Assembly (NCBI GenBank): GCA_040437565.1
Contig: JBDOQK010000012.1
Span: 186,001-250,000 of the forward strand
DNA: 64,000 nucleotides
Reading direction: 5' to 3'
Origin: Albugo candida
Taxonomy: Eukaryota
In this document: piece after piece, positions 1 through 64,000 of the stretch
Layout of the letters: every line of letters starts with the position of its first letter
Numbering within the stretch: position 1 is the first letter of the stretch
The notes under the pieces: model-generated
The model's input: only the letters and a program-made list of their open reading frames with translations
What the model was told of the DNA's origin: nothing
Databases searched by the model: none
Made by a program: the position numbers and the translations under genes

Positions 1-1101
1 TATCGCTCTGTTCGGATGAAGCTAAATGTGACGTTCGTTCCAAGCGTCCGTGTGAGTTACGCTGTGCGCCAGAGCGTGACTCGAGCTGGGGAATACATTC
101 TCGGTATCACTGTATGGAACGAGTCCGTGCCGGATGGACACACGCCCGGCAAACACGTGATATCCATCGATCAATTCGTATGCTGCAGCAAACGATGGAA
201 ATTGGAAAAGTTGGCAGAATTCGACGAGTTGGAAATTGACTGCCAGGAAGCATGCACCATGTACTTTTGTGTGAAGGGAACGACACAAAACTTCACATTT
301 GATGCGTGTTTACGAAATGGAGAGACGTATGATTTCCCGATGAAGCAATTTCTGTGCTTGGACAATGCGAGAAATATGGAGATAGAACATCGATTGGCCA
401 TGCAGCAAGCAGACGACGGAAGTCTGAGTCGCGAAGCTGGGTTTCGGTCCATCCAAAGTGTTCGTCGCGAGAACAAAGCGAGTCAAGCTATTGATACTGA
501 TCAGATCAGCTCTCAAGTTGATTGTTGTCAGCCGTGTTTGGAGGAAGCATTGGCAATCTCTGCCGATATGGACGCCCACTTTGTCCTTTTATGGTCGATT
601 CCAGGCGAAAGTAGTCGCATTGTCGGACAAGAAAACATCGTATCCGCGCGTATTCGATCAAAATCAAATTGGGAGTTGGAAGTGAATGGAATGAATCCAT
701 TGACAATGACGCTTTCGTATCCGGAAAAAGTCGAGCTCAAGGTCGCGGGTGGAGGTTTTTTTGCACAAATCGATGTGAATGTGGCCATTCGGAATAATTT
801 GTTGTCATCCCATCCGCCCATCGCGTTTTTGTTTCATGCTTTGCAGGACACGACGTCGACGGGGAAGAAGAGATGTCATCCTTGCTTTCATTGGGCTGGT
901 CTCACAAGGAAACTAGTGACCGAATTCGCTTCCGGAGCACAAGTTATTGTACCACTGAAAGCATGCTTCACGACCGCTGGAGAATATAATCTGAATCAGA
1001 TCCAACTCGTTCTCTATTCGAAAGACATGAACACGTCGCATGTGGTCACAACGTCCACAGAGTATGTGATATCGGTCAGGTTTCCGACTTTGTGTCAATG
1101 A
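1..1101 (+). CDS. TRAPPC8: TRAPP III subunit TRAPPC8/Trs85, 3' portion (gene begins upstream of window)
   Basis: ORF 16..1101. The C-terminal 'FHWAGLTRK...VPLKACFTTAGEYNLNQ' matches the TRAPPC8 C-terminal signature W.G.T...LKACF...G.YNL. Confidence 0.75.
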   Translation, partial: YRSVRMKLNVTFVPSVRVSYAVRQSVTRAGEYILGITVWNESVPDGHTPGKHVISIDQFVCCSKRWKLEKLAEFDELEIDCQEACTMYFCVKGTTQNFTFDACLRNGETYDFPMKQFLCLDNARNMEIEHRLAMQQADDGSLSREAGFRSIQSVRRENKASQAIDTDQISSQVDCCQPCLEEALAISADMDAHFVLLWSIPGESSRIVGQENIVSARIRSKSNWELEVNGMNPLTMTLSYPEKVELKVAGGGFFAQIDVNVAIRNNLLSSHPPIAFLFHALQDTTSTGKKRCHPCFHWAGLTRKLVTEFASGAQVIVPLKACFTTAGEYNLNQIQLVLYSKDMNTSHVVTTSTEYVISVRFPTLCQ

Positions 1102-1106
1102 GTGGC

Positions 1107-3458
1107 TCAAGTCTGTTTCCGAGCATATCGTCGCTCAATATCTCGCATCTCCTGATCGTCGGAATCAGAGTCAATAAAGCAAATGGATCGGATTTTTGGG
1201 ATTGTAATGCTTTTAATTGCGCCCGTGTCCAATTGTGTTGTAAATGCGAGGCGATTCGATGGAATCTCCAGATGGGTTGGTGATGACAATGGCTCTGCGT
1301 CCATTTTGGGCGATATCGTACAAGCTGTATCCTGACTATCGGTGGGAGAAGTTTCTGCTTCTGTTGGGACGATGAGTGTCGGCGTTTGTGCATTTGTGTC
1401 CAATTTGCGGGTTTCAGCGTTTCCCTGATCCAGGAAAGAGTTGGTGGAAGAGATATCTGAATTCGAACAAGGTGAGCTGAGTTCAAGTGAGCTTAGCTCC
1501 GACTCGAATGCAACGTTGTGGTCCTCTTTGATACGTGGTGAGTGCACAATCTCCTGCAATTGACGCACTTGATCTTGTAAGCAGTGCAATTGCTTCTGTT
1601 GATGCTCGAGTATTTCTTGGTGCTGCAAAGTCAGCCGCTTCTGCATCTGACAGCAATCACGATCTGCTTTCACTGACGTCAAGCTTGTTGAGCTGCGATT
1701 GATGACGGTGATGCTTTTTGATCTTGATGGGTTCTCTGAAGTCTCCAATTTTTCCGGTCGCGAGCTTGCTACTGGGACGCATTTATCTTCTGCTTCGCTT
1801 GGATGTGATGGAGCCAAAAGCAGTGGCTTGGAGGACGTTCTCGTTTGTGTCCAATTTGAGCTCGTGTTAGCATCTGCTCGAGGACGAAAAACGAGATTTT
1901 CAGCGAGATTTCTTATTCCGATCGCACAAATTTGTGCGTCCGAAAGCACTGTTGTAATTTCTTTGACAGCGGCAGAGTGGATGGCTTCGATATAGTCTTC
2001 ACCATACTTGCATTCCAGAAAGCGAGGAAGGGCATTAGCAGCTTTGGATGTCGACGTTGAGGGAAATAAGACGACAAGGAAGCTGCTGGTTGTCGGTGTG
2101 ACCCGTTCACTGATAAGAGAAGAGAAGAAGAAGGAGACGCAAGTATCGTACAACACTTTGCTGACAGACAGCCTTGCACTGATTTCTTCCCATGTGCTCT
2201 CAAGATCCACAAGTCCGGCGATCCATACTCCGACGATCGGCCTTTTAGATACAAGTGGATCCATCTTTAACAGCGGAACTGCCTTTCGGAACTGATCCAG
2301 TGTCACGTAGCCATTATGATACTCTTTCGAGCCAAAATTTGCGCCATCACTGCCCATCAAAGACGAAACGATCGGTGTGCATAACAGTGGAAGGCTTTTT
2401 ATCATTGTGAATGTGAGAGGAATTCGTGGAAGAAAAATTTCCAGAACAGCTGTCGCGTTCTGCTTGCTGTTTCGTCTGATCAAAAGATGAGCCTACACTC
2501 AGCATTCAATCAATGAGTAAGGCCGTCGCAGACCCTCTCTGGTTGTCATACCTCGATAGCGTTGACAAAGATTTGGCTCCCATCAGTCTGATATCGCTTC
2601 TGTGTGTTTTGAAGCCTTTCTTGATACATTTCCTGCATGCCGCAATCAAACCATGGTCACAGTATCAAAATTGGAAGAGAAACAGACCTCTGTAGCCTGT
2701 AGAGACCCTGAACCTTCCTTTACGTTATATACTGGGAGCTTACAATCCGCATGAGACAACTGAGCATAGCGTTAGTACTCTGGATCTGACCAACCTCACA
2801 ATACCTTGGAATCAGATGCAAGCAGTTGTAATTTTGAGATCTCTCCCGCACGAGATAGCGTTTTGACCTGAAGCCATCCAATAGGCCCATGCAGACCAGA
2901 ATCGTGCCCCACATCCAGTAGCAATTGACTCACAATATCGGTTCGAATTTCAAATTTTGGTAATAGCTTTTCAAATACGATAGTAAAAGGCCCCGCGAGC
3001 ACTCGACGATCCCTTAACGTAAAAAATAAATAAACATTCGCATATTGAGACTTTTAAACGTACCATAAGACGCTTTTGACATTCGGAAAGTGAATCTCAC
3101 CAAAATGAAGTCGTTCTCCTTGTGTTGCAGGAAGGTGGCGCGTTTTTGCGCGTGATGCACAGAATGTCATCGAAGATCGATTAGATACGGGAGATACTGT
3201 CGTAAGTCGCATTGGAGGATGGGCGTGTTTGGTGCAATCATCGTCCTCACTGGAGTCCGGGAAAAATGAGCTTTTATGTTCAGTGATGTTTGGAGCGGTG
3301 TGTGGATCACTTGCAGTGACATTTTGCGCATCAAAAGGGTTCGTGGCAAGTGATTTTGGCTTGTTGAATGATCTTTGTGACTTGAAATTTGATATAGTCT
3401 GGTCGCTGTCGCTATAGTCGACATCAAAACGTTCAAAATCATCGAGCGGATGTGCCAT
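1107..3458 (-). CDS. STIL: STIL (SCL-interrupting locus)-like centriole assembly protein, multi-exon
   Basis: Exon 1 ends 'IHFPNVKSVLW' and joins through a GT-AG intron (3013-3063) to 'DRRVLAGP'. The last exon has 'GYVTLDQFRKAVPLLKMDPLVSKRPIVGVWIAG...CVSFFFSSLISERV...SFLVVLF', matching the STIL N-terminal domain. A coiled coil lies at ~1550-1640. Internal exon boundaries at 2480-2800 are approximate. Confidence 0.8.
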
Positions 3459-4060
3459 GGAAATCATTATAACGCATTGATTCCAATCAAGATTGTCTCG
3501 AATCAATTGGTTGAAATTATGTATTATTTATTCTGTGATTTGCTATAATAATCTCTTTCTGGATTGGACATAATTCGATTCTAATAAGAATCAGATGATT
3601 ACAAATGCTCGATGACATCATTGCTTTCGTTTAACTTGTCCAGCTGGCAGTCGGTGAAACGCTTTTAGTTTTAATAATATTTAAGATGACTGACCACATC
3701 TCACCTTCTTTTTTCGTATCCTATGAGGCTAAATATACTTCCAAGTCAATAATTCCTTTAAATGCACATATTTAATTGGTTTGTCGTATCAGATCGCTCT
3801 TATCTTCTATTTTTCATCAATCGAGCAGCTGATTCTGTGACATGTCGACTGGGAACTGCATAAAGATATTCTTGCGTGCTGTTCCAGCTTGCTGTACTAT
3901 CGAAAGAGGTTTTCTCATCTGTACTTTTTCTTTTCCCCTATTTTAAATCTCTCTCACTGAGCGACAAGCTTGAGATCTCGCTGCTGTTCGCATCCTTGTG
4001 TTACCTGCGACGCACGAATCCGGTTTCTCTGCTCTGTAATAGCTGTCTTTGGCAAGCGAT

Positions 4061-5809
4061 ATGGTCAAATTGATGACAAGTGCTGCAGCTGCACCTCGAA
4101 CATTGAATTATATGGCCGCATCCAGTCCGCTTAAACTAGGAGTACGTTCGCAAGGAGAGCAACCAAGAGGTATTTGGAGATCCGCAATATGGCAAGCAGG
4201 CTCTCTCGCACTTGGGAAATCAAGTACTGTAGCTGGACAGAATGTCAAACTGCATGACAATCAACTCACATTTGCGCATGAGGGGCCGCATACAAATTCT
4301 TTTGGACCTGTTTCGGACCTTCCGTACGCAGAATCGGCTATTTTGCGTGTGGACAAACAGGGAATCGACAACGTTGCACAGGCACTTAAAAAAAAGTCGC
4401 CTTGCGTCGACCTTTCCATTGCGGTTGCGGACAATAAATTGTCACGTGTGGGCTTTGATTACTGCAAAGTACAAGAGAAGCATTTAAAAACCGAAGGAGC
4501 GCAAGAAACTTTGCAAAAGTCTTCGATTTTGAATGAGCTGGACGAGTTCCAATGTACCTCTGAGCAGCGAATTCTCGTGTATCCAGACTACTTTTCGGAA
4601 GAAGAAAAAGAGATTGTGATCAAAGCAGCAGGATCTCTTGGTTTGGAGTATCAGAGGGGAGAAAGGAACCTTGTGGTTCTTAAGACCGGATCCGCTGATA
4701 AAAAAACCCATTTGCTTCGAAATTGCTCAATTAAAGAAGATCTGTTCGTTAATGTTACGGAGTTGGCTCAACATGGGAAAGAAAGGTTTGCTGCTCGGCT
4801 ACGCTTGCGCCGGATGAATTCTGGATCAGGAACCCGTAGAAATATGCTTTGGGATGTTGCTCAATTGAGCACCAGTGACGAAGGCATGGCCGACCCAGTG
4901 GAGGAAGGAGTAGGAGGAGTGTATACTGTTCAATCTCGTACGAGCGGCCAAAAATTAGCCATCTTCAAGCCGGCTGAGGAAGAAAGATTTGTTCGAGAAG
5001 GCTTACAACCAGGCGAAGGCGCAATTAGGGAAGAAGTTGCATATGTTCTGGATTCCAGGATGAATGGGTTTAGTGGTGTTCCACCCACAGCTGTTGCACG
5101 AATCAATCTTTCTGGTGCGGTGAGATCACAAAAAGGAGCAGTACAGCGTTTCATGTCGAGCCATAAGGGGAGCATGGAAGGATTCGGCATGCCACGTGAT
5201 ATAGTAAAAGCTGAGAAATTCGTCCTCGCTGAACAAGTGCATAGAATTGGGCTACTGGATATTCGCATGTTCAACACGGATCGTCACTCTGGTAATATTT
5301 TATTAATCGGCGAGAAGGCTCCATATACGATGGTTCCAATTGATCACGGCTGCATCTTACCGAGTTGGTTCCATCTGTCAGAAGCCCGGTTTGATTGGCT
5401 TCAATACCCTCAATGCGATGTTCCATTCGGCGCTCGAGCAATCGAATATGTCAACCAACTGGATGCTGATGCCGATGCTGTCATTTTACGCCGACTTGGA
5501 GTCCGTGAAGAGTGTATCATCACTATGAGAATATGTACCAAATTTCTCAAATTAGCCGTCGCAAACAACAAAACCCTTGCATGGATGGGGAAGTTTATGC
5601 AGCGTACAATGTGCTTTCGAAATGCCTCCAAGCTAGAACGCTGCATTCTCGAGGCGTGTGAGCAAATAAACCTTCCGTTTTCTATAGCATCCAATGAATC
5701 AAATGAGGACAAAGCGACAATCGCACTTGGAATTTTGAGTCGTAGGCCTCCAATTGCCTTTATGGAAAGTTTAGAGCGCATTCTACAGGAGAAATTGAAG
5801 GAAGAATGA
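4061..5809 (+). CDS. Type II (plant gamma-like) phosphatidylinositol 4-kinase family protein with a degenerate R3H-like N-terminal region
   Basis: Single long ORF with motifs GVGGVY, AIFKPAEEE, REEVAYVLD, GVPPT, GAVQRF, VHRIGLLDIRMFNTDRHSGNIL and PIDHGCILP. Confidence 0.9.
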   Translation: MVKLMTSAAAAPRTLNYMAASSPLKLGVRSQGEQPRGIWRSAIWQAGSLALGKSSTVAGQNVKLHDNQLTFAHEGPHTNSFGPVSDLPYAESAILRVDKQGIDNVAQALKKKSPCVDLSIAVADNKLSRVGFDYCKVQEKHLKTEGAQETLQKSSILNELDEFQCTSEQRILVYPDYFSEEEKEIVIKAAGSLGLEYQRGERNLVVLKTGSADKKTHLLRNCSIKEDLFVNVTELAQHGKERFAARLRLRRMNSGSGTRRNMLWDVAQLSTSDEGMADPVEEGVGGVYTVQSRTSGQKLAIFKPAEEERFVREGLQPGEGAIREEVAYVLDSRMNGFSGVPPTAVARINLSGAVRSQKGAVQRFMSSHKGSMEGFGMPRDIVKAEKFVLAEQVHRIGLLDIRMFNTDRHSGNILLIGEKAPYTMVPIDHGCILPSWFHLSEARFDWLQYPQCDVPFGARAIEYVNQLDADADAVILRRLGVREECIITMRICTKFLKLAVANNKTLAWMGKFMQRTMCFRNASKLERCILEACEQINLPFSIASNESNEDKATIALGILSRRPPIAFMESLERILQEKLKEE

Positions 5810-6011
5810 GATATAAGAGTGATAGTGTAATACTAGCTGTGAATAGTATTTAATTTTGAGGCAGAGCCGACAATACCACAGAAACGACAGTTCTAATGTT
5901 CTTCTACAATCGCGTTTGTTCACTTTTATCCTTCAAATCATCACAGCTCTAAATTGAAAATTACTCGCACCATTTGGATTGTTGACCCCACAGTAGAAAA
6001 AAGATATTCTT

Positions 6012-8069
6012 TCAATCCGAATGCTCATGAATAATTTTGTCGGTGATTCTGATAGATGTCCGATATTTTCTTTTTGGAGATATGGATTTCGCACGTCGTG
6101 CTAATTTGGATGTTAGACGCAATACAGCAACTGATGCCTGAACACGTTTTTCGTGTTCTTCTTTTGGCAAAGGTCGATCCCACTCTTCACTACATTCACC
6201 TGTATTGGCGTGAGGCGAAGTGCAAACGGAAGCTTTTCTGCTGGGTGAATTAATCTGATCAGATCGAATCAGTAGAAACCCATTACCCAGAACATCTCCA
6301 GTTGCGTTGGTGAAATTGGCTAAAGCTGCTTTTGCAGCATTTGATGCATGATTGCTTTCTTCAGGCGAATTGAGGTTCGATCCCAACGATAGCTCTTGAG
6401 ATTCTGACAATCGACTCCGAATATTCTGCAAAGATGAAAACTGCTCAATGATATCGTTACTCCTACCTTCTATGACCTAGCCGAGTACATAAGACAAAGT
6501 CAATTGGTTTCAGGATGCGTCATTTACCTGTAAAAGCTGTATAATTGTGGCTTCGGTGACTCCCTCCATCAAAAGTATATCGTTTAAAGAATTTTGTCTG
6601 AGCTATAATCCGTACAGAGAATTAGGTCACCGTCGATGCGAACCGGAAATGCATATCTTACACATTTTTCGCTTGGCGTGTTAGTGGAAACCTTTCCTTG
6701 GCATTCATCTCCCTGCTGTGCCCAAAATATGTCACCTTGTCACTGCGTGAAGCGATTACTACGTACGATATCATTGCATTTAAGGACGTTGTATAAATGC
6801 TCCACGGAACGTGCGTAGGATCGAAATTCTTGTTGAGACAATTTGCACATTCGATCGTACTCAGACTTTTCTTCCACGAGTCTACACAATATGAATGATA
6901 AATGCCACGATTGCGGAATTAGGTCGCGTGGTTTACTTCTGACGCGTCTTCACAAGTTGTTCCAGCGTCTTCTTCTTTCTCGTTGGGCTTTCAATACTTT
7001 GCTCTTGTGAATTTCTGTAATGGCAGGTGTGAGTCAAACGCTGTTTTTCTGTAAACGAATGTCTTACATTTCTATCTTTTTCTCGAGCTCTTTCTTTTCA
7101 TTCTCCACTTGTTCAATCTCAAGGTTGATATTCTGTAAGTGGCGATAGAGAGAAAAATACTCTTCTTCGTTTCTCATATCATTTCCATTTTTTTCAAAGT
7201 CGCCATCAGCGTCTGTGCAGTCAGTTTCAAATGGACTTTTATCATCAGGAGGCACATCAGTCGTATACGCCTCCTGCACCTGCGGAGGCTATTAGTCACA
7301 TACATACTCAGCATTATCGTTAGTACAATGGCAAATGAATTTCTCTACAGGCTTCAAGGTGGGTGTCAACTTCTCATTTCCTGCAGGGATTTCTTTCAGC
7401 TCCTCAACTTCATCCAATGTGTATTGTTGTAACACTTGCTTTCGGTAGCTTTCAGCATTTTCACGTTCACGGCGTACGATTTCAGTCAATGACAAAAATA
7501 CATTATCAAATTCTTGCTGATCCTCAGCGTCTTCTTGGTCTAGCAAGTACGCTTGAGCAGCGACCTTTTCATCTCGTACGTCAATATAATAATTATAGAG
7601 CGATTAAGCCACCTACTTTATCGCGCTCAGCCATGAGATACGTAGACTCCTTGAATATCGCCTGCATTTTCTTTTCAATATCCCGTAATTTTTTTTGCTC
7701 CTTGTAATATGCATTTTGAGTCGCTGAGCGCTCGGCACGCAGGACATCAATCTGCTCGCGAAGTTGCTGACTTTGAGCGAGAAACTTGCTTTCACGACTC
7801 TTGCAAGCCGATAGACGTTTTTCTAATTTGCTTGCATCACGTTGCTCACTGGCAAGTCTGGTGCGAACTGCATAAACCCCTCCATCTCGTTGACAACCTG
7901 TGCTACGCTTGATACGCCATTTTGTGAGTTCTTCTTGTTGATTTCTCCATCTTGCATTTAGATCCTGGTACCGAGCTTTCTGCTCTAATATTTTCTTGGA
8001 GTAGAAGTCACTTTTGGTCTGCAGTTCAAATAATTGTTCCGTCTGAGCTTTTGCACTGCTTATTGCCAT
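6012..8069 (-). CDS. Outer dynein arm docking complex coiled-coil subunit (ODA1/DC2, CCDC114/CCDC63-like), multi-exon
   Basis: Coiled-coil exons 'KLEKRLS...LREQIDVLRAERS...LMAERDK', 'EEEYFSLYRHLQNINLEIEQVE' and C-terminal 'DRPLPKEE' resemble conserved ODA1/CCDC114 blocks. Exon boundaries are approximate. Confidence 0.7.
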
Positions 8070-8230
8070 ATTTTTGTACGTTTCGAATTGAATTCGCTGC
8101 TACATATAGACCTCTGCTGGAGACGTTTAATCGGTTGATACGACTTTTGGACAAATTAGGCATCATGCCGATACGCCGTTCCTTTGAACTAAGACTAAAA
8201 GTCTCTACTTGATCGAGATTTTTGTGTAGA

Positions 8231-11200
8231 ATGAGCAAGGATTCCGGATTGAGGAATTATGGTGTACGCCTTTTCTTAGTGGAGCCATCCATTGCTTCTG
8301 TATCAGGTGGTTGCAAACTCATTATCCATGGCAAAGGTTTTGTTGGAACAGCCCAAATTCTTAAAGTGACTTTTTCGCAGCCGGAATTTGACCTCATGCC
8401 GCGTGTTCAGGTCAACGGAACCTACCGCTCTGACACTGTTATGGAATGCATACTTCCTGACTTGACACAACCAGTACACAGCTTTCTCACCAAATGCACC
8501 AATTCTGCTACAACTATAGAAGCAGTGAGATCATCTCCTTACTTAGTTCCTGTAGATATTTTTGTAACAATCGATGAATGTGTATCGAACTCAATGATTA
8601 TCTCCCTGCATCAAGAAATTCGCATACGAAAGGTGTCACCTCAGTACATCCTCACGTCGACGCCCGTATCGATCTGTACCACCATCAATCTGACATCAGA
8701 AGGCGACAATTCTATCCATCCTCAATGCACAACAAGAAAAGGCGAGAACAGAAGCTTAGATAATATCACAACTTTGCCTGTTTTCGTACGAGTACGATGC
8801 GGTTTCTCAAAGAATGGTGAGGCGCCTTGTGAGCAAATTCGAGAAGCTACTTGGAAGGTGTCTGCACTTGGTGCCTACAACGTTATCTTTCCAGCTCCGT
8901 TACTAGGGATTGGAGTTACCCGAATCCAGGTCTCTTTTACAAGAAAGCTTTTTTTCCCCAGTGACGAAATGAGCTCTGTCTCAAGACAGTACGTTGTTCA
9001 TAATGAAGTCCATTTGGATTCAATTGAACCACCATGCATTGTATTCAATTCTGGAATAAGTCCTGTGATAAAAATCAGAGGTCAAGGATTTGTTGATTCT
9101 GGGGAGATCACACTTTGCTTCCAGCAAAAGGGTGGAGAGAAACAGCGAGGAAAGCGAGAAGGGAACGATACAATTGAGCAGCCGAGCACGACAAAGATGT
9201 CAGGAACTTTGTTCTCAGGCGGCGAAATTCATTGCACGGGATTGAGATCCTCGTTCGGTCTCGCAAAGGTGTACGTCTCATTCAATAATGGTCAACAATA
9301 TAGCAAAGAAATGCTCCCAATATTGGTATGCCGGGAACGCAATTTATTTGGTACCTTTCCTCGGTATCTCTCTTTGAAGGGAGATGATTTGGTAAAGCTT
9401 CACGTCTCACGGCTTCCATCTGACGCAACTGATTGTTGGGAAAAACTGAGAGAGATAAGACCCTCCGGTAAGCTTTATGTGGAGCTTCAAGGTAGAAATA
9501 GAGATGGAATTCCCAATCAATTCCTTCGCAAACGAGTTCCCTTGGATTCCAGTACTGAAATGCATGGTGCAAATGATACAAATGATCCTATAATATACCA
9601 GTTTCAATTTCCATCCTTTTTCCAGCACATCGAGCCATTTGTCGAACTAGAACGTAACCTTTCAAGGACTGAACAATGCAACGATTCGGATTGTGCGAAT
9701 CAGTTTCTCAAAAGCGGCCTGATTACATTTTCCTGTTCCGTCATGTTTGGTGCCAGCTTACTGGCTGGCGATATCGACTTGGAATCTTACATACCACCTA
9801 TAATCACATCCGTTATCCATCAGCATGGACCAAGTACCGGAGAAACTTCTGTTTTCCTATCAATGAAGTATCAAGTTCCACAGAACATTCCCATTACCGT
9901 GAAATTCCAGTCCGCTTTCTCAGATATGAACGAGACTACCTCAGGGATTCGATCCAACACGTCAATTCATGGTAGATCCGTATCGGAGTTTATTGATGAC
10001 AAGACAGCAAGAGACGAAATAAAAAAACCGTCGAATCATGGTCTCGGAAATCCTGACTTTACTGTTGCGTGCTCCTCACCTGCATGGCAGCTTGGTTCTG
10101 TCGAGAATAGTCATCTTACTTTGGTACAGATTTCGTACAATGGAGGATATGACTTTTATCCCATATTGACGCGAACGAAGACTATGGATAAGACTAGTAC
10201 TCTCGGATGGAAGCTCGTACTCGGAAAAGTAAAAAGCATTGGTAAAGTGGATACAATACGGGAACCAAAGCAAGATTTGACATTCTTGCAGTTCCTATAC
10301 TACCGCAATCCAATTGTCAGTATGCTAACGCCAATTTCGGCCGATCAAAAAGGTGGAACTGTTCTTTCTCTCATGGGGTCAAACATTATCGATCATGGGC
10401 ACATCGCGATCGTGCGGTTCACGTCACCAGAGCTGTCAGAATGTGTTCCAAGCACCTTTATGGATGGTCAATTACGTTGTATCGCTCCTCCGTTTCGAGC
10501 TGGGTATACTGACATCTCAATTACGTTCAACAGCGAGCAGTACGATGTTTGCGATCTCACAGCGTCAGACAGCACTCGTCAAGGTCGTTTTCTATACTAT
10601 GAGACTCCATCAATTACCAGTTGTCGTCCTAGATGCCTATGCATACACAAGTCGAGCATTCTTCGGCTGCTGGGCACGAACTTTGTCGAAACTGGATCGA
10701 TCATGTTATCCTTTCATTCTCAGTCTACCAATAGCTTCAAGGCATTTTCTCATAAAGTCAAATCACCAGGGAGACTCGAAGCCGGGTCTGTTATTTGTGA
10801 CTCCCCTTTGCTAGCAAGTGAATTAGCTGGACAAAATCTCTCAATCTCAATTGCTCTGAATGGAGTGGATTTCATGGATACTGGGATAAGCTTGTACTGC
10901 TTCAGCTCTTACAAAATTATTCAGGTAGACCCCAAGATAGCTGTGAAAGGATTGCCAATCGCGTTAACTCTATATCTCGACCAAAAAGTTGAATCAGACT
11001 CTATACTACTACAGGTACAGCTGCTATGTCAGGAGACGAGTATCGTGCATTTGTATGGCCCCATTCAAGCCGACTTCTGGGAAGAAAATTGTGTCAGATT
11101 TGAATTTCCGGCCATTGATTCTATCATCAGTCCTATTCATAGGCTCAGTACTGCTCATGTCGCGATATCATTCGATGGACAAGACTATCACCAGCTTGGT

Positions 11201-14200
11201 GATCTTTTACAGCATTTTGAAGTTAGTGTCATGCCACAAGTATACAATGTATTTCCTCTTTGTGGTCTCTACAATCAAGACACAGTTATAAAAGCTCGAA
11301 GTGATCACCTGAAGAAATTTGATGGCAGACTTCAGCTCTACATCACATTGAAGATGGACCCGTTAGAAGGTCTGCGGAACACAGATTTCGTTGGTCACGT
11401 CGAAACAAGTTTGCGATTATCCTCAGACGCTGAAGATATGCTTACTTGGATATGTCCATCTATCATCAAAGTTATCTCACGAGATAGTAACACTGAATTC
11501 GCTCGTTCAGCTGTGCAATATTTGAAAGAAGATTCGGAACGAGAGGGCCAAAGTATCATCTTGAAACCTCGTCTTCACATGCAGCTATGTATAAACGAAG
11601 GTCAGCATCTTGGCCCATCGACTACTTTTCGGTATCTCCGTTTGCCAAGACTGATATCCATGTCTCCAATGATCGGATTTGTCACTCCTGGATCCATCAT
11701 CGCCTTGAAATTCCAGGAACCACTTGATCATACAAAAGTGTTTTTCAGATTTACTAAGGAATCATCGACAGCTGATACCACGTGTAGCTTCAGGGACGAG
11801 GAAAATGTAAGAAATGTGCTCGAGTGCCGCACACCGTTCCTGGTTAGTGGACGTCATTGGCTTTCCATCTCCTTGAATGGTCAGGATTTCTCGCTTCTCC
11901 ATTTTTACCGACCGGGAAATAAGGAACTGAAGAGCAACAATGAAGAAGGAATCAATCAGAATACTGACCATGCTTTAGATGCCAAATTGGCACAATTTAT
12001 AGCTTACAAGATACCAATGTATAAGGAAGCCCCAAGCATAAGTAAAAAGATCATAGGTAGCGGTATAGTCGATGGTCAGACGACAATACAGATTCACGGA
12101 AACGAATTTATCTCCAACCATCCCGTTTACGTCCGTTTCTATGCTGCTTTGAGCGAAGACAATACTGTCTGCGGGTCTTGTGAGGCAGTTGAGGCGATAC
12201 TTATTGACAGCAATACGATTGAGTGCAACTCGCCTCCAAGCAGCGTTCCCGGACTAGTGGAAATCTGCATCAGCTACAATTTACAACAATATGCCAGCAC
12301 ATTGCTCTATTTTGAGTATCACTTAGCTCCGGTTTTCAAGAATAGAGGCGAAGAATGCGGAAATGTGAAAGGAGGAACACGAGTCGTTGTCTCAATTGAA
12401 AATGAAAAGGTTGGTCTTCCTGCAAACAAAAGCGTGATATGCCCTGTCTTCCGATTTCAAAGTTGTGGAAATGGAAGGCTGAGTCAAAGTAGCGAGGTCA
12501 CCGCTATGTATGATGCTTCAACACATACAATGTCTTGTGTAGCTCCGACATGGAGAGGGAATGCGCTGGTGCAGATATTTATTTCTCTCACGACTCAACC
12601 TTTCACTAGATTTCTTCATACTGGCATCTATTTTGTCTATTATGATCATCCTGAAGGCTCAATGAAGCTTCTTCCAGCTGCTGGGCCTATAACAGGTGGA
12701 ACCAATGTGCACCTACACTGTGGTCACATTTCTGGTGCGGATGAGTGGGCGGTACAAATTACACCAGATGCTGCAAACGGTAGCATCAATCGTTCTGGCG
12801 GATGTGTTCCCGGAAAGAGAATTCCAACGACTTGCGACGAAATGGGGTTGGTACATTTTGAGACTCCAGCTACACGGAACTCTTATAATGCTCAAATCAG
12901 TCTTCTTGTTCACGGAATCAATATAACCTCTGCACATACGAGATCGTTACGCTTTACATATTTTCTATCTCCTATTGTGCATCAAATCTGGCCTCCATGG
13001 GTTGCGTCCGATACAGCCTTGACTGAAATCGTCCTTTTGGCTGACAACATACGAGACTTTGGCTGTTCCATCTTAGCTCGACTCGAAACGCACGTTGCTG
13101 GAAAAGGTCGTGTTGCTAAGACCTCAATCGGTTTTTGCAAAGATGGGAGGAAGGATGAGATTAGTAATACGCAAAGTATCATTGTACCTGCAGTAGTCGA
13201 TTATGCAACCATCCAAGACGACATCAGACGAGAACGAGGTCGAGCTCTGGTACGCTGTAACGTGTCCGAAATTCAGATTCTTGCTGGGTACTATGAAATC
13301 GAGCTAAGCCTGAATGAACAGCAGTATTCCCAGTCCGCGTATACGAATGCATCTGTTGCAAATTACAGCGGTCTCCCATGTACCTCACCCAATCCATTCC
13401 GTGTGTTTTCGGCTCCTTTCTTTCTCGCAACTCATTTGGGACCTATGGCAGGTGGACCAACAATAACAATCTTTTTCAGCAAACGTGTGGGGCAATTTCT
13501 GGCGAAAGAAAACAAATGTCAGCTTCAATTTCTACCCATTTCAAAATTGAAAGGGGAGAGTTTTAAAGGCTTAGACGAAGAACAAAGTAAACTCGACACT
13601 CCTGTTGCCTTGTATGTGCCGGCCGAAATCGATCACAAAAGTACCCGAATTGTTTGTAAAGCACCGTCCTTCCGAAATAATTGCAAAGTGGAAGTAGATA
13701 TCATCATGTCGTACGCCTCTGTACTATCCGTACTTGCAGCAATCGATCGCCTGCATAAAAATGAGCTTACAGCATCTATAACACTTCCACCACCTGGAAC
13801 AGCATCATGTTCTATTCTTCAAATGTTTGGAAGCAAAGAGAACGACAAATACTGCACATACCAATCTCCTTCGATCAGTGAGATGACACCTTCCTGTGGA
13901 CCGACGAAAGGCAATACGTTGGTTGTGATACAAGGCCATGGAATCATTGATACTGGTCAGGTATTTGTACGATTTCGTTCGAGTAGCAACGAACGTGATT
14001 TGGTTCTAGTTCCAGGAAAGGTTAGCCTTTCGTTTCCTAATGGAGAAACGAGCAAACTACCACTCATTTTATGTGAGACACCGAGCATTTCATGGTCGGA
14101 AATTGGGGCACCTATCACCAACATAGAAAATTCTTACCCACAAGAAGCGCCAATACGCTGCTTGGGGAGAGCTCGGACGCATATGAGCGTTGTACTAGCT

Positions 14201-17200
14201 TCCTGTAGCTTGCAACGACGTAATGAATCTGTCAGTCAGTCTAACAAAGCCGTTCATACTCTGCACTTGACTCGTGCAGATTCAACCCGAAGTACGACTC
14301 ACAAATCAAAAAGTCCTGGATCACCAGTGGCTAAAGATGGCTCAAAATCTGGAGATATCAAAACTAAAACATCTATTCTCCATGATTCGAGTCATCTTGT
14401 TCTCGTAGACTTCACACTCAATGCAGGAGAGCAATTTATCACACATAGTGTTCCCTTTTACTACTACACGGAACCAGAAACCACCAATGTCAAATGGAGT
14501 CCGCGAGAATTTCCGTCCCAAACAACACATCGCTACGGCTCTGTTAATCGAATTTTGACAGTCAAATTCCCACCTCAGTGTTATCCTTCCGCATTGAATG
14601 ACAACTTTGGTGGCCGGATAGCGTTTTGGTTTGATGGTTTATCAGCAAAGATCACCTCAGAATGTTACGATACATCTACAAAACTTCATGACAATGACAT
14701 GAACTGCCATCTTTGCACATTCCAGATCTCTCATCGCAAAGGAAGTTGTACCTCTCCTATCAGATTAGAACCTACGACCACAAGTACTACCCATAAAGCC
14801 ATGGACGCATCCAGCACGAAAGCAAGCTACCGTGAAGGAGGTGCTGATTTGAATACCACAGAATCCCATCGCCCTGATCGTAACAAACCTATCTATTACA
14901 TTGCGGCAAGCTCTTCTCGGGCCCAGGAAATTACATGCAACGTCCCCGAATTTTTCGAGACAGGAAATGTGAGAGTTTTATTCTCATTTAATGCACAGCA
15001 GTTTATCTACTTGGGAGATCTCGGAATTCATCAGCCATTGTATATTGAACAGCACGAAGCTCATCGATATTGCTCATGTCTTGGCTCGGAGCCATTTCGA
15101 CTAAAGAGCTCTATATCGAGTCTACTTTCTTCAATTCCAGCTCATGACATCTCTAACCAGGTATCACTCAGTCGAGAGCGGAACGCAGTGAACAATGTGA
15201 TACGATGTCAGGCAGCAGAGGATACGGTTTTGAAGGAGAAAGAGACTTCTTTTTGGGGGGCAAGAGGCCTTCGTTTGAATACTTGGAGAAAAAGAACCTA
15301 TCAACAGATTCGTGTTCATCTCGCTCTTGCAAAAAGTGAGAATGAGTACGGGAAAGAAAAGTACTACAAAAAGAAAATTATTGTGTCAGTATGTCGCACC
15401 AGCATTGATCATGTCATATCGAGCAAAAGTGTGGATGATGAAGGGGAGTGCGTCTTTGAATCATCCGACTGGACAAAAGAGATCCATTTACATGCTCAAG
15501 TGATTTTGGACGCGGTATCGTCAGAAGCAGCATTTACCGAGTATTCAGCATCGTATGCGGAGTTTTATCGAGATAATCAGCCCCCAGAAAATAGTGAAAA
15601 TGGAATGAGCCACCCAATCGACATTATCTTGCTTCAAAGAACGACACAACACATTTGTCAAGCTACTCAACCCATTCGACCTTCATTATACGTCGCCTTG
15701 AAAGTTTTCTCCACTGAACATGTTTTCTCACAAGTTGATGTTAAACTCATTATTACAAATGAAAAAAGCATTATGCATGAAGATCAATCCAAACGTGCAG
15801 GAAAAACGGACGATTTTATCTGCCAAACAGAGGCTTACAACGATGCAACCCTTAATGTAGTTAAACTTGATGTATCACAGCTCGCATCAAGCCCATTCGT
15901 CATAGGTGTTGCGTTCCGATTTGATAGTTCTCCGTCTGGGTTATGCTCGACCGTGTTCAAAGAAGTCCAAGTGATTGTCTATGATAGTTGTACGACGTTT
16001 GCCTATTTTACTTTGGAAGAAATTCCAACATTGCGTAGTTCTGAAGGTAATGTAGGATCGTGCATTTGGATGGTGGCCAAAGGCTCAGTAGCTGATAAAT
16101 CATCACTGGATCTCCTTAAAATCAATGAATTTGGAAGTTCTTGGAGGAAATGGACCGAAGAAAGCGCACCGAAGAAAACAGGAGAAGTGATTGTGGATTC
16201 TGCGTTACTCAACACCGCATCTAAACCCTCTTGTAAAAAATCGAACGTGCTCGAGTCTATCATGGTTCAATTTTCAGGATCCACTGCCACCGGTAGATTT
16301 TCTATTGAAGTACCTGGGAGGCTGATTTTCCCGGAAAAATTCTCTTTATCAACTCTGATGTCCGAGCAGAACAATAGTGAGACATATAAGATGATTGAGA
16401 TTTCCTGTGTCCCTCCGTCCACTTTATTAGATGGTTATGTGAGCGTGTCGATTATGTTTCAAGGTGTGAGATTTTCCAACACGCTTTTATACCAGTGCTA
16501 CGATCCAAGAAAGTGGGCAATCAAAAATGCTACTCCCTCGCTTATCGTCCATGGATCAACATCATTATTTCGTCTTAAAGGAGGACAGTTTATTGACACT
16601 GGGAAGATATGCGCACGCATTGTGGACTTGAAGGGATCCCAGGTTTTAGATGTACGGGCAGATATGGAGAGAACCTGGAGCATCTATATTCGTTCTGTAA
16701 GTGTTCGGCAAGTTAAAGAGTCCCGTTTATCGAACTGCGGGCTTTCCAAAGATTCGTTGAACTCCNNNNNNNNNNNNNNNNNNNNNNNNNNNNNNNNNNN
16801 NNNNNNNNNNNNNNNNNNNNNNNNNNNNNNNNNNNNNNNNNNNNNNNNNNNNNNNNNNNNNNNNNGAAGTGATTGTGGATTCTGCGTTACTCAACACCGC
16901 ATCTAAACCCTCTTGTAAAAAATCGAACGTGCTCGAGTCTATCATGGTTCAATTTTCAGGATCCACTGCCACCGGTAGATTTTCTATTGAAGTACCTGGG
17001 AGGCTGATTTTCCCGGAAAAATTCTCTTTATCAACTCTGATGTCCGAGCAGAACAATAGTGAGACATATAAGATGATTGAGATTTCCTGTGTCCCTCCGT
17101 CCACTTTATTAGATGGTTATGTGAGCGTGTCGATTATGTTTCAAGGTGTGAGATTTTCCAACACGCTTTTATACCAGTGCTACGATCCAAGAAAGTGGGC

Positions 17201-20200
17201 AATCAAAAATGCTACTCCCTCGCTTATCGTCCATGGATCAACATCATTATTTCGTCTTAAAGGAGGACAGTTTATTGACACTGGGAAGATATGCGCACGC
17301 ATTGTGGACTTGAAGGGATCCCAGGTTTTAGATGTACGGGCAGATATGGAGAGAACCTGGAGCATCTATATTCGTTCTGTAAGTGTTCGGCAAGTTAAAG
17401 AGTCCCGTTTATCGAACTGCGGGCTTTCCAAAGATTCGTTGAACTCCACCAGTGATGTAAGTGGAGCTACTTTGGCTGACACCAGGCCATCCAGCGCACG
17501 TCCTGCGACCACATACACCAAAAATATAGACACTCGTCGTCTCGAGCTTCTCTTGTCGATAACGTATGGTAATTGCAAGGTTGTTAGCAGTAGCGTACGG
17601 GAGGTTAACCTTTCTATGGGAGGATCCAATATTGACCTGATTACCCCGGCACTATTATGGGATGAGTCATTTGAGCTTCAAGCAGAAAATCAAGATCAAT
17701 CTCTCATCATCTCTTTGAGGGTCAAGGAGCGATCGGACAACTCTGGCCCAAACAATGGAGCAATTTCGGAACTGGTGAGAAGTGTTTTATCGATAAAGGA
17801 TCTCGCAAGTAATGAGCTCTATCAGAAAAGCGTTCCTATGCAGCAAGTTTTCAAGCCGTCTCTATCTTTATCAAACACACAGAAGTATTGGACGAGCTCA
17901 TTGGAACTCGACCTCGCTGTGCAAGTCTCAGTTCCTGTGCTAAATACAAACTGTCTAAGCTGTCGACCAGATTTTAGATCATCACCGATCAATTCCATGT
18001 CCGATTTTAACGAGCCTTATCCGCTGTACATACAAATTTTTGGAGAAAATGACTACTTGATGTGTGCTGATACGAGAAACGTCCAAGTGCGTGGACTCGA
18101 TACAGATAGCCCAGATAATGACTATGCAGTTGCACAGGGCTTCACTGTTTATCTATACCGATTTCCAGTGATTTATGAGACCATTCCGTGTGTCTTACCC
18201 AGGTCAACTGGAGGGCACATTCGTATTCGAGGCTCTAATTTTATGTTACCGGCTCAAGAAAACGTAGTCATTCGATTATTTGGATGCAAATCAACGCCAG
18301 AGAATGAACACGACTTGTTGTACCCTACTTCTCTGCTGGAAAGTATCAATGTGCTCTCTCAACCACATGATGGAACGAACGAGTTTCTTATCTTTGACAT
18401 AAAGGGGGTCGTTTCGACATTAACCGAACTCACGTGCGAAATTCCAGCTTTTTTAAGCAGCTTCCGCGTGTTTTTTAGGGTGTCTTTGGATGGTGGCATC
18501 ACTTTTTCTCAGGCTACAAAAGCTACGCAATTACTTTTGTTTAGCGTCGACAAAGTTGAGCCTTGCGCTGGACCAAACACAGGCAAAACTTATGCTGCCC
18601 TATGCGGTACAAATATCAATGCTTGTCTGTCGTTCCTGTCAACCTGGATTCGAAAAGCTCACGTGCGATTGAAATGGATGAAAAATGGTCGAGAACTTGA
18701 GCGTAAAATCATCACTGCGGAGCATTATTCTCCAGAAGATATTGTCTACTTTCACACACCACAAAGTCCTTTTCGGCTGGAGAATTTGTCTCTCCAGATT
18801 GAGCTTTGCCTAGGCGGTGTGCCTCAACCAACAACGAAGCGGGACCTTATACTGGACATTGACAGTAGCGATGAGATACGAAAAACTGAGCAAACTCCAT
18901 GTACATTTAGCCTCGACGGTGCTTTATTCTACACGTACCGATCTCCAACTATTAAATCCATAACGCCGGTAGCAAACTTACTTCCCGGGATCACAGGTCT
19001 CGAAATGGTTCTACAAGGAATCGATGAGATTGGAGTTTCACGTCTTAGTCATCTATTTCGCGCGCGATTTTGTTGTCGAGGGCAGATGCAAACTTCAGGT
19101 CTGGCTCTACATAACGGAGGGAGGATGACTACTATTTTACCTCGGTTCAATGTGCGCAATGCCACGTCAGTCGAACTCGTACCAGAAACAAGCAAGCAAA
19201 AGTCAGTCAACAGAGTCCTGCGTCGTGAGACCAAGTCTGAGCATTGCGGAATTATCTCTGAGAATGATTATCGAGTCCAAATGTATCGAGTAAATTCAAC
19301 GTTGCGCAAACCGCAACGTCTTAAAGCTGATTATATGAAACGATCTGAAAATTTTCCACCGACAAAATCCTTGACTTTATGGACAAGGAAATCAGGACTC
19401 GTGGTTTGCGTGGTACGAGGTCATAAATTTCGGCCATCCGAAAAAGGAACATGCAATTCGTTTGTTATCATCAATTGCGGAAAAAAGGAGCAGCTTCGCA
19501 CAACAAGAAGAGATGGTTCCTTCGACCCGGTATGGAACGAGGTACTGGAATTCGACGCTGCATGCTTGGATACCTCTCAAGACATTGCGAAGGACGGAAC
19601 TCCGATGCAAGAGGTGATGTTATATATCTCAATCTACAACCAGGTGAATGACCAGCATTGCGAGACGCTCGGCTCTATAGATCTTCTACTGTCACGTGTC
19701 AGCGGTGAGAGTTTTACTTTTCGTGGATCTTTTTCTATCCATCGTTCATCTTCCAAATATCAGATTCAAAAGATCAATGATTTATCTACATCGAATGTAC
19801 CGAGTGGAGTGACACCATATGCGTCACAACATTATGGAATGCTAGAACTTTCGATTATCTTTGTGCCCCAAGCTCGATCCAGAAGCTCTTATGCAGGGAT
19901 GATGCAATTAGCGGCTTCAAAAACGCTCTCTTCTGCCGTAAGATCGCGCACCAGATCTTCATCCACATTTCTGAAGCGAGATTCCGAAAATCATGGTGCG
20001 ACTTCAAGATCAAATGATCAGATTATCTCAACACGCACACAGACAGGGGGCAACAAGAACAGAAAGAAATCAGATAAAGGCTCCGACAATGAACGATTAG
20101 CTCGTATTTTCACTTCCAATCTATCAAACTTCTCAGCAACGATACCGACTGAGATATCCGCCGAGATGGCGCTGAATGGGCAAGATTTTAGCTCTGTAGC

Positions 20201-23200
20201 ACCGATACAATGCTATATGGTACCGCCACCTTTGATAGTCGGAATAGAGCCTAGCCTGATCTCCATAAATGGAGGCACAACATTGACTATCACTGGAATG
20301 AATTTTGTTGCGACTGGAAACATCAAAGTCGCATTCAGTCTGCTGAATTCTGGGCCAAGTAGTCTGGATTGCGTTGCCATCGTAAATGCAAAATTGCGGT
20401 CAAATACTGTAATCACATGCGTGACTCCTTCCTTTACCGACAGGACATATAAACGTATGATCATATACCTGTATATATCTTTAAATGGATTTGATTTTGA
20501 TAGCATCAAACTTCCAAGAAATTCGTTTCCTTCCTCGAATCTCGTGCAGGCACACGACCACAACATTAATCAGCATGATTCGGGGCAGAAGAAGAGCGTT
20601 AGTAGAATAGAAGCATCGCCGGTATCATGGGATGATGGGCGATATGGACGCTACAGATATACATTAGACACTCAAGCCTTGCATTGGAAAAAAGACTTAA
20701 GCTGCTGGGGTGACAATACAAAGGAGAGTAATGCCCCTATACTCCAGCAACAACTTGTTATTTATCCGAGACCAGAAATCGATATCATTCAGTACGTTGA
20801 TTGTCCAGATGATTTAACTTTACGAATGACAGGAAGGAATTTTATTGATTCCGCTTCTGCAGTTGGTACGTTGAATTTGTGTTTCAATTACACTTTGATA
20901 TCTAAAGATCAGTTTCTGTAGCAATTTTCACACTTACTGACAATCCAAAAGCCCAACATAGCACTTGTCTCCAAATCAAATCAGAAGTAAAAATGGAATG
21001 TCAACTCCCCGAGAGTATAAGACACGGAATCACCGTCTATGTGAAGATCTCTTTCAATGGCCAAGAATTTATTTCGTATGAAAAACCTCTCGTTGCACAG
21101 CATCGAACACGAATACTCCGACTCATTCCTTCCTGGATTTCGCTCAAGTCTCTTATGAGCTCAGAAGAAAGCGATACGGAGAAGATTTGCCTCAGATTGC
21201 CTGGAATCAACATATGCTCACCAGAACCCAGTTTGAAGCCTACTACAGCTGTGGTATCATTTCAAATGGATGGAAAAATATTCTATTCCGTGGCAACATT
21301 GTCGGATAATGAGGTGCAGTGCTTCTTACCGTTCGAGGTAATCCGCTTTGCAAAAATAGCATTCCAACGCGGCATCACCGAATCTATGGTTGATGAGGCT
21401 TCTTTTGCAATCTCAGCTTTGGTTGACTTCTCCCCAGATGGCCAAATTGTACGTTATTTGGGTTCATTCGATGCTTCAATGTGATATGATAACGTACGCT
21501 CTCATCAATAGTTCATAGGAAAGCCACTGATTCTCAGCATACACAAGGAACCACCAATTGTTTCCGGTATCACTCCTTCAAATGGACCAATCTATGGGGG
21601 ATCAACTGTGACCATTGACGGCAAAGGCTTTATCAATACTGGAGAGATATCTGTCCGATTCTCGCTACTACAATCAGTACCAAACGTTGATCCAGATGAG
21701 AAGAAAGACGATCGAAGAAACGCTCCTATCAGCCCACGAGAAGCTTGTCTTGACATGAGGATAGTTACGAGCGTCACGAGAAAAGCGGTCAAAGTGTTTT
21801 CATCAAAAAAACAGCGATTCGGGAATAGTCGAAAGCCTATCCAGACTGAGAAAGAAAATGCGTCCGAGTTCGCCAACAAGAAGACATCTTCGATCGTGAA
21901 GAAGACAGATAGCGTATCATATCTCGCTCGTTTCGTCTCAAACACCTGCATAACTTGCACAACATCGTCGTTTGCGTCGGAAGGAATCTATCAAGTCTCG
22001 GTTACGCTTAATGATCTCGAATATTCCGAAGTAAATTTCTCGTCTAGATTTCTTGTTTGGCAAAGCTGGCAACGGAAGCGCCAAATGCTCGCAAGCATGA
22101 TTGCGAATGACGCTGCAACAACCCTTTTGAGCAAACTCGGCGCAAATCTTGGCTTCGCTGAAGCGCATCGTGACCACTCTATAGAAATGTCACCACGTAG
22201 AAGCGTGCTACAGAACCTGGAGCAAAGTGTGACCAACAAAGTGATTTTTGACGAAAAAAAGCTTGCAGACCTATTGAAAGAAGTCACTGCATTATGCGAA
22301 AATGATGTCCATACTCAGTATCCTGTGGAAATCGAAACGGATCTTGCTGAGTACGTGTTTTTAGTAATCTACAGCATCTGCTGATCTCGATCTTGGTAGA
22401 ACCCACGGATCTGTAATGAAAGTCATGCAAACGTTTTTGGAATCTTTGGTAGTGCATATGCATACTGAAGAGCCTCTGGATACTTTTGTTGCCTCGAACA
22501 TAGATTTATTACGTGATTTATTCGAGAAGATATATCAAGATTTGTCTCAAGATGCGTTCATCAAGGTCATGCGTCATTACTTCCCAAGAAGCTCGACGAT
22601 GGCACTGNNNNNNNNNNNNNNNNNNNNNNNNNNNNNNNNNNNNNNNNNNNNNNNNNNNNNNNNNNNNNNNNNNNNNNNNNNNNNNNNNNNNNNNNNNNNN
22701 NNNNNNNTGCGTCATTACTTCCCAAGAAGCTCGACGATGGCACTGGATAAACTGTGGCAGTTTATTGAGCAGCACCAGACACAAAAGACGGGGAATGAAG
22801 ATCAGAGTCGTTCTAAAAGGAAGAATACGATCCTTTATATAGACAAAACATGCGCTGAAAGCGCTCAATCAGAACGAAACGAACCGGGACCGGCATCCTA
22901 CGATCCTTCTTATGCGAATGTTGAGATTCGCAATCCATCTGCTTTGATTTTGCCTAAAGCTATAGCAAACGCCGTTCCGCCCACATCCCCGCCTAGAGAG
23001 ACCATCGACCATGAAAACGCCGTTCAGTTTATCAAACCCAGAATACCACAAATTTTCATCAGCAAGCGTAACTATCTCACATCTTGGTGCAATCCACTAC
23101 CAAAGTCTTGGAACGATCTAGAAAATGGTATGATACTTCGAACGAATAAACAATCTGCTGCAAAAGTTCAAGCGAGTCACATGTCTCTCACGGTTTCGTC

Positions 23201-23453
23201 AGCAAAGAAAATTCGATGTCCCGAAAGACCTTTGCAATCGGATCAGAATGTTTCGCGCTCGAACCGCGGGACTGCAGCGGGACGGAATATAGTGAGTAAA
23301 GCTGTTGACAGAATCGCACAAGCGGAGTTTTCGAAAGGAGAAGACATCGGTGACATCAAAAAGACTCTGGTAGAAAAATGTGAGTCACGTCCCCCGGATG
23401 CACCATTTTTACAAGACATCGCACCAATGTACACAAGACTTTTGAAACGATGA
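8231..23453 (+). CDS. Giant (~4,744 aa after collapsing gap duplications) IPT/TIG-repeat protein with C2 domains, 4 exons
   Basis: Exons 8231-20865, 20922-21448, 21512-22350 and 22400-23453 join in frame through GT-AG introns of 56, 63 and 49 nt. About 20-25 repeats of the form P..G...GGT.v.I.G..F...C..P...vS.NG..f. C2 motif 'VVRGHKF...CNSFVIINCG...RTT...DPVWNEVLEF'. Confidence 0.8.
16184..17447. other. Assembly gap (100 N, 16766-16865) with 582-bp duplicated overlap
   Basis: 16184-16765 is repeated at 16866-17447. Confidence 0.95.
22570..22745. other. Assembly gap (100 N, 22608-22707) with 38-bp duplicated overlap
   Basis: 22570-22607 is repeated at 22708-22745. Confidence 0.95.
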
Positions 23454-23542
23454 AAATAGGGTCTGCTCGACGATCGTAGGATCAAATTTAGATGATCTGT
23501 ACTATGAAAAAGTGCTTATGTAAAAACTCTAGTACAAATGTA

Positions 23543-24731
23543 TTAATTCTTGATTCTGAAGTGATCAATTAGATCTTGAGTATTTATGGCGCCAATGGCC
23601 CGATCATCAAAAAACATGAATACGTGTGTCCACTCCTTCGCCGAGAGTTCTGTAGATGAAGAGCCATGGCTTTTGAGTCCGGTACAATTGAGCTTGAGAA
23701 AAGTAGCATGATCTATGTATCCATTCGGAAGCGTTGTACCTTCTACTTTTTCAAAACGTTCAATCCATTCTTGCTTGCGACCCGCGCTCTGATTGAGCCA
23801 GACATCTAGTTTTTGCAGTGCTGACCTTTGATGTATTGACATTCCGTTTCGCTCGTCACGATTGCTACCTGGCTCCATTGCTTCGCCATGAGCTTTACTA
23901 GCATCTCGTATGTCGTTTGTGAAGCGAGTGCTCCTGGCAAATGGATTGCTCGAATCTGACCCGGACATCGGATAGCCAAGACTTTTTCCCGTTTGGATGG
24001 CATGTGAATAGCGAGTTAGCGTCGGACCGTCTCCATATACTGATTTCGAGTTTCTTGTAACGTCAAGCTTCATTCTATCGATGCTGTCAGCCTCTCCGAT
24101 TGTCATATCCGGAGGAAATTCGTTAACGTATTTTTTGACAAAAGTAGCGTTGCTTGCCGCAATAGCCCCATTTCGGCCACGTTGCGTTCGCTTTCCTACG
24201 AGGTATTTCGTGTCGTGTGCTTTGTATGTTTCAATTGCATGAGATTGCTTTCTAAACGTTGATATTTGCTGTTCCCACTGGTTATCTTTCTCGGCTTCTT
24301 CCCTATCGATCATCTGCTGCGCTTGGGTAAGCAGCTCTTGATCTCGGATTGCTGTGCGGGGTCCATTGACGTAAGGCTTGGCGATTAGAGATTCATCATT
24401 TCGCAGCGCATTTTGTGTGGTGCTAGTCAAGAGCTCATTCCACTTACTGACAGCTTTTCCGAGGACACGATCTCGCGTTGACTCCAGTATACTATTCGTA
24501 TCTACAAGGTCTCAGCACAAAAGTCAGAAACTTGCTGTCGTTCAATCAGGCGGGAGAATCACTACGAGCTATCGTGTCTGGAAATAAAGTGGTATTTGCA
24601 TCAAAGTGGTGAGGCTGCGGTACTTGACGTCTTGTGTGGCCCGTTGTATCTCTGAGCGCATTTTCCTCAATCCAATTGCCTATTAGGGTATCTGTAGCAT
24701 TGCTTTTATTATACGACGCATTGTTCTTCAT
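23543..24731 (-). CDS. NWE-motif ciliary microtubule inner protein (SPAG8/FAP143-like) with a C-terminal EF-hand-like region, spliced
   Basis: N-terminal 'TLIGNWIEENALR' (NWE-type motif), internal 'NPFARSTRFTNDI', and EF-hand-like ends 'GYIDHATF' and 'FDDRAIGAINTQDL'. Confidence 0.6.
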
Positions 24732-24927
24732 GGTCGCCTACTATAGTATTTTGAGACTTGCCTGATGAAATCTATTATATTTAGTTTTTTTGTACGCAAG
24801 GTGTACTTCCAGTGCACATTGCAATACGGCGTCAGTTATCCAGGCGTTAGCTCATACCGGACAATCAAGTAGACTTGATACATCGGAGATGAGGTCGTCA
24901 TTTTCGAGCAGATAATTAGGCCTTTGT

Positions 24928-27900
24928 CTAAACGATAAAATCCTCCAAGTCGGCAAACGCATCATCACCGCTTTCCTCACGAAGACATTCATCGATATAT
25001 GGATGACGACTTCGTAGTCTCCTCCTCTTACGTCGTCTTAGAATTGGAATAGTTCCCAGCCAATGTTTTCGATTTCGAGCGAATTTACTTGATATTTCGC
25101 GATTTCCACCGTCAGTAGTTGACAGCCCGTATGGCTGAACTCGATCCAGTAGTAGCTGCAAATACGAGTGCATCTCCGCGTCGCTCTTACAGATCTAGAA
25201 AAAATATGATAAGTCTAAGACTGACACATCAGGTGTATGGTACATACCTCTCTCCATTTCGTGAGGAAGCCAATCCATTCAGATGAAAATAAGTCGAATT
25301 GGAGCCCCGTATTAGCAAGCTTTGTATGCAGAACGCGGTCAGACGTGTCGCACAGTGATTTTATTTCCTGAAGCCAGCATTTTGCGGCAATAATATAGTG
25401 CGTAGTAATTGACAAGAATGGCAGTCTTTCTGTGCTTTCATCTTCATGATATGCAGCCGTCATGATAAAGCAGGTACCCTTCTTCACGATTCGCATCATC
25501 CCATCCAGTGTGAGCAGTAATTTGGCAATTGTCTTGCTAAGATCTACTGATATCGCCCTAGTCAGTTTGGTGGGGCTGAAAACATTACGTTCTGTCGACT
25601 GGACGAAGAGCTGTACGATCCACAAGTAGTTTGCATTCGTTAGGTCCAAATCGTCGACTTCGATAAGAGAACCAGTCACAATTGCGATTAAATCTTTGAT
25701 GAGAACAATTACGCTCTGCGATGATTGCTGCCAGATTTCAGCGGATGCTGTATCCAGAAGTCTTGCCTGAACACTCTGTGCCTGACCAATGTATTTCAGA
25801 ATGCTCTGTAGTGCCATCATCTTCTCTGTGCTGCATCTCAAGAAAGGTATTCGAACTTGCTCGTCATCAAAGTCACAATCTTTTACAGAGCTAGGTGAAT
25901 CGCCCTGATATTCCAAACTCTCCTCATCACTGCTTTCAAGAATCGAACGATGTAGACGCTTCAATTTTCGCTTAAAGCTGCCTGGTTTTTCGATCAAGAC
26001 TTTTGGTTGATAGTGTTTTTTATGACGTCCGATTAGCTTCTTGCATTTTTCAATACCACACACCAATGCGAAACCCACAATTCTTTGATGATTCACTTTG
26101 ATTGTGCTGAGAAGCTCTTCCTGTATTATCATCGCGTCTGAGTTGTCTGATATAGAGAGAATGACATGCGGGAAGCAGATTTCTAGTAAGACATGCAGTA
26201 GATTCGGTTGATAAACGACATGGATACACAGCAAGTCGTATGCCATACAAGCCAATCGTAGATGTATAGTGCTGTTTGCTTTCTCTTCTCGAGAATCTCG
26301 AGTAAGCTTTAATAAAGACTCCACCAGTTTTGCACAAGCCATTTGAGATCTCTCCACGCCTTCAAAGTCCATCAAATAGGCAAGGTCGAGAAAATAACGA
26401 AGCGCCAAGTAGCTGGTGATGTTCTGATGTGTTTCATCTTCCGTAAGCGACGTCGCAAAGAACAAGTTGCTACCTCGTACATGACTGGAGATTGTATCCA
26501 ATTCATCTGACGTAAGACGACATAGATGGATTGATAGTCCACCTAGTATTTTGCACAAGTATGGCTCGTATGACTTGAGAGACTCCAAAACGGTAGAGAC
26601 CGGCGAACTTTTCTCAAGGTGTTGAGTAACCCAAGTCGGAAAGTGAGGTGTGATCGTCTGAGGATTCACCGACAAAAATATGACTTTTGGTTGCACTTTG
26701 TGATTTTTCGGACTACTTGTGAGTGCTTTCTCATGTTGAAAGCGAATTTTTTTTGCGATACCACCATAAAGAGTCAATAGCGATCGAAATATGAAGATAC
26801 TCTTGTCATGATCACCGATTTCCTTGCAGCAGTAGTTCAGTATGTACGTAAAGCCATCACTGCTCACGTAAGACCTTGAAGCTCCTCTATCACTTTCCAT
26901 GTCATTTGATCGATGCGAGGCGACAGGTTGATCATGGCCGGCGCTGTTTCTGTCAGAAATTGGGAACTCTGGGTCAAGTGCATGAGCTAGGAGTCGTATG
27001 AGTTGAGGAAGATGTTTTGCCATTGCATTATGAAGCGGGTTTATACTGCATTTCTTACCATCATCTGGTCGATCGGCTGTGGTATGCAACGCAGACGACA
27101 TCCGTTCTAAGGAAGACATAAAGTCTATCAATTGCCAGAGCTTCTGTTCCCATTTTGATGCACCTCTGTTGTTCAGCTCCAAGTGAGATAAAACTAGTTC
27201 CAATACTATATGACACAATCCCATCGCCAAAGAAGCGCGAGCTACGTATTTCCATAAGACTTTTGGTCGACCAGACGATGAAGTATGTGACGAGCTACAG
27301 AATGGACCATGCGGCACGTGCGACGAAGAATCTACGGTAGATTGCTCTTGGGTATCTTCATCGGTACCCCCCTCTACCTCTTGTATCCCTGTAGTAATCC
27401 ACACAGAGAGTCGATCGAAATCAAATACAAACTTCACTATCGCGAGTGTGATTGATTCTGTAAAGCGACCAAAAGGATGTTCCTCGTATCTCTTTGGCGT
27501 CTCCGAGCTCAGTTTTTCGATCAAGGTCATACACTTGAACAAAGCATAGAAAGTATGCCCGAGTCCGATTGCATTAGATACTGGTAAAAAAAGATCAATT
27601 TCTTTCGACGTATCCAGGCAGCGCAATACTTTGTCTACTTGGGTGAAGTTTATAGCATGGGTAAATGACATATACCGGTCAAGAATCGGATGAAATTCCA
27701 TTGAAGTAGTGTGAACAGACTCGTCAATCGCTTCCGCTCGATCCATATCGTTGGTGGCATTTTTTATCCAGCTCAATGATCTCATGTCTATGTATTTACA
27801 TAGAAACTCACGAACGAAATCATACAACGCCAAGACCATCCAATCGTTTCCATTCTTCCGAGCTTCTTGATTGTCGTGACCCTTTGAACAGGGTTGTAAG

Positions 27901-30713
27901 TCGCTATTCGTAAGGCGAGTCATCGCTGTGTACTGGTCGAAGGTGCTCAGTAAATGTAGAAAGCAGATGCATCGAGCAGTACCCAGCTGATCTACTGATC
28001 TTCTCAATTGTTCGATCACATCTTGCTACAAACAAGATGAAATATTAAAAATGACAATTCACGTGTGTCCTCAGATCTGCGTACAAAGCACTGACGACTC
28101 AGCCGTAGCCTTGATTGTGCCGGTAGCATCAATTGCTCTTGTATCCAGAAACAATAGATTCTGACCGCTGATTTTTGTTGAGTATAAATATTGGTATGGA
28201 ATAGTCTTTCCAGAAAGCTTTGTACAAAATTGTAGTATTCTATACCGAACCCAGTTTTGTGAGCAGATTGTACTTTGGAGAGTGCCATCGTACCTGTAGA
28301 GATAGCTGTCGGCGATAGCAGCCAGATAAAATAAGATTGCGCCATTGCGATGTTGATACTGAATAGTTGACTATCCCTGAAAGATAAGTACTGGAGAGCA
28401 AACGTGGATGACAAGCAACGTACGTCAGCCAATTCTGAATCACCGGAATTTGTGGTAATAAAGCATTCATAGTTCCCGGGCTGGAACTGGAGCGCTCAAT
28501 GACCATTTTTAAAGCAATCGCATACTGTGAGCCGATCGGGTCTCCGAAGTTGTTCGAAATTTCAGCCTTGATCTTACGGGTACTGTGAGCTGTACAACTT
28601 GAACGACACTCCTGTAATATTCCCTCGAGTATACAGGTGAATAATTCTGGTTGGAAATTTGTGGACTTGGAGTGCGTAGTGAGATAATGGTCGAGCGAAT
28701 TTGAATTATTACCTTTTCAAATAGAGCAGTAAGGGTGCTGGTCGCAACTATTAGATTATCGTCATTGCAAACTGAATCTTTCTGGTTCTCATCAAGATGG
28801 ACGCGCCCATCAAGCCAGCGTAAGGCCAAACGGGTTAGTATAGCCGACTTCCATTTCTCTTCGTCTTTTAAAGGATTGCCAAAAGTAACAATCTTGCAGA
28901 CAGTTGAGCTATACCGAACATAAACATCCGTCGATTCGTTGACAGCGCCATTTGAAGCGAGCTCTTCTGACTTTGCAGACTCCCATTCATGTTGTAATAG
29001 ACGTAAAAGTGTTTGTTCGACAATATCGGATTTGCGTGAGTCATGTTTATTATATAACCTCGTGCATCCGGTGTCCAAAATGGGCGTTGATGCATGCAGA
29101 ACGTGCAATAAAAGCACAATATCTTTCCAGCCCGTGCGAATAGCAAAGAAGTGTGGGAAGTTCGAGGAACTGGCAGATTCTCCCAGAGGCAAACCATCGT
29201 CCAAGCTCCGCTGTACAGCATCACAAAAATAGGGTAGAATGCTTAAGTGCTGCTGCATAAACTGAATGATCGAAACAAAAGTTTAGTTTCGATGGAAGGC
29301 TAAAATCCATTGAATTCTTACCGTCTGAACGCATTGATCTATTTCGGAAGCATATGTAACAGGACACTCTTGAAGTATTGCACGTACATAGGTTGCCCAG
29401 CGAAGATCTTTTGTGATCATAAGAGCAAACATAATCTCGCGTAAAAGATGCAATACTGTTTTCATCGGCATTACATTGTTATCGAACACTTTGACATTGA
29501 GGAGCATCTTCTCAAGCATGACGCTCATTTGGTGCCATATCACTGACGGGACATTGTAGCGATGTTCACTTATACCTTCCATTACAGATGGTATCAAAGC
29601 ATTGGTCCATCCAAGTTCGCAGACGCTCATGAGAATCTGCAAGGAGAAGAAATGTTGATACTTTGCATGTACATTAAGTTTATCATCAGAACCTTCTCCA
29701 TTTTTGATAATTTTTCTGTACCATCGACTCTTAGTGGTGAGCTTTTACTGCTACTTGATTGCAAGTGTGAAGGTGTTGAGCTGTCGATCATGTCGCATAG
29801 GCGAAGTGTAAAGTCCAAAAGCATTGTAATGACAGCTAAATTTCGCTCACAGCATCTCTGCACTTGGTCTGTTTGCGTCTGTCGACCTCGAACTACGAGT
29901 TCTCTCAGCACATTCAATGCTACAGTCAGCACACATTCGATTCCGTTGACAGTATCTGAGAGTGAGGCTGTCAGATGTGCAGTCGACCGCTCGGTTTTGA
30001 TAGCCATTGGATAAACTTTGCTTTCAGATATACAGTCGCATAATTCGACTTGGTGTGTGAGAAGCTCGTGTGTGCTTAGCGACTTGTAAAAAGCAAGAGC
30101 TATTTCCGCGAGCCGTATTCGGACTTGTGTCTCTTCCACAATGTCAATCGTCAAAGTCTACAAGATGTGATATTGTCTTAAGAAGTGTGTTCTTACATTA
30201 AGGCTACAAAACCTGTAAAATCTCGATCGCATCTTGAAAGCGGCTCCGGTCGGAAAACGACTGCTGGTGAATAATACCAGACGACATCAATCTTACCGTA
30301 AAATTGCATTCAAGTACGAATGCGTATTATGATTGCATGGCACAGCAGAATCGATTTTGCAAAAACGTCCAAGCTTTTCTTACAATCAGCACACGCTTTA
30401 AGTAAAAGATCCAGCTCGAAGCGCCGCTCATTCTGCCTTGAATGGTATGTGAAATATGAAATTTAAGCTCATTTGTCGCAGCATATGAATGTGAAGACAA
30501 TAATAAGCGATACGGGCAGGATCTATCGTCGAAGGGCTGCAAAAGCAGGGAAAAGTGCCGAACTTCGCTCTTATATTTGTCTGTACAGTATGTGCAATTA
30601 GAAACATTGGTGTCCACGCCGCTGTACGTCATTTTGGGTAGATCGAAAGGTCTCATTTCAGCAAATATTGAGAGCAGGAGTTGCTCCGTGAATGAATGGA
30701 CACTTGTGTTCAT
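24928..30713 (-). CDS. Large multi-exon uncharacterised protein (probably helical and nuclear), basic NLS plus acidic C-terminal motif
   Basis: Chain of same-strand ORFs (30327-30713, 29627-30154, 29283-29642, 28509-29258, 28016-28506, 25215-28019, 24928-25173) separated by intron-sized gaps. Ends 'RRRKRRRLRSRHPYIDECLREESGDDAFADLEDFIV'. Start uncertain. Confidence 0.6.
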
Positions 30714-33120
30714 TTCAACCCGCTAACACTTACACTAAGAAGGGCAAACTACTTGCAACGTAAGATCGACGTTAGAGAGGATGAAAACATTGCAGCGGGG
30801 CAGTCTCTTTGTGCAAGTAGCACAGTGATGGATTCATCGATGCTCCCAATGATCGCCCAACATATTACTTTATGCAAAAAAAGTCAGTTTATCCACCTCC
30901 CACCATTGGGCATTTTCTCGATACACTTCGTAGTCGAACATACTCGAATCAACACTATTTCGTGTCATCGACATGCCGAATTTCGACTCATCTTTCGCTT
31001 GTTCATTCATTCATTTATTCAGAAAGAAGAAATCTGACAACGTGTGTGCATCTATAAAAAAAAAACGGGCCTTGTGCTCACCCTTCCATCACAGTCACCA
31101 CTAGCCGTGGTTTTGCTCCCATATATGCTTTTTCTTGACAACTCACAATGTGTGTCACTTTCTGTGCATTAAAGTGATAAACATCTTCGCCACTATGCCG
31201 TTAGGCTAAACTGTAGCCTATCAACATCTCAGGGAAATATACAATTTTCCTGCTATTAATTTTAAGCGCGAAAGGTCTTTATTGCCGGTCACAATGTACA
31301 TATTCGCAATGCTCATGCCATGATAGTCCATATATATACCAGCGAACGCTATTGAGACTCACGTGTATATTACTCTATAGGTTCCACGAATACTACAAGT
31401 GATTATTTGATTCAAGTACCACCTATCTCATATCTTTAGCGAAAGAGAGGTAGCTCACGTCTGAAGTCAACTAGAATTATGGTTGAGTAGCGCATCTCAC
31501 ATTACTGCAGGCTTGTTGCTTTAGGCTTTCCGATGAAGCTGTAATGCCAGCAATATGATATGGTTGAGACTCTATAAAAGCAGTCGCATGATCCCATTGT
31601 TGTTCATTGAGCGGCATAGCCGACGAAATCATGGATAAGCAAGGCTAAATGCCAAAATACCATACTTGTGAAAGATTTGTGGAGTATAGTTCTCATCGTC
31701 CACTAACCAGTATTCTTATGTTGCATTCGTGAAGAATCATAAAGACAGCAGCAGCAATGAGATCAGGCAGTAAAAACTCGTAAGTTTTGTAAAAACCTGT
31801 GGGAATCATAGAATAGATTTGAAGTACATTGGAAAGAAGACATTTTCGATATACCATTGGTCAAATCATACGGACACTCACATTATCGACAAAAACCAGC
31901 AAGCATTGGAATGAAACAAACGAATCGGTTACCCTGCTTTGGTGGGTGCCACAAGCATAAAATCCGGCGGTCTATGGTGCCAGAGTATTATTGAATGTCG
32001 GTCCTAGCCGAGTCTGTTCTTTGTGTTAAGCACTCATCAAAGCATAAAACGAGTCATGAGCTCAACAGAGGATTTCAGTGAAGAACTTGATCAAACAGCG
32101 TCTCCGAAATCGCAATGGTTGTCAATCTATATCTGGGAATGTCAGTATCCGTAACTTGCTCTGTATAGCGCCTGAGCTGGCAATATCTTTTCCGATAGAA
32201 GTCAGGCCGGATAGAAATCATTGTATACCCGGAAGTATCCGAATTAGGGATGACAGTAGTGGAGGCAACCTCATTACGATCCAGTGTGCTTGGAGTGCAC
32301 AGTTGGTCATCGACCTGGTGTGAAGGTCTAATCGTTTATCAGCATAGAGAAGTCACGCTCAGTAAAGAATTATTTCAGAATAATTGTTGCCAGACCTTGA
32401 CGACCGTGTCAACTCAAAGAGCGAAATAAAAGCTCTCATTAGGCTATCGGCAATATATTTATGGGGCGTTGCACAATCGGGTACTTTAGTGCTCAGCATG
32501 ATAGTCGGCCAATAACGTCGACGAAAGCTTCCAATACTCAACGACCCGCGGTATGTATGTCCCATGGACAAGGCGATAGCACAATCAGCTACTCTTTCTT
32601 GATCCAAACGGCCATATATTTGTCTTTGTCTTTTATTACTCTCGCGTGCTCATCCATCAGCGAAATAACTGCTGCAGCTGGTAGGGAATTATTTGGAGCG
32701 GCGAGTTTGCATGATTATAAATCTAGCAGAACTGATCGGGAAGTTTCGCTGGACGGATACGTGCACCACCATCAACTCCCAGGCCAGCCAATAGGGCACT
32801 TATAGTCCAGCTGATCAAATCTACGCGCTATATAACGCTTGCACGCATCTTATTCTAGGTTCCAACAAATCATCATGTTGCTTTTATTCGCCACCAACTT
32901 CACATGTACTGGCATTCCTCGTATTTCAGATTTGAACATAGCGTGTAGAGAAGCTGTCTACTTGTTCGAATATCTTGGCAGCATGCAGTACGAAGTGTAC
33001 GTAATAGCAGCGCAATGTATAAATAATCAAACAAATCAAGCACGGCACAAAACATTTCTCATTTTACTAGCACACTTTTACAAGTTCGACATGTTTACAC
33101 TATCACTTGAACAATAACAG

Positions 33121-33253
33121 AACACTACAACAACAACGAAACACTACAACAACAACGAAACACTACAACAACAACGAAACACTACAGCAACAACAAAACA
33201 CTACAACAACAACGAAACACTACAACAACAATAAAACACTACAACAATAAATA
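33121..33253. repeat. Tandem minisatellite, 7 copies of 19-bp AACACTACAACAACAACGA
   Basis: Units start at 33121, 33140, 33159, 33178, 33197, 33216 and 33235; units 4, 6 and 7 carry substitutions. Confidence 0.95.
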
Positions 33254-33344
33254 ACAAATAACGGCCGTGTCGTTTGACGATAGCTGAATGAGTATGCGCT
33301 TTTCCTACTTGTATCGTATGCGCTGAGAGCACGCGGACTCTCGT

Positions 33345-35640
33345 CTAGAGTCTCTGATCCGAATGGATTCGCATCACTTCTGCAAGCGATTCTTCTGAAG
33401 TTGCGGAAGTCGATGAGCATTGGCTTCCCCTACGGATGGGTCGAACTTCATCATCCCATTGACGTGGGTGCTCCATTGAATCCACTTGTCCCTCAGCTCC
33501 TCCACCACGCAACGCTCTGATAAACGGTTCTTCCATATGTCCATAGCTCTGAAGATGAGCGTCTTGTGCGCCTTGAAAGTCTGAAATATGACCTCGCAGA
33601 CGGATGAGTTCAACCACGTGCTTCTCCGCCTCCTTACGCAAACGCTCTGTAATTCGTCGATTGCTCGCTCTCAATTCCTTGATTCGGTCATCACGGACTG
33701 TAACTTTTCGTTTCGCTTCCTTGGTATTCTTTTCCGATGCTGCAACCTTTCCAAGAAGTTGCCGTTGTACAGCAACTAGATGCACCAACTTCTGCTGCAT
33801 TGCGTGCAAATATTCGCTTTCTTTTCCTTTAACTCCAGCACCTGGGGACTGCAGTTCTGCAATATCGTACAAGCTTGATCGATTGACTCCTTGTGATGAC
33901 AACATATCAACCTGCTGTTGTAGCTTCTCCGCGTGATTCGTCAATTCCTTGTGCTTGAACTCCAGTTGTTTGTGATCAGACTGGAGGACGCTGTACTGGC
34001 TATCTTTCGTTTTCAAGGAGCATTCCAATCTCGCCACAATTCTCTTGTTTTCTTTGTCGGCTTCCTTGCAACTAAATTTGAAAGACTCCATGGACTGAGC
34101 TTTGCTATCCAGTCGAGCTTTCAGATCTTGTATTTCAAGTCCTCGTCGATCCGACTCCAGCTGTACCTTCAGGTATTCTTCTTCTAGCTTCCTGAATTTC
34201 TTCTGGAGCTGTTGCATATCCTCGATAGTGCTTGCTTCAGATGACATGGCCGTTTCATGAGCACTTGTAGGTACACTTCTCATTCCTGAGCGTCCTTGAT
34301 CGCTGCTTGCTGATACATTTTCATGAGGGGTAGAAGTTTCCAGCCGATTCTTCAGCAAATCAACACGATTCCTTTCCAGTTGTAGATCCCTTTGAAGCAT
34401 TGTCACAATATCCATCAAGTCATCGGCACTCTTCCGCTCGTTGATAACTGCTTGATTCTTAATCTTTTTCGCCCGGGTGCCAAACCGAAGGGTCGAAAGT
34501 GTCTCGGTTGAATCCCACACGCTGCACGATATGTTCACAATGAGTGTTGTCCGTGAATTGCCACCAAAGGAGTCTTGAAGAATACGAGTGAGTGTCGAAT
34601 TGCGATACGGGACATGATTCATCTTTGGGTCGGTCAAGTTGTGAATAACGTTTCCGAGGGTAGACAGCGATCTATTGATCATCTTCGCCTCCTCAAGCCG
34701 TCTTCCAGCAGCTTCGGTCCTCCTCACCATTTCGGATCCAGCCAGATCCACGAGGTAGAGCTTTCCTGATTTGACCACTTGGGTATCAACATTTTTCTGA
34801 GACAATGTCACCAAAAGGACACTGTGACTGCGTGAGCTGCGCTCATTCATTTTGGTTGCGGCCATGGCACGCCTTTTGATTCCTTCAGTCGCAAGATGCA
34901 TCAAGTCTTCTGCGCTTGTGACAAACGTCTCGATCATATTTTCAACAAAGAATCCACGTTGCGTGTCCTCCCGTATTCGGAGCTTCGTTCCTGATCTTTG
35001 CGCTTTCAAGAGATCGGACACTTGCTCCATATAGATTTCGATATGGCTGATCTTGACTGTACATTCCAACTTTTCATCAACATTATCAACGAAGTTAAAT
35101 AATTGGACAGCTGTTCTTGGAATTATTCCATGATCCTCAGGGCGATCTGCGTCGCCACCTTGCAATGTATACGTCTTACCCGACGCCGTTTGCCCGTAAG
35201 TGAGGATAGTGGAGTTGTATCCGTCTATAATATCTACATGAAGAAGTGAGATATACTAGAACAAAACCATATCGACAAACATAATCAAACCTTGAACAGC
35301 CGGTCGGGCTACCGCATTGAACACGGTTAATTGATCATCTTCTTCGGTGAAGACGTGGTCATAATGGAAGTCGTGAGACACCGTTTCTTTCTATACAAAG
35401 AATTACGAATGCGATACATATTGAACGAGCATGAATACCGCACCTTGTAGTGGACAATGTTGTCGCTTGTTCGAACACATTTGCGTTCGTCTTGATTGGT
35501 TTCTCTCGCAGGTAGAGGTCTTAGTCGGCAACAAACGCGAACGTTGCCAACTTGTTCATTCTATCAAGCATCATTCATCAAGCGTTAGTGTCACGTCATT
35601 ATGAAACGAAAAGTCATAAACCTACTTTTGGAGTCACCAT
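33345..35640 (-). CDS. KHC: Kinesin-1 heavy chain (conventional kinesin), multi-exon
   Basis: P-loop YGQTASGKTYT, switch motifs NERSSRSH and LVDLAGSE, HVPYRNSTLTRILQDSFGGN, tail coil 'LVAVQRQLL...RDDRIKEL' and IAK-like 'IRALRGGG'. Short 5' exons run up to the ATG at 35640. Confidence 0.92.
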
Positions 35641-36006
35641 AGGGGTTCAACTTGACAGCTTTAGCCTGCTTTCTTAGTGATCTTAGCTATTTATATATTT
35701 CCGGGAAGGCAGCCAATAAAAACATGCATATAAAATAGAGCCGCTCAGGATTGGATATAGATTTCGTGTNNNNNNNNNNNNNNNNNNNNNNNNNNNNNNN
35801 NNNNNNNNNNNNNNNNNNNNNNNNNNNNNNNNNNNNNNNNNNNNNNNNNNNNNNNNNNNNNNNNNNNNNGTCACCATAGGGGTTCAACTTGACAGCTTTA
35901 GCCTGCTTTCTTAGTGATCTTAGCTATTTATATATTTCCGGGAAGGCAGCCAATAAAAACATGCATATAAAATAGAGCCGCTCAGGATTGGATATAGATT
36001 TCGTGT
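35633..36006. other. Assembly gap (100 N, 35770-35869) with 137-bp duplicated overlap
   Basis: 35633-35769 is repeated at 35870-36006. Confidence 0.95.
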
Positions 36007-37324
36007 ATTGGACGAATGAAAACGTGACAATTGAAAGCTGCAGCATCTAATGCATTTACAAGTAGCCACAGTGAAGACGACATAAGATGCTTTACTCACG
36101 TCAAACTTGATCAAGTACGAGCATGTGGCATGGGTCATAGCTTATGCGTTGAGAAGATCGAGACAAGCCACGATTACATGAAGTTCTAGTCTCGAGATAA
36201 AAATATCGCCTTGATACGTGATGAAGATTACATACACCGATTATTGTTGAAGAAGAAATGCATACTAATATAGCGCTTCTGAATTCACTAGATGCACCAT
36301 CAGGATCGACCTCATTCATGATTGTCACTTATACAATTGTTATTGGCATACAGAAAAGCAACTCGAACAACACCACAAGTCTATTGAGGCGACTACGGTA
36401 GCTGGCAAGGCTGATCTATGATACAAAGTCAGACAACTCTTCGGAAGATGAAGAACCTGAAAAAACATTAAGTTTAGAAAACGCAGGAGATAGCTTTAAT
36501 GCGGCGCGCAAGCGAGTGTCGGTCCCTTCGAACAAAGCGAGATGAAGAAATAGAGCGGATATGGCAAAACAGACGGACGTCAAAACGGGTACAGTTTGAT
36601 GTTGGGATCTCATTTCATACGCTGACGTCTGGGCGGAGACCCATGACAAACGCGAGACAAAACGGAATGGACCAGTCCAAGTACCCTAGCAATTTCCGAC
36701 TGGATTTCCGAGATGCGGAAACTGGTCATCAAAGAAACATGTGAACAAATTTGTCCCGTCGGATGCCTGTACCACACATTGAGCAAGAGTGAGAAACTGT
36801 CGCCACGAATTGCAATGAAATGGATCAGAAATCCTCAAGGGACAATGGTAAGAGTGCTATCTTGAGGTCAGAATCTGTGACATAAAAAAAGGGTCGCAGC
36901 GTTGGAAATGGTGATGATAGAACTCCAAATGAGGACAAATATGGATGGTTGACTAAAGGGGATACTCTGGATCCATACTTGATGAACATGCTCATTGAAT
37001 TAACACGCTAAGTGTTGACCAAGAGGAGCCAAAAGCATGTGCAGATTATGCCTTTCGTCGCCCAGGAAAAGAAAGTGGAAAATGAATTCAGCTGCAGAGA
37101 GAATTGATCCACTTATGGCTTCCTGTTGAAGCTGAATAGTAGTTAATTTCTGGTCTACAACACGGCAATAGTTCGTACTAAAATCAGCAAGTAATCGTAG
37201 TAGTTGCGGTCTGTGGTCAATAAACCACTTTTTTAGATGTCATCTCATCAGAATACGGGTCCGTCTTCTATTTGGATCGATACAGTGGCTGATGGAGCTA
37301 GTCTAAAGTTGTGATCCATGCGAA

Positions 37325-37801
37325 ATGGAATTCGACTCTGCCAATGACAATTTACAGGAACGCGACATTGCCTCAGCTCGTAAAAAACTGAATACTGTAT
37401 GTGTGTGGCCGATGCTTTCATTTTCAAGCGTGCGCGCTAAAATTCGTTTCTTATAGCTCGGGCTACGAAATGGTATACAACTTGGCAAAGAAGAAAAGTT
37501 GCAAGAGGGTTTTGACGCAGGAATCAGGCAATCTGCCAAAGCAGCATACCCTATTGCAAAGTTACGCGGTGCTTTAAGAACTGTGATGGTGACTACTATG
37601 CTCAAAAGAAAGGTAGCTTTCGACTTTGACGCGATACAACACTGTTTAGATAGTCTCGATGTCAAGGATACGCGATTGAAAGCGTTGAGCCCCGCCGTTT
37701 GCTCGCAACTGGAAACCTTATTTGGCCTTTTGAGCTTGCATGAAATGAGAGATTTGGTGCGAAATCTCTCAATGGTAAATCAGGATGAAAAACAAGCTTA
37801 G
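37325..37801 (+). CDS. YAE1: YAE1-family protein (Yae1_N deca-GX3 motif), 2 exons
   Basis: Intron 37397-37456 joins 'ARKKLNT' to 'LGLRNGIQLGKEEKLQEGFDAGIRQSAKAAYPIAKLRGAL'. Confidence 0.75.
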
Positions 37802-38395
37802 CGCCACATTTTGTCAGCACTTGCCGTGTCATTAGCTCATCAGTCGAATTAGCCTGGAAGAATAAAATCACCAAAGAGTAAAGAGCCTCAAGGCTCCACT
37901 TTGGAAGTGAATATAAGAAGAGATCAACTGCTTGACTTCCAGGCTTTTATTGGATCAAGAAAGATAAGGGTAATAGCCGCAAGAAGCGAATTGCATCTTT
38001 CGTCGTAAATGTGTATAGACGGCGTTATTACTTTCCAAAGATGCTGATGTACCAGCAATCGCATGCGTCAGCTACTCGGTACATAAGTCGATCTCAGGCG
38101 GCTGAAAGGATTGCATTCACGTCGCTGATAATCAGCGAGGTCAAGCTTAAGCTACTTCCCAGGTCTATGGATTGCTGTCCATTGAGAGTGACCGCCCCTT
38201 CTTACATCGATTCATTTTTCTGGGCTTATATCGTGGGGCCAACAATCACACAAAGTGACATTAGCAAGCATGAGGCCTTTACTAGTACGACAAAAACGAA
38301 TGACGCAGGCAACCAAAGCGATTCGAGCGGACTTGAGGCTACGGGAATGAAGCATGAGACCTCTTGCGCGCTGACGATTGCTACCTCGTTGTGAT

Positions 38396-41300
38396 TCAAC
38401 TATGCGGCTCCAACATATACGCTTTTCGTTGACTTTGTCCCAGACAGTGCAACACAGATGAGCTGTCTCTCAAAAGCTGTTTTGGATCACCCGCTTCGAT
38501 GATCTGACCGTTGTCAAACACGAGGACGGTGTCACATCTCCGAAGAATATCCATCCGATGCGCTATAATGAGCACTGTGGCGTCTTTGAATACTCTTTCA
38601 ATCATCTACTCGTTCAAAATTAGCCAAACAGCGACACAACTGAATATCTTCATACCTGTAGGATGAGATGCTCAGTTGTCGGATCGATGAGAGAAGTGGA
38701 TTCATCGAGAAACACGACTTTGCTATGGCGTAAGAAAGCTCGTGACATACATAGTAATTGGCTCTCTCCCTGGCTGAATGTCCCTGGTAGCACGTCAGCA
38801 GCAAGACCTCCGAGTGAAGAAATCACGTCGTCAAGCTGACATTTCTTCAGTGCACTCCATATCTCATGATCTTGAAATTCGTTGCCCAGATCAAGGTTTC
38901 GTCGCACCGTTCCGGAGAATAGCGTCTCTTCTTGAGGAATATACGTCAAACGTCTTCGTAAAGTCTCGAGTGGAAGCTTCATGAGATCGACACCGTCAAT
39001 TTCGATGCTGCCAGAGGCCCAGCCAACGGCTCTAAAGAATGCATTGAAAAAGGTCGATTTCCCTGCTCCAGTACGACCACAAATGCCAGTTCTGGAACCA
39101 GCACGAAGCTCACAACTAACATTGTTCAGGATGAGGATTCCATCATGTCTCTGTCGAGCGCTTGCTCGCCAAGAATGCTGCACAACGCTTAGTGTCTTCA
39201 CCGAAACCGATCCATTCTCTGGCCACTTGACCCATAAAGCTTCGTTTTTATTTGATGCGCCAGACTTTTCGTTAGCATCCTCTGGTGGAAGATCACGATA
39301 CTCATGCACGCGTTCAACAGAAATTAACTGACGTTCAGTATCAATAAAGCTGTTCAGCACCGCATTCAGCTTGCCGACAATAGGGAGAGTATACGTGAGC
39401 GTGAGCCCAAGAATACTTGTGTTCACATGTTTGGTCAATTGGAAATTCACAACAGCATATATTGCCACAGAGGACGTGATGCAGACCCCTAAAATATCCA
39501 GACGGATCCCAAACCAGCCGCTTGCACTGCTGCTCAGAAAAACAATTTTCTGGCTTCGTTCCAAGACCTCTGTATACATGGCTGCGTACTTTGACTCGAG
39601 CCGCATCGAACGAATGACTGAAAGCCCACTCAGAGTGTTGGTGAATGTATTGAGGATTGGAGACTGCGTAACAGCGTCCAAACGCTTCAAATGACGTGAG
39701 ATCGGTCGATAAGCCTGCTGCATTTTGAAGCAGATTGCCGATAATGGAAGGAGCACGAGCAGCACGACAGCATTTTCGTACATGAGAATCACTAAGGAAC
39801 CAGTTAGCTCTACGATCTCGCGAATGAAAATGTTGAAACTGAATGGGAGCGAATCATCGATAGCGAATGTGTCTCTATTGAGACGATTGACAATCCGACC
39901 AGTTGACTCGTATGTGAAGAAGGATAATGGTGCCCGAAAGACACGATCACTAAGCCTTTGGTAGCTCTTGGTTGCAGCTTGAATGCCTCCAAATGCGAAT
40001 AAAAAAGAGCGAAAAAGCACTGCCAAGCTGTTGACAATTGTGATACCAATTAACGCGTATGCAAACATATAAGGCGAAACTGTTGTTTGTGCATCGACAT
40101 AGTAAGCAATCCAGAAATCCAATCCATTTCGTGAGCTCTGCATGATGATAACCGCGACACATATCCATCCTAAGGTCCACTTCCCCATCGATTTCACATA
40201 CTGAAGCCACACGGCAGATGCGACCGCACCGACGATACGAGTCTCTTCCAAATCTTCATTTTCATTTGAGACAATCAATGTCTTCTCTATTTCAGCCTGA
40301 ACGATCTCTTCCGCTGAATCAGAGTGATTGGTGCTTTGCTGTACGTTCAAGGATAGCTCACTCGATTGATCCATCTGGTCCTGGGCATTTTGACTTCGAT
40401 ATTCATCAAACGTTCCAGACTCGACCACTTTTCCGTGGTCCACTTGCAAAACTCGTATTTTCCAGACTCCTTTTTTGGCGATATTTTGCCAGATATCAAT
40501 TTGCTGTGTCACAACCACAGCTGTTGCCATCGGATGTATCACTTGCGAGAAATTAGGATCATTGGTGAGAGAAGAGAAGCAGCGATTGACGATTTTCGAC
40601 GCGGTGATCGGATCCAATGCGCTGAAAGGATCGTCGAGAAGTAGAATTCGGGACTGAGCGTACAGAGCTCTTGCAAGACCAAGACGAAGACGCTGGCCTC
40701 CGCTCAAACGCTGCCCACATTCGCCAATGTGTGTGTGGTCAAGAAATTCCATCTTGTTGATATCCGTGGTCAGGTCACATGTCACCAACACCGAATCGTA
40801 CAATACTTGGTCTATTTGGTGATTGTCTGGAGTCAGTGTTATGTTCTCACGAATACTCGCTTGAAATAGCCATGGACGCTGAGGAGCGAACGCTACCGGT
40901 GTATCAATACGGTGCATAGAACCCTCAACGAGAAGCATTTCACCGAGTATCGCATGCAAAAAGGAAGACTTCCCTGAACCGACTCGACCTTGGACAATAT
41001 AAATCATCCCGGATCGTAAATGAAGACTCGGCACCGTAAGCTGAAAGGTGCTTTTCGTCGTATTTTCGGCAGGTAGAAGTGCATCTGATGCTTTGGATTC
41101 TTCGATATCTTGCCGTGGATGCCAAGAAAAGCACGATCCGCCGGTGCTCACACTGATCGGATGAATGTCGTCCTGCTCAACGCCTCCAGCTTGTACCGAG
41201 TGACCAACTTTTTGGCTTTTCCTTTGGTGAAAAATAAACTCCTGGATCCGAATTGCAGAGATTCGAGCTTCCAGAAGGCCATTGATGATCCACGGAAAGT

Positions 41301-42867
41301 AATTAATCGGATAGATCAATCGATCCAATAGTGCGATTGCAGTGAATGCATTAGCAGCGGTGAGATCGTTTCCAGTGAAAATAACTGTTGCAAAGACGCA
41401 AGTTTGGACGATCGCTGGCATCGATGCCCAAAAAAATACACAAACGGCGTCAATGTACTTTCGGGCTTTTAATGGTCCGAGTTCGAATGTACGAGCATCA
41501 TTTTGTGATGCCAGAAATTCAGGTAGCCATCCCAGCAATTTGATCGTTTTGATCGATTGTACAATTTCAGTCATCAATGTGAGACGCTTGTCGCGGAATT
41601 GGAGCATTCGCTTCATATATTTTTGATTTTTTCTACCAAGAAATGTTTGTATCGGGAACATGCTTGCAATCAAGACCATTCCTGAGAGGAAAGCATACGA
41701 CACTGCATGATGGAGCAACGATAAAGCTACAATTATTTCCAAGGGAATCAACACGATGTCGAAGAGAGCATTGGGCAGCCCTGAAATGCGATTGAGATCG
41801 ACAGTAATCAAGCTGGTGATATGACCGATAGAGGTTTTTTGCTGCTTTGATATCTCGAGTAATGTTCGGTAAATTGCTGTGCTCAGTCCAGCACGAACAC
41901 GCATTTCAAAACGTTGCCATGATAGAGAGTATTGCGTGCTCATAATTGCTGCGAGGATGGATCGGATTGTCATTAGACCAGCGAGTGTATACCCCCTGGT
42001 TATCGACAGAGAATCGACTTGCTGGGAACCATCGGCCCATTCAAGAAAGAGCTTTAGAAGGATGGGACTCAATAAGCCGATACTTTTGTTGACGGCGGAC
42101 CACATTGCAAATATCCCAATTTCCCTTCCGTATAAATCGAATAACAGACGGAATAAAGATGGTTTGTCTCTATTCCTTCTCGTTTCTTTGGTCATTCCGG
42201 TCCAAAAACACTCAGCTGAAAGTTTTGTTGCGTCAGTTGCAGGAAGACTTGGAATATCTGGAAGCTCCAATCGTCGTTCACGGCCAAGTGCGATGTATCG
42301 TGATACCCATGCGAATGAAATACGGGACGCCCAGGACACAGTATCAAAATGCGACTGTGTCGACGCATTTTTTTCTTTAGTATGAAGAAATCGGCCAATT
42401 GACCATCGAGCAGTAGCCAAGACAACAAGTATAAACTCCAAGGTCATACGCCCTCCATTCTGTCTCGTATAGTATCCGTCATATACCAGCGCGCTGAAGG
42501 CGCAACTCACCCAAAAATGCAATTTTTTTTTACTGATAGAATCTCTTCTCATAAACAGTATCAAATCTCTGTATAGACAGATCGCGTAAGAGAAAGACAG
42601 CATGAAGGCCATAGCGTCCACCAGGAGCTATAACGGACACTGTGAGCCTAAGGATACTGCACACCAGCGAATTAAATGACCTACCAACTTCTCATTGACA
42701 GTATTTATCGCAAATTCCCACAAAAGGAATAACTGCATAGCAATCGCTGCGAAGAACTGCCAATAAAGCAGCAGATTCAGCACTCCGACCCAGCGCGTGT
42801 CTGATCCTTTATGGGCATTCCTCGAGATCGATCGCACCATGTGCCTCTGATCGAACGCGTACGACAT
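38396..42867 (-). CDS. ABC transporter subfamily C (ABCC10/MRP7, plant ABCC13-like)
   Basis: TMD-NBD-TMD-NBD layout; Walker A GRVGSGKSS and GRTGAGKST; signatures LSGGQ and FSQGE; 'FWASMP' and 'SRNGLDFWI' blocks typical of the ABCC10 clade. Intron 38606-38655. 5' end uncertain. Confidence 0.88.
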
Positions 42868-42900
42868 ACAGCTACAAATCGCGACAAATTGTAAGACTAC

Positions 42901-43132
42901 AAGAGAGCAATGAGACGCTACGGATCAATGCAGCGATTTTGTATTCACTTTGTGTTAAAATAAACCNNNNNNNNNNNNNNNNNNNNNNNNNNNNNNNNNN
43001 NNNNNNNNNNNNNNNNNNNNNNNNNNNNNNNNNNNNNNNNNNNNNNNNNNNNNNNNNNNNNNNNNNAAGAGAGCAATGAGACGCTACGGATCAATGCAGC
43101 GATTTTGTATTCACTTTGTGTTAAAATAAACC
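42901..43132. other. Assembly gap (100 N, 42967-43066) with 66-bp duplicated overlap
   Basis: 42901-42966 is repeated at 43067-43132. Confidence 0.95.
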
Positions 43133-43362
43133 GTATTTCGAGTCGAGAAAGAAGGTCCACGAGCATTTGTATCAGCTCCATTCAGCGCTCTTGCTGGAAG
43201 ATAAATTCCGTTTTAAAGACACCAGTGTGATGTCAAAGTACAGCGCTACCTATCTACGTAGATATTGACGTTATGAAAGGAGCTGTGTCGCCTTGGTGAG
43301 CTCCTCGGTGCTGAATTCTGTCAGATTCGACTCACTGCGTGTCTCGTGTGGCTGATGTCGTT

Positions 43363-43374
43363 TTTATCCAATCA
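43363..43374. promoter_or_regulatory. Extended CCAAT-box-like element upstream of SRP54
   Basis: TTTATCCAATCA about 35 bp before the SRP54 ATG. Similar words occur in other promoter regions (3506, 50739, 56095). Confidence 0.45.
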
Positions 43375-43407
43375 ATAAGCTTGATCAGCATCGATTTTGT
43401 ATCAAAA

Positions 43408-45551
43408 ATGGTTTTGGAACAATTGGGATCGAAACTTCAGAGCGCATTAGCGACCCTCAACACGACAACAATCGTTGATGACGATGTTCTGAACAATATA
43501 TTGAAAGATATCTGCGCAGCATTACTGGAATCAGACGTACAAGTCCAGCTCGTTCGTCAGATTCGAGACAATGTACGACTCACGGTAGCCGCTCATGAAT
43601 CTGCTGCGGGAGTCAATCGCCGACGCCTCATCCAGAAAGCTGTATTGGATCAACTCATACAGATTCTACAAAGTAAAAAGAAGCCGTTTAAGCTCAAAAA
43701 GGGAGGCTGTAATACCGTCATGTTTGTGGGTTTGCAGGTACGCGATAATTTGATGGAATAGCAGCACTCTTGATACTATCGTTGATTCATTGTAGGGGAG
43801 CGGAAAGACCACAAGTATTGCCAAGTATGCGCATTACTACCAACGTAAAGGCTGGAAAACTTGTATGGTTTGCGCGGATACATTCCGAGCTGGGGCGTTC
43901 GATCAGCTCAAACAAAATGCAACAAAACTTCGCATTCCGTTCTATGGAAGTTATACCGAGGCTGATCCTGTTCGAATTGCTGAACAAGGAGTCGCACAGT
44001 TTCGAGCAGATCATTATGAGCTCATTCTGGTGGATACGAGTGGGCGACACAAACAAGAAACGGATTTATTTGCTGAAATGAAACAAGTGGCTGCAGCAGT
44101 TCGTCCCGATGATGTAGTTTTTGTTATGGATTCAACTATTGGTCAAGCCGTTCATGACCAAGCGAGTGCTTTTGTTCAAAGTGTGGACGTTGGAAGTGTA
44201 ATTATCACCAAATTGGATGGACATGCAAAAGGTGGAGGCGCATTGAGTGCTGTTGCTGCTACAGGATCACCAATCATATTTTACGGCACTGGCGAGCATT
44301 TCTCCGAATTCGAAACATTCGATGCTCAACGATTTGTCAGTCGGATGATGGGGATGGGTGACATACGCGGACTGATGGAAGAAGTGAAGCAAAGTGGAAT
44401 GTTTGAAGATGACAAAGAATTCATAGCGAAACTCAACAAGGGATCTTATACATTCCGGGACTTGTACAAGCAATTACAAGGTGTGATGAAGTTGGGACCA
44501 TTGAGTAAAGTGATGTCAATGATTCCCGGCTTACCTCCCGGAATGAATCAAATGATGAATATGGGTGGCGGGGAAGAGGAAGGGTCCAAACGATTACGAC
44601 GATTCTTGTTCATGATGGATAGTATGACGGATGCCGAGCTCGATGGACAAGTTCCGATCAATCCATCGCGCCAACTTCGCATTGCCAAAGGCTCTGGCTG
44701 TGGGCTTTTCGAAGTGGATTATCTATTGAAATGTCATAAACAATTCGCATCTGTGATATCTCGGATGGGAAAGAGCGGTCTTATGAAAACTGGGGACGCA
44801 AATTTCGAGAAGCANNNNNNNNNNNNNNNNNNNNNNNNNNNNNNNNNNNNNNNNNNNNNNNNNNNNNNNNNNNNNNNNNNNNNNNNNNNNNNNNNNNNNN
44901 NNNNNNNNNNNNNNTGACATACGCGGACTGATGGAAGAAGTGAAGCAAAGTGGAATGTTTGAAGATGACAAAGAATTCATGGCGAAACTCAACAAGGGAT
45001 CTTATACATTCCGGGACTTGTACAAGCAATTACAAGGTGTGATGAAGTTGGGACCATTGAGTAAAGTGATGTCAATGATTCCCGGCTTACCTCCCGGAAT
45101 GAATCAAATGATGAATATGGGTGGCGGGGAAGAGGAAGGGTCCAAACGATTACGACGATTCTTGTTCATGATGGATAGTATGACGGATGCCGAGCTCAAT
45201 GGACAAGTTCCGATCAATCCATCGCGCCAACTTCGCATTGCCAAAGGCTCTGGCTGTGGGCTTTTCGAAGTGGATTATCTATTGAAATGTCATAAACAAT
45301 TCGCATCTGTGATATCTCGGATGGGAAAGAGCGGTCTTATGAAAACTGGGGACGCAAATTTCGAGAAGCAATTGGCGCGAAATCCAAATGCTGTGATGCA
45401 ACAGCTATCGAAAGTGATGGATCCACGCATGTTGGCGCAAATGGGAGGACCGCAAAATATGATGCGAATGCTAAAGCAGATGCAAGGGATGGATACGAAT
45501 TCAATGAATGAGATGGCTGCCAATTTTGGTGGCATGAAGCTTCCATTTTAG
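43408..45551 (+). CDS. SRP54: Signal recognition particle 54 kDa subunit (one gene, split by a gap duplication)
   Basis: MVLEQLG start; GLQ|GSGKTT across intron 43738-43795; DTFRAGA, DTSGRH and TKLDG motifs; Met-rich M domain. 44359-44814 is duplicated at 44915-45370 around the gap. Confidence 0.97.
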
Positions 45552-45742
45552 AATAATACATAAGATCCATAATGCTCGTGATTGCTCAGGTGTCTAAATA
45601 GAGTGGTTTGACCACCACATTAGGGTAATGACAGACTGGAATCAATGGATCGAACAGTGTCAAGATTCACACTTTCGGTATCAAATTCGCACGAGTATGT
45701 GCACATAAGCGTAAAACTAATTCGTCTGTAGGAAAAATTGCC

Positions 45743-47408
45743 ATGAACTTCCTTGGAGAGATGCGTGTGAGCGGATAGAAAGCTGCATTTTAACACTAAA
45801 ACAATGTATCACTTCATCACATGAAGCAAATGCTTTACACAGTCAAAGTGACGACGATGGTTTGAGCTATACCTATCAGGTCGCAAAAGATGATTCCAAA
45901 GATGTCGAGAAATGGAAAGATACGAATCGATCGGACGTTTGCAACATGAAAGACGTAACTTTGGCGATCAGAGAACTTTTACATATTTTGAGGTTCTTAC
46001 GAATCGTTTGCGTTGATTGTGAAGCTAATCAGAATCAATGCCACCAGTTTGATTTATTAAAAAAGGTTTCATCAACGAATTGTTCCGTTCCTCTCGTCCC
46101 ATCCTGATTGAATGACCCTACAGGTGCACCGTATTCTTCAGAACTGTTGCGAATGGATCGACATCGACGACAAAGTGATCCAAAAGTGAGCAAGAAAGTT
46201 ATTTTTCTAACTGAACTCTGACGATATTGCTATAGCGAGACTGTGCGCTTAATTCAAGTAGGACTTCAGTTTTCCGTCAATTATATCGTTCAGAACAAAA
46301 TGAATCAACAAGAAGCATGGGAACTCTTCTTTCCTGACGTTATACAAGTACGAAATTGTGGATTTTCACGCTGCAGGATTTCTAATCGAAGCCATAGAAA
46401 CTTCTAGTCGAGTGTCAAATGCACCGTAAAATAGTGGCGTACATGGTCGCGCTATTATACAACTGTGTCCATCCTCAAGAACACTTACACGAAGAGTTGG
46501 TGAGAACTGTGGAGATTTCTTGATATTCATTTGATGGAGATTTTTGACCGTAGGTTTCATCCCGAAGCCTCCTGTTGACGCTTTTACATCGATTTTTTTG
46601 GAACCAAAGTGAGAGTATAGATGCCACCGGTGAAGAATCGGAACCTCTCATAGACCCAGCACAAGAATGGCTGCATATCTTTTTTCGAGACTTGTATGCT
46701 CATGGTTATTTCAAACATATATACGATTCCATTGGAGCCAGTTTGATCAGCAAACTCTGGTCAAGAGTAACTCCGGAACAGCTTATTTATCTTCGTGTCA
46801 TGGACCAGTTGATACACGCCCAAGTATCAAGCTCCAACACACAAGAAAATGGTGACTGTCTTCACGATGCGTATGATTTCATGATAAACGTTTTCAAACA
46901 ACTCATACAGCAAAGTGACGATGATCGATCAGAAGAACCTGAGGAAGCTCGTAAGATCATTTGGGTCGGGCTGGAAAATGAGGCAAAATTGGTAATTCTC
47001 AATATATTCGGTCAACTGTGTCAGCTGGATCAGATAAGAAGCTTAGCAATCTCCAAATGTCTGTTACAATTGCTCGTCAATGAGCTCCAACGCGTATGGG
47101 AATTTAACCCGCAAAGTACACGCGTCAATCTCAAAAGAACCAAAGCGAACGAAAGGAGAGAGCCTTCCGGTTATCGATCTCATATAATCGCAGTCATTGG
47201 CAATATATGTTACCGAAGTCGTAACCACCAAGATTTGCTCCGTCAACTTGGCGGAATAGCGCTTGTGCTGAATCATTGCATCATTGATGAACGTAATCCA
47301 CTTATTCGAGAATGGTCGTTGGTTGCAGTCCGAAATATCTGTGAGGACAATGCCGAAAACCAGAAGTTCATTGCAGGTCTCAAGCAGCAGGATGCTGCGC
47401 TATACTGA
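45743..47408 (+). CDS. ATXN10: Ataxin-10 family ARM protein, multi-exon
   Basis: 'GYRSHIIAVIGNICY...QDLLRQLGGIALVLNHCIIDERNPLIREWSLVAVRNICEDNAENQ' is the Atx10 homology domain. Start and exact end are uncertain. Confidence 0.85.
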
Positions 47409-47628
47409 CGTGTGCTTAGAGACAGCAGCGAAATTCAGAAGTATATATTAGGAAATACACTGCATATTGGAGTCATACATGTAATTTGCGTTATCTTGAC
47501 TGGAGGTAATCTTGAAAAGAAAATTCTCCAGAACGAAGCAAAAGTCGCATTGAAGCAAATCAGTCGACAAAGTACTGTCACTGGTGTAACATTGTAGTGC
47601 AAGTATCGAGAATTCCTCTCTGACTGCA

Positions 47629-48427
47629 ATGGCTAGCAATAGTACGAGTCACTTTAAGCTTGTTCTACTGGGAGATACTGCTGTTGGAAAGTCCTGTTTA
47701 GTAGTTCGATTCGTACGCGAAGAATTTTATGAATTTCAAGAGCCGACAATCGGAGGTATGGAAAACAATTATCTCTAAAGAGCATTTGGGAGTGCGTATC
47801 ACTTTGTGTAGCGGCTTTCTTAACGCAAACTGTAAACCTGAGCGATGGTTGTGCAGTCAAGTTTGAGATTTGGGATACGGCAGGACAAGGTAGGAAGGGA
47901 AAGATATCTGGTGCAAAATTGATGCTTTCCTACTTGTAGAACGGTATCGAAGTTTGGCTCCAATGTACTATCGCGGAGCTGCAGCAGCGATCGTTGTGTA
48001 CGACGTAACCAATAAGGTTCGAGAGGTTCATCTACCCTAGAAAGTAAACTGATTCACTTAAGTAGGATTCATTCACTGGTGCAAAATCTTGGGTCAAAGA
48101 ACTTCAACGACGTGGTGATTCGAATGTCGTGATTGCTCTAGCTGGAAATAAGGCAGATCTGGAGACACGACGTGCTGTAACTCTTGAGGTGTCAAGTGAT
48201 GTATCGCGTAAATCGTTGGACCCCTCACAGTACACTCTTAGGAAGCGCGTCAGTATGCAGAAGACAATGGTATACTACACTTGGAAACCTCAGCAAAAAC
48301 TTCAGCAAATGTGAAGAATCTCTTTGTTGCAATCGCGACGAATCTCCCTAAATCCACCCCGCAATCGAACCGGGATGCGTTTCCCATCGCACAACCGATA
48401 GCCTCAAAATCGAAAGGATGTTGCTGA
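47629..48427 (+). CDS. RAB5: Rab5 GTPase, 5 exons
   Basis: Spliced translation: [14 protein letters not shown]...QEPTIGAAFLTQ...[20 protein letters not shown]...NKAD...ETSAK...KGCC stop. Mostly missed by the ORF track. Confidence 0.95.
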
Positions 48428-48562
48428 GTGTATTTGTACTCGAAATCGATACTTGAATCAAAACAATCATCTTTTTATTTCCTAAATGTAATTATCCGAG
48501 TAGCATCAAACTGCTTCCTCAGAAATGATAGCCAAATGCAACCATTCACTTTTAAAATTTGT

Positions 48563-49150
48563 TTATTTCTCCTTTCTCACTTCATCATCGATTCCTACGG
48601 TCGAATTGATTCCGAAAATGCGAACGCGATGAAATTCCGGTAGCTTGGCAAGAATCAGTACAAACCAAATCGGGAAATTGATCATCAAATGTTGCGTGTC
48701 ATAATCAGTAGTCACCGAGGCAAGCATGAATATCATTGTTGGCACTACCATCAAAAACTTTTTGGTACCTGACCAAGGGTGATTCTCATCGATCTGCTCA
48801 TAGAACGTTAGTTCCCGATAATCGCCCATACTGTTAGAGTCATCAGGAGATCCCTTGATCCAATGCATGATTCCGAAAGATATCTATTGAAGGAGACCAG
48901 TAACACGTAACTCCGAGGTGATTTCATGTCAATAACGTACCAATCCGTGTATGACATTGACCGCAGTCCAGACTTCATTTGCAGGAACGAAAAACGGCAT
49001 CGCCATATACGACATTCCAATTACAAGCACGTAGAATGTCCAGAAACCACGTGTTTCCATCCAGTTGACATTTTTGTTGATATTCACCGAGATATCGGCC
49101 TTCTCCATAAGTTTTTCTTCTGATGAAACGCTGCCTGATAACAATTCCAT
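48563..49150 (-). CDS. ORMDL: ORMDL/ORM1 sphingolipid biosynthesis regulator, 2 exons
   Basis: 'NKNVNWMETRGFW', 'WTAVNVIHG' and 'HWIKGSP...LTFYEQID...TKKFL...LAKLPEFHRVRIFGIN'. Confidence 0.95.
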
Positions 49151-49952
49151 CTATACAAGAGATATACGTTAAATACCGGTTTTATATGAGGTTTTAGAAT
49201 TCGTCTTTCCGAGTGTGTAAAGCCTCAAGTGTGGGATTGTCTCAGTCAGGGGTCAAAGTTCTGACTCACAAACAGTATTTATGGGTATGGATCGCTACAA
49301 ATTTTAACAAAGACCTGCTCTATAGTCTAGCAGTAACACATCCCCGTCTACAAGTTTGAGACATTGTGTGCTACGTGATTCAACGGCTTGATAAGACCTT
49401 CTTACAATAGTGAACCTTCCTAAAATGGACTTCGTGACTCGATGTCCAAATCACTGGTTTGACGTAACAGAACGGGTAAAGCGGTCATAGTACCGATCAG
49501 CAATTTTCCTTGCACTCTGAGCATACAATCCCGTCATAAAGGTGTTGTCACTGCTTCACTCTGTAGAGGAACATTTATCACGGTCATCGCATCATGGAAT
49601 TTGAGCAGACGATACTTTGAGAGAAAGCCCATTTGTGCTTTATCGTACCTTATCGTGAACGTGCATGCAAGCGAAAGTGCCATCGTTTTGCGGGAAACTC
49701 AACGCTCTAGAGAAAAACGAACTCGCTCTATTAAGAGAGTTGCGTTTTGAAAGAGTAGACGGCCCGTATATTCTCGGAACTTAAGAAGTTCGGATTACGC
49801 CAAGTCAACTCAAGTTTGGAACAGCGTGAGTACAGGACTGTACTCATGCAGTCCTGTACTTAGTTTAATGGCCTTCGGTAAAGTTTGACTTTGTTGGAAA
49901 CGGCGGCTGTAGAGTACTTGAAGTCTGGATACGTTGTTATTGTTATTTAGTG

Positions 49953-50677
49953 CTATGGAATGGGTTTGATCTATATGTCATAATGAACTTAGTGACATGG
50001 TTTGATAGCCGTAACAAAATGTTTGATACCTTGAAATGTAAAGTAATCAAGGAGAAGACAAGACACTTGAGATCCTGTACTAAATAGTACAAAACACGAA
50101 GTCCGTCTGGATCCTTACTGTCCTGAACATCCAATAACGAGCCGATTTTTGAGCACTATGAGGTAGATACAATCGCATGAAGCAACATCCTGAAAATCTC
50201 ATCGGATCTTACATTGAATGATATATGCTCATCATCGAATACGACCTCCAGTTCTTGACGTCCAACGCGATCGGGTTCTGGCCAGTAACGATCATCTTCT
50301 CTATCAAATGGAGTTATCGGCCAAGATGTGATTCATCGTAAGCGATGTTTTATACTTTGTGATTTCACTGTCTTGAATGATGCGCTTCACTTCTTCCAAA
50401 ACAGCTTTCGACACGGTCACTAGTGTACAATTACATACGCGCAACATGTATGCTATAATACATTGGGTAGTAACCTTCTTTTCGAATCATGGAATCTCGT
50501 TTATAGTTTGAATTATTCGCATAGCGTAATTTGCCATCAGATCGAAACTCGAACTCCATAAACTCGTGTCCGAATTTTCCACGGTGCCCAACACTAATGT
50601 AGTTGTAACGTTATGCCGATGTGTATGAGTGTCTTTACGTACTAATAGCGAACGTAGAAATCTTCGCTTTTCGGCAT
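49953..50677 (-). CDS. MAGOH: Mago nashi (exon junction complex core), 6 exons
   Basis: Spliced translation: [23 protein letters not shown]...YANNSNYK...[14 protein letters not shown]...[24 protein letters not shown]. Confidence 0.96.
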
Positions 50678-50934
50678 CGGACAGCTATAATCAATTTATA
50701 ATCGATCACCTTGGTGGCTGTTATTTCCACACTACAATTTTATCCAATGTACGTGCGATAAATCACTCTCTTGCTTTTTGAGTGGCTGAATCCTCTCAGC
50801 AGAAGAAATCTACCCCACGACTGTCTCCTGCGTCATACTTGCGCTTATCTGCGTCGAACGGCAGCTTCTCGCTCAGCATCTTATATTCATCAGAACACAG
50901 TAGTAGAGTGTACGTTAAAATATCACAAAATCGT

Positions 50935-52417
50935 ATGAAAACAAGGCAAAGCCTTCCACCATCACCGCCATCGACTCGTTATGGAGCTCGCAAAGGCAGC
51001 AATAGGAAGCGTACCCCAACATCACTTAATTTGGATGAATGTGAAACAACGTTGTACCAGTCTCCGAGGAGAACACGCCGCGAGCTAAGAAATTGGAACG
51101 AGAAGAACGAACAAGATGAGAGCAAGAATGATACATCAGCCAAACGTACGAATTGAGCCAATTTGAATCGTACAATTCAGCTCATAAATTATTCTCTTAG
51201 AGGGTAAAAATTCACCTGCAGAATCTGAGACGACTGTGCTTGCTGCAAACAGCTTACATGACGACTTTGTAAATCTGATGCGAGCACAAGGTCTCGAGAA
51301 TATGGCTACAGAGGCAGGAATCATGAGGAACGGAACGCTTCTTGATGTTTCAACACACACATTGGATCAACAAGGCTCTTTACATTCTCAATCGAATTTT
51401 CAACAAAATGTGAATGGAAAGTCACCTGCCTCATTCTATACTCAAAATCACTCATTTTCACAGAGTCTGAATGTCACAAGCACGTACTGTTTTATCTTAT
51501 CTTGATGTATGATTCACTCGCTGAAAGAGCCTATGTGTCCCTTGTACAGAACGTACCCTACGAAGCGAAGAAAGTGTGCAAAAATCAACAAAGGATTACG
51601 ACATTTTAGCATGAAAGTTTGTCAGAAAGTAGAAGAAAAAAACGTGACTTCGTACAACGAAGTTGCCGATGAGTTGGTTCGTGAGTTTGTCACTTCTCGG
51701 CCAAATGATGCGGTGAGAGTGCTACACCACTTTATCGTTCACATCTAACAGAGCTTTAATAGGTATACGATGAAAAAAATATTCGGCGTCGAGTGTACGA
51801 TGCGTTGAATGTGCTGATGGCAATGAACATCATTTCCAAAGAGCGGAAAGAAATTCGATGGATAGGCTTTCCCAATACTCCTCAACCCGATGCACAGCTT
51901 TTGATGGTGTCTCTCATATCACTTATCAGAATTACTCAACACTGATATTTGATGTAGGCTGAACGAAATGAGCGTCTACGAAATTTGGAGCGAAAAAAAC
52001 AGCATCTTCAAGATCTCTTGGTTCAGGCACGTTTTGACAGAGGATGTCCTGGCTAGATCTAACGATTCGGTACAGGAAATTTCATTGAAAAAGCTGCTGC
52101 GTCGGAATACAGCTTTGGCTCACAGCAAAACCGCGATGGACTCTGCGGATGAAGGTCGCATTTTCTTGCCATTTATTGTGGTTAACACCAATAAAGACAC
52201 AATGATACAATGCGAAATGTCGGAAGATCGGGAGGATATTTTTTTCAACTTCAGCGCGCCATTTGAAATCAATGACGACACTGAGATTCTTCGTCGACTA
52301 CAATTACATCGATGCTCACGAAAAGACCTCGAAGAACTTGTATGCATCAAAGAGCTTCTTCCTTTCATTCCTTCCGAATGTGAAGTGGAGGAGAAATTAG
52401 AGTATGAGCACGTATAG
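50935..52417 (+). CDS. DP: E2F dimerization partner (DP) transcription factor, multi-exon
   Basis: [28 protein letters not shown] box [20 protein letters not shown], and LPFIVVNT...[12 protein letters not shown]. Confidence 0.95.
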
Positions 52418-53508
52418 TGTAACTGTATAGTACGGGTGCGATTAAACGGGTGGCAATCACAAATAACACATGCTTGCGCTTGCATGGTATCGTCAACAAT
52501 CTAGCAATGGAATCAACAATTGGATAGCAATATTGGCATTATGGACGATCCACCTTGGTCCATGGTATTTATTTTTCAATACCTGATTGAAGCTAGCCTC
52601 GTACAAAGTATGCAAAAGTATCGCATACATAGCGACTCGAGCAGTAGATGGTACCTTGTACCATACTAGCGGCAATTTTATTTCTATTATTCTATTATCA
52701 TTCGGATATACGTATACTTTTCGATGACGCTGAGAAGTCTCTCCGTATTGTGCTGCCTTGTTCTCCATGCTTTCTCACAGGCATTTGCATCCCATTGACT
52801 GAGTTATCTTATGATTAAGAGTGCCTTCTACCTGTTCCTAGCTTACACGACCGTATATTCAAGATTCAATACCGCGTACTGCCCTTCTGAATCCTAATCT
52901 CGGCTCATCGTGTCTCATTAGAGTGCGATCACGAGCACATTGCCTCATGTCGCGTGGATTGTCCTCGTCAATACCATGATCCGGAGCGGTATCTTTGCCC
53001 GTGCTATAGGTAAGTCAGCGTGTGACCATTACACTCGCTTGCATGACGTTAATTCCACCAGTAAAATGGCCACTTGCCTTGTTCAATTGGGCTGTTCTCT
53101 CAGACAAAGAATCAACGTAATGGCATTTTGCACTCGGAAAGGCTACTGCAAGGAAGGTTACTGTAAATACCGCCCTGGAGATCTCACACCGCATTTCGAT
53201 AAGCGATATGAGGTATTCGAATTGACTTCAATAAAAGCCCCATCCACACCTTGCATTGATGACTGCTGTCCTGGGAACTCGACGTGCTCTGAGAATGCGA
53301 CAATGCTGAGTGTTCGACAACCAGGAAGACGGTATCGTAAAGAAGAAAGTCGACTGCCTCCAAGAGAGTGCGTTTTCGGATATATTAACTATATAGTGCT
53401 CTAATGAATATGACAGGGGAGACCCGAGGCTCGGAGTGAACCAGGATTACAATCGTATGCCCTATAGCATTCCGCTCGCCAATATCCCATAGATGACACT
53501 TAACAGAT

Positions 53509-54688
53509 TTAACAAAGGTGCCGTTGGTCCAGTCGACTGGGTACAAGCTGGAAGGAAGGTTTTATAAAGTGGTCGCATGAGCATCTATATGTTGAATAAA
53601 AGTTCATTTTGATGAAATTCTGAATCACAATACTCACTGTAATCCATGCCAGTTCCAACTTCCCAGTTTGGCTTTACACGATTTACAAATTAGTTTTCCC
53701 TTGTCCATCGCCAAATTTGCGTGAGCCAGCATCCAAGGCATCGGCTCCACGTATACGAATGCACATCTGGACGTTCGTTCATCTACTTGATTGTGTCCGA
53801 TCTAGAAATTACGTCAGCCATCCAGCACACTATTCGAAGACTCCGTTATTGCCTGGTTGCTACTTGTTCCCAGCAATTGATTACACTTTTTACAGTGATA
53901 CTTGACCTTGCAACTAGCCTCCAATGCTTCATACAGTCTCACAACACCAGCTTTAGTGCGTTCAGCAGCTGTGACCATAGTACGATACTATCGACGAATC
54001 TCTCAGTCGTATTTTTCCACTCCAATTTTCTACTACCTCTGCGTGCGCGGCACTATTTCCTCGAATATCTGTGTCGAATTCCATTCGCTGAAAAAGAGCC
54101 AATTGAGCAAGAAACCCTTTGTTGACAGAGATACATGGTCGAGCACGTTGCACTGTTTGATACGCTTTTATCAGAGTCCATTTGAACGTCTGCATGAGGT
54201 ACGCGATGCAAATTGTAGCACTTCGAGATTGGCCATATGCGCAGTGAACGAGAACGCCATTCAAGTCTTTCTGTGAGCTTTCGTGAGTCCGGATGAACGC
54301 AAAACAAGCTTCCATATGTGGTAGAATGAGCTCATGTTCCATGTCCAAGATGTCGATCACTATGGACGCAATCGACTGAATTGACAAATTAAGTCGGATT
54401 GATTATGGACGAATCATATGCTTTACCGATGGAGCGATCGATCCAGTACCGAGTGAAATTACAGCATTGATTTTATGTTGCATTAAGAATATCTGATTCT
54501 ACGTTAATTTTTCAGGTAATACTCATAAAAAGAATGCTGAGGATAAATACTGTTGCAGCTGTTGCGTCTCCTATGAAAAGTGCGACGTCAGGAAGTATAC
54601 GCGTAGCGCAAGGACAAGTATACGTCGATGGATGGTGCAATTGCTGTGCAATGAGTTCCGATACAACGTCATCCATCAAGCGAGACAT
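53509..54688 (-). CDS. DUSP12: Dual-specificity phosphatase DUSP12/YVH1 with C-terminal zinc-binding domain, multi-exon
   Basis: Catalytic motif VHCAYGQSRS and NKGFLAQL. Zinc domain YHCKKC...VEPMPWM...GKLICKSCKAKLGSWNWHG...CSC...PSFQL. Confidence 0.9.
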
Positions 54689-54852
54689 AAACCGGTAATT
54701 CTGATCTGTCTCTCACTTTTTATAAAAAGCATCACGTGGACCTCCATAGATGGATACGGCAACTGCCACATACTGTATTAGCTGTATTTGCACAAAAGTA
54801 TCCAGTTTACAAACACTTTTGATTCACAGAATTGAGCTTTGAAAATCTAGAA

Positions 54853-55851
54853 ATGAGAATCGCAGTCTTTTCGACCCGTGAGCACGATATCCAGTCACTG
54901 ACGCAAGAAGCCAAGCACTCACAAATTGAGGACGAGTTCATATATCTTCCTGAGCGTTTGAAGTTGAGTACCGCAATTTTAGCTCAGAATTGCGACGGAG
55001 TTTTGCTATTTGTGAGTGATTCTGCAAATGCTCCAGTTTTAAATAAATTGAACGAGCTGGGTGTACGAGTGATCTTCTTGCGCTGCACGGGTTTTGATAA
55101 AGTCGATTTGGCTGAGGCCAAGCGTCTGGGCCTTCCAGTGGTAAGGATCCCGTCGTACTCGCCACATGCGGTTGCAGAACATGCAGTTGCGTTGCTTATG
55201 ACGCTTAACCGCCACACCCATCGCGCATATAATCGCACACGAGAGTCAAATTTCTCTCTAAACGGCTTGCTTGGCTTTGATGTCCACACAAAAACAATCG
55301 GAGTCATTGGGACCGGGAAGATTGGGTTTCTGTTTGCTCGCACCCTTCGATGCGGATTTGGAGCTCGAGTGTTGGCATATGATGTAAATGAGAACGATCA
55401 AGCTGCGGCCATAGGAGTCGAATATCACTCCCTCGACAAACTTCTTCGGGAATCGGACATCATTTCTTTGCATTGTCCATTGACACCAGAAACTCACCAC
55501 ATAATTGGTCAAAATGCGATTTCAAAGATGAAGGAGGGAGTCATAATTATCAATTCAAGTCGTGGTGGATTGGTCGAAACACGCGCCCTGGTAGATGGTC
55601 TCAAGTCCAAAAAGATCGGTGCAGCTGGTTTGGACGTATTTGAAGGCGAAGACGAATATTTTTACGGGGACCATTCGAACGATTTTATAAAAGATGATAT
55701 GCTGGCGCGTCTATTTACTTTTCCGAACGTTTTGATAACTGGCCATCAAGCGTTTTTCACGAAGGAAGCTCTCGAAACCATTGCCAAAGTTACAATGGAG
55801 AATATCAAGGCTTTCAAGGAGAAGAAACCTCTGATAAATCAGCTGGTTTGA
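54853..55851 (+). CDS. ldhA: NAD-dependent D-lactate dehydrogenase (D-2-hydroxyacid dehydrogenase, LdhA-like), intronless
   Basis: LRCTGFDKVD, PSYSPHAVAEHA, RAYNRTRESNFSLNGLLGFD, GVIGTGKIG, SLHCPL, NSSRG, LDVFEGE and TGHQAFFT. Confidence 0.93.
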   Translation: MRIAVFSTREHDIQSLTQEAKHSQIEDEFIYLPERLKLSTAILAQNCDGVLLFVSDSANAPVLNKLNELGVRVIFLRCTGFDKVDLAEAKRLGLPVVRIPSYSPHAVAEHAVALLMTLNRHTHRAYNRTRESNFSLNGLLGFDVHTKTIGVIGTGKIGFLFARTLRCGFGARVLAYDVNENDQAAAIGVEYHSLDKLLRESDIISLHCPLTPETHHIIGQNAISKMKEGVIIINSSRGGLVETRALVDGLKSKKIGAAGLDVFEGEDEYFYGDHSNDFIKDDMLARLFTFPNVLITGHQAFFTKEALETIAKVTMENIKAFKEKKPLINQLV

Positions 55852-56124
55852 TAGTAAGAAAACTTGCGTCATCCCAAAGGCGCTAATCTAAAATGTACGC
55901 GCTTAATTCGTATCAAAAATTTTCATATGAGTAAAAATGCTACTTGTTGGTACGCCTTCTTGAACGCTTATTTCGATTGTTTGTCTCGAGAGTATCGTGA
56001 CGCTCTTGTATAATTGGCCAATAAGTGTTGAACGTGTTTATTTGCAGCCAACGACACTCCACCATTTCTTCCTTGAAAGAATATTGATGAAACGGATTGG
56101 TTAAAATTCTCTGACATCCCTCTT

Positions 56125-57600
56125 ATGCCGGAATACTGTTTGCTACAAGTGAATGGATATTCGAAATGGTGGAGTGAGTTCGACAATGCCAACACTAAGA
56201 CGTATGCTTCACTCTCCTTTTTCATTCTATCCGCTATTCTCCCCTATCCCATGGCAAGAATCTCTTTTTTTATCGCCGAACGATTTTCGTCGGGTAAATG
56301 GATGTCCGTACACCGACATCCTTGCCGTAGCTGTTCTCTAAACTAATTATGTCATTAGTTGGCCCAAAGAAGCACGTTCCTTTATGATGTGGCAGACGGT
56401 TCTTCTATTCAGAGTGAGTATACTGTGGATTGCGTTACGAGTATCACACCTTTCGATCTTCTTATGTCAATGGCCATCATGGATTTTTGGAGTTTGTCTG
56501 GTTATATGGATTGATTCCGCCGGAAATCTGCTTCGTGAATTTATTGTAAGGAAGGGATTAAAGGGATATGGTGATCAGGTCGCCGCGGGTCGTGAAGTAA
56601 TGTTGCGCGAAGGGAGCACGGTATGTCAAGTAATGAATGCCTCAAGTTGGGAACTGAGTATACACGTATAGCTTGGAAAGATTGTCTTTCTCGTCCTGTT
56701 CATATACAGCAATTACGTGGAAGACGTGCTTGGAGATAATGACTACGTACGCTTTGCATTCTCAGTTGGTTTTTGTGCCTCGATAATGTTCCCATTTATC
56801 CCTTTTGTAAGTGATGACACATACAAACAGACTGTGATGTATCAACGCACTTTTTCTGACAGTTGCGGAATATAATTGGAGCCCATTACATGTTGTTCAA
56901 CAATCTATTGACGTATGGCACTTGGTTGCGTGTCCCTCGAGGTAGCGAATGGGGTCGAGTCGGCACTCCTGTTTTAGGATTTTTGGTACTCGTTCCAAAC
57001 TCGAACAATTCCAGTTCGAAAACGTATATACCCGCGCAGGATCTACTGTCCAATACGACCGAAACACAACCCAGTCTCGCACGACCGATTTGTCTGAGAA
57101 TTCACCTTCGCCCCACATTGACAGCGAAAACGGTGAGAGCGTTCTTACAGAATCTAGATACATTATTGGATGAGTTGATACGATCTCACGACGTGATCGT
57201 ATCCTCATCTAAAATTGCGCTCAGTGCAAAGAATCTATTACACTCACAGAAGAAATTTACCAAAACTGCACCGTACTCTTCAAAATTCAATGTTACTGAT
57301 CGATATCAAGAACAGATCAATATTATCAAAAGAGCCCGTGGCCAAGAACCTCTGATGGTGCTCGAATGCAAGCAGAAATGGACTGTCTATTTACAATTCT
57401 TCTTACGTCCGGAAAATGAAGAGGATTTTCTCGACGTGCGTCAAAAGGTATGCTGAATGTTGCAGTTGCAGTTGCAGTTGTGATGAGATTGTGTGCCAGT
57501 GTATCGAAGCGATCGCTCAGCTGAAAGAACAATTCTGCTCTAAATAGCACAAATTGTGCCAACCGATGGGGCTGGCTCGATTAGGAGTCAGTACAGCGTC
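56125..57600 (+). CDS. Hypothetical multi-exon protein with hydrophobic segments
   Basis: Short + strand ORF pieces bounded by GT..AG sites (e.g. intron 56807-56862 joining 'MFPFIPF' to 'LRNIIGAHY'). No recognisable family; boundaries uncertain. Confidence 0.35.
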
Positions 57601-58417
57601 AAGAGAACTACAATGGCTGATTTGAAAGCTTTATTTTGAAGCCTTAGCACACGACAATTGCGGAGGATAAAGTTTACTGTCGTGAATAGAGATGGCATAT
57701 TTTTCGAGTTATCACATTGATAGACGATAAAACTCGGTACGTCTGAATGAGAAGAGGAACTCCTACACAAGCTCAAAGAAGGAGATATTCAATGCAAATA
57801 CATGCTTAGATGTGACGGAAAGTAAGCTCAGTTTGTTATTATATTCAAACTGAATAGGACTAGGTTGATATGCCGTGCATGTTCTGCCTCTTATGTACAA
57901 TCTAAAACCTTGGAGACCCATTAAAATCTGAATTAGAACGCAAACGTTTGTTCAGCATCTATACCTTACATATGATAATTCATTATGTGTAAGTGATTGG
58001 CCTGAACCAGCACTTGAGCAGTATCAGGCCCAGACCAAGAGGTAGATGTATTCAGTAAGGAAGCAGAGTATCGTATAGTCCCTGACACATCGGATTGGGT
58101 TATTGACGACACTGCGACATATTATGCTGCTATTATGGCACAAAGATAACTTACTCAAAGGTTTGATCGAGACATATACTGCGTGAATCATGTTCCCTGT
58201 GCCAGTCGTTCCGTACGTGGCTATATCGAAAAGTCGATGTGTCAGCAGCGCTTCCCGAGCATTTCTTCGGAAACAGCGTTCCAAACCGCATTATTGCTCT
58301 CGTAAGCAAATTGGTGTTGAGATTCGCTTGTATCTGATTTTGTGACCAAGTATGTCAAGAATACCTTTTGAGAATCAAAACCAAAGTGATTCTTCTGAAA
58401 AGCCTGATAGAAAAGTA

Positions 58418-60837
58418 TTCTCTGATAGTTCTCGTGTTTGAGTATGGTGAGAAATTGAATTGGGTACCCAATGGCATACGTATTCTTTACATGTGTTACT
58501 TTTCTCGCGTACGTCTCTACCTCTGGCCAAATACATGGACACTAGCACTCGCTCTTTTGTAATTTACACAAGTTATTGGCTATTATTGTAAACTATCCTG
58601 AGTAACCGCGTCAAAAGCATACAAAAAGCAGCATAAAATTATTGTGACAACCCTACTTGCTCAACTCAGAAATTTTTGCTCTACAATCTGTCGATGAGTA
58701 ATTGCGACACATGGATGCCGGTGGAATCCCTCAAATATCTGGACCCCAGCTGTTGGAATGCATATACCGCTCTATGTTCATGACCTACCCCGTGTGATTC
58801 ATGTGTGCATACACAAGGGTCTGTATTTTTTACACACATTAATTCTCTATCACACTTTAGACTGTGGATAGAGGTGTTGATTTGGTAAGCATTTTGGTCG
58901 AGCAAACGCATATTATTGACCGTGCTGCAAATTTGCATATATAATGACGGGACACGTTGAGATAGATTGTACCAAAACCAAGGACTCAAGTCGAGACGAC
59001 TCCTCGTTGGCTTCAACCTCAAGTATAGAATCAGATCACGAACGACCACGGGGAACGGATACCCAGAGCAAAATCTACAACTCTGAGCACGTTTCCACGC
59101 GACTTTCCCAACTTTTGCATATCTCATCAGAGAAGGATGACACCACAATTCGAGCAAGTATACATATGGCCAATAGATGGAAGAAAGTGGGTTACCACCC
59201 CTACAAAATGGATGCATCTGGCTATACGGCCCTCCACCGGGCAGCCAAAAAAGGAGATAGTGCTCTTATTAGTGTCCTCCTTTCCATGTACGATGGACCG
59301 CAACAAGAACTAGCGGCGATTCCTTCCAAGAAGCAAGCACACCTAGCCGTACATTTGGCTGCAAAATACGGTCGACTTGACGCATTACGGACGCTGACCA
59401 CACCTGAGTTTCGATCACTAGTCAACACTCTTGATCGTAGTCGAAATACACCGCTTCATTTCGCGGTCACTTGCAATCGACAAACAGCACCGGACCTTGT
59501 TCTCACGTTATTATCGCGCGGCGCAGATGTCACAATCAAAAATCGTCACGAGATACTTCCTATCGTAGCTTACATCANNNNNNNNNNNNNNNNNNNNNNN
59601 NNNNNNNNNNNNNNNNNNNNNNNNNNNNNNNNNNNNNNNNNNNNNNNNNNNNNNNNNNNNNNNNNNNNNNNNNNNNNTTCTCTGATAGTTCTCGTGTTTG
59701 AGTATGGTGAGAAATTGAATTGGGTACCCAATGGCATACGTATTCTTTACATGTGTTACTTTTCTCGCGTACGTCTCTACCTCTGGCCAAATACATGGAC
59801 ACTAGCACTCGCTCTTTTGTAATTTACACAAGTTATTGGCTATTATTGTAAACTATCCTGAGTAACCGCGTCAAAAGCATACAAAAAGCAGCATAAAATT
59901 ATTGTGACAACCCTACTTGCTCAACTCAGAAATTTTTGCTCTACAATCTGTCGATGAGTAATTGCGACACATGGATGCCGGTGGAATCCCTCAAATATCT
60001 GGACCCCAGCTGTTGGAATGCATATACCGCTCTATGTTCATGACCTACCCCGTGTGATTCATGTGTGCATACACAAGGGTCTGTATTTTTTACACACATT
60101 AATTCTCTATCACACTTTAGACTGTGGATAGAGGTGTTGATTTGGTAAGCATTTTGGTCGAGCAAACGCATATTATTGACCGTGCTGCAAATTTGCATAT
60201 ATAATGACGGGACACGTTGAGATAGATTGTACCAAAACCAAGGACTCAAGTCGAGACGACTCCTCGTTGGCTTCAACCTCAAGTATAGAATCAGATCACG
60301 AACGACCACGGGGAACGGATACCCAGAGCAAAATCTACAACTCTGAGCACGTTTCCACGCGACTTTCCCAACTTTTGCATATCTCATCAGAGAAGGATGA
60401 CACCACAATTCGAGCAAGTATACATATGGCCAATAGATGGAAGAAAGTGGGTTACCACCCCTACAAAATGGATGCATCTGGCTATACGGCCCTCCACCGG
60501 GCAGCCAAAAAAGGAGATAGTGCTCTTATTAGTGTCCTCCTTTCCATGTACGATGGACCGCAACAAGAACTAGCGGCGATTCCTTCCAAGAAGCAAGCAC
60601 ACCTAGCCGTACATTTGGCTGCAAAATACGGTCGACTTGACGCATTACGGACGCTGACCACACCTGAGTTTCGATCACTAGTCAACACTCTTGATCGTAG
60701 TCGAAATACACCGCTTCATTTCGCGGTCACTTGCAATCGACAAACAGCACCGGACCTTGTTCTCACGTTATTATCGCGCGGCGCAGATGTCACAATCAAA
60801 AATCGTCACGAGATACTTCCTATCGTAGCTTACATCA
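58418..60837. other. Assembly gap (100 N, 59578-59677) with 1,160-bp duplicated overlap creating a false partial gene copy
   Basis: 58418-59577 is repeated at 59678-60837 (offset 1260). Confidence 0.95.
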
Positions 60838-61499
60838 TGACAACGCAAGAAGATAATCCCGAGATCGTGACGCATTTGATCAAATATGGATGTGATCCGA
60901 ACTCGTGCGATGCGGATGGGAATACAGTACTGCATTATGCGGCACAAAATGGACTTTGGAAAATAGCGGCTACATTGGTTTCTCATCGAGCTTCGATAGC
61001 CTTTCGGAATGGCAAAGGAGAAATGGTGCTGGACAGATTGGCACCACAGCAGCTCGAGTGGCTCATGAGCTTTGTATCATCATCTCCCGAATGGGTTCCA
61101 TTCTCGATGCAAAAAACTTGCATGATATGTGCCCGCCGTTTTGGACTGATCGTTCGGGTGCATCATTGTCGTCTTTGTGGGCGTATTTGTTGCGGTCCGT
61201 GCTCGAACTTTAAGCGTAAATTACCGTTCCAGGTTCACGAACCCGTAAAGAGAAACCAACGGTCCCCATCCACTATACTCAATATGAGAAGACTCAGTCG
61301 TAGTGTATCCTTTTCAAATTTTGAAATTCGTGATACTACGGTTGTATCCGGGAATCGACTCCACCGTGTGTGTGCAATCTGCATCAATGTGCAATGCAAC
61401 GCGGTAAACTCAAGTGAAGACGTATTCAAAAGCGTTACTCAGTCAAACATGACTCGTTTGACAAAGAGTCAGGTCAGTTATCTCGAGCGTTCACGTTGA
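60204..61499 (+). CDS. Ankyrin-repeat + FYVE zinc finger protein
   Basis: Ankyrin motifs GYTALHRAA, LAVHLAAKYG, NTPLHFA and GNTVLHYAA. FYVE: W..F...CMIC...RVHHCRLCGRICCGPCS...HRVCAIC. Confidence 0.92.
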   Translation: MTGHVEIDCTKTKDSSRDDSSLASTSSIESDHERPRGTDTQSKIYNSEHVSTRLSQLLHISSEKDDTTIRASIHMANRWKKVGYHPYKMDASGYTALHRAAKKGDSALISVLLSMYDGPQQELAAIPSKKQAHLAVHLAAKYGRLDALRTLTTPEFRSLVNTLDRSRNTPLHFAVTCNRQTAPDLVLTLLSRGADVTIKNRHEILPIVAYIMTTQEDNPEIVTHLIKYGCDPNSCDADGNTVLHYAAQNGLWKIAATLVSHRASIAFRNGKGEMVLDRLAPQQLEWLMSFVSSSPEWVPFSMQKTCMICARRFGLIVRVHHCRLCGRICCGPCSNFKRKLPFQVHEPVKRNQRSPSTILNMRRLSRSVSFSNFEIRDTTVVSGNRLHRVCAICINVQCNAVNSSEDVFKSVTQSNMTRLTKSQVSYLERSR

Positions 61500-61631
61500 A
61501 GTACAAAATTCTGTGATCAGAAAAAGATTTATCCCAATGCGTCAACATTTGTGACTCGTGGTACTTGGTATTAAGCTTATCAGTGACTTGTGAGCTTCCT
61601 TCCGTTCGTTTCTCCCGTTTTTGTTACGTTA

Positions 61632-62869
61632 TCACGCTTGGTACCCTCCATGAGTAGGCAGCATCATTGGTCCGCCATCTTTCATACTGGTAATGTAACG
61701 GTTAATAATACAATTCAATAAACTCTGCAATGCGTAATGCGTACCTTTTGAAATAATAGTAGAGGAAGTCGGCCATCATTAGCATATGACCAATTTGCAC
61801 TAAAATCACCATGTACCCAACGTGATCTCCGGCTCCTTTTCCTGATAATTCGTGGTAGGAAAAGAACCAAAACACCTAAGTTCTCATCAGTTTTAGCTTC
61901 TCTAGTAAATTGCACTTGAATTACCAAATGCAGAAAGCTTCCAAATGCCAACGCGTACACAAAATGCGAAATACAAGACTCCACAGCTCCACCACCCTAA
62001 AAACGTATTTAATATACTTGAAGAATTTTCAGCAACTGCACTCACCCGTTTTTGAAACATGAATAGTTGCGGTAAGATTGCCAATGCCTAAGTTCATACA
62101 AGGTCGTAAGTCATTACTTCTTGCTTGTGTTATTTTCAAAGAGTGTCACCTCAACATATAACGCGATGGTCCATGAAACATCCGCCAGCCAGTTATGATT
62201 CAAATTGGGATGAACGATCTAAGAAGATCGCTGAGAAGAGAGTGGTGCTATCGCTATGTATGTGATTGTACCATTCCAAAAAGCATGCAAGGTACCAAAA
62301 TATACAGCGCTCCTAATTCAGTTGGAATATGGAGCCATCCAAACGTATCGTAACGTAATTCATAGCTTGCATTGTATTGGACCATGATCAGGTAGATAAC
62401 TCCGCAGCTTAGAAATAATGCACAGATTTCTAGAGCTGAATACAACCAATCTCCACTCCGATCGTATGGAAGATATCCTTGAAATCGTAAGATTGATGCG
62501 AGTCGGAAAAAAAAGACGCATGCGTATAATTCCACAGTCTTGAGTGATAAACCTTTGTGACTATATATTAGCCAGAAAGAAAAACAGCAACCTCAAATTT
62601 AACAGCAAACCTGAGACAGATTTTTGAGAAAACGCTTTGAATATTAATACTGCGAACCCGAACGCGCGAACAAAAGAGCCAAAGGTCTAAAGTATCACGC
62701 ACTGTAAGTTACAGTATAGCTGGATGGATTTCGTGCTGCGTACCATCAGAAAGGAGAAATCTCCATCACTAAATAAATGGTAACAAAATAGCACAAGTAC
62801 GAAAAAGCCGGACCATATCGCAATATTGCTTTTATGTGTGCTGAAGAAAGCATTGCTAGTGAAAAGCAT
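61632..62869 (-). CDS. ER lumen protein retaining receptor family (ERD2-related), multi-exon
   Basis: 'FSDGDFSFLM', 'GLSLKTVELY...RLASIL...GYLPYDRSGDWLY', 'ALAILPQLFMF' and 'QLVICADFLYYYF'-like blocks, spliced through short GT-AG introns. Confidence 0.88.
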
Positions 62870-63168
62870 TGTAAAGTTCGTAGGATCAGCATTTAGAAAG
62901 ATGCGGTTACGTACGCACTGTATTTGTCCTTGAGCATCGCGATTGCTTTCAACTGCGGGGACGTTGTTTGAGTGATGCACAGTCCACAATATAGATTGTC
63001 GATAGGAGAGTACAATACCTTGCAAAATAAAACTACCAGTCTGTCAACTATCATCGGCTGTGATTATGCAGAGAAAGTGACTACAACTCCACAGTAGGCT
63101 GCACACATCAAATCGATAAAAAGCGAACTTTAGCAGTCGAATTGACTCGAACTTCATGTAAAAGTGCT

Positions 63169-64000
63169 TTAGTTGCCATAAACGGAAATTTTACTCCTAT
63201 TGGATAAGACGTCGATATTCCCATAAACCGGACTACGGACTGCAACAATTGACACGTATAGCGATGCCATTATTCCTTCGTATAGATCACTCGCATCTTG
63301 AGGGAGAGTGTTCTTCTCTGTGAGGCACAAAACCACTTCTGATGCATTGAGTCTTTGCCACAAAAACGCAATAGCGCTACTGTAATTAGGTCAACGAGCA
63401 CGCAGCTCTTGTCACAATCAAAATCCATATATCAGGAAGACGGGTACTCTTTTGTAAAAGTCGGGCTACAATCATCGACAAGATGGTACTTGGACACTCG
63501 CATTGTGGATCAATTTCTCGAGAGAAAGTACTCACTCACTTGAGACCTCTTTCATGCAGTTCAATGACAGATTTACGCTTCCAGGTACCCGTTGCCTGCT
63601 TCGCTTGACTTATAGCTGTAGTATTTGATGCCCTTTGAGCAATTGTATCGTTCCATTTGCATCCTCGGCTGAAGAACTGGCAGCTCGAAGAAAGTTCGTT
63701 AAAGTATCGCTGTGTCCCGCTATTTCTTGTGATAGACCAGGTAGATGTGCTTTCCTCGGGCTTCTTTGTGTCTTAGAAAATGATTTTTCGAACAGTGCTG
63801 TCAGGAGTGAGATTGAAGACTTGACCTTCGATCCCTTGACGCTCTTCGCTGACAAAACAAGCACGAGATCGAACCAATCGAATCGAGAAAGCGAGTGCGT
63901 GCCATCCGGGGAAAAAGGGAACGAGGTCTAATTGCAAATCTGTACCAGCTCTGCGACATCGTATATTACCGAAAGAATCAGAAATGCCTACAGATCGGAC
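63169..64000 (-). CDS. 3' end of an unidentified multi-exon gene (continues beyond window)
   Basis: Minus-strand ORF pieces 63610-63864 and 63169-63363 with intron-like gaps; no recognisable motif. Confidence 0.35.

What the first reader, a model, noticed from the sequence alone, without database searches (positions are those of the whole stretch)
1107..3458. STIL homolog with apparently complete architecture in a non-animal (oomycete-like) genome
Seen: the STIL N-terminal blocks (FP.KS.LW; GY.TLD..RK...L..DP.....P.VG.W; ERV...F.VVLF), a short central coiled coil 'QEILEHQQKQLHCLQDQVRQLQE' (~1550-1640), and a C-terminal 'IPKIRSICFIDSDSDDQEMRDIERRY' (~1107-1200). Established: animal STIL/Ana2/SAS-5 binds PLK4 through its central coiled coil and SAS-6 through a STAN motif that ends '..I.LKYL', and the PLK4-STIL module is usually described from animals. 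Inference: the last block is a divergent STAN motif, so a SAS-6-loading STIL could act at oomycete basal bodies, possibly without PLK4.
Basis: partly seen in the sequence, partly recalled or inferred. Interest (0 to 1): 0.75.

Follow-up and report, generated by a model that had tools for sequence, protein, structure and literature searches.

The report
STIL centriole-assembly homolog in Albugo
A white-rust oomycete gene encodes a genuine relative of the animal centriole-building protein STIL, keeping its folded head, its coiled coil and probably the first piece of its SAS-6-binding tail, so this family is much older than animals.

Summary
Window 1107-3458 (minus strand) carries a five-exon gene. 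Its 713-aa product equals Albugo candida KAL0589465.1 apart from three extra N-terminal residues. UniProt already labels the Albugo protein 'STIL N-terminal domain-containing protein'.

Homology to animal STIL is certain for the N-terminal domain: Pfam 63.5 bits; profile-profile E=1.1e-27 over 317 columns; Foldseek E=7.8e-20 to the Trichoplax STIL NTD. It is well supported for the coiled coil (P=1.7e-4; 0 of 100 shuffles). It is moderately supported for the C-terminal motif. That motif aligns to 'PRLNY..DLSMEANAIALKYL', which is only the start of STAN (P about 0.002; 1 of 150 shuffles; plain HMMs do not reach animals).

The architecture is not complete. The second STAN half (S1108/S1116) and a KEN tripeptide are absent. 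The CPAP-binding proline motif is not detectable.

The column of the PLK4 site S1061 is Asp/Glu in 41 of 43 non-animal relatives, which fits PLK4-independent binding.

Against an exclusively basal-body role, full-length orthologs with intact modules persist in Hyaloperonospora arabidopsidis. That species is reported to lack all surveyed centriole proteins.

SAS-6 and PLK4 could not be examined because no genome was held.

Verdict: new member of a known family, moderately interesting.

The parts
3064..3458 (-). Exon 1 (ATG at 3458-3456). Encodes a disordered N-terminal extension and the start of the STIL N-terminal domain ('IHFPNVKSVLW').
   Evidence: Model. The product is identical to KAL0589465.1 from its residue 4. 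That record starts three codons upstream. Contigs of runs X1 and X2 cover it and are spliced at 3063/3011.
2805..3012 (-). Exon 2, STIL N-terminal domain subdomain 1.
   Evidence: The 51-nt intron upstream (3013-3063) is skipped in contigs of X1, X2 and X7.
2760..2804 (-). Intron 2, 45 nt, GT..AG with TACTAAC 12 nt before the AG. It holds an in-frame TGA if retained.
   Evidence: Both NCBI protein records remove it. In one search the only contigs across it (2687-3011 in X1, X2, X7) are unspliced, so its removal is inferred from homology and not seen in RNA.
2688..2759 (-). Exon 3.
   Evidence: The 55-nt intron downstream (2633-2687) is skipped in contigs.
2552..2632 (-). Exon 4.
   Evidence: The 59-nt intron downstream (2493-2551) is skipped in contigs.
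1107..2492 (-). Exon 5 (stop codon at 1109-1107). Encodes the STIL_N core, linker, coiled coil, Ser-rich block and C-terminal motif.
   Evidence: A 461-aa ORF. Pfam STIL_N E=1.1e-17.
1857..3095 (-). STIL N-terminal domain (model residues 122-464), spread over all five exons.
   Evidence: hhalign of 11 oomycete against 10 animal sequences: Prob 99.8, E=1.1e-27, 317 columns. AF2 pLDDT mostly 78-97, with one 10-residue block at 66-70, over residues 130-465. Foldseek 5oi9_B E=7.8e-20, TM 0.70 by target. phmmer to 5oi9_A E=3.3e-5.
1542..1658 (-). Central coiled-coil helix 'DCCQMQKRLTLQHQEILEHQQKQLHCLQDQVRQLQEIVH'.
   Evidence: AF2 helix 534-572 in P0152 numbering. The oomycete CC profile finds the animal STIL CC as its best site in 893 columns: P=1.7e-4, score 32.7, against a maximum of 13.0 in 100 column shuffles. 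Self-pairing model: score 0.35, best of 3 controls 0.01.
1413..1493 (-). Ser-rich block ('SSLELSS..') conserved among oomycetes. Role unknown.
   Evidence: Conserved block in 11 oomycete orthologs. No significant match in animal STIL: E=0.59, and 2 of 100 shuffles reach it.
1110..1211 (-). C-terminal motif 'SITIPKIRSICFIDSDSDDQEMRDIERRYARKQT': a P[KR]I[KR] element, an acidic/Ser run and a terminal helix.
   Evidence: Conserved in 11 oomycetes and, after two HMM rounds, in 26 non-oomycete STIL_N proteins at i-E<1e-3, with the best of 2,120 decoys at 0.79-2.6. AF2 helix 699-715, pLDDT 82-87. Best hhalign site in animal STIL is 'P.lNY..DLSMEANAIALKYL': P=0.0023, and 1 of 150 shuffles reaches it. 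In the full-length comparison E=0.0014.
3237..3437 (-). Two short acidic/Ser motifs in the disordered N-terminal extension ('FERFDVDYSDSDQTIS' at 3437-3390; 'SSFFPDSSEDDD' at 3272-3237).
   Evidence: The second is a conserved block among 11 oomycete orthologs. Both are visible in the ortholog sequences. Coordinates. pLDDT <50. Function unknown.

Best explanation
The gene is the Albugo candida ortholog of the STIL/Ana2 family of centriole-cartwheel assembly factors.

Shown:
- It encodes a long, mostly disordered protein with three ordered modules in the same order as in animal STIL.
- The first module is a complete STIL N-terminal domain (Atg7-NTD/MPN-like fold).
- The second is a short central coiled coil, predicted to pair in parallel and in register.
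- The third is a C-terminal helix preceded by 'IPKIR' and an acidic/Ser run.

Inferred mechanism:
- The coiled coil makes the protein an oligomer.
- The C-terminal helix is the counterpart of the first SAS-6-binding part of the animal STAN motif and tethers SAS-6.
- The protein thereby promotes cartwheel formation when centrioles duplicate at mitosis and when basal bodies form for zoospores.

The residue aligned with the PLK4 site S1061 is Asp or Glu in oomycetes, and the S1108/S1116 part of STAN is missing. This binding would therefore be constitutive, or set by an acidophilic kinase acting on the neighbouring Ser residues, rather than switched by PLK4.

The same three-module design, with the helix at the very C-terminus, is shared by many non-animal STIL_N proteins. 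It is probably the ancestral form, to which animals added the second STAN half and the C-terminal tail.
For: Gene model and identity:
- The 713-aa product equals KAL0589465.1 residues 4-716.
- Three of four introns are skipped in contigs of two runs of one study, and in a third run of identical record sizes.

N-terminal domain:
- Pfam STIL_N 63.5 bits against a cut-off of 27.
- hhalign E=1.1e-27 over 317 columns.
- PDB 5oi9_A E=3.3e-5.
- AF2 plus Foldseek: 5oi9_B E=7.8e-20, TM 0.70 by target, followed by Atg7 NTDs as in Liu et al. (PMC5928214 passages).

Coiled coil:
- The best site in 893 animal columns is the STIL CC: P=1.7e-4, and 0 of 100 shuffles reach it.
- The dimer model supports pairing but does not show it. 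The score is 0.35 and the best of 3 controls is 0.01. That mark was reached by 21 of 30 proteins solved as pairs of one chain and by 0 of 23 solved as single chains. On eukaryotes it was reached by 17 of 29, but by only 1 of 7 without an older solved relative. The runs agree in at least 90% of contacts and the partner pLDDT is at least 76. Because animal coiled coils of this family have been solved, the pass may come from memory.

C-terminal motif:
- The family HMM finds 26 non-oomycete members, with decoys at i-E 0.79 or worse.
- The best animal site is the block ending 'IALKYL': P=0.0023, with 1 of 150 shuffles reaching it; E=0.0014 in the full-length comparison.
- All three hits are collinear.
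- The Tyr is invariant in a 46-sequence alignment that includes 7 animals.
- The S1061 column is D/E in 19 of 19 oomycetes and 22 of 24 other non-animals, and S in 11 of 11 animals.
- Ohta et al. report that a phosphomimetic S1061 STAN binds HsSAS-6 without Plk4 (PMC4220463 passages).
- The review by Dong states that the C-terminal 15 residues of SAS-5 form a helix that binds the SAS-6 coiled coil (PMC4554922 passages).

Phylogeny: the gene tree follows oomycete taxonomy.
Against: - No SAS-6 or PLK4 sequence of this organism could be examined, so the partner is inferred only.
- The link of the C-terminal motif to STAN is moderate. Plain HMMs built from 37 non-animal sequences give animals only i-E 12-54. 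The hhalign probability is 12.6-17.9%. One of 150 column shuffles scored higher.
- Pfam CC_STIL does not hit the Albugo coiled coil even at E<=10.
- The second STAN part, which Ohta et al. and Moyer et al. found most important (S1116), is absent.
- The CEP85-contact residue L64 is not conserved: L in 7 of 7 animals, E/Q/D in 15 of 17 oomycetes.
- The CPAP-binding PRxxPxP motif is not found in any oomycete ortholog.
- Full-length orthologs with highly conserved modules persist in Hyaloperonospora arabidopsidis. [quoted passage not shown]
- The 45-nt intron needed for the full reading frame was seen only unspliced.
Confidence: 0.5

Rival explanations
1. It is a true STIL-family protein, but its main selected role in oomycetes is independent of centrioles and basal bodies. 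It could, for example, act as an oligomeric adaptor at an acentriolar spindle pole or in another cell-cycle process. The C-terminal helix would then bind a partner other than SAS-6.
For: - Orthologs of 890-971 aa are present in Hyaloperonospora arabidopsidis, H. brassicae, three Peronospora species, Bremia lactucae and Peronosclerospora sorghi.
- In these species the coiled coil and the C-terminal motif are almost unchanged.
- Their modules are far better conserved than their linkers: NTD 65-73%, CC 82-89% and C-terminal 40 residues 72-83% identity to P. ramorum, against 25-48% in linkers.
- The CEP85 and CPAP contact motifs of animal STIL are not conserved.
Against: [quoted passage not shown]
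- Its list of proteins is in an .xls supplement that I could not read, so I do not know whether SAS-6 was covered.
- That the other downy mildews are aflagellate is recalled, not checked. The paper even says some Peronospora keep zoospores.
- Downy-mildew branches are 1.2-2.4 times longer than Phytophthora branches. This could mean partly relaxed constraint.
- No non-centriolar function of the conserved modules is established in any organism, as far as I recall.
Confidence: 0.25
2. Only the N-terminal domain and the coiled coil are homologous to animal STIL. The C-terminal 'PRIK..acidic..IExKY' motif is a separate short linear motif of non-animal lineages that resembles the start of STAN by chance or convergence.
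For: - HMMs of the motif do not reach animal STIL (i-E 12-54).
- The hhalign probability is only 12.6%.
- One of 150 column shuffles beat the observed score.
- The motif is short and compositionally biased (acidic run).
- In animals the block lies about 200 residues from the C-terminus, whereas in non-animals it is terminal.
Against: - The best site for the motif profile in 893 animal columns is the STAN start, with two separate anchors aligned (P[RK][IL].[YF] and I..[KR]Y[L]).
- The full-length comparison finds the same pair independently as its second-best hit, collinear with the NTD and CC hits.
- The Tyr, the Ile at -4 and the Lys/Arg at -1 are shared by 11 of 11, 10 of 11 and 11 of 11 animals, and by 43, 35 and 42 of 43 non-animals.
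- Most non-oomycete members end 'KYL' like animals (20 of 24).
Confidence: 0.3
3. The locus does not give a full-length protein in Albugo. The 45-nt intron is retained, translation stops two codons into it, and the STIL-like part is an untranslated relic.
For: In one search the only contigs across 2760-2804 (runs X1, X2, X7) are unspliced. An in-frame TGA follows two codons after the exon-2 end.
Against: - Contigs drop rare variants and cannot show absence (tool note).
- Unspliced forms of the other introns are also present in the same runs, beside the spliced ones.
- The intron has GT, AG and a TACTAAC box.
- The downstream 461-codon frame is open and conserved, and the NTD folds as one unit across this junction.
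- Two Albugo strains differ by only 4 of 713 residues.
Confidence: 0.04

Closest known systems
Vertebrate STIL (SCL/TAL1-interrupting locus protein; human 1287 aa)
   Same: Complete N-terminal domain (E=1.1e-27 over 317 columns). Central coiled coil with the 'Q.RQL..LQ.QI..L' pattern. The 'P[RK][IL].[YF] ... I..[KR]Y' block at the start of STAN. Same order of modules.
   Different: - About half the length.
- No detectable PRxxPxP CPAP-binding motif.
- No second STAN part with S1108/S1116, and no KEN tripeptide. That a KEN box belongs to STIL is recalled.
- Asp instead of the PLK4 site S1061.
- The CEP85-contact L64 is replaced by Gln.
- Pfam CC_STIL is not matched.
Drosophila Ana2
   Same: Short protein with a central coiled coil that self-associates. 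Ana2 forms a tetramer according to the abstract of PMC4471874 (search listing). It also has a C-terminal SAS-6-binding region. Stevens et al. define STAN from Ana2 and STIL (PMC2819680 passages).
   Different: As I recall, Ana2 lacks the large N-terminal domain. No Ana2 sequence was fetched or compared here. Ana2 STAN is about 90 aa with four Plk4-phosphorylated serines (PMC4554922 passages), whereas the Albugo motif is about 30 aa and acidic.
C. elegans SAS-5
   Same: The SAS-6-binding element is a helix formed by the last 15 residues of the protein (PMC4554922 passages). This is the position of the Albugo helix, which ends 1 residue before the C-terminus.
   Different: No sequence comparison with SAS-5 was made here. 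SAS-5 has an Implico dimerisation domain and no STIL_N domain (the first from the same passages, the second recalled).
Trichoplax adhaerens STIL N-terminal domain, PDB 5OI9/5OID
   Same: Same fold: Foldseek E=7.8e-20, TM 0.70 by target, 358 alignment columns on a 326-residue chain.
   Different: 12% sequence identity. In 5OID the domain binds human CEP85 cc4 through a patch that includes L47/R50 (human L64/R67) (PMC5928214 passages). That patch is not conserved in oomycetes.
Atg7 N-terminal domain
   Same: Next-best fold matches (E=1.7e-8 and weaker), as Liu et al. noted for the STIL NTD.
   Different: Fold resemblance only (TM 0.38-0.44 by target for the NTD-only chains). There is no Atg7 adenylation domain and no sequence match.

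Membership tests
STIL/Ana2/SAS-5 family | Pfam STIL_N (PF15253) above the gathering score | tested here: met
   63.5 bits, E=2.3e-17, cut-off 27, on the full protein. 64.5 bits on exon 5 alone. Only profile positions 168-289 of 404 are matched by Pfam.
STIL/Ana2/SAS-5 family | Whole N-terminal domain present and folded like a solved STIL NTD | tested here: met
   hhalign covers 317 columns, P0152 residues 125-467. AF2 pLDDT mostly 78-97. 5oi9_B E=7.8e-20, TM 0.70 by target.
STIL/Ana2/SAS-5 family | CEP85-binding patch of the NTD (human L64, R67; Liu et al. 2018) | tested here: not met
   In alignment A2 the L64 column is L in 7 of 7 animals and E/Q/D in 15 of 17 oomycetes (2 gaps). Albugo has Gln and Leu at the two columns. 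The alignment in this helix is of modest reliability.
STIL/Ana2/SAS-5 family | PRxxPxP (CR2) motif that binds the CPAP/SAS-4 TCP domain | tested here: inconclusive
   No oomycete ortholog matches the patterns P[RK]P.P.P.P or P.P.P.P[HLQ]P, while 10 of the 11 sequences taken as animal do. Many other non-animal relatives have 'TP.PR..P.P' at the collinear place, and Albugo has only 'CVPVAS'. The profile lands on the animal CR2, but E=0.5 and 2 of 100 shuffles reach it.
STIL/Ana2/SAS-5 family | Central coiled coil matched by Pfam CC_STIL (PF25775) | tested here: not met
   No hit at E<=10 on window:1521-1670:-. The model does hit the mammalian P0112 at 62.2 bits.
STIL/Ana2/SAS-5 family | Central coiled coil homologous to the STIL coiled coil by profile-profile comparison | tested here: met
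   The best site in 893 columns is P0112 residues 712-731, inside its CC_STIL match. P=1.7e-4, score 32.7, shuffle maximum 13.0 (0 of 100).
STIL/Ana2/SAS-5 family | Self-association of the coiled coil | tested here: met
   Model only; it supports pairing and does not show it. Score 0.35 and best of 3 controls 0.01. The mark was reached by 21 of 30 proteins solved as pairs of one chain and by 0 of 23 solved as single chains. On eukaryotes it was reached by 17 of 29, but by only 1 of 7 without an older solved relative. The runs agree in at least 90% of contacts and the partner pLDDT is at least 76. The contacts are parallel and in register. The pass may come from memory of solved coiled coils of this family.
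STIL/Ana2/SAS-5 family | STAN motif, first SAS-6-binding part (human aa 1061-1083, 'DLSMEANAIALKYL..') | tested here: inconclusive
   hhalign P=0.0023 and E=0.0014. One of 150 shuffles reaches the score. HMM searches do not reach animals, i-E 12-54. Tyr, Ile(-4) and Lys/Arg(-1) are shared.
STIL/Ana2/SAS-5 family | STAN motif, second part with the PLK4 sites S1108/S1116 (human aa 1106-1147) | tested here: not met
   The Albugo protein ends 5 residues after the Tyr, and oomycete orthologs end 5-11 residues after it. The upstream Ser-rich block does not match it (E=0.59).
STIL/Ana2/SAS-5 family | C-terminal KEN box (feature recalled, not from a call) | tested here: not met
   The tripeptide KEN is absent from the 713-aa product.
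STIL/Ana2/SAS-5 family | Direct binding to SAS-6 | not testable with these tools
   No genome is held for the window, and no SAS-6 sequence could be obtained.
STIL/Ana2/SAS-5 family | PLK4/ZYG-1 partner kinase in the same genome | not testable with these tools
   No genome is held. That PLK4 is absent outside opisthokonts is recalled. The two surveys I wanted to check are not held.
STIL/Ana2/SAS-5 family | Localisation to procentrioles, and requirement for centriole duplication | not testable with these tools
   Needs experiment.

The most novel reading that the evidence does not exclude
STIL is not an animal invention but an ancient eukaryotic protein. Its ancestral form ended in a short, constitutively acidic SAS-6-binding helix. 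Animals later replaced the acidic residue by a serine, added a second STAN half and so put cartwheel assembly under PLK4 control. In downy mildews that lost flagella and the surveyed centriole genes, the protein survives under purifying selection, which would reveal a second, centriole-independent essential function of the STIL family.
Probability: 0.3. Interest if true: 0.75.

Novelty: new member of a known kind. Interest (0 to 1): 0.5.

Why it matters
Centriole duplication is usually explained through the animal PLK4-STIL-SAS-6 module. Reviews read here call SAS-5/Ana2/STIL poorly conserved (PMC7667884 passages; PMC4471874 abstract in the listing).

A clear ortholog in oomycetes and ochrophytes gives a concrete candidate for how SAS-6 is recruited in organisms without PLK4. 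It has the head domain, the coiled coil and a recognisable start of STAN.

It also suggests which residue change turned a constitutive contact into a kinase switch: acidic to Ser at the S1061 column.

Its persistence in an aflagellate downy mildew makes it possible to test whether STIL proteins have a function outside centrioles.

The gene itself is already in databases with an automatic STIL_N label. What is new is therefore the reading of its architecture and distribution, not the discovery of a new kind of system.

Tried and rejected
- Whole genome: none held. Searches for SAS-6 and PLK4 and a co-fold with SAS-6 were therefore impossible.
- Word-index protein searches gave almost nothing: 2 hits for exon 5 and 2 for the 30-sequence alignment A1.
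- Pfam on exons 1 and 2 alone: no family.
- Pfam on the coiled coil and on the C-terminal 137 residues at E<=10: none.
- HMM route from the non-animal C-terminal motif to animal STAN: not significant, i-E 12-54.
- Idea that the oomycete Ser-rich block is a displaced second STAN half: rejected, E=0.59 and 2 of 100 shuffles reach it.
- CR2-like proline motif: lands at the right place but is not significant.
- ESM Atlas: no usable hit, and its own model has pLDDT 0.33.
- Sequencing runs: no RNA holder listed. The runs laid are labelled 'RNA?' by guess, and X5 gave only unspliced fragments.
- Names of relatives: organism names for only 4 of the 20 proteins looked up, so the distribution outside stramenopiles and animals stays unknown.
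- Papers: ten searches found no paper describing STIL in oomycetes or other stramenopiles. The one paper holding 'STIL', 'oomycetes' and 'centriole' does so only through its reference list.
- Papers not held: the two 2010 phylogenetic surveys of centriole proteins that I recalled.
I did not try to open it. It may list whether SAS-6 was among the centriole proteins missing in H. arabidopsidis.
- Rejected: gene-prediction artefact, contamination or horizontal transfer. The gene has spliceosomal introns, and its tree follows oomycete taxonomy.
Full report
**1. What is there**

The region holds a minus-strand gene. The largest piece is a 461-codon open frame at 1107-2492, which alone matches Pfam STIL_N (E=1.1e-17, 64.5 bits, cut-off 27).

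Reading the strand and joining frames at GT..AG sites gave five exons: 3458-3064, 3012-2805, 2759-2688, 2632-2552 and 2492-1107. The introns are 51, 45, 55 and 59 nt, and the product is 713 aa.

An exhaustive HMMER search of 1.84 billion representatives found 185 relatives at E<=1e-3, 20 at E<=1e-10 and 8 at E<=1e-30. Cluster look-up showed that the window is Albugo candida. My product is identical to KAL0589465.1 from its residue 4; that record starts three codons earlier. It differs at 4 of 713 residues from CCI48641.1, which UniRef names 'STIL N-terminal domain-containing protein'. The gene is therefore already in databases with an automatic domain label.

Contigs of public runs X1 and X2 (one study), and of X7 (same record sizes as X1, possibly the same data filed twice), skip exactly the 59-, 55- and 51-nt introns, with CT..AC ends on the plus strand. 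Spliced transcripts therefore exist. The 45-nt intron (2760-2804) appears only unspliced in those contigs. If retained it gives a TGA after two codons. Contigs cannot show absence, so this stays open.

Neighbours are a TRAPPC8 C-terminal region (1-1101, +) and a PI3/PI4-kinase gene (4043-5809, +). Nothing centriolar lies beside the gene.

**2. Anatomy**

I aligned 46 family members (A2) and used the alignment for an AlphaFold2 model. The model has three ordered parts:
- a globular domain at residues about 130-465 of P0152 (pLDDT mostly 78-97, with one 10-residue block at 66-70);
- a single long helix at 534-572;
- a terminal helix at 699-715 (pLDDT 82-87).

Nearly everything else (1-124, 466-530 and 577-696) is below pLDDT 50.

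Among 11 oomycete orthologs chosen by rank and name, the conserved blocks are the same three parts. In addition there are a Ser-rich block and an acidic 'FF.DS.DD' motif in the N-terminal extension.

**3. N-terminal domain**

A profile of the 11 oomycete proteins aligns to a profile of 10 animal STIL proteins over 317 columns (P0152 residues 125-467 against animal residues 37-371). Probability is 99.8% and E=1.1e-27. This is the whole domain, not only the 122 profile positions that Pfam reports.

phmmer finds the solved Trichoplax STIL NTD (5oi9_A, E=3.3e-5). Foldseek with the model puts 5oi9/5oid first (E=7.8e-20, TM 0.70 by target), followed by Atg7 N-terminal domains. This matches what Liu et al. 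describe for the STIL NTD (PMC5928214, passages).

The CEP85-contact residue L64 is not conserved: Leu in 7 of 7 animals and E/Q/D in 15 of 17 oomycetes.

**4. Coiled coil**

Pfam's 29-position CC_STIL model hits a mammalian STIL (62.2 bits) but not the Albugo helix, even at E<=10.

I compared a profile of the oomycete helix with the 893 alignment columns of animal STIL downstream of residue 400. Its best site is exactly the animal coiled coil ('ILE.QQRQL..LQ.QI..L' on 'LL..QDRQLKLLQAQIQ.L'). P=1.7e-4 and the score is 32.7. One hundred column shuffles of the target gave at most 13.0.

A two-copy model of residues 526-584 supports self-pairing without showing it. The score is 0.35 and the best of 3 controls is 0.01. 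That mark was reached by 21 of 30 proteins solved as pairs of one chain and by 0 of 23 solved as single chains. On eukaryotes it was reached by 17 of 29, but by only 1 of 7 with no older solved relative. The runs agree in at least 90% of contacts, the partner pLDDT is at least 76, and the contacts are parallel and in register. Coiled coils of this family have been solved, so the pass may be from memory.

**5. C-terminal motif**

All oomycete orthologs end alike: 'SF.[IV]P[RK]IK[FY]', then 8-20 residues, then 'DSDDEE.R.IE.KY[KR]' and 5-11 more residues.

I built an HMM of the last 45 residues of the 11 oomycete proteins. I searched it against the 106 other session proteins of 300 aa or more, plus 2,120 shuffled decoys. 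It found 20 non-Albugo proteins before the first decoy at E=0.17. After iteration, 26 non-oomycete proteins matched at i-E<1e-3, with the best decoy at 0.79-2.6.

In 38 of 39 matching representatives the motif ends within 45 residues of the C-terminus (most of these sequences trained the model, so this describes the family and is not a test).

The named members are Achlya hypogyna, Chrysoparadoxa australica and an Ochromonadaceae species. The remaining members that were looked up are unnamed environmental proteins.

No animal was reached by the HMM (i-E 12-54).

Profile-profile comparison does connect the two groups. The best site of the 37-sequence motif profile in the 893 animal columns is 'P.lNY(10-12)DLSMEANAIALKYL' (P=0.0023, probability 12.6%). 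One of 150 column shuffles scored as high, and the reversed target scored 19.6 against 26.8. The independent full-length comparison gives the same pairing as its second hit (E=0.0014) and the coiled coil as its third (E=0.03), all collinear.

Counted from the Tyr:

| Offset from Tyr | Residue | Oomycetes | Other non-animals | Animals |
|---|---|---|---|---|
| -4 | Ile | 19 of 19 | 16 of 24 | 10 of 11 |
| -1 | Lys/Arg | 19 of 19 | 23 of 24 | 11 of 11 |
| +1 | Leu | 1 of 19 | 20 of 24 | 11 of 11 |

I rate homology of this block at about 0.65.

**6. How the block relates to STAN**

- Stevens et al. defined STAN as about 90 residues near the C-terminus of Ana2 and STIL (PMC2819680, passages).
- Moyer et al. 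place it at human residues 1061-1147, with the PLK4 sites S1108 and S1116 (PMC4477857, passages).
- Ohta et al. raised their phospho-S1061 antibody against 'NGVDL[pS]MEAN'. They showed that residues 1061-1083 and 1106-1147 are both needed for HsSAS-6 binding. They also showed that a phosphomimetic S1061 STAN binds HsSAS-6 without Plk4 (PMC4220463, passages).

The oomycete motif corresponds to the stretch just before STAN plus its first dozen residues. The second part has no counterpart, because the proteins stop a few residues after the Tyr. The upstream Ser-rich block does not match it either (E=0.59).

The column of S1061 (offset -10) is Ser in 11 of 11 animals. It is Asp/Glu in 19 of 19 oomycetes and in 22 of 24 other non-animal members. 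It remains an inference.

A review states that in C. elegans SAS-5 the last 15 residues form the helix that binds the SAS-6 coiled coil (PMC4554922, passages). That is a positional parallel to the terminal helix seen here.

**7. What is missing**

- The patterns for the CPAP-binding proline motif match 10 of the 11 sequences I took as animal and none of the oomycete orthologs.
- Other non-animal relatives often carry 'TP.PR..P.P' at the collinear place. Albugo has only 'CVPVAS' there.
- The profile lands on the animal motif without significance (E=0.5; 2 of 100 shuffles).
- No KEN tripeptide is present. That a KEN box belongs to STIL is recalled.

**8. Distribution and the flagellum question**

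A search with the Phytophthora ramorum ortholog listed 31 proteins. Among them are eight or more Phytophthora species and also the following:
- Hyaloperonospora arabidopsidis (947 aa) and H. brassicae;
- Peronospora belbahrii, P. destructor and P. matthiolae;
- Bremia lactucae and Peronosclerospora sorghi.

All of these cover 100% of the query.

Their coiled coil and C-terminal motif are nearly identical to those of Phytophthora. Their modules are much better conserved than their linkers: NTD 65-73%, CC 82-89% and last 40 residues 72-83%, against 25-48% in linkers.

[quoted passage not shown] They add that it is unknown whether it has centrioles, and that most oomycetes use centrioles at mitosis (PMC3471859, passages). 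Their gene table is an .xls supplement that I could not read.

That the other downy mildews listed are aflagellate is my recollection. The same paper says that some Peronospora keep zoospores. Only H. arabidopsidis is therefore documented here.

Downy-mildew tips are longer than Phytophthora tips in the gene tree (0.59-0.83 against 0.35-0.51 from their common node). Without a control gene, this cannot separate relaxed constraint from generally faster evolution.

This retention is real evidence against a role confined to basal bodies. It is the basis of the first rival explanation.

**9. Comparison with what is known, and novelty**

The protein passes the family tests for the N-terminal domain and, by profile comparison, for the coiled coil. 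The result is inconclusive for the first STAN part. It fails the tests for the second STAN part, the CEP85 patch and Pfam CC_STIL. Binding to SAS-6, a PLK4 partner and localisation could not be tested.

I file it as a member of the STIL family with a reduced, probably ancestral, C-terminal design.

Ten full-text searches found no paper on STIL in oomycetes or other stramenopiles. A Toxoplasma review says STIL is not encoded in T. gondii (PMC7750520, passage). The two 2010 surveys that I recall as restricting STIL and PLK4 to animals or opisthokonts are not held, so that statement rests on recall.

Databases already label these proteins by domain. The finding is therefore a new member of a known kind, with two testable ideas attached: the acidic S1061 column, and retention after flagellar loss.

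**10. Verdict**

Confidence that this is a true STIL-family ortholog is about 0.95. Confidence that it works as described, as an oligomeric SAS-6 tether at centrioles and basal bodies without a PLK4 switch at the S1061 position, is about 0.5. Interest is 0.5.

Noticed in passing
window 2760-2804 (-): The 45-nt second intron is the only one of four seen solely in unspliced form in contigs of runs X1, X2 and X7. If retained it places a TGA two codons after exon 2. This could be regulated intron retention or an assembly effect.
   Followed up: partly
window 3237-3272 and 3390-3437 (-): Two short acidic/Ser motifs lie in the disordered N-terminal extension. 'SSFFPDSSEDDD' falls in a conserved block among the 11 oomycete orthologs. 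'FERFDVDYSDSDQTIS' has visible counterparts in the ortholog sequences. An unnamed 1275-aa relative (P0075) has 'SSFFPDGDDDDD'. They look like acidophilic-kinase sites. Function unknown.
   Followed up: no
window 1413-1493 (-): Oomycete-conserved Ser-rich block 'SSL.LSS....LSS.SSS'. It superficially resembles 'VGLSLIS' of the second STAN half but lies on the other side of the KY block. The resemblance is not significant (E=0.59).
   Followed up: yes
proteins P0019, P0025, P0038, P0058, P0133 and others (alignment A1, columns 963-1036): Many non-animal STIL_N proteins carry '[DE]..TP.PR....P.P' between the N-terminal domain and the coiled coil. This is the place of the animal CPAP-binding PRxxPxP motif. 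It is not significant by hhalign and is degenerate in Albugo and the Peronosporales.
   Followed up: partly
window 8213-23453 (+): A run of very long open frames (2897, 1386, 290 and 361 aa) with IPT/TIG domains and a C2 domain. Probably one giant multi-exon gene.
   Followed up: no
window 43796-45551 (+): SRP54 is split over two overlapping frames (43796-44917 and 44787-45551) that both contain the SRP_SPB domain. This points to an intron or a local duplication.
   Followed up: no
window 33345-35255 (-), 38650-42627 (-), 46554-47408 (+), 54823-55851 (+), 58920-61499 (+): Other genes in the window are a kinesin motor, a full ABC transporter, an ataxin-10 domain protein, a D-2-hydroxyacid dehydrogenase and two ankyrin proteins (the second with a FYVE finger). 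None is an obvious centriole gene.
   Followed up: no
orthologs P0004, P0005, P0190, P0193, P0194, P0197, P0200: Downy-mildew orthologs sit on longer branches than Phytophthora orthologs (0.59-0.83 against 0.35-0.51 from the common node), while their three modules stay conserved.
   Followed up: partly
runs X1 and X7: The two runs, filed under different studies and organism codes, gave contigs of identical lengths and depths. They are probably one data set filed twice and should count as one.
   Followed up: no

Follow-up and report, generated by a model that had tools for sequence, protein, structure and literature searches.

Within the 64,000-nt window of Albugo candida DNA that we analyzed, positions 8231-23453 appear in the raw sequence as five open reading frame entries in differing frames, raising the question of whether they belong to several genes, a decaying pseudogene, or one very large gene, and, in the last case, where in the cell its product would act. 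The original prediction proposed a hidden gene for an intracellular IPT/TIG-repeat giant serving as a flagellar or basal-body scaffold. We found that the region is one A. candida gene with four exons and with two overlap-and-N artefacts inside it. The features of the locus are as follows.

6012-8099, minus strand: ODAD1-like (outer dynein arm docking) gene, head-to-head with the giant gene and outside it (Pfam ODAD1_CC, E 1.4e-9)
8231-16765, plus strand: exon 1 part 1, residues 1-2845, from the ATG at 8231 (open frame; start of the A. laibachii ortholog)
8285-14095, plus strand: TIG array, residues 19-1955 (Pfam, self-iterated profile, profile-profile scan)
14096-16765, plus strand: mixed beta-sandwich region, residues 1956-2845 (AF2 and VIA)
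16766-17447: artefact, 100 N and a 582-nt copy of 16184-16765, not in the real locus (X1, X5 and X6 contigs)
17448-20865, plus strand: exon 1 part 2, residues 2846-3985, the last codon being split by intron 1; beta-sandwiches, C2 and TIG
19398-19697, plus strand: C2 domain, residues ~3496-3595 (Pfam PF00168, Foldseek)
20866-20921, plus strand: intron 1, 56 nt, GT..AG (X6 contig; gap-free P0001 alignment)
20922-21448, plus strand: exon 2 (open frame, P0001 alignment, contigs)
21449-21511, plus strand: intron 2, 63 nt, GT..AG (X6 contig; P0001 alignment)
21512-22350, plus strand: exon 3, with the last TIG (carrying an insertion; Pfam TIG E 3.1e-10) and the start of the tail from ~22034
22351-22399, plus strand: intron 3, 49 nt, GT..AG (X6 contig; P0001 alignment)
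22400-22607, plus strand: exon 4 part 1 (open frame, P0001 alignment, contigs)
22608-22745: artefact, 100 N and a 38-nt copy of 22570-22607 (X1, X5 and X6 contigs)
22746-23453, plus strand: exon 4 part 2, C-terminal tail, TGA stop at 23451-23453
22881-22907, plus strand: EPGPxxY(D/N/E/A)P motif, PGP being residues 4556-4558 (sequence; 13/13 tails)

Two runs of N lie inside the gene, at 16766-16865 and 22608-22707. The 582 nt following the first are an exact copy of 16184-16765, the 38 nt following the second are an exact copy of 22570-22607, and the reading frame is recovered once 682 and 138 nt are taken out. DNA contigs from runs X1 and X5 skip the same lengths, joining 16183 to 16866 and 22569 to 22708, which bears out the two gap artefacts as they had been proposed. 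An exact duplicate abuts the gap edge at five of the six N gaps in the whole window; therefore, 100-N gaps with duplicated flanks are a systematic scaffolding artefact in this assembly. In practical terms, such duplicated flanks split real genes in the A. candida assembly.

We also observed transcription of the gene as one spliced RNA. A single contig of 10,408 nt from run X6, covering ~12.1 kb to ~23.5 kb of the window, likewise lacks the 682 and 138 nt and has all three introns removed; the introns are absent from X6 only and retained in the DNA contigs X1 and X5, the spliced joints are taken from X6 alone, and the "RNA?" label of runs X6 and X20 is a guess. The edited coding sequence totals 14,235 nt, or 4,744 amino acids, with its sole stop at the terminus. 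Residues 56-4744 of this model match residues 1-4689 of a public A. candida protein (P0001) at 99.06% with no gaps, the public model of 4,689 aa starting at M56 of ours, for which the ATG at 8231 is M1. The A. laibachii ortholog (P0002) aligns end to end with residues 1-4744 at 68.6% and has the start at 8231 in common. The three short introns and the fusion of five entries into one coding sequence thus stand as originally described. Given the gap-free match and the end-to-end alignment, the gene is real, yet not hidden as had been claimed, the same exon structure being already annotated in the public protein. That several genes or a decaying pseudogene have been fused merely by sequence editing, a reading suggested by the five entries in differing frames, is hardly credible, because the 682 and 138 nt are missing from independent DNA contigs, the protein aligns without gaps to an annotated protein of 4,689 aa, and it also aligns to full-length orthologs of 4,100-4,777 aa from many oomycetes; for the 3' 10.4 kb it is refuted by the spliced contig that bridges them.

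The encoded protein is a ~520-kDa, all-beta chain of ~30 consecutive beta-sandwich domains, 18-22 of which are IPT/TIG by sequence, the remainder being transthyretin/NOMO-like or TerD-like. Pfam TIG (PF01833) scores 95.1 bits in P0001 (cut-off 20.9), although few stretches are individually significant, and it exceeds the gathering cut-off in all seven orthologs scanned; TIG and C2 are the only families above cut-off in all seven. A self-iterated profile delineated 19 repeat segments, and a profile-profile scan found 18 TIG-like starts at a probability of at least 80% and four further ones at 25-76%. The large array that had been predicted is therefore present, but with 18-22 TIG repeats (18 strong, 4 weak) rather than 20-25. 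AF2 predicted nearly all-beta structures for residues 1956-2845 and 2846-3984; with mean pLDDT values of 55 and 65, these models were trusted for domain-level folds only. The best single TIG-domain match in VIA was the TIG domain of CAMTA1 (Z 9.5, rmsd 2.0, 87 residues aligned), and matches were also obtained to TerD (Z 9.7), NOMO/BOS Ig (Z 9.3), EBF3 (Z 8.1), and plexin A2 IPT (Z 7.9; 7.8-8.3 across plexin IPT domains). Region 1956-2845 contains TIG, transthyretin/NOMO-like and TerD-like sandwiches by AF2 and VIA. A PDB sequence search with P0001 gave no match at E<=1e-3, and an ESM Atlas search with residues 2846-3984 gave no usable match. Whole-model Foldseek matches (complement, leptin receptor, pilins, mastigoneme, FMG1B, and mouse central-apparatus proteins) had TM-scores of at most ~0.2 and were set aside as generic Ig-array likeness.

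The N-terminus leads directly into TIG1. In 19 of 22 family sequences the chain starts no more than 12 residues ahead of TIG1, and by this layout and hydropathy no signal peptide is apparent in Albugo or the orthologs. The best 19-residue Kyte-Doolittle window in the model reaches 1.82 and contains E and D. Twelve of 15 orthologs have no 19-residue window at KD>=2.0, and the other three have one marginal window each, at differing positions, so that hydropathy revealed no conserved transmembrane segment in Albugo or these 15 orthologs. The predicted lack of a signal peptide and transmembrane helix is upheld, and we infer from these features that the protein is probably cytosolic. Alternatively, the gene model may have missed a signal peptide or an anchor, and the protein would then be an adhesin at the surface or outside the cell, comparable to plexins, fibrocystin or mastigoneme proteins. 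The best-known long IPT/TIG arrays are extracellular, the generic Foldseek matches include Chlamydomonas mastigoneme Mst1 and FMG1B, and some non-oomycete giant TIG proteins carry C-terminal multi-transmembrane clusters. However, the TM-scores to the mastigoneme protein and FMG1B are at most 0.1, a hydrophobic segment is conserved nowhere, the chain starts at TIG1 with only ~160 nt to the start of the neighbouring gene, C2 is a cytosolic module, and Pfam detected no Sema, PSI, G8 or PbH1 family, which are the companions of these repeats in plexins and fibrocystin, at E<=0.1 in seven orthologs. We consider an adhesin very improbable and retain the cytosolic reading.

The C2 domain anticipated by the original prediction is present as a single copy about three quarters along the chain. 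It was identified by Pfam (PF00168, 37.3 bits; cut-off 22) in all seven orthologs scanned, and its fold was recognized by Foldseek with TMt of 0.69-0.75 and E of 2e-6 to 2e-5 to E-Syt1, myoferlin and dysferlin C2A. Loop 1 reads SKK...CNPF in the ortholog alignment, against a C2 consensus of D...SDPY. The usual loop-1 aspartates are thus presumably replaced by Asn and Lys, and membrane binding by the domain would probably be Ca2+-independent. Beyond the last TIG, the protein ends in a low-complexity tail of ~410 aa, in which four short motifs are kept across oomycetes, among them PGPxxYxP, KPRxP...SWCNP and DIAPLY. A PGPxxY(D/N)P-type motif is kept in all 13 orthologs having the tail. This lone motif, which we take to resemble the sperm-tail PG-rich repeat, had been read as a flagellar hint. 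However, proteins with that repeat (STPGR/SHIPPO) contain several PGPGxY repeats, whereas the whole model contains PGP once, and the tail has no Pfam match to SHIPPO/STPGR (PF07004) at E<=10. A 247-aa portion of the tail gave no match to PDB sequences at E<=10.

The distribution of the family was examined with a family-specific query (residues 62-588). Among named sequences the matches are in oomycetes; eight of the best 10 representatives carry organism names, and all eight are oomycetes. Collinearity of the oomycete matches extends over at least residues 12-3870 of the model, and the family, which is uncharacterised, spans Saprolegniales to Albuginales and Peronosporales. Collinear orthologs were found in oomycetes only, and the protein is therefore a candidate lineage-specific cell-biology marker. 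Giant TIG proteins of Gefionella, Heterosigma, Choristocarpus and a Firmicute were rejected as orthologs, their matches being non-collinear and some having multi-transmembrane C-termini. The literature searched made no mention of the five locus tags looked for.

The flagellar part of the original prediction drew on the position of the gene between two supposedly axonemal neighbours. The upstream one does hold: the first Met of the ODAD1-like gene is ~160 nt from the ATG of the giant, giving the two genes a divergent promoter region in common. The two downstream ORFs, in contrast, have no Pfam family and gave no match to PDB sequences at E<=0.01, and the 936-aa one yielded only weak ESM Atlas leads (<=0.90) towards helical-repeat nuclear proteins. 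STIL_N and kinesin genes lie in the same window, which is otherwise housekeeping.

Expression data were available for two orthologs. PITG_01375, the Phytophthora infestans ortholog, is expressed at 43.4 CPM on rye and 30.6 CPM on pea in non-sporulating cultures and at 107.9 and 37.0 CPM, respectively, in sporulating ones, a rise of 1.2-2.5-fold with the larger value on rye; in tuber it increases from 12.5 CPM early through 35.5 in the middle to 78.7 late, or ~6-fold from early to late. In the paper giving these values, the sporulation marker centrin is induced >100-fold. The Pythium ultimum ortholog PYU1_G008817 is listed in differential-expression tables and is expressed in cultures with very few sporangium-like swellings. 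The gene family is thus expressed in ordinary hyphae. Hyphal expression had been named in advance as an argument against a flagellar role; it was found, at 30.6-43.4 CPM without sporulation, but the transcript still rises when sporulation sets in.

PITG_01375 is not in the supplements of a 257-protein P. infestans flagellar list, and neither are its numeric neighbours PITG_01374 and PITG_01376, so that P. infestans offers no sign of the adjacency to ODAD1. PPTG_11989 is not in three supplements of the P. parasitica zoospore membrane proteome (PMC12223298), which carries little weight given the membrane-oriented selection and its one dynein heavy chain row. PITG_01375 and other accessions were not found in the readable supplements of PMC6570648 or in those of PMC6264045. 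For TIG domains together with flagella or stramenopiles, the literature returned only an unrelated mention in PMC8204020 and a zoospore-vesicle preprint that directed us to the membrane-proteome paper. A lead on a promoter motif ended in PMC3471859, in which neither "motif" nor "promoter" occurs, and in PMC11267843, which mentions the flagellar list in its references only.

These data bear on the possibility that the protein is a cytosolic Ig-like rod or ruler belonging to the flagellar apparatus of zoospores, where its PGPxxY tail motif might bind microtubules. The head-to-head ODAD1-like gene, the STIL_N and kinesin genes in the window, the motif kept in 13 of 13 tails with its likeness to the sperm-tail repeat, and the 2.5-fold (rye) and ~6-fold (tuber) increases at sporulating stages would all fit such a role. 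All named organisms with an ortholog are zoospore formers, and of 46 rows, the 27 that carry organism names include no downy mildew, although the missing downy mildews include zoosporic genera and the comparison had no positive control. Against it stand the 31-43 CPM in non-sporulating hyphae compared with the >100-fold induction of centrin, the expression in P. ultimum cultures, the absence of PITG_01375 and its neighbours from the flagellar list supplements, the downstream neighbour that is not recognisably axonemal, and the lack of any ASH, hydin, CFAP or SHIPPO family in the Pfam scans. We regard this reading as quite improbable. A role confined to the flagellum is unlikely because the gene is expressed in ordinary hyphae; given the rise at sporulation and the divergent region in common with the ODAD1-like gene, the protein may nevertheless have a spore-stage or flagellar-apparatus role besides the hyphal one. 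From the original prediction, a single-gene intracellular Ig-like giant array survives; the flagellar or basal-body assignment is not supported.

The explanation we favor, to which we would give about an even chance, is that this uncharacterised protein, present throughout the oomycetes, works in the cytosol as a rod-like scaffold or as a membrane tether and is not specific to the flagellum. The beta-sandwich chain would act as a long, semi-rigid spacer of roughly 100 nm in its extended state, held at one position to a membrane by the C2 domain, and the tail motifs could serve as docking sites for partners. That the chain is a rod, binds membrane and serves as scaffold or tether is inferred, and such a structural scaffold or membrane-to-cytoskeleton tether would act both in hyphae and in spores. 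A more specific version, for which we see only a slim chance, takes the family as a cytoskeletal element peculiar to oomycetes: a TIG rod comparable to titin or filamin, with C2 bound to membrane and the tail to microtubules or another filament, that would set a ~100 nm spacing between cortex or organelle membranes and cytoskeleton in hyphae and would be employed again when the zoospore cortex or flagellar roots are assembled. If true, this reuse would explain the rise at sporulation.

Among known systems, plexins and fibrocystin (PKHD1, PKHD1L1) have tandem IPT/TIG (E-set) domains in common with the oomycete giant, in agreement with the VIA scores to plexin IPT, and fibrocystin is presumably of similar overall size. 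In contrast to them, the giant has no signal peptide (by hydropathy only) or transmembrane anchor and has a C2 domain instead. Its likeness to non-oomycete TIG giants is non-collinear and confined to the level of the repeat. The TIG fold also occurs inside the cell, in CAMTA, EBF, NF-kB/Rel and Sec5, and the best structural matches were the TIG of CAMTA1, then EBF and Rel. These proteins, however, have one TIG beside DNA-binding or other modules, whereas the giant has 18-22 in a row, and Pfam detected no DNA-binding family in its orthologs.

Titin, filamin, hydin, CFAP47 and CFAP65 are likewise very long cytosolic Ig-like chains without a membrane anchor, and mouse central-apparatus chains are among the weak Foldseek array matches. 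The Ig-like family differs, being I-set/FN3, filamin or ASH/MSP in titin, filamin and the axonemal giants but TIG in the oomycete protein. The Filamin Pfam family appeared in one of seven orthologs at E 0.087 and 14.1 bits (cut-off 26.9); no CH or kinase domain of the filamin or titin type was detected by Pfam in the seven, nor any ASH/MSP, hydin or CFAP family at E<=0.1. PITG_01375, with 43.4 and 30.6 CPM in non-sporulating cultures, also departs from the sporulation- or zoospore-restricted expression that would be expected of an axonemal Ig giant. Extended synaptotagmins and ferlins have the C2 fold in common with the giant (C2A, TMt 0.69-0.75), but the giant carries just one C2 domain and lacks SMP, FerA and transmembrane parts. 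A ~520-kDa single-chain TIG array with a C2 domain and no signal peptide points to a structural element of oomycete cells that is so far unstudied. Textbooks present long IPT/TIG arrays as extracellular modules, whereas the version described here lacks a signal peptide, is conserved in all the major orders of oomycetes and is transcribed in hyphae during growth.

The plus strand between 8213 and 23453 holds five stop-to-stop frames (2,897, 1,386, 192, 290 and 361 codons) and two runs of 100 N, 16766–16865 and 22608–22707. The sequence that ends at each run is repeated behind it: 16184–16765 is copied exactly in the 582 nt after the first gap, and 22570–22607 in the 38 nt after the second. The joins that remove these copies, 16183 to 16866 (skipping 682 nt) and 22569 to 22708 (skipping 138 nt), are found in one contig of the public run X1 and in contigs of X5, a run with a different organism label, both taken as DNA. 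These contigs settle that both gaps are artefacts, as originally predicted. A 10,408-nt contig (n = 1) from a third run, X6, whose label 'RNA?' is a guess by the tool, skips the same 682 and 138 nt plus three GT..AG introns that are present in the DNA contigs:

20866–20921, plus strand, intron of 56 nt
21449–21511, plus strand, intron of 63 nt
22351–22399, plus strand, intron of 49 nt

Because this contig spans the window from about 12,100 to about 23,514, at least the 3′ 10.4 kb forms one spliced transcript. The translated model joins the following segments:

8231–16765, 17448–20865, 20922–21448, 21512–22350, 22400–22607 and 22746–23453, plus strand

Together they measure 14,235 nt and read through 4,744 codons to a lone terminal stop, which reproduces the predicted CDS and protein length exactly. 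Among database sequences, an 'unnamed protein product [Albugo candida]' (P0001, 4,689 aa, 99% identity) comes closest to the first exon; its residues 1–4689 align without gaps to residues 56–4744 of the model at 99.06% identity. The second best, AlNc14C11G1330 of A. laibachii Nc14 (P0002, 4,777 aa, 69%), is 68.6% identical to residues 1–4744. We conclude that the gene is real and single, with several genes or a pseudogene extremely improbable, but not hidden as first supposed: its exon structure already exists in another A. candida annotation. The public A. candida model begins at M56. The ATG at 8231 is preferable, since no more than 12 residues precede the first TIG domain in the A. laibachii protein and in 19 of 22 aligned sequences.

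At five of the window's six 100-N gaps, the sequence running up to the gap is repeated exactly behind it over 38 to 1,160 nt:

16766–16865, 22608–22707, 35770–35869, 42967–43066 and 59578–59677, unstranded, gaps with an abutting exact copy by sequence comparison
44815–44914, unstranded, sixth gap; its 66-nt copy lies away from the gap edge

As the duplicates end exactly at the gap edges in five of six cases, the scaffolder evidently placed contig ends one after the other without merging their overlap. The pattern has the look of a systematic artefact of scaffolding, one that will frameshift or duplicate whichever gene contains it.

Pfam detected only TIG (PF01833) and C2 (PF00168), both above curated cut-offs, in the Albugo protein and all seven orthologs scanned, in agreement with the predicted domain content. 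Significant TIG stretches numbered only 4–7 per protein by Pfam, and a self-iterated profile found 19 segments in the giant protein; these share on average 21% pairwise identity, which points to an ancient origin of the repeats, not to recent duplication. A profile-profile scan of a 22-sequence ortholog alignment against the self-derived TIG profile placed 18 TIG starts at a probability of at least 80% (residues 19, 267, 377, 532, 701, 800, 1146, 1278, 1376, 1482, 1737, 1887, 2769, 3092, 3780, 3968, 4054 and 4182) and four weaker ones (1009, 1588, 3217 and 3352), a count that is not fully independent because the profile was drawn from the same family. The stretches lacking TIG signal were folded with ortholog alignments, and both models, residues 1956–2845 (mean pLDDT 64.8, pTM 0.58) and 2846–3984 (55.0, 0.40), are predicted to be nearly pure beta with disordered linkers. 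Compared against ~48,000 PDB representatives, the first model matched a TerD-like sandwich (Z 9.7, 137 aligned), TIG domains (CAMTA1, Z 9.5; EBF, plexin and Rel, Z 7.3–8.1) and transthyretin/NOMO-like Ig (Z 9.3). The second gave clean matches for the C2 domain only (E-Syt1, myoferlin, dysferlin and Trichomonas C2, TMt 0.69–0.75). Matches to complement, pilins, leptin receptor, mastigoneme, FMG1B and mouse central-apparatus chains had whole-model TM-scores of ~0.2 or less, and were set aside as merely 'many Ig-like domains in a row'. With residues 1956–3984 as the folded part, we estimate ~30 beta-sandwich units in all. The TerD-like sandwich, ~165 residues at 2482–2646 (window ~15674–16168), was unexpected within a TIG array; TerD is a bacterial tellurite-resistance, Ca2+-binding domain. 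The last ~410 residues form a low-complexity C-terminal tail with four motifs kept in 13 of the 13 orthologs that have a tail:

motif 1, F(L/V)xWQxWQ+R
motif 2, SP(E/Q)PGPxHY(D/N/E/A)P
motif 3, KPRxPxxxFxKRxxxxSWCNP
motif 4, DIAPLYxKFL

The N-terminus leads directly into TIG1, and the top 19-residue hydropathy window of the Albugo protein (1.82) includes E and D. No window reached 2.0 in 12 of 15 orthologs, and each of the remaining three shows a single marginal window whose position differs from one to the next. Only ~160 nt lie between the ATG and the first Met codon of the gene facing it, a tight fit for any upstream exon that would encode a signal peptide. Added to the C2 domain, these features support a cytosolic protein, as predicted. 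Hydropathy agrees with the predicted lack of signal peptide and transmembrane helix, and an extracellular adhesin seems very improbable.

A full HMMER search of 1.84 billion representatives, queried with residues 2846–3984, returned 179 matches at E ≤ 1e-3, 16 of them at E ≤ 1e-30. Ten matches over the family-specific part of the query (62–588) were looked up; all eight that were named are oomycetes (Pythium insidiosum, Lagenidium giganteum, Phytophthora lilii, Aphanomyces invadans, Saprolegnia diclina), collinear with the model across residues 12–3870 or more. The other matches, including Gefionella, Heterosigma, Choristocarpus and a Firmicute, cover one TIG only (query 895–1020); non-oomycete TIG matches are non-collinear with the model, some with multi-transmembrane C-termini. 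Among the non-oomycete giant TIG proteins (P0013, P0189, P0193, P0022), some TIG-array proteins of 5,500–6,400 aa from other protists, e.g. Gefionella, end in clusters of 3–6 strongly hydrophobic segments, and unlike the oomycete family these look like membrane proteins whose TIG ectodomains are huge. With the P. lilii protein as query, 36 near-length and 10 shorter matches were listed, 27 of the 46 named (Phytophthora species, Nothophytophthora, Pythium, Globisporangium, one brown alga). Downy mildews were absent from the 27 named among the matches listed; as zoosporic downy mildews were likewise missing and the search had no positive control, we do not take this as evidence of loss. Database names of the family are 'hypothetical', 'C2 domain-containing' or 'IPT/TIG domain-containing', and the locus tags PITG_01375, AlNc14C11G1330, PPTG_11989, SDRG_15950, H310_14379 and Poli38472_005665 were not found in the literature searched.

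The original prediction placed the gene between two axonemal genes and proposed a flagellar or basal-body scaffold. The neighbourhood is as follows:

1107–2492, minus strand, ORF with a STIL N-terminal domain (STIL_N, Pfam E 1.1e-17); STIL acts in centriole duplication
6012–8099, minus strand, ODAD1-like (outer dynein arm docking complex) gene, E 1.4e-9, head to head with the giant gene, start codons ~160 nt apart
23543–29744, minus strand, ORF run of 322, 936, 159, 257 and 153 codons, no Pfam family
33345–35255, minus strand, kinesin motor, ordinary gene
38650–42627, minus strand, ABC transporter, ordinary gene
43796–44814, plus strand, SRP54, ordinary gene crossed by an N gap
60180–61499, plus strand, ankyrin-FYVE protein, ordinary gene

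The adjoining ODAD1-like gene bears out the upstream half of that placement, and STIL_N and a kinesin nearby also favour the idea. Against it, no Pfam family was recognised in the downstream ORFs, and the remaining genes of the window are housekeeping (ABC transporter, SRP54, ataxin-10, a dehydrogenase, Ank-FYVE). Those ORFs, which may be one large unannotated gene, gave weak atlas leads only, to large helical-repeat nuclear proteins (Med23, Urb2, Integrator). The PGPxxYxP tail motif, which we take to resemble the sperm-tail PG-rich repeat, had been read as a flagellar pointer, but Pfam found no SHIPPO family, nor ASH, hydin or CFAP. Expression of PITG_01375, the P. infestans ortholog, does go up with sporulation: in Table S2 of Ah-Fong et al. 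2017 (PMC5635513), early, non-sporulating cultures give 43.4 CPM on rye and 30.6 on pea, late, sporulating ones 107.9 and 37.0, and tuber 12.5 early, 35.5 middle and 78.7 late. Most telling, however, are the 43.4 and 30.6 CPM in non-sporulating cultures, against a more than 100-fold rise of the sporulation marker centrin. PYU1_G008817, the Pythium ultimum ortholog, likewise appears in the differential-expression tables consulted, from cultures with very few sporangium-like swellings. Judelson et al. 2012 (PMC3471859) listed 257 P. infestans flagellum-associated proteins, and PITG_01375, PITG_01374 and PITG_01376 were not found in the three supplements consulted. Hyphal expression, which the prediction itself had named as counting against a flagellar role, and absence from that list make a part in the flagellar apparatus unlikely; a role at spore stages in addition to the hyphal one may be compatible with the expression. 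Of the original finding, the gene model is correct yet previously annotated, and the flagellar part is without support.

The analysis shows a cytosolic, all-beta chain of ~520 kDa that carries a single C2 domain, ends in a tail with conserved motifs and is expressed in hyphae, at a somewhat higher level during sporulation. We give roughly even chances to a cytosolic scaffold or tether, a role suggested by those of tandem Ig-like arrays and C2 domains elsewhere. The ~30-sandwich chain would act as a long spacer or scaffold with an extended length on the order of 100 nm, at an assumed ~4 nm per domain. Its C2 domain would anchor it to a membrane, and partners would bind at the tail motifs. Ca2+-binding C2 domains usually carry D...SDPY at the loop-1 positions, where the ortholog alignment reads SKK...CNPF, which suggests that membrane binding may be Ca2+-independent. 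The remaining probability goes to explanations other than the scaffold or tether, flagellar, adhesin and multi-gene or pseudogene readings.

By domain content, the giant protein belongs to both the TIG and the C2 domain family. Plexin- and fibrocystin-type arrays have a signal peptide, an anchor and partner domains, whereas the giant protein has none of the three. It likewise lacks the defining features of the axonemal ASH-array giants and of the STPGR proteins. In its way of working it would be closest to the cytosolic Ig chains of the titin, filamin and hydin type, although the giant protein uses a different Ig-like family.
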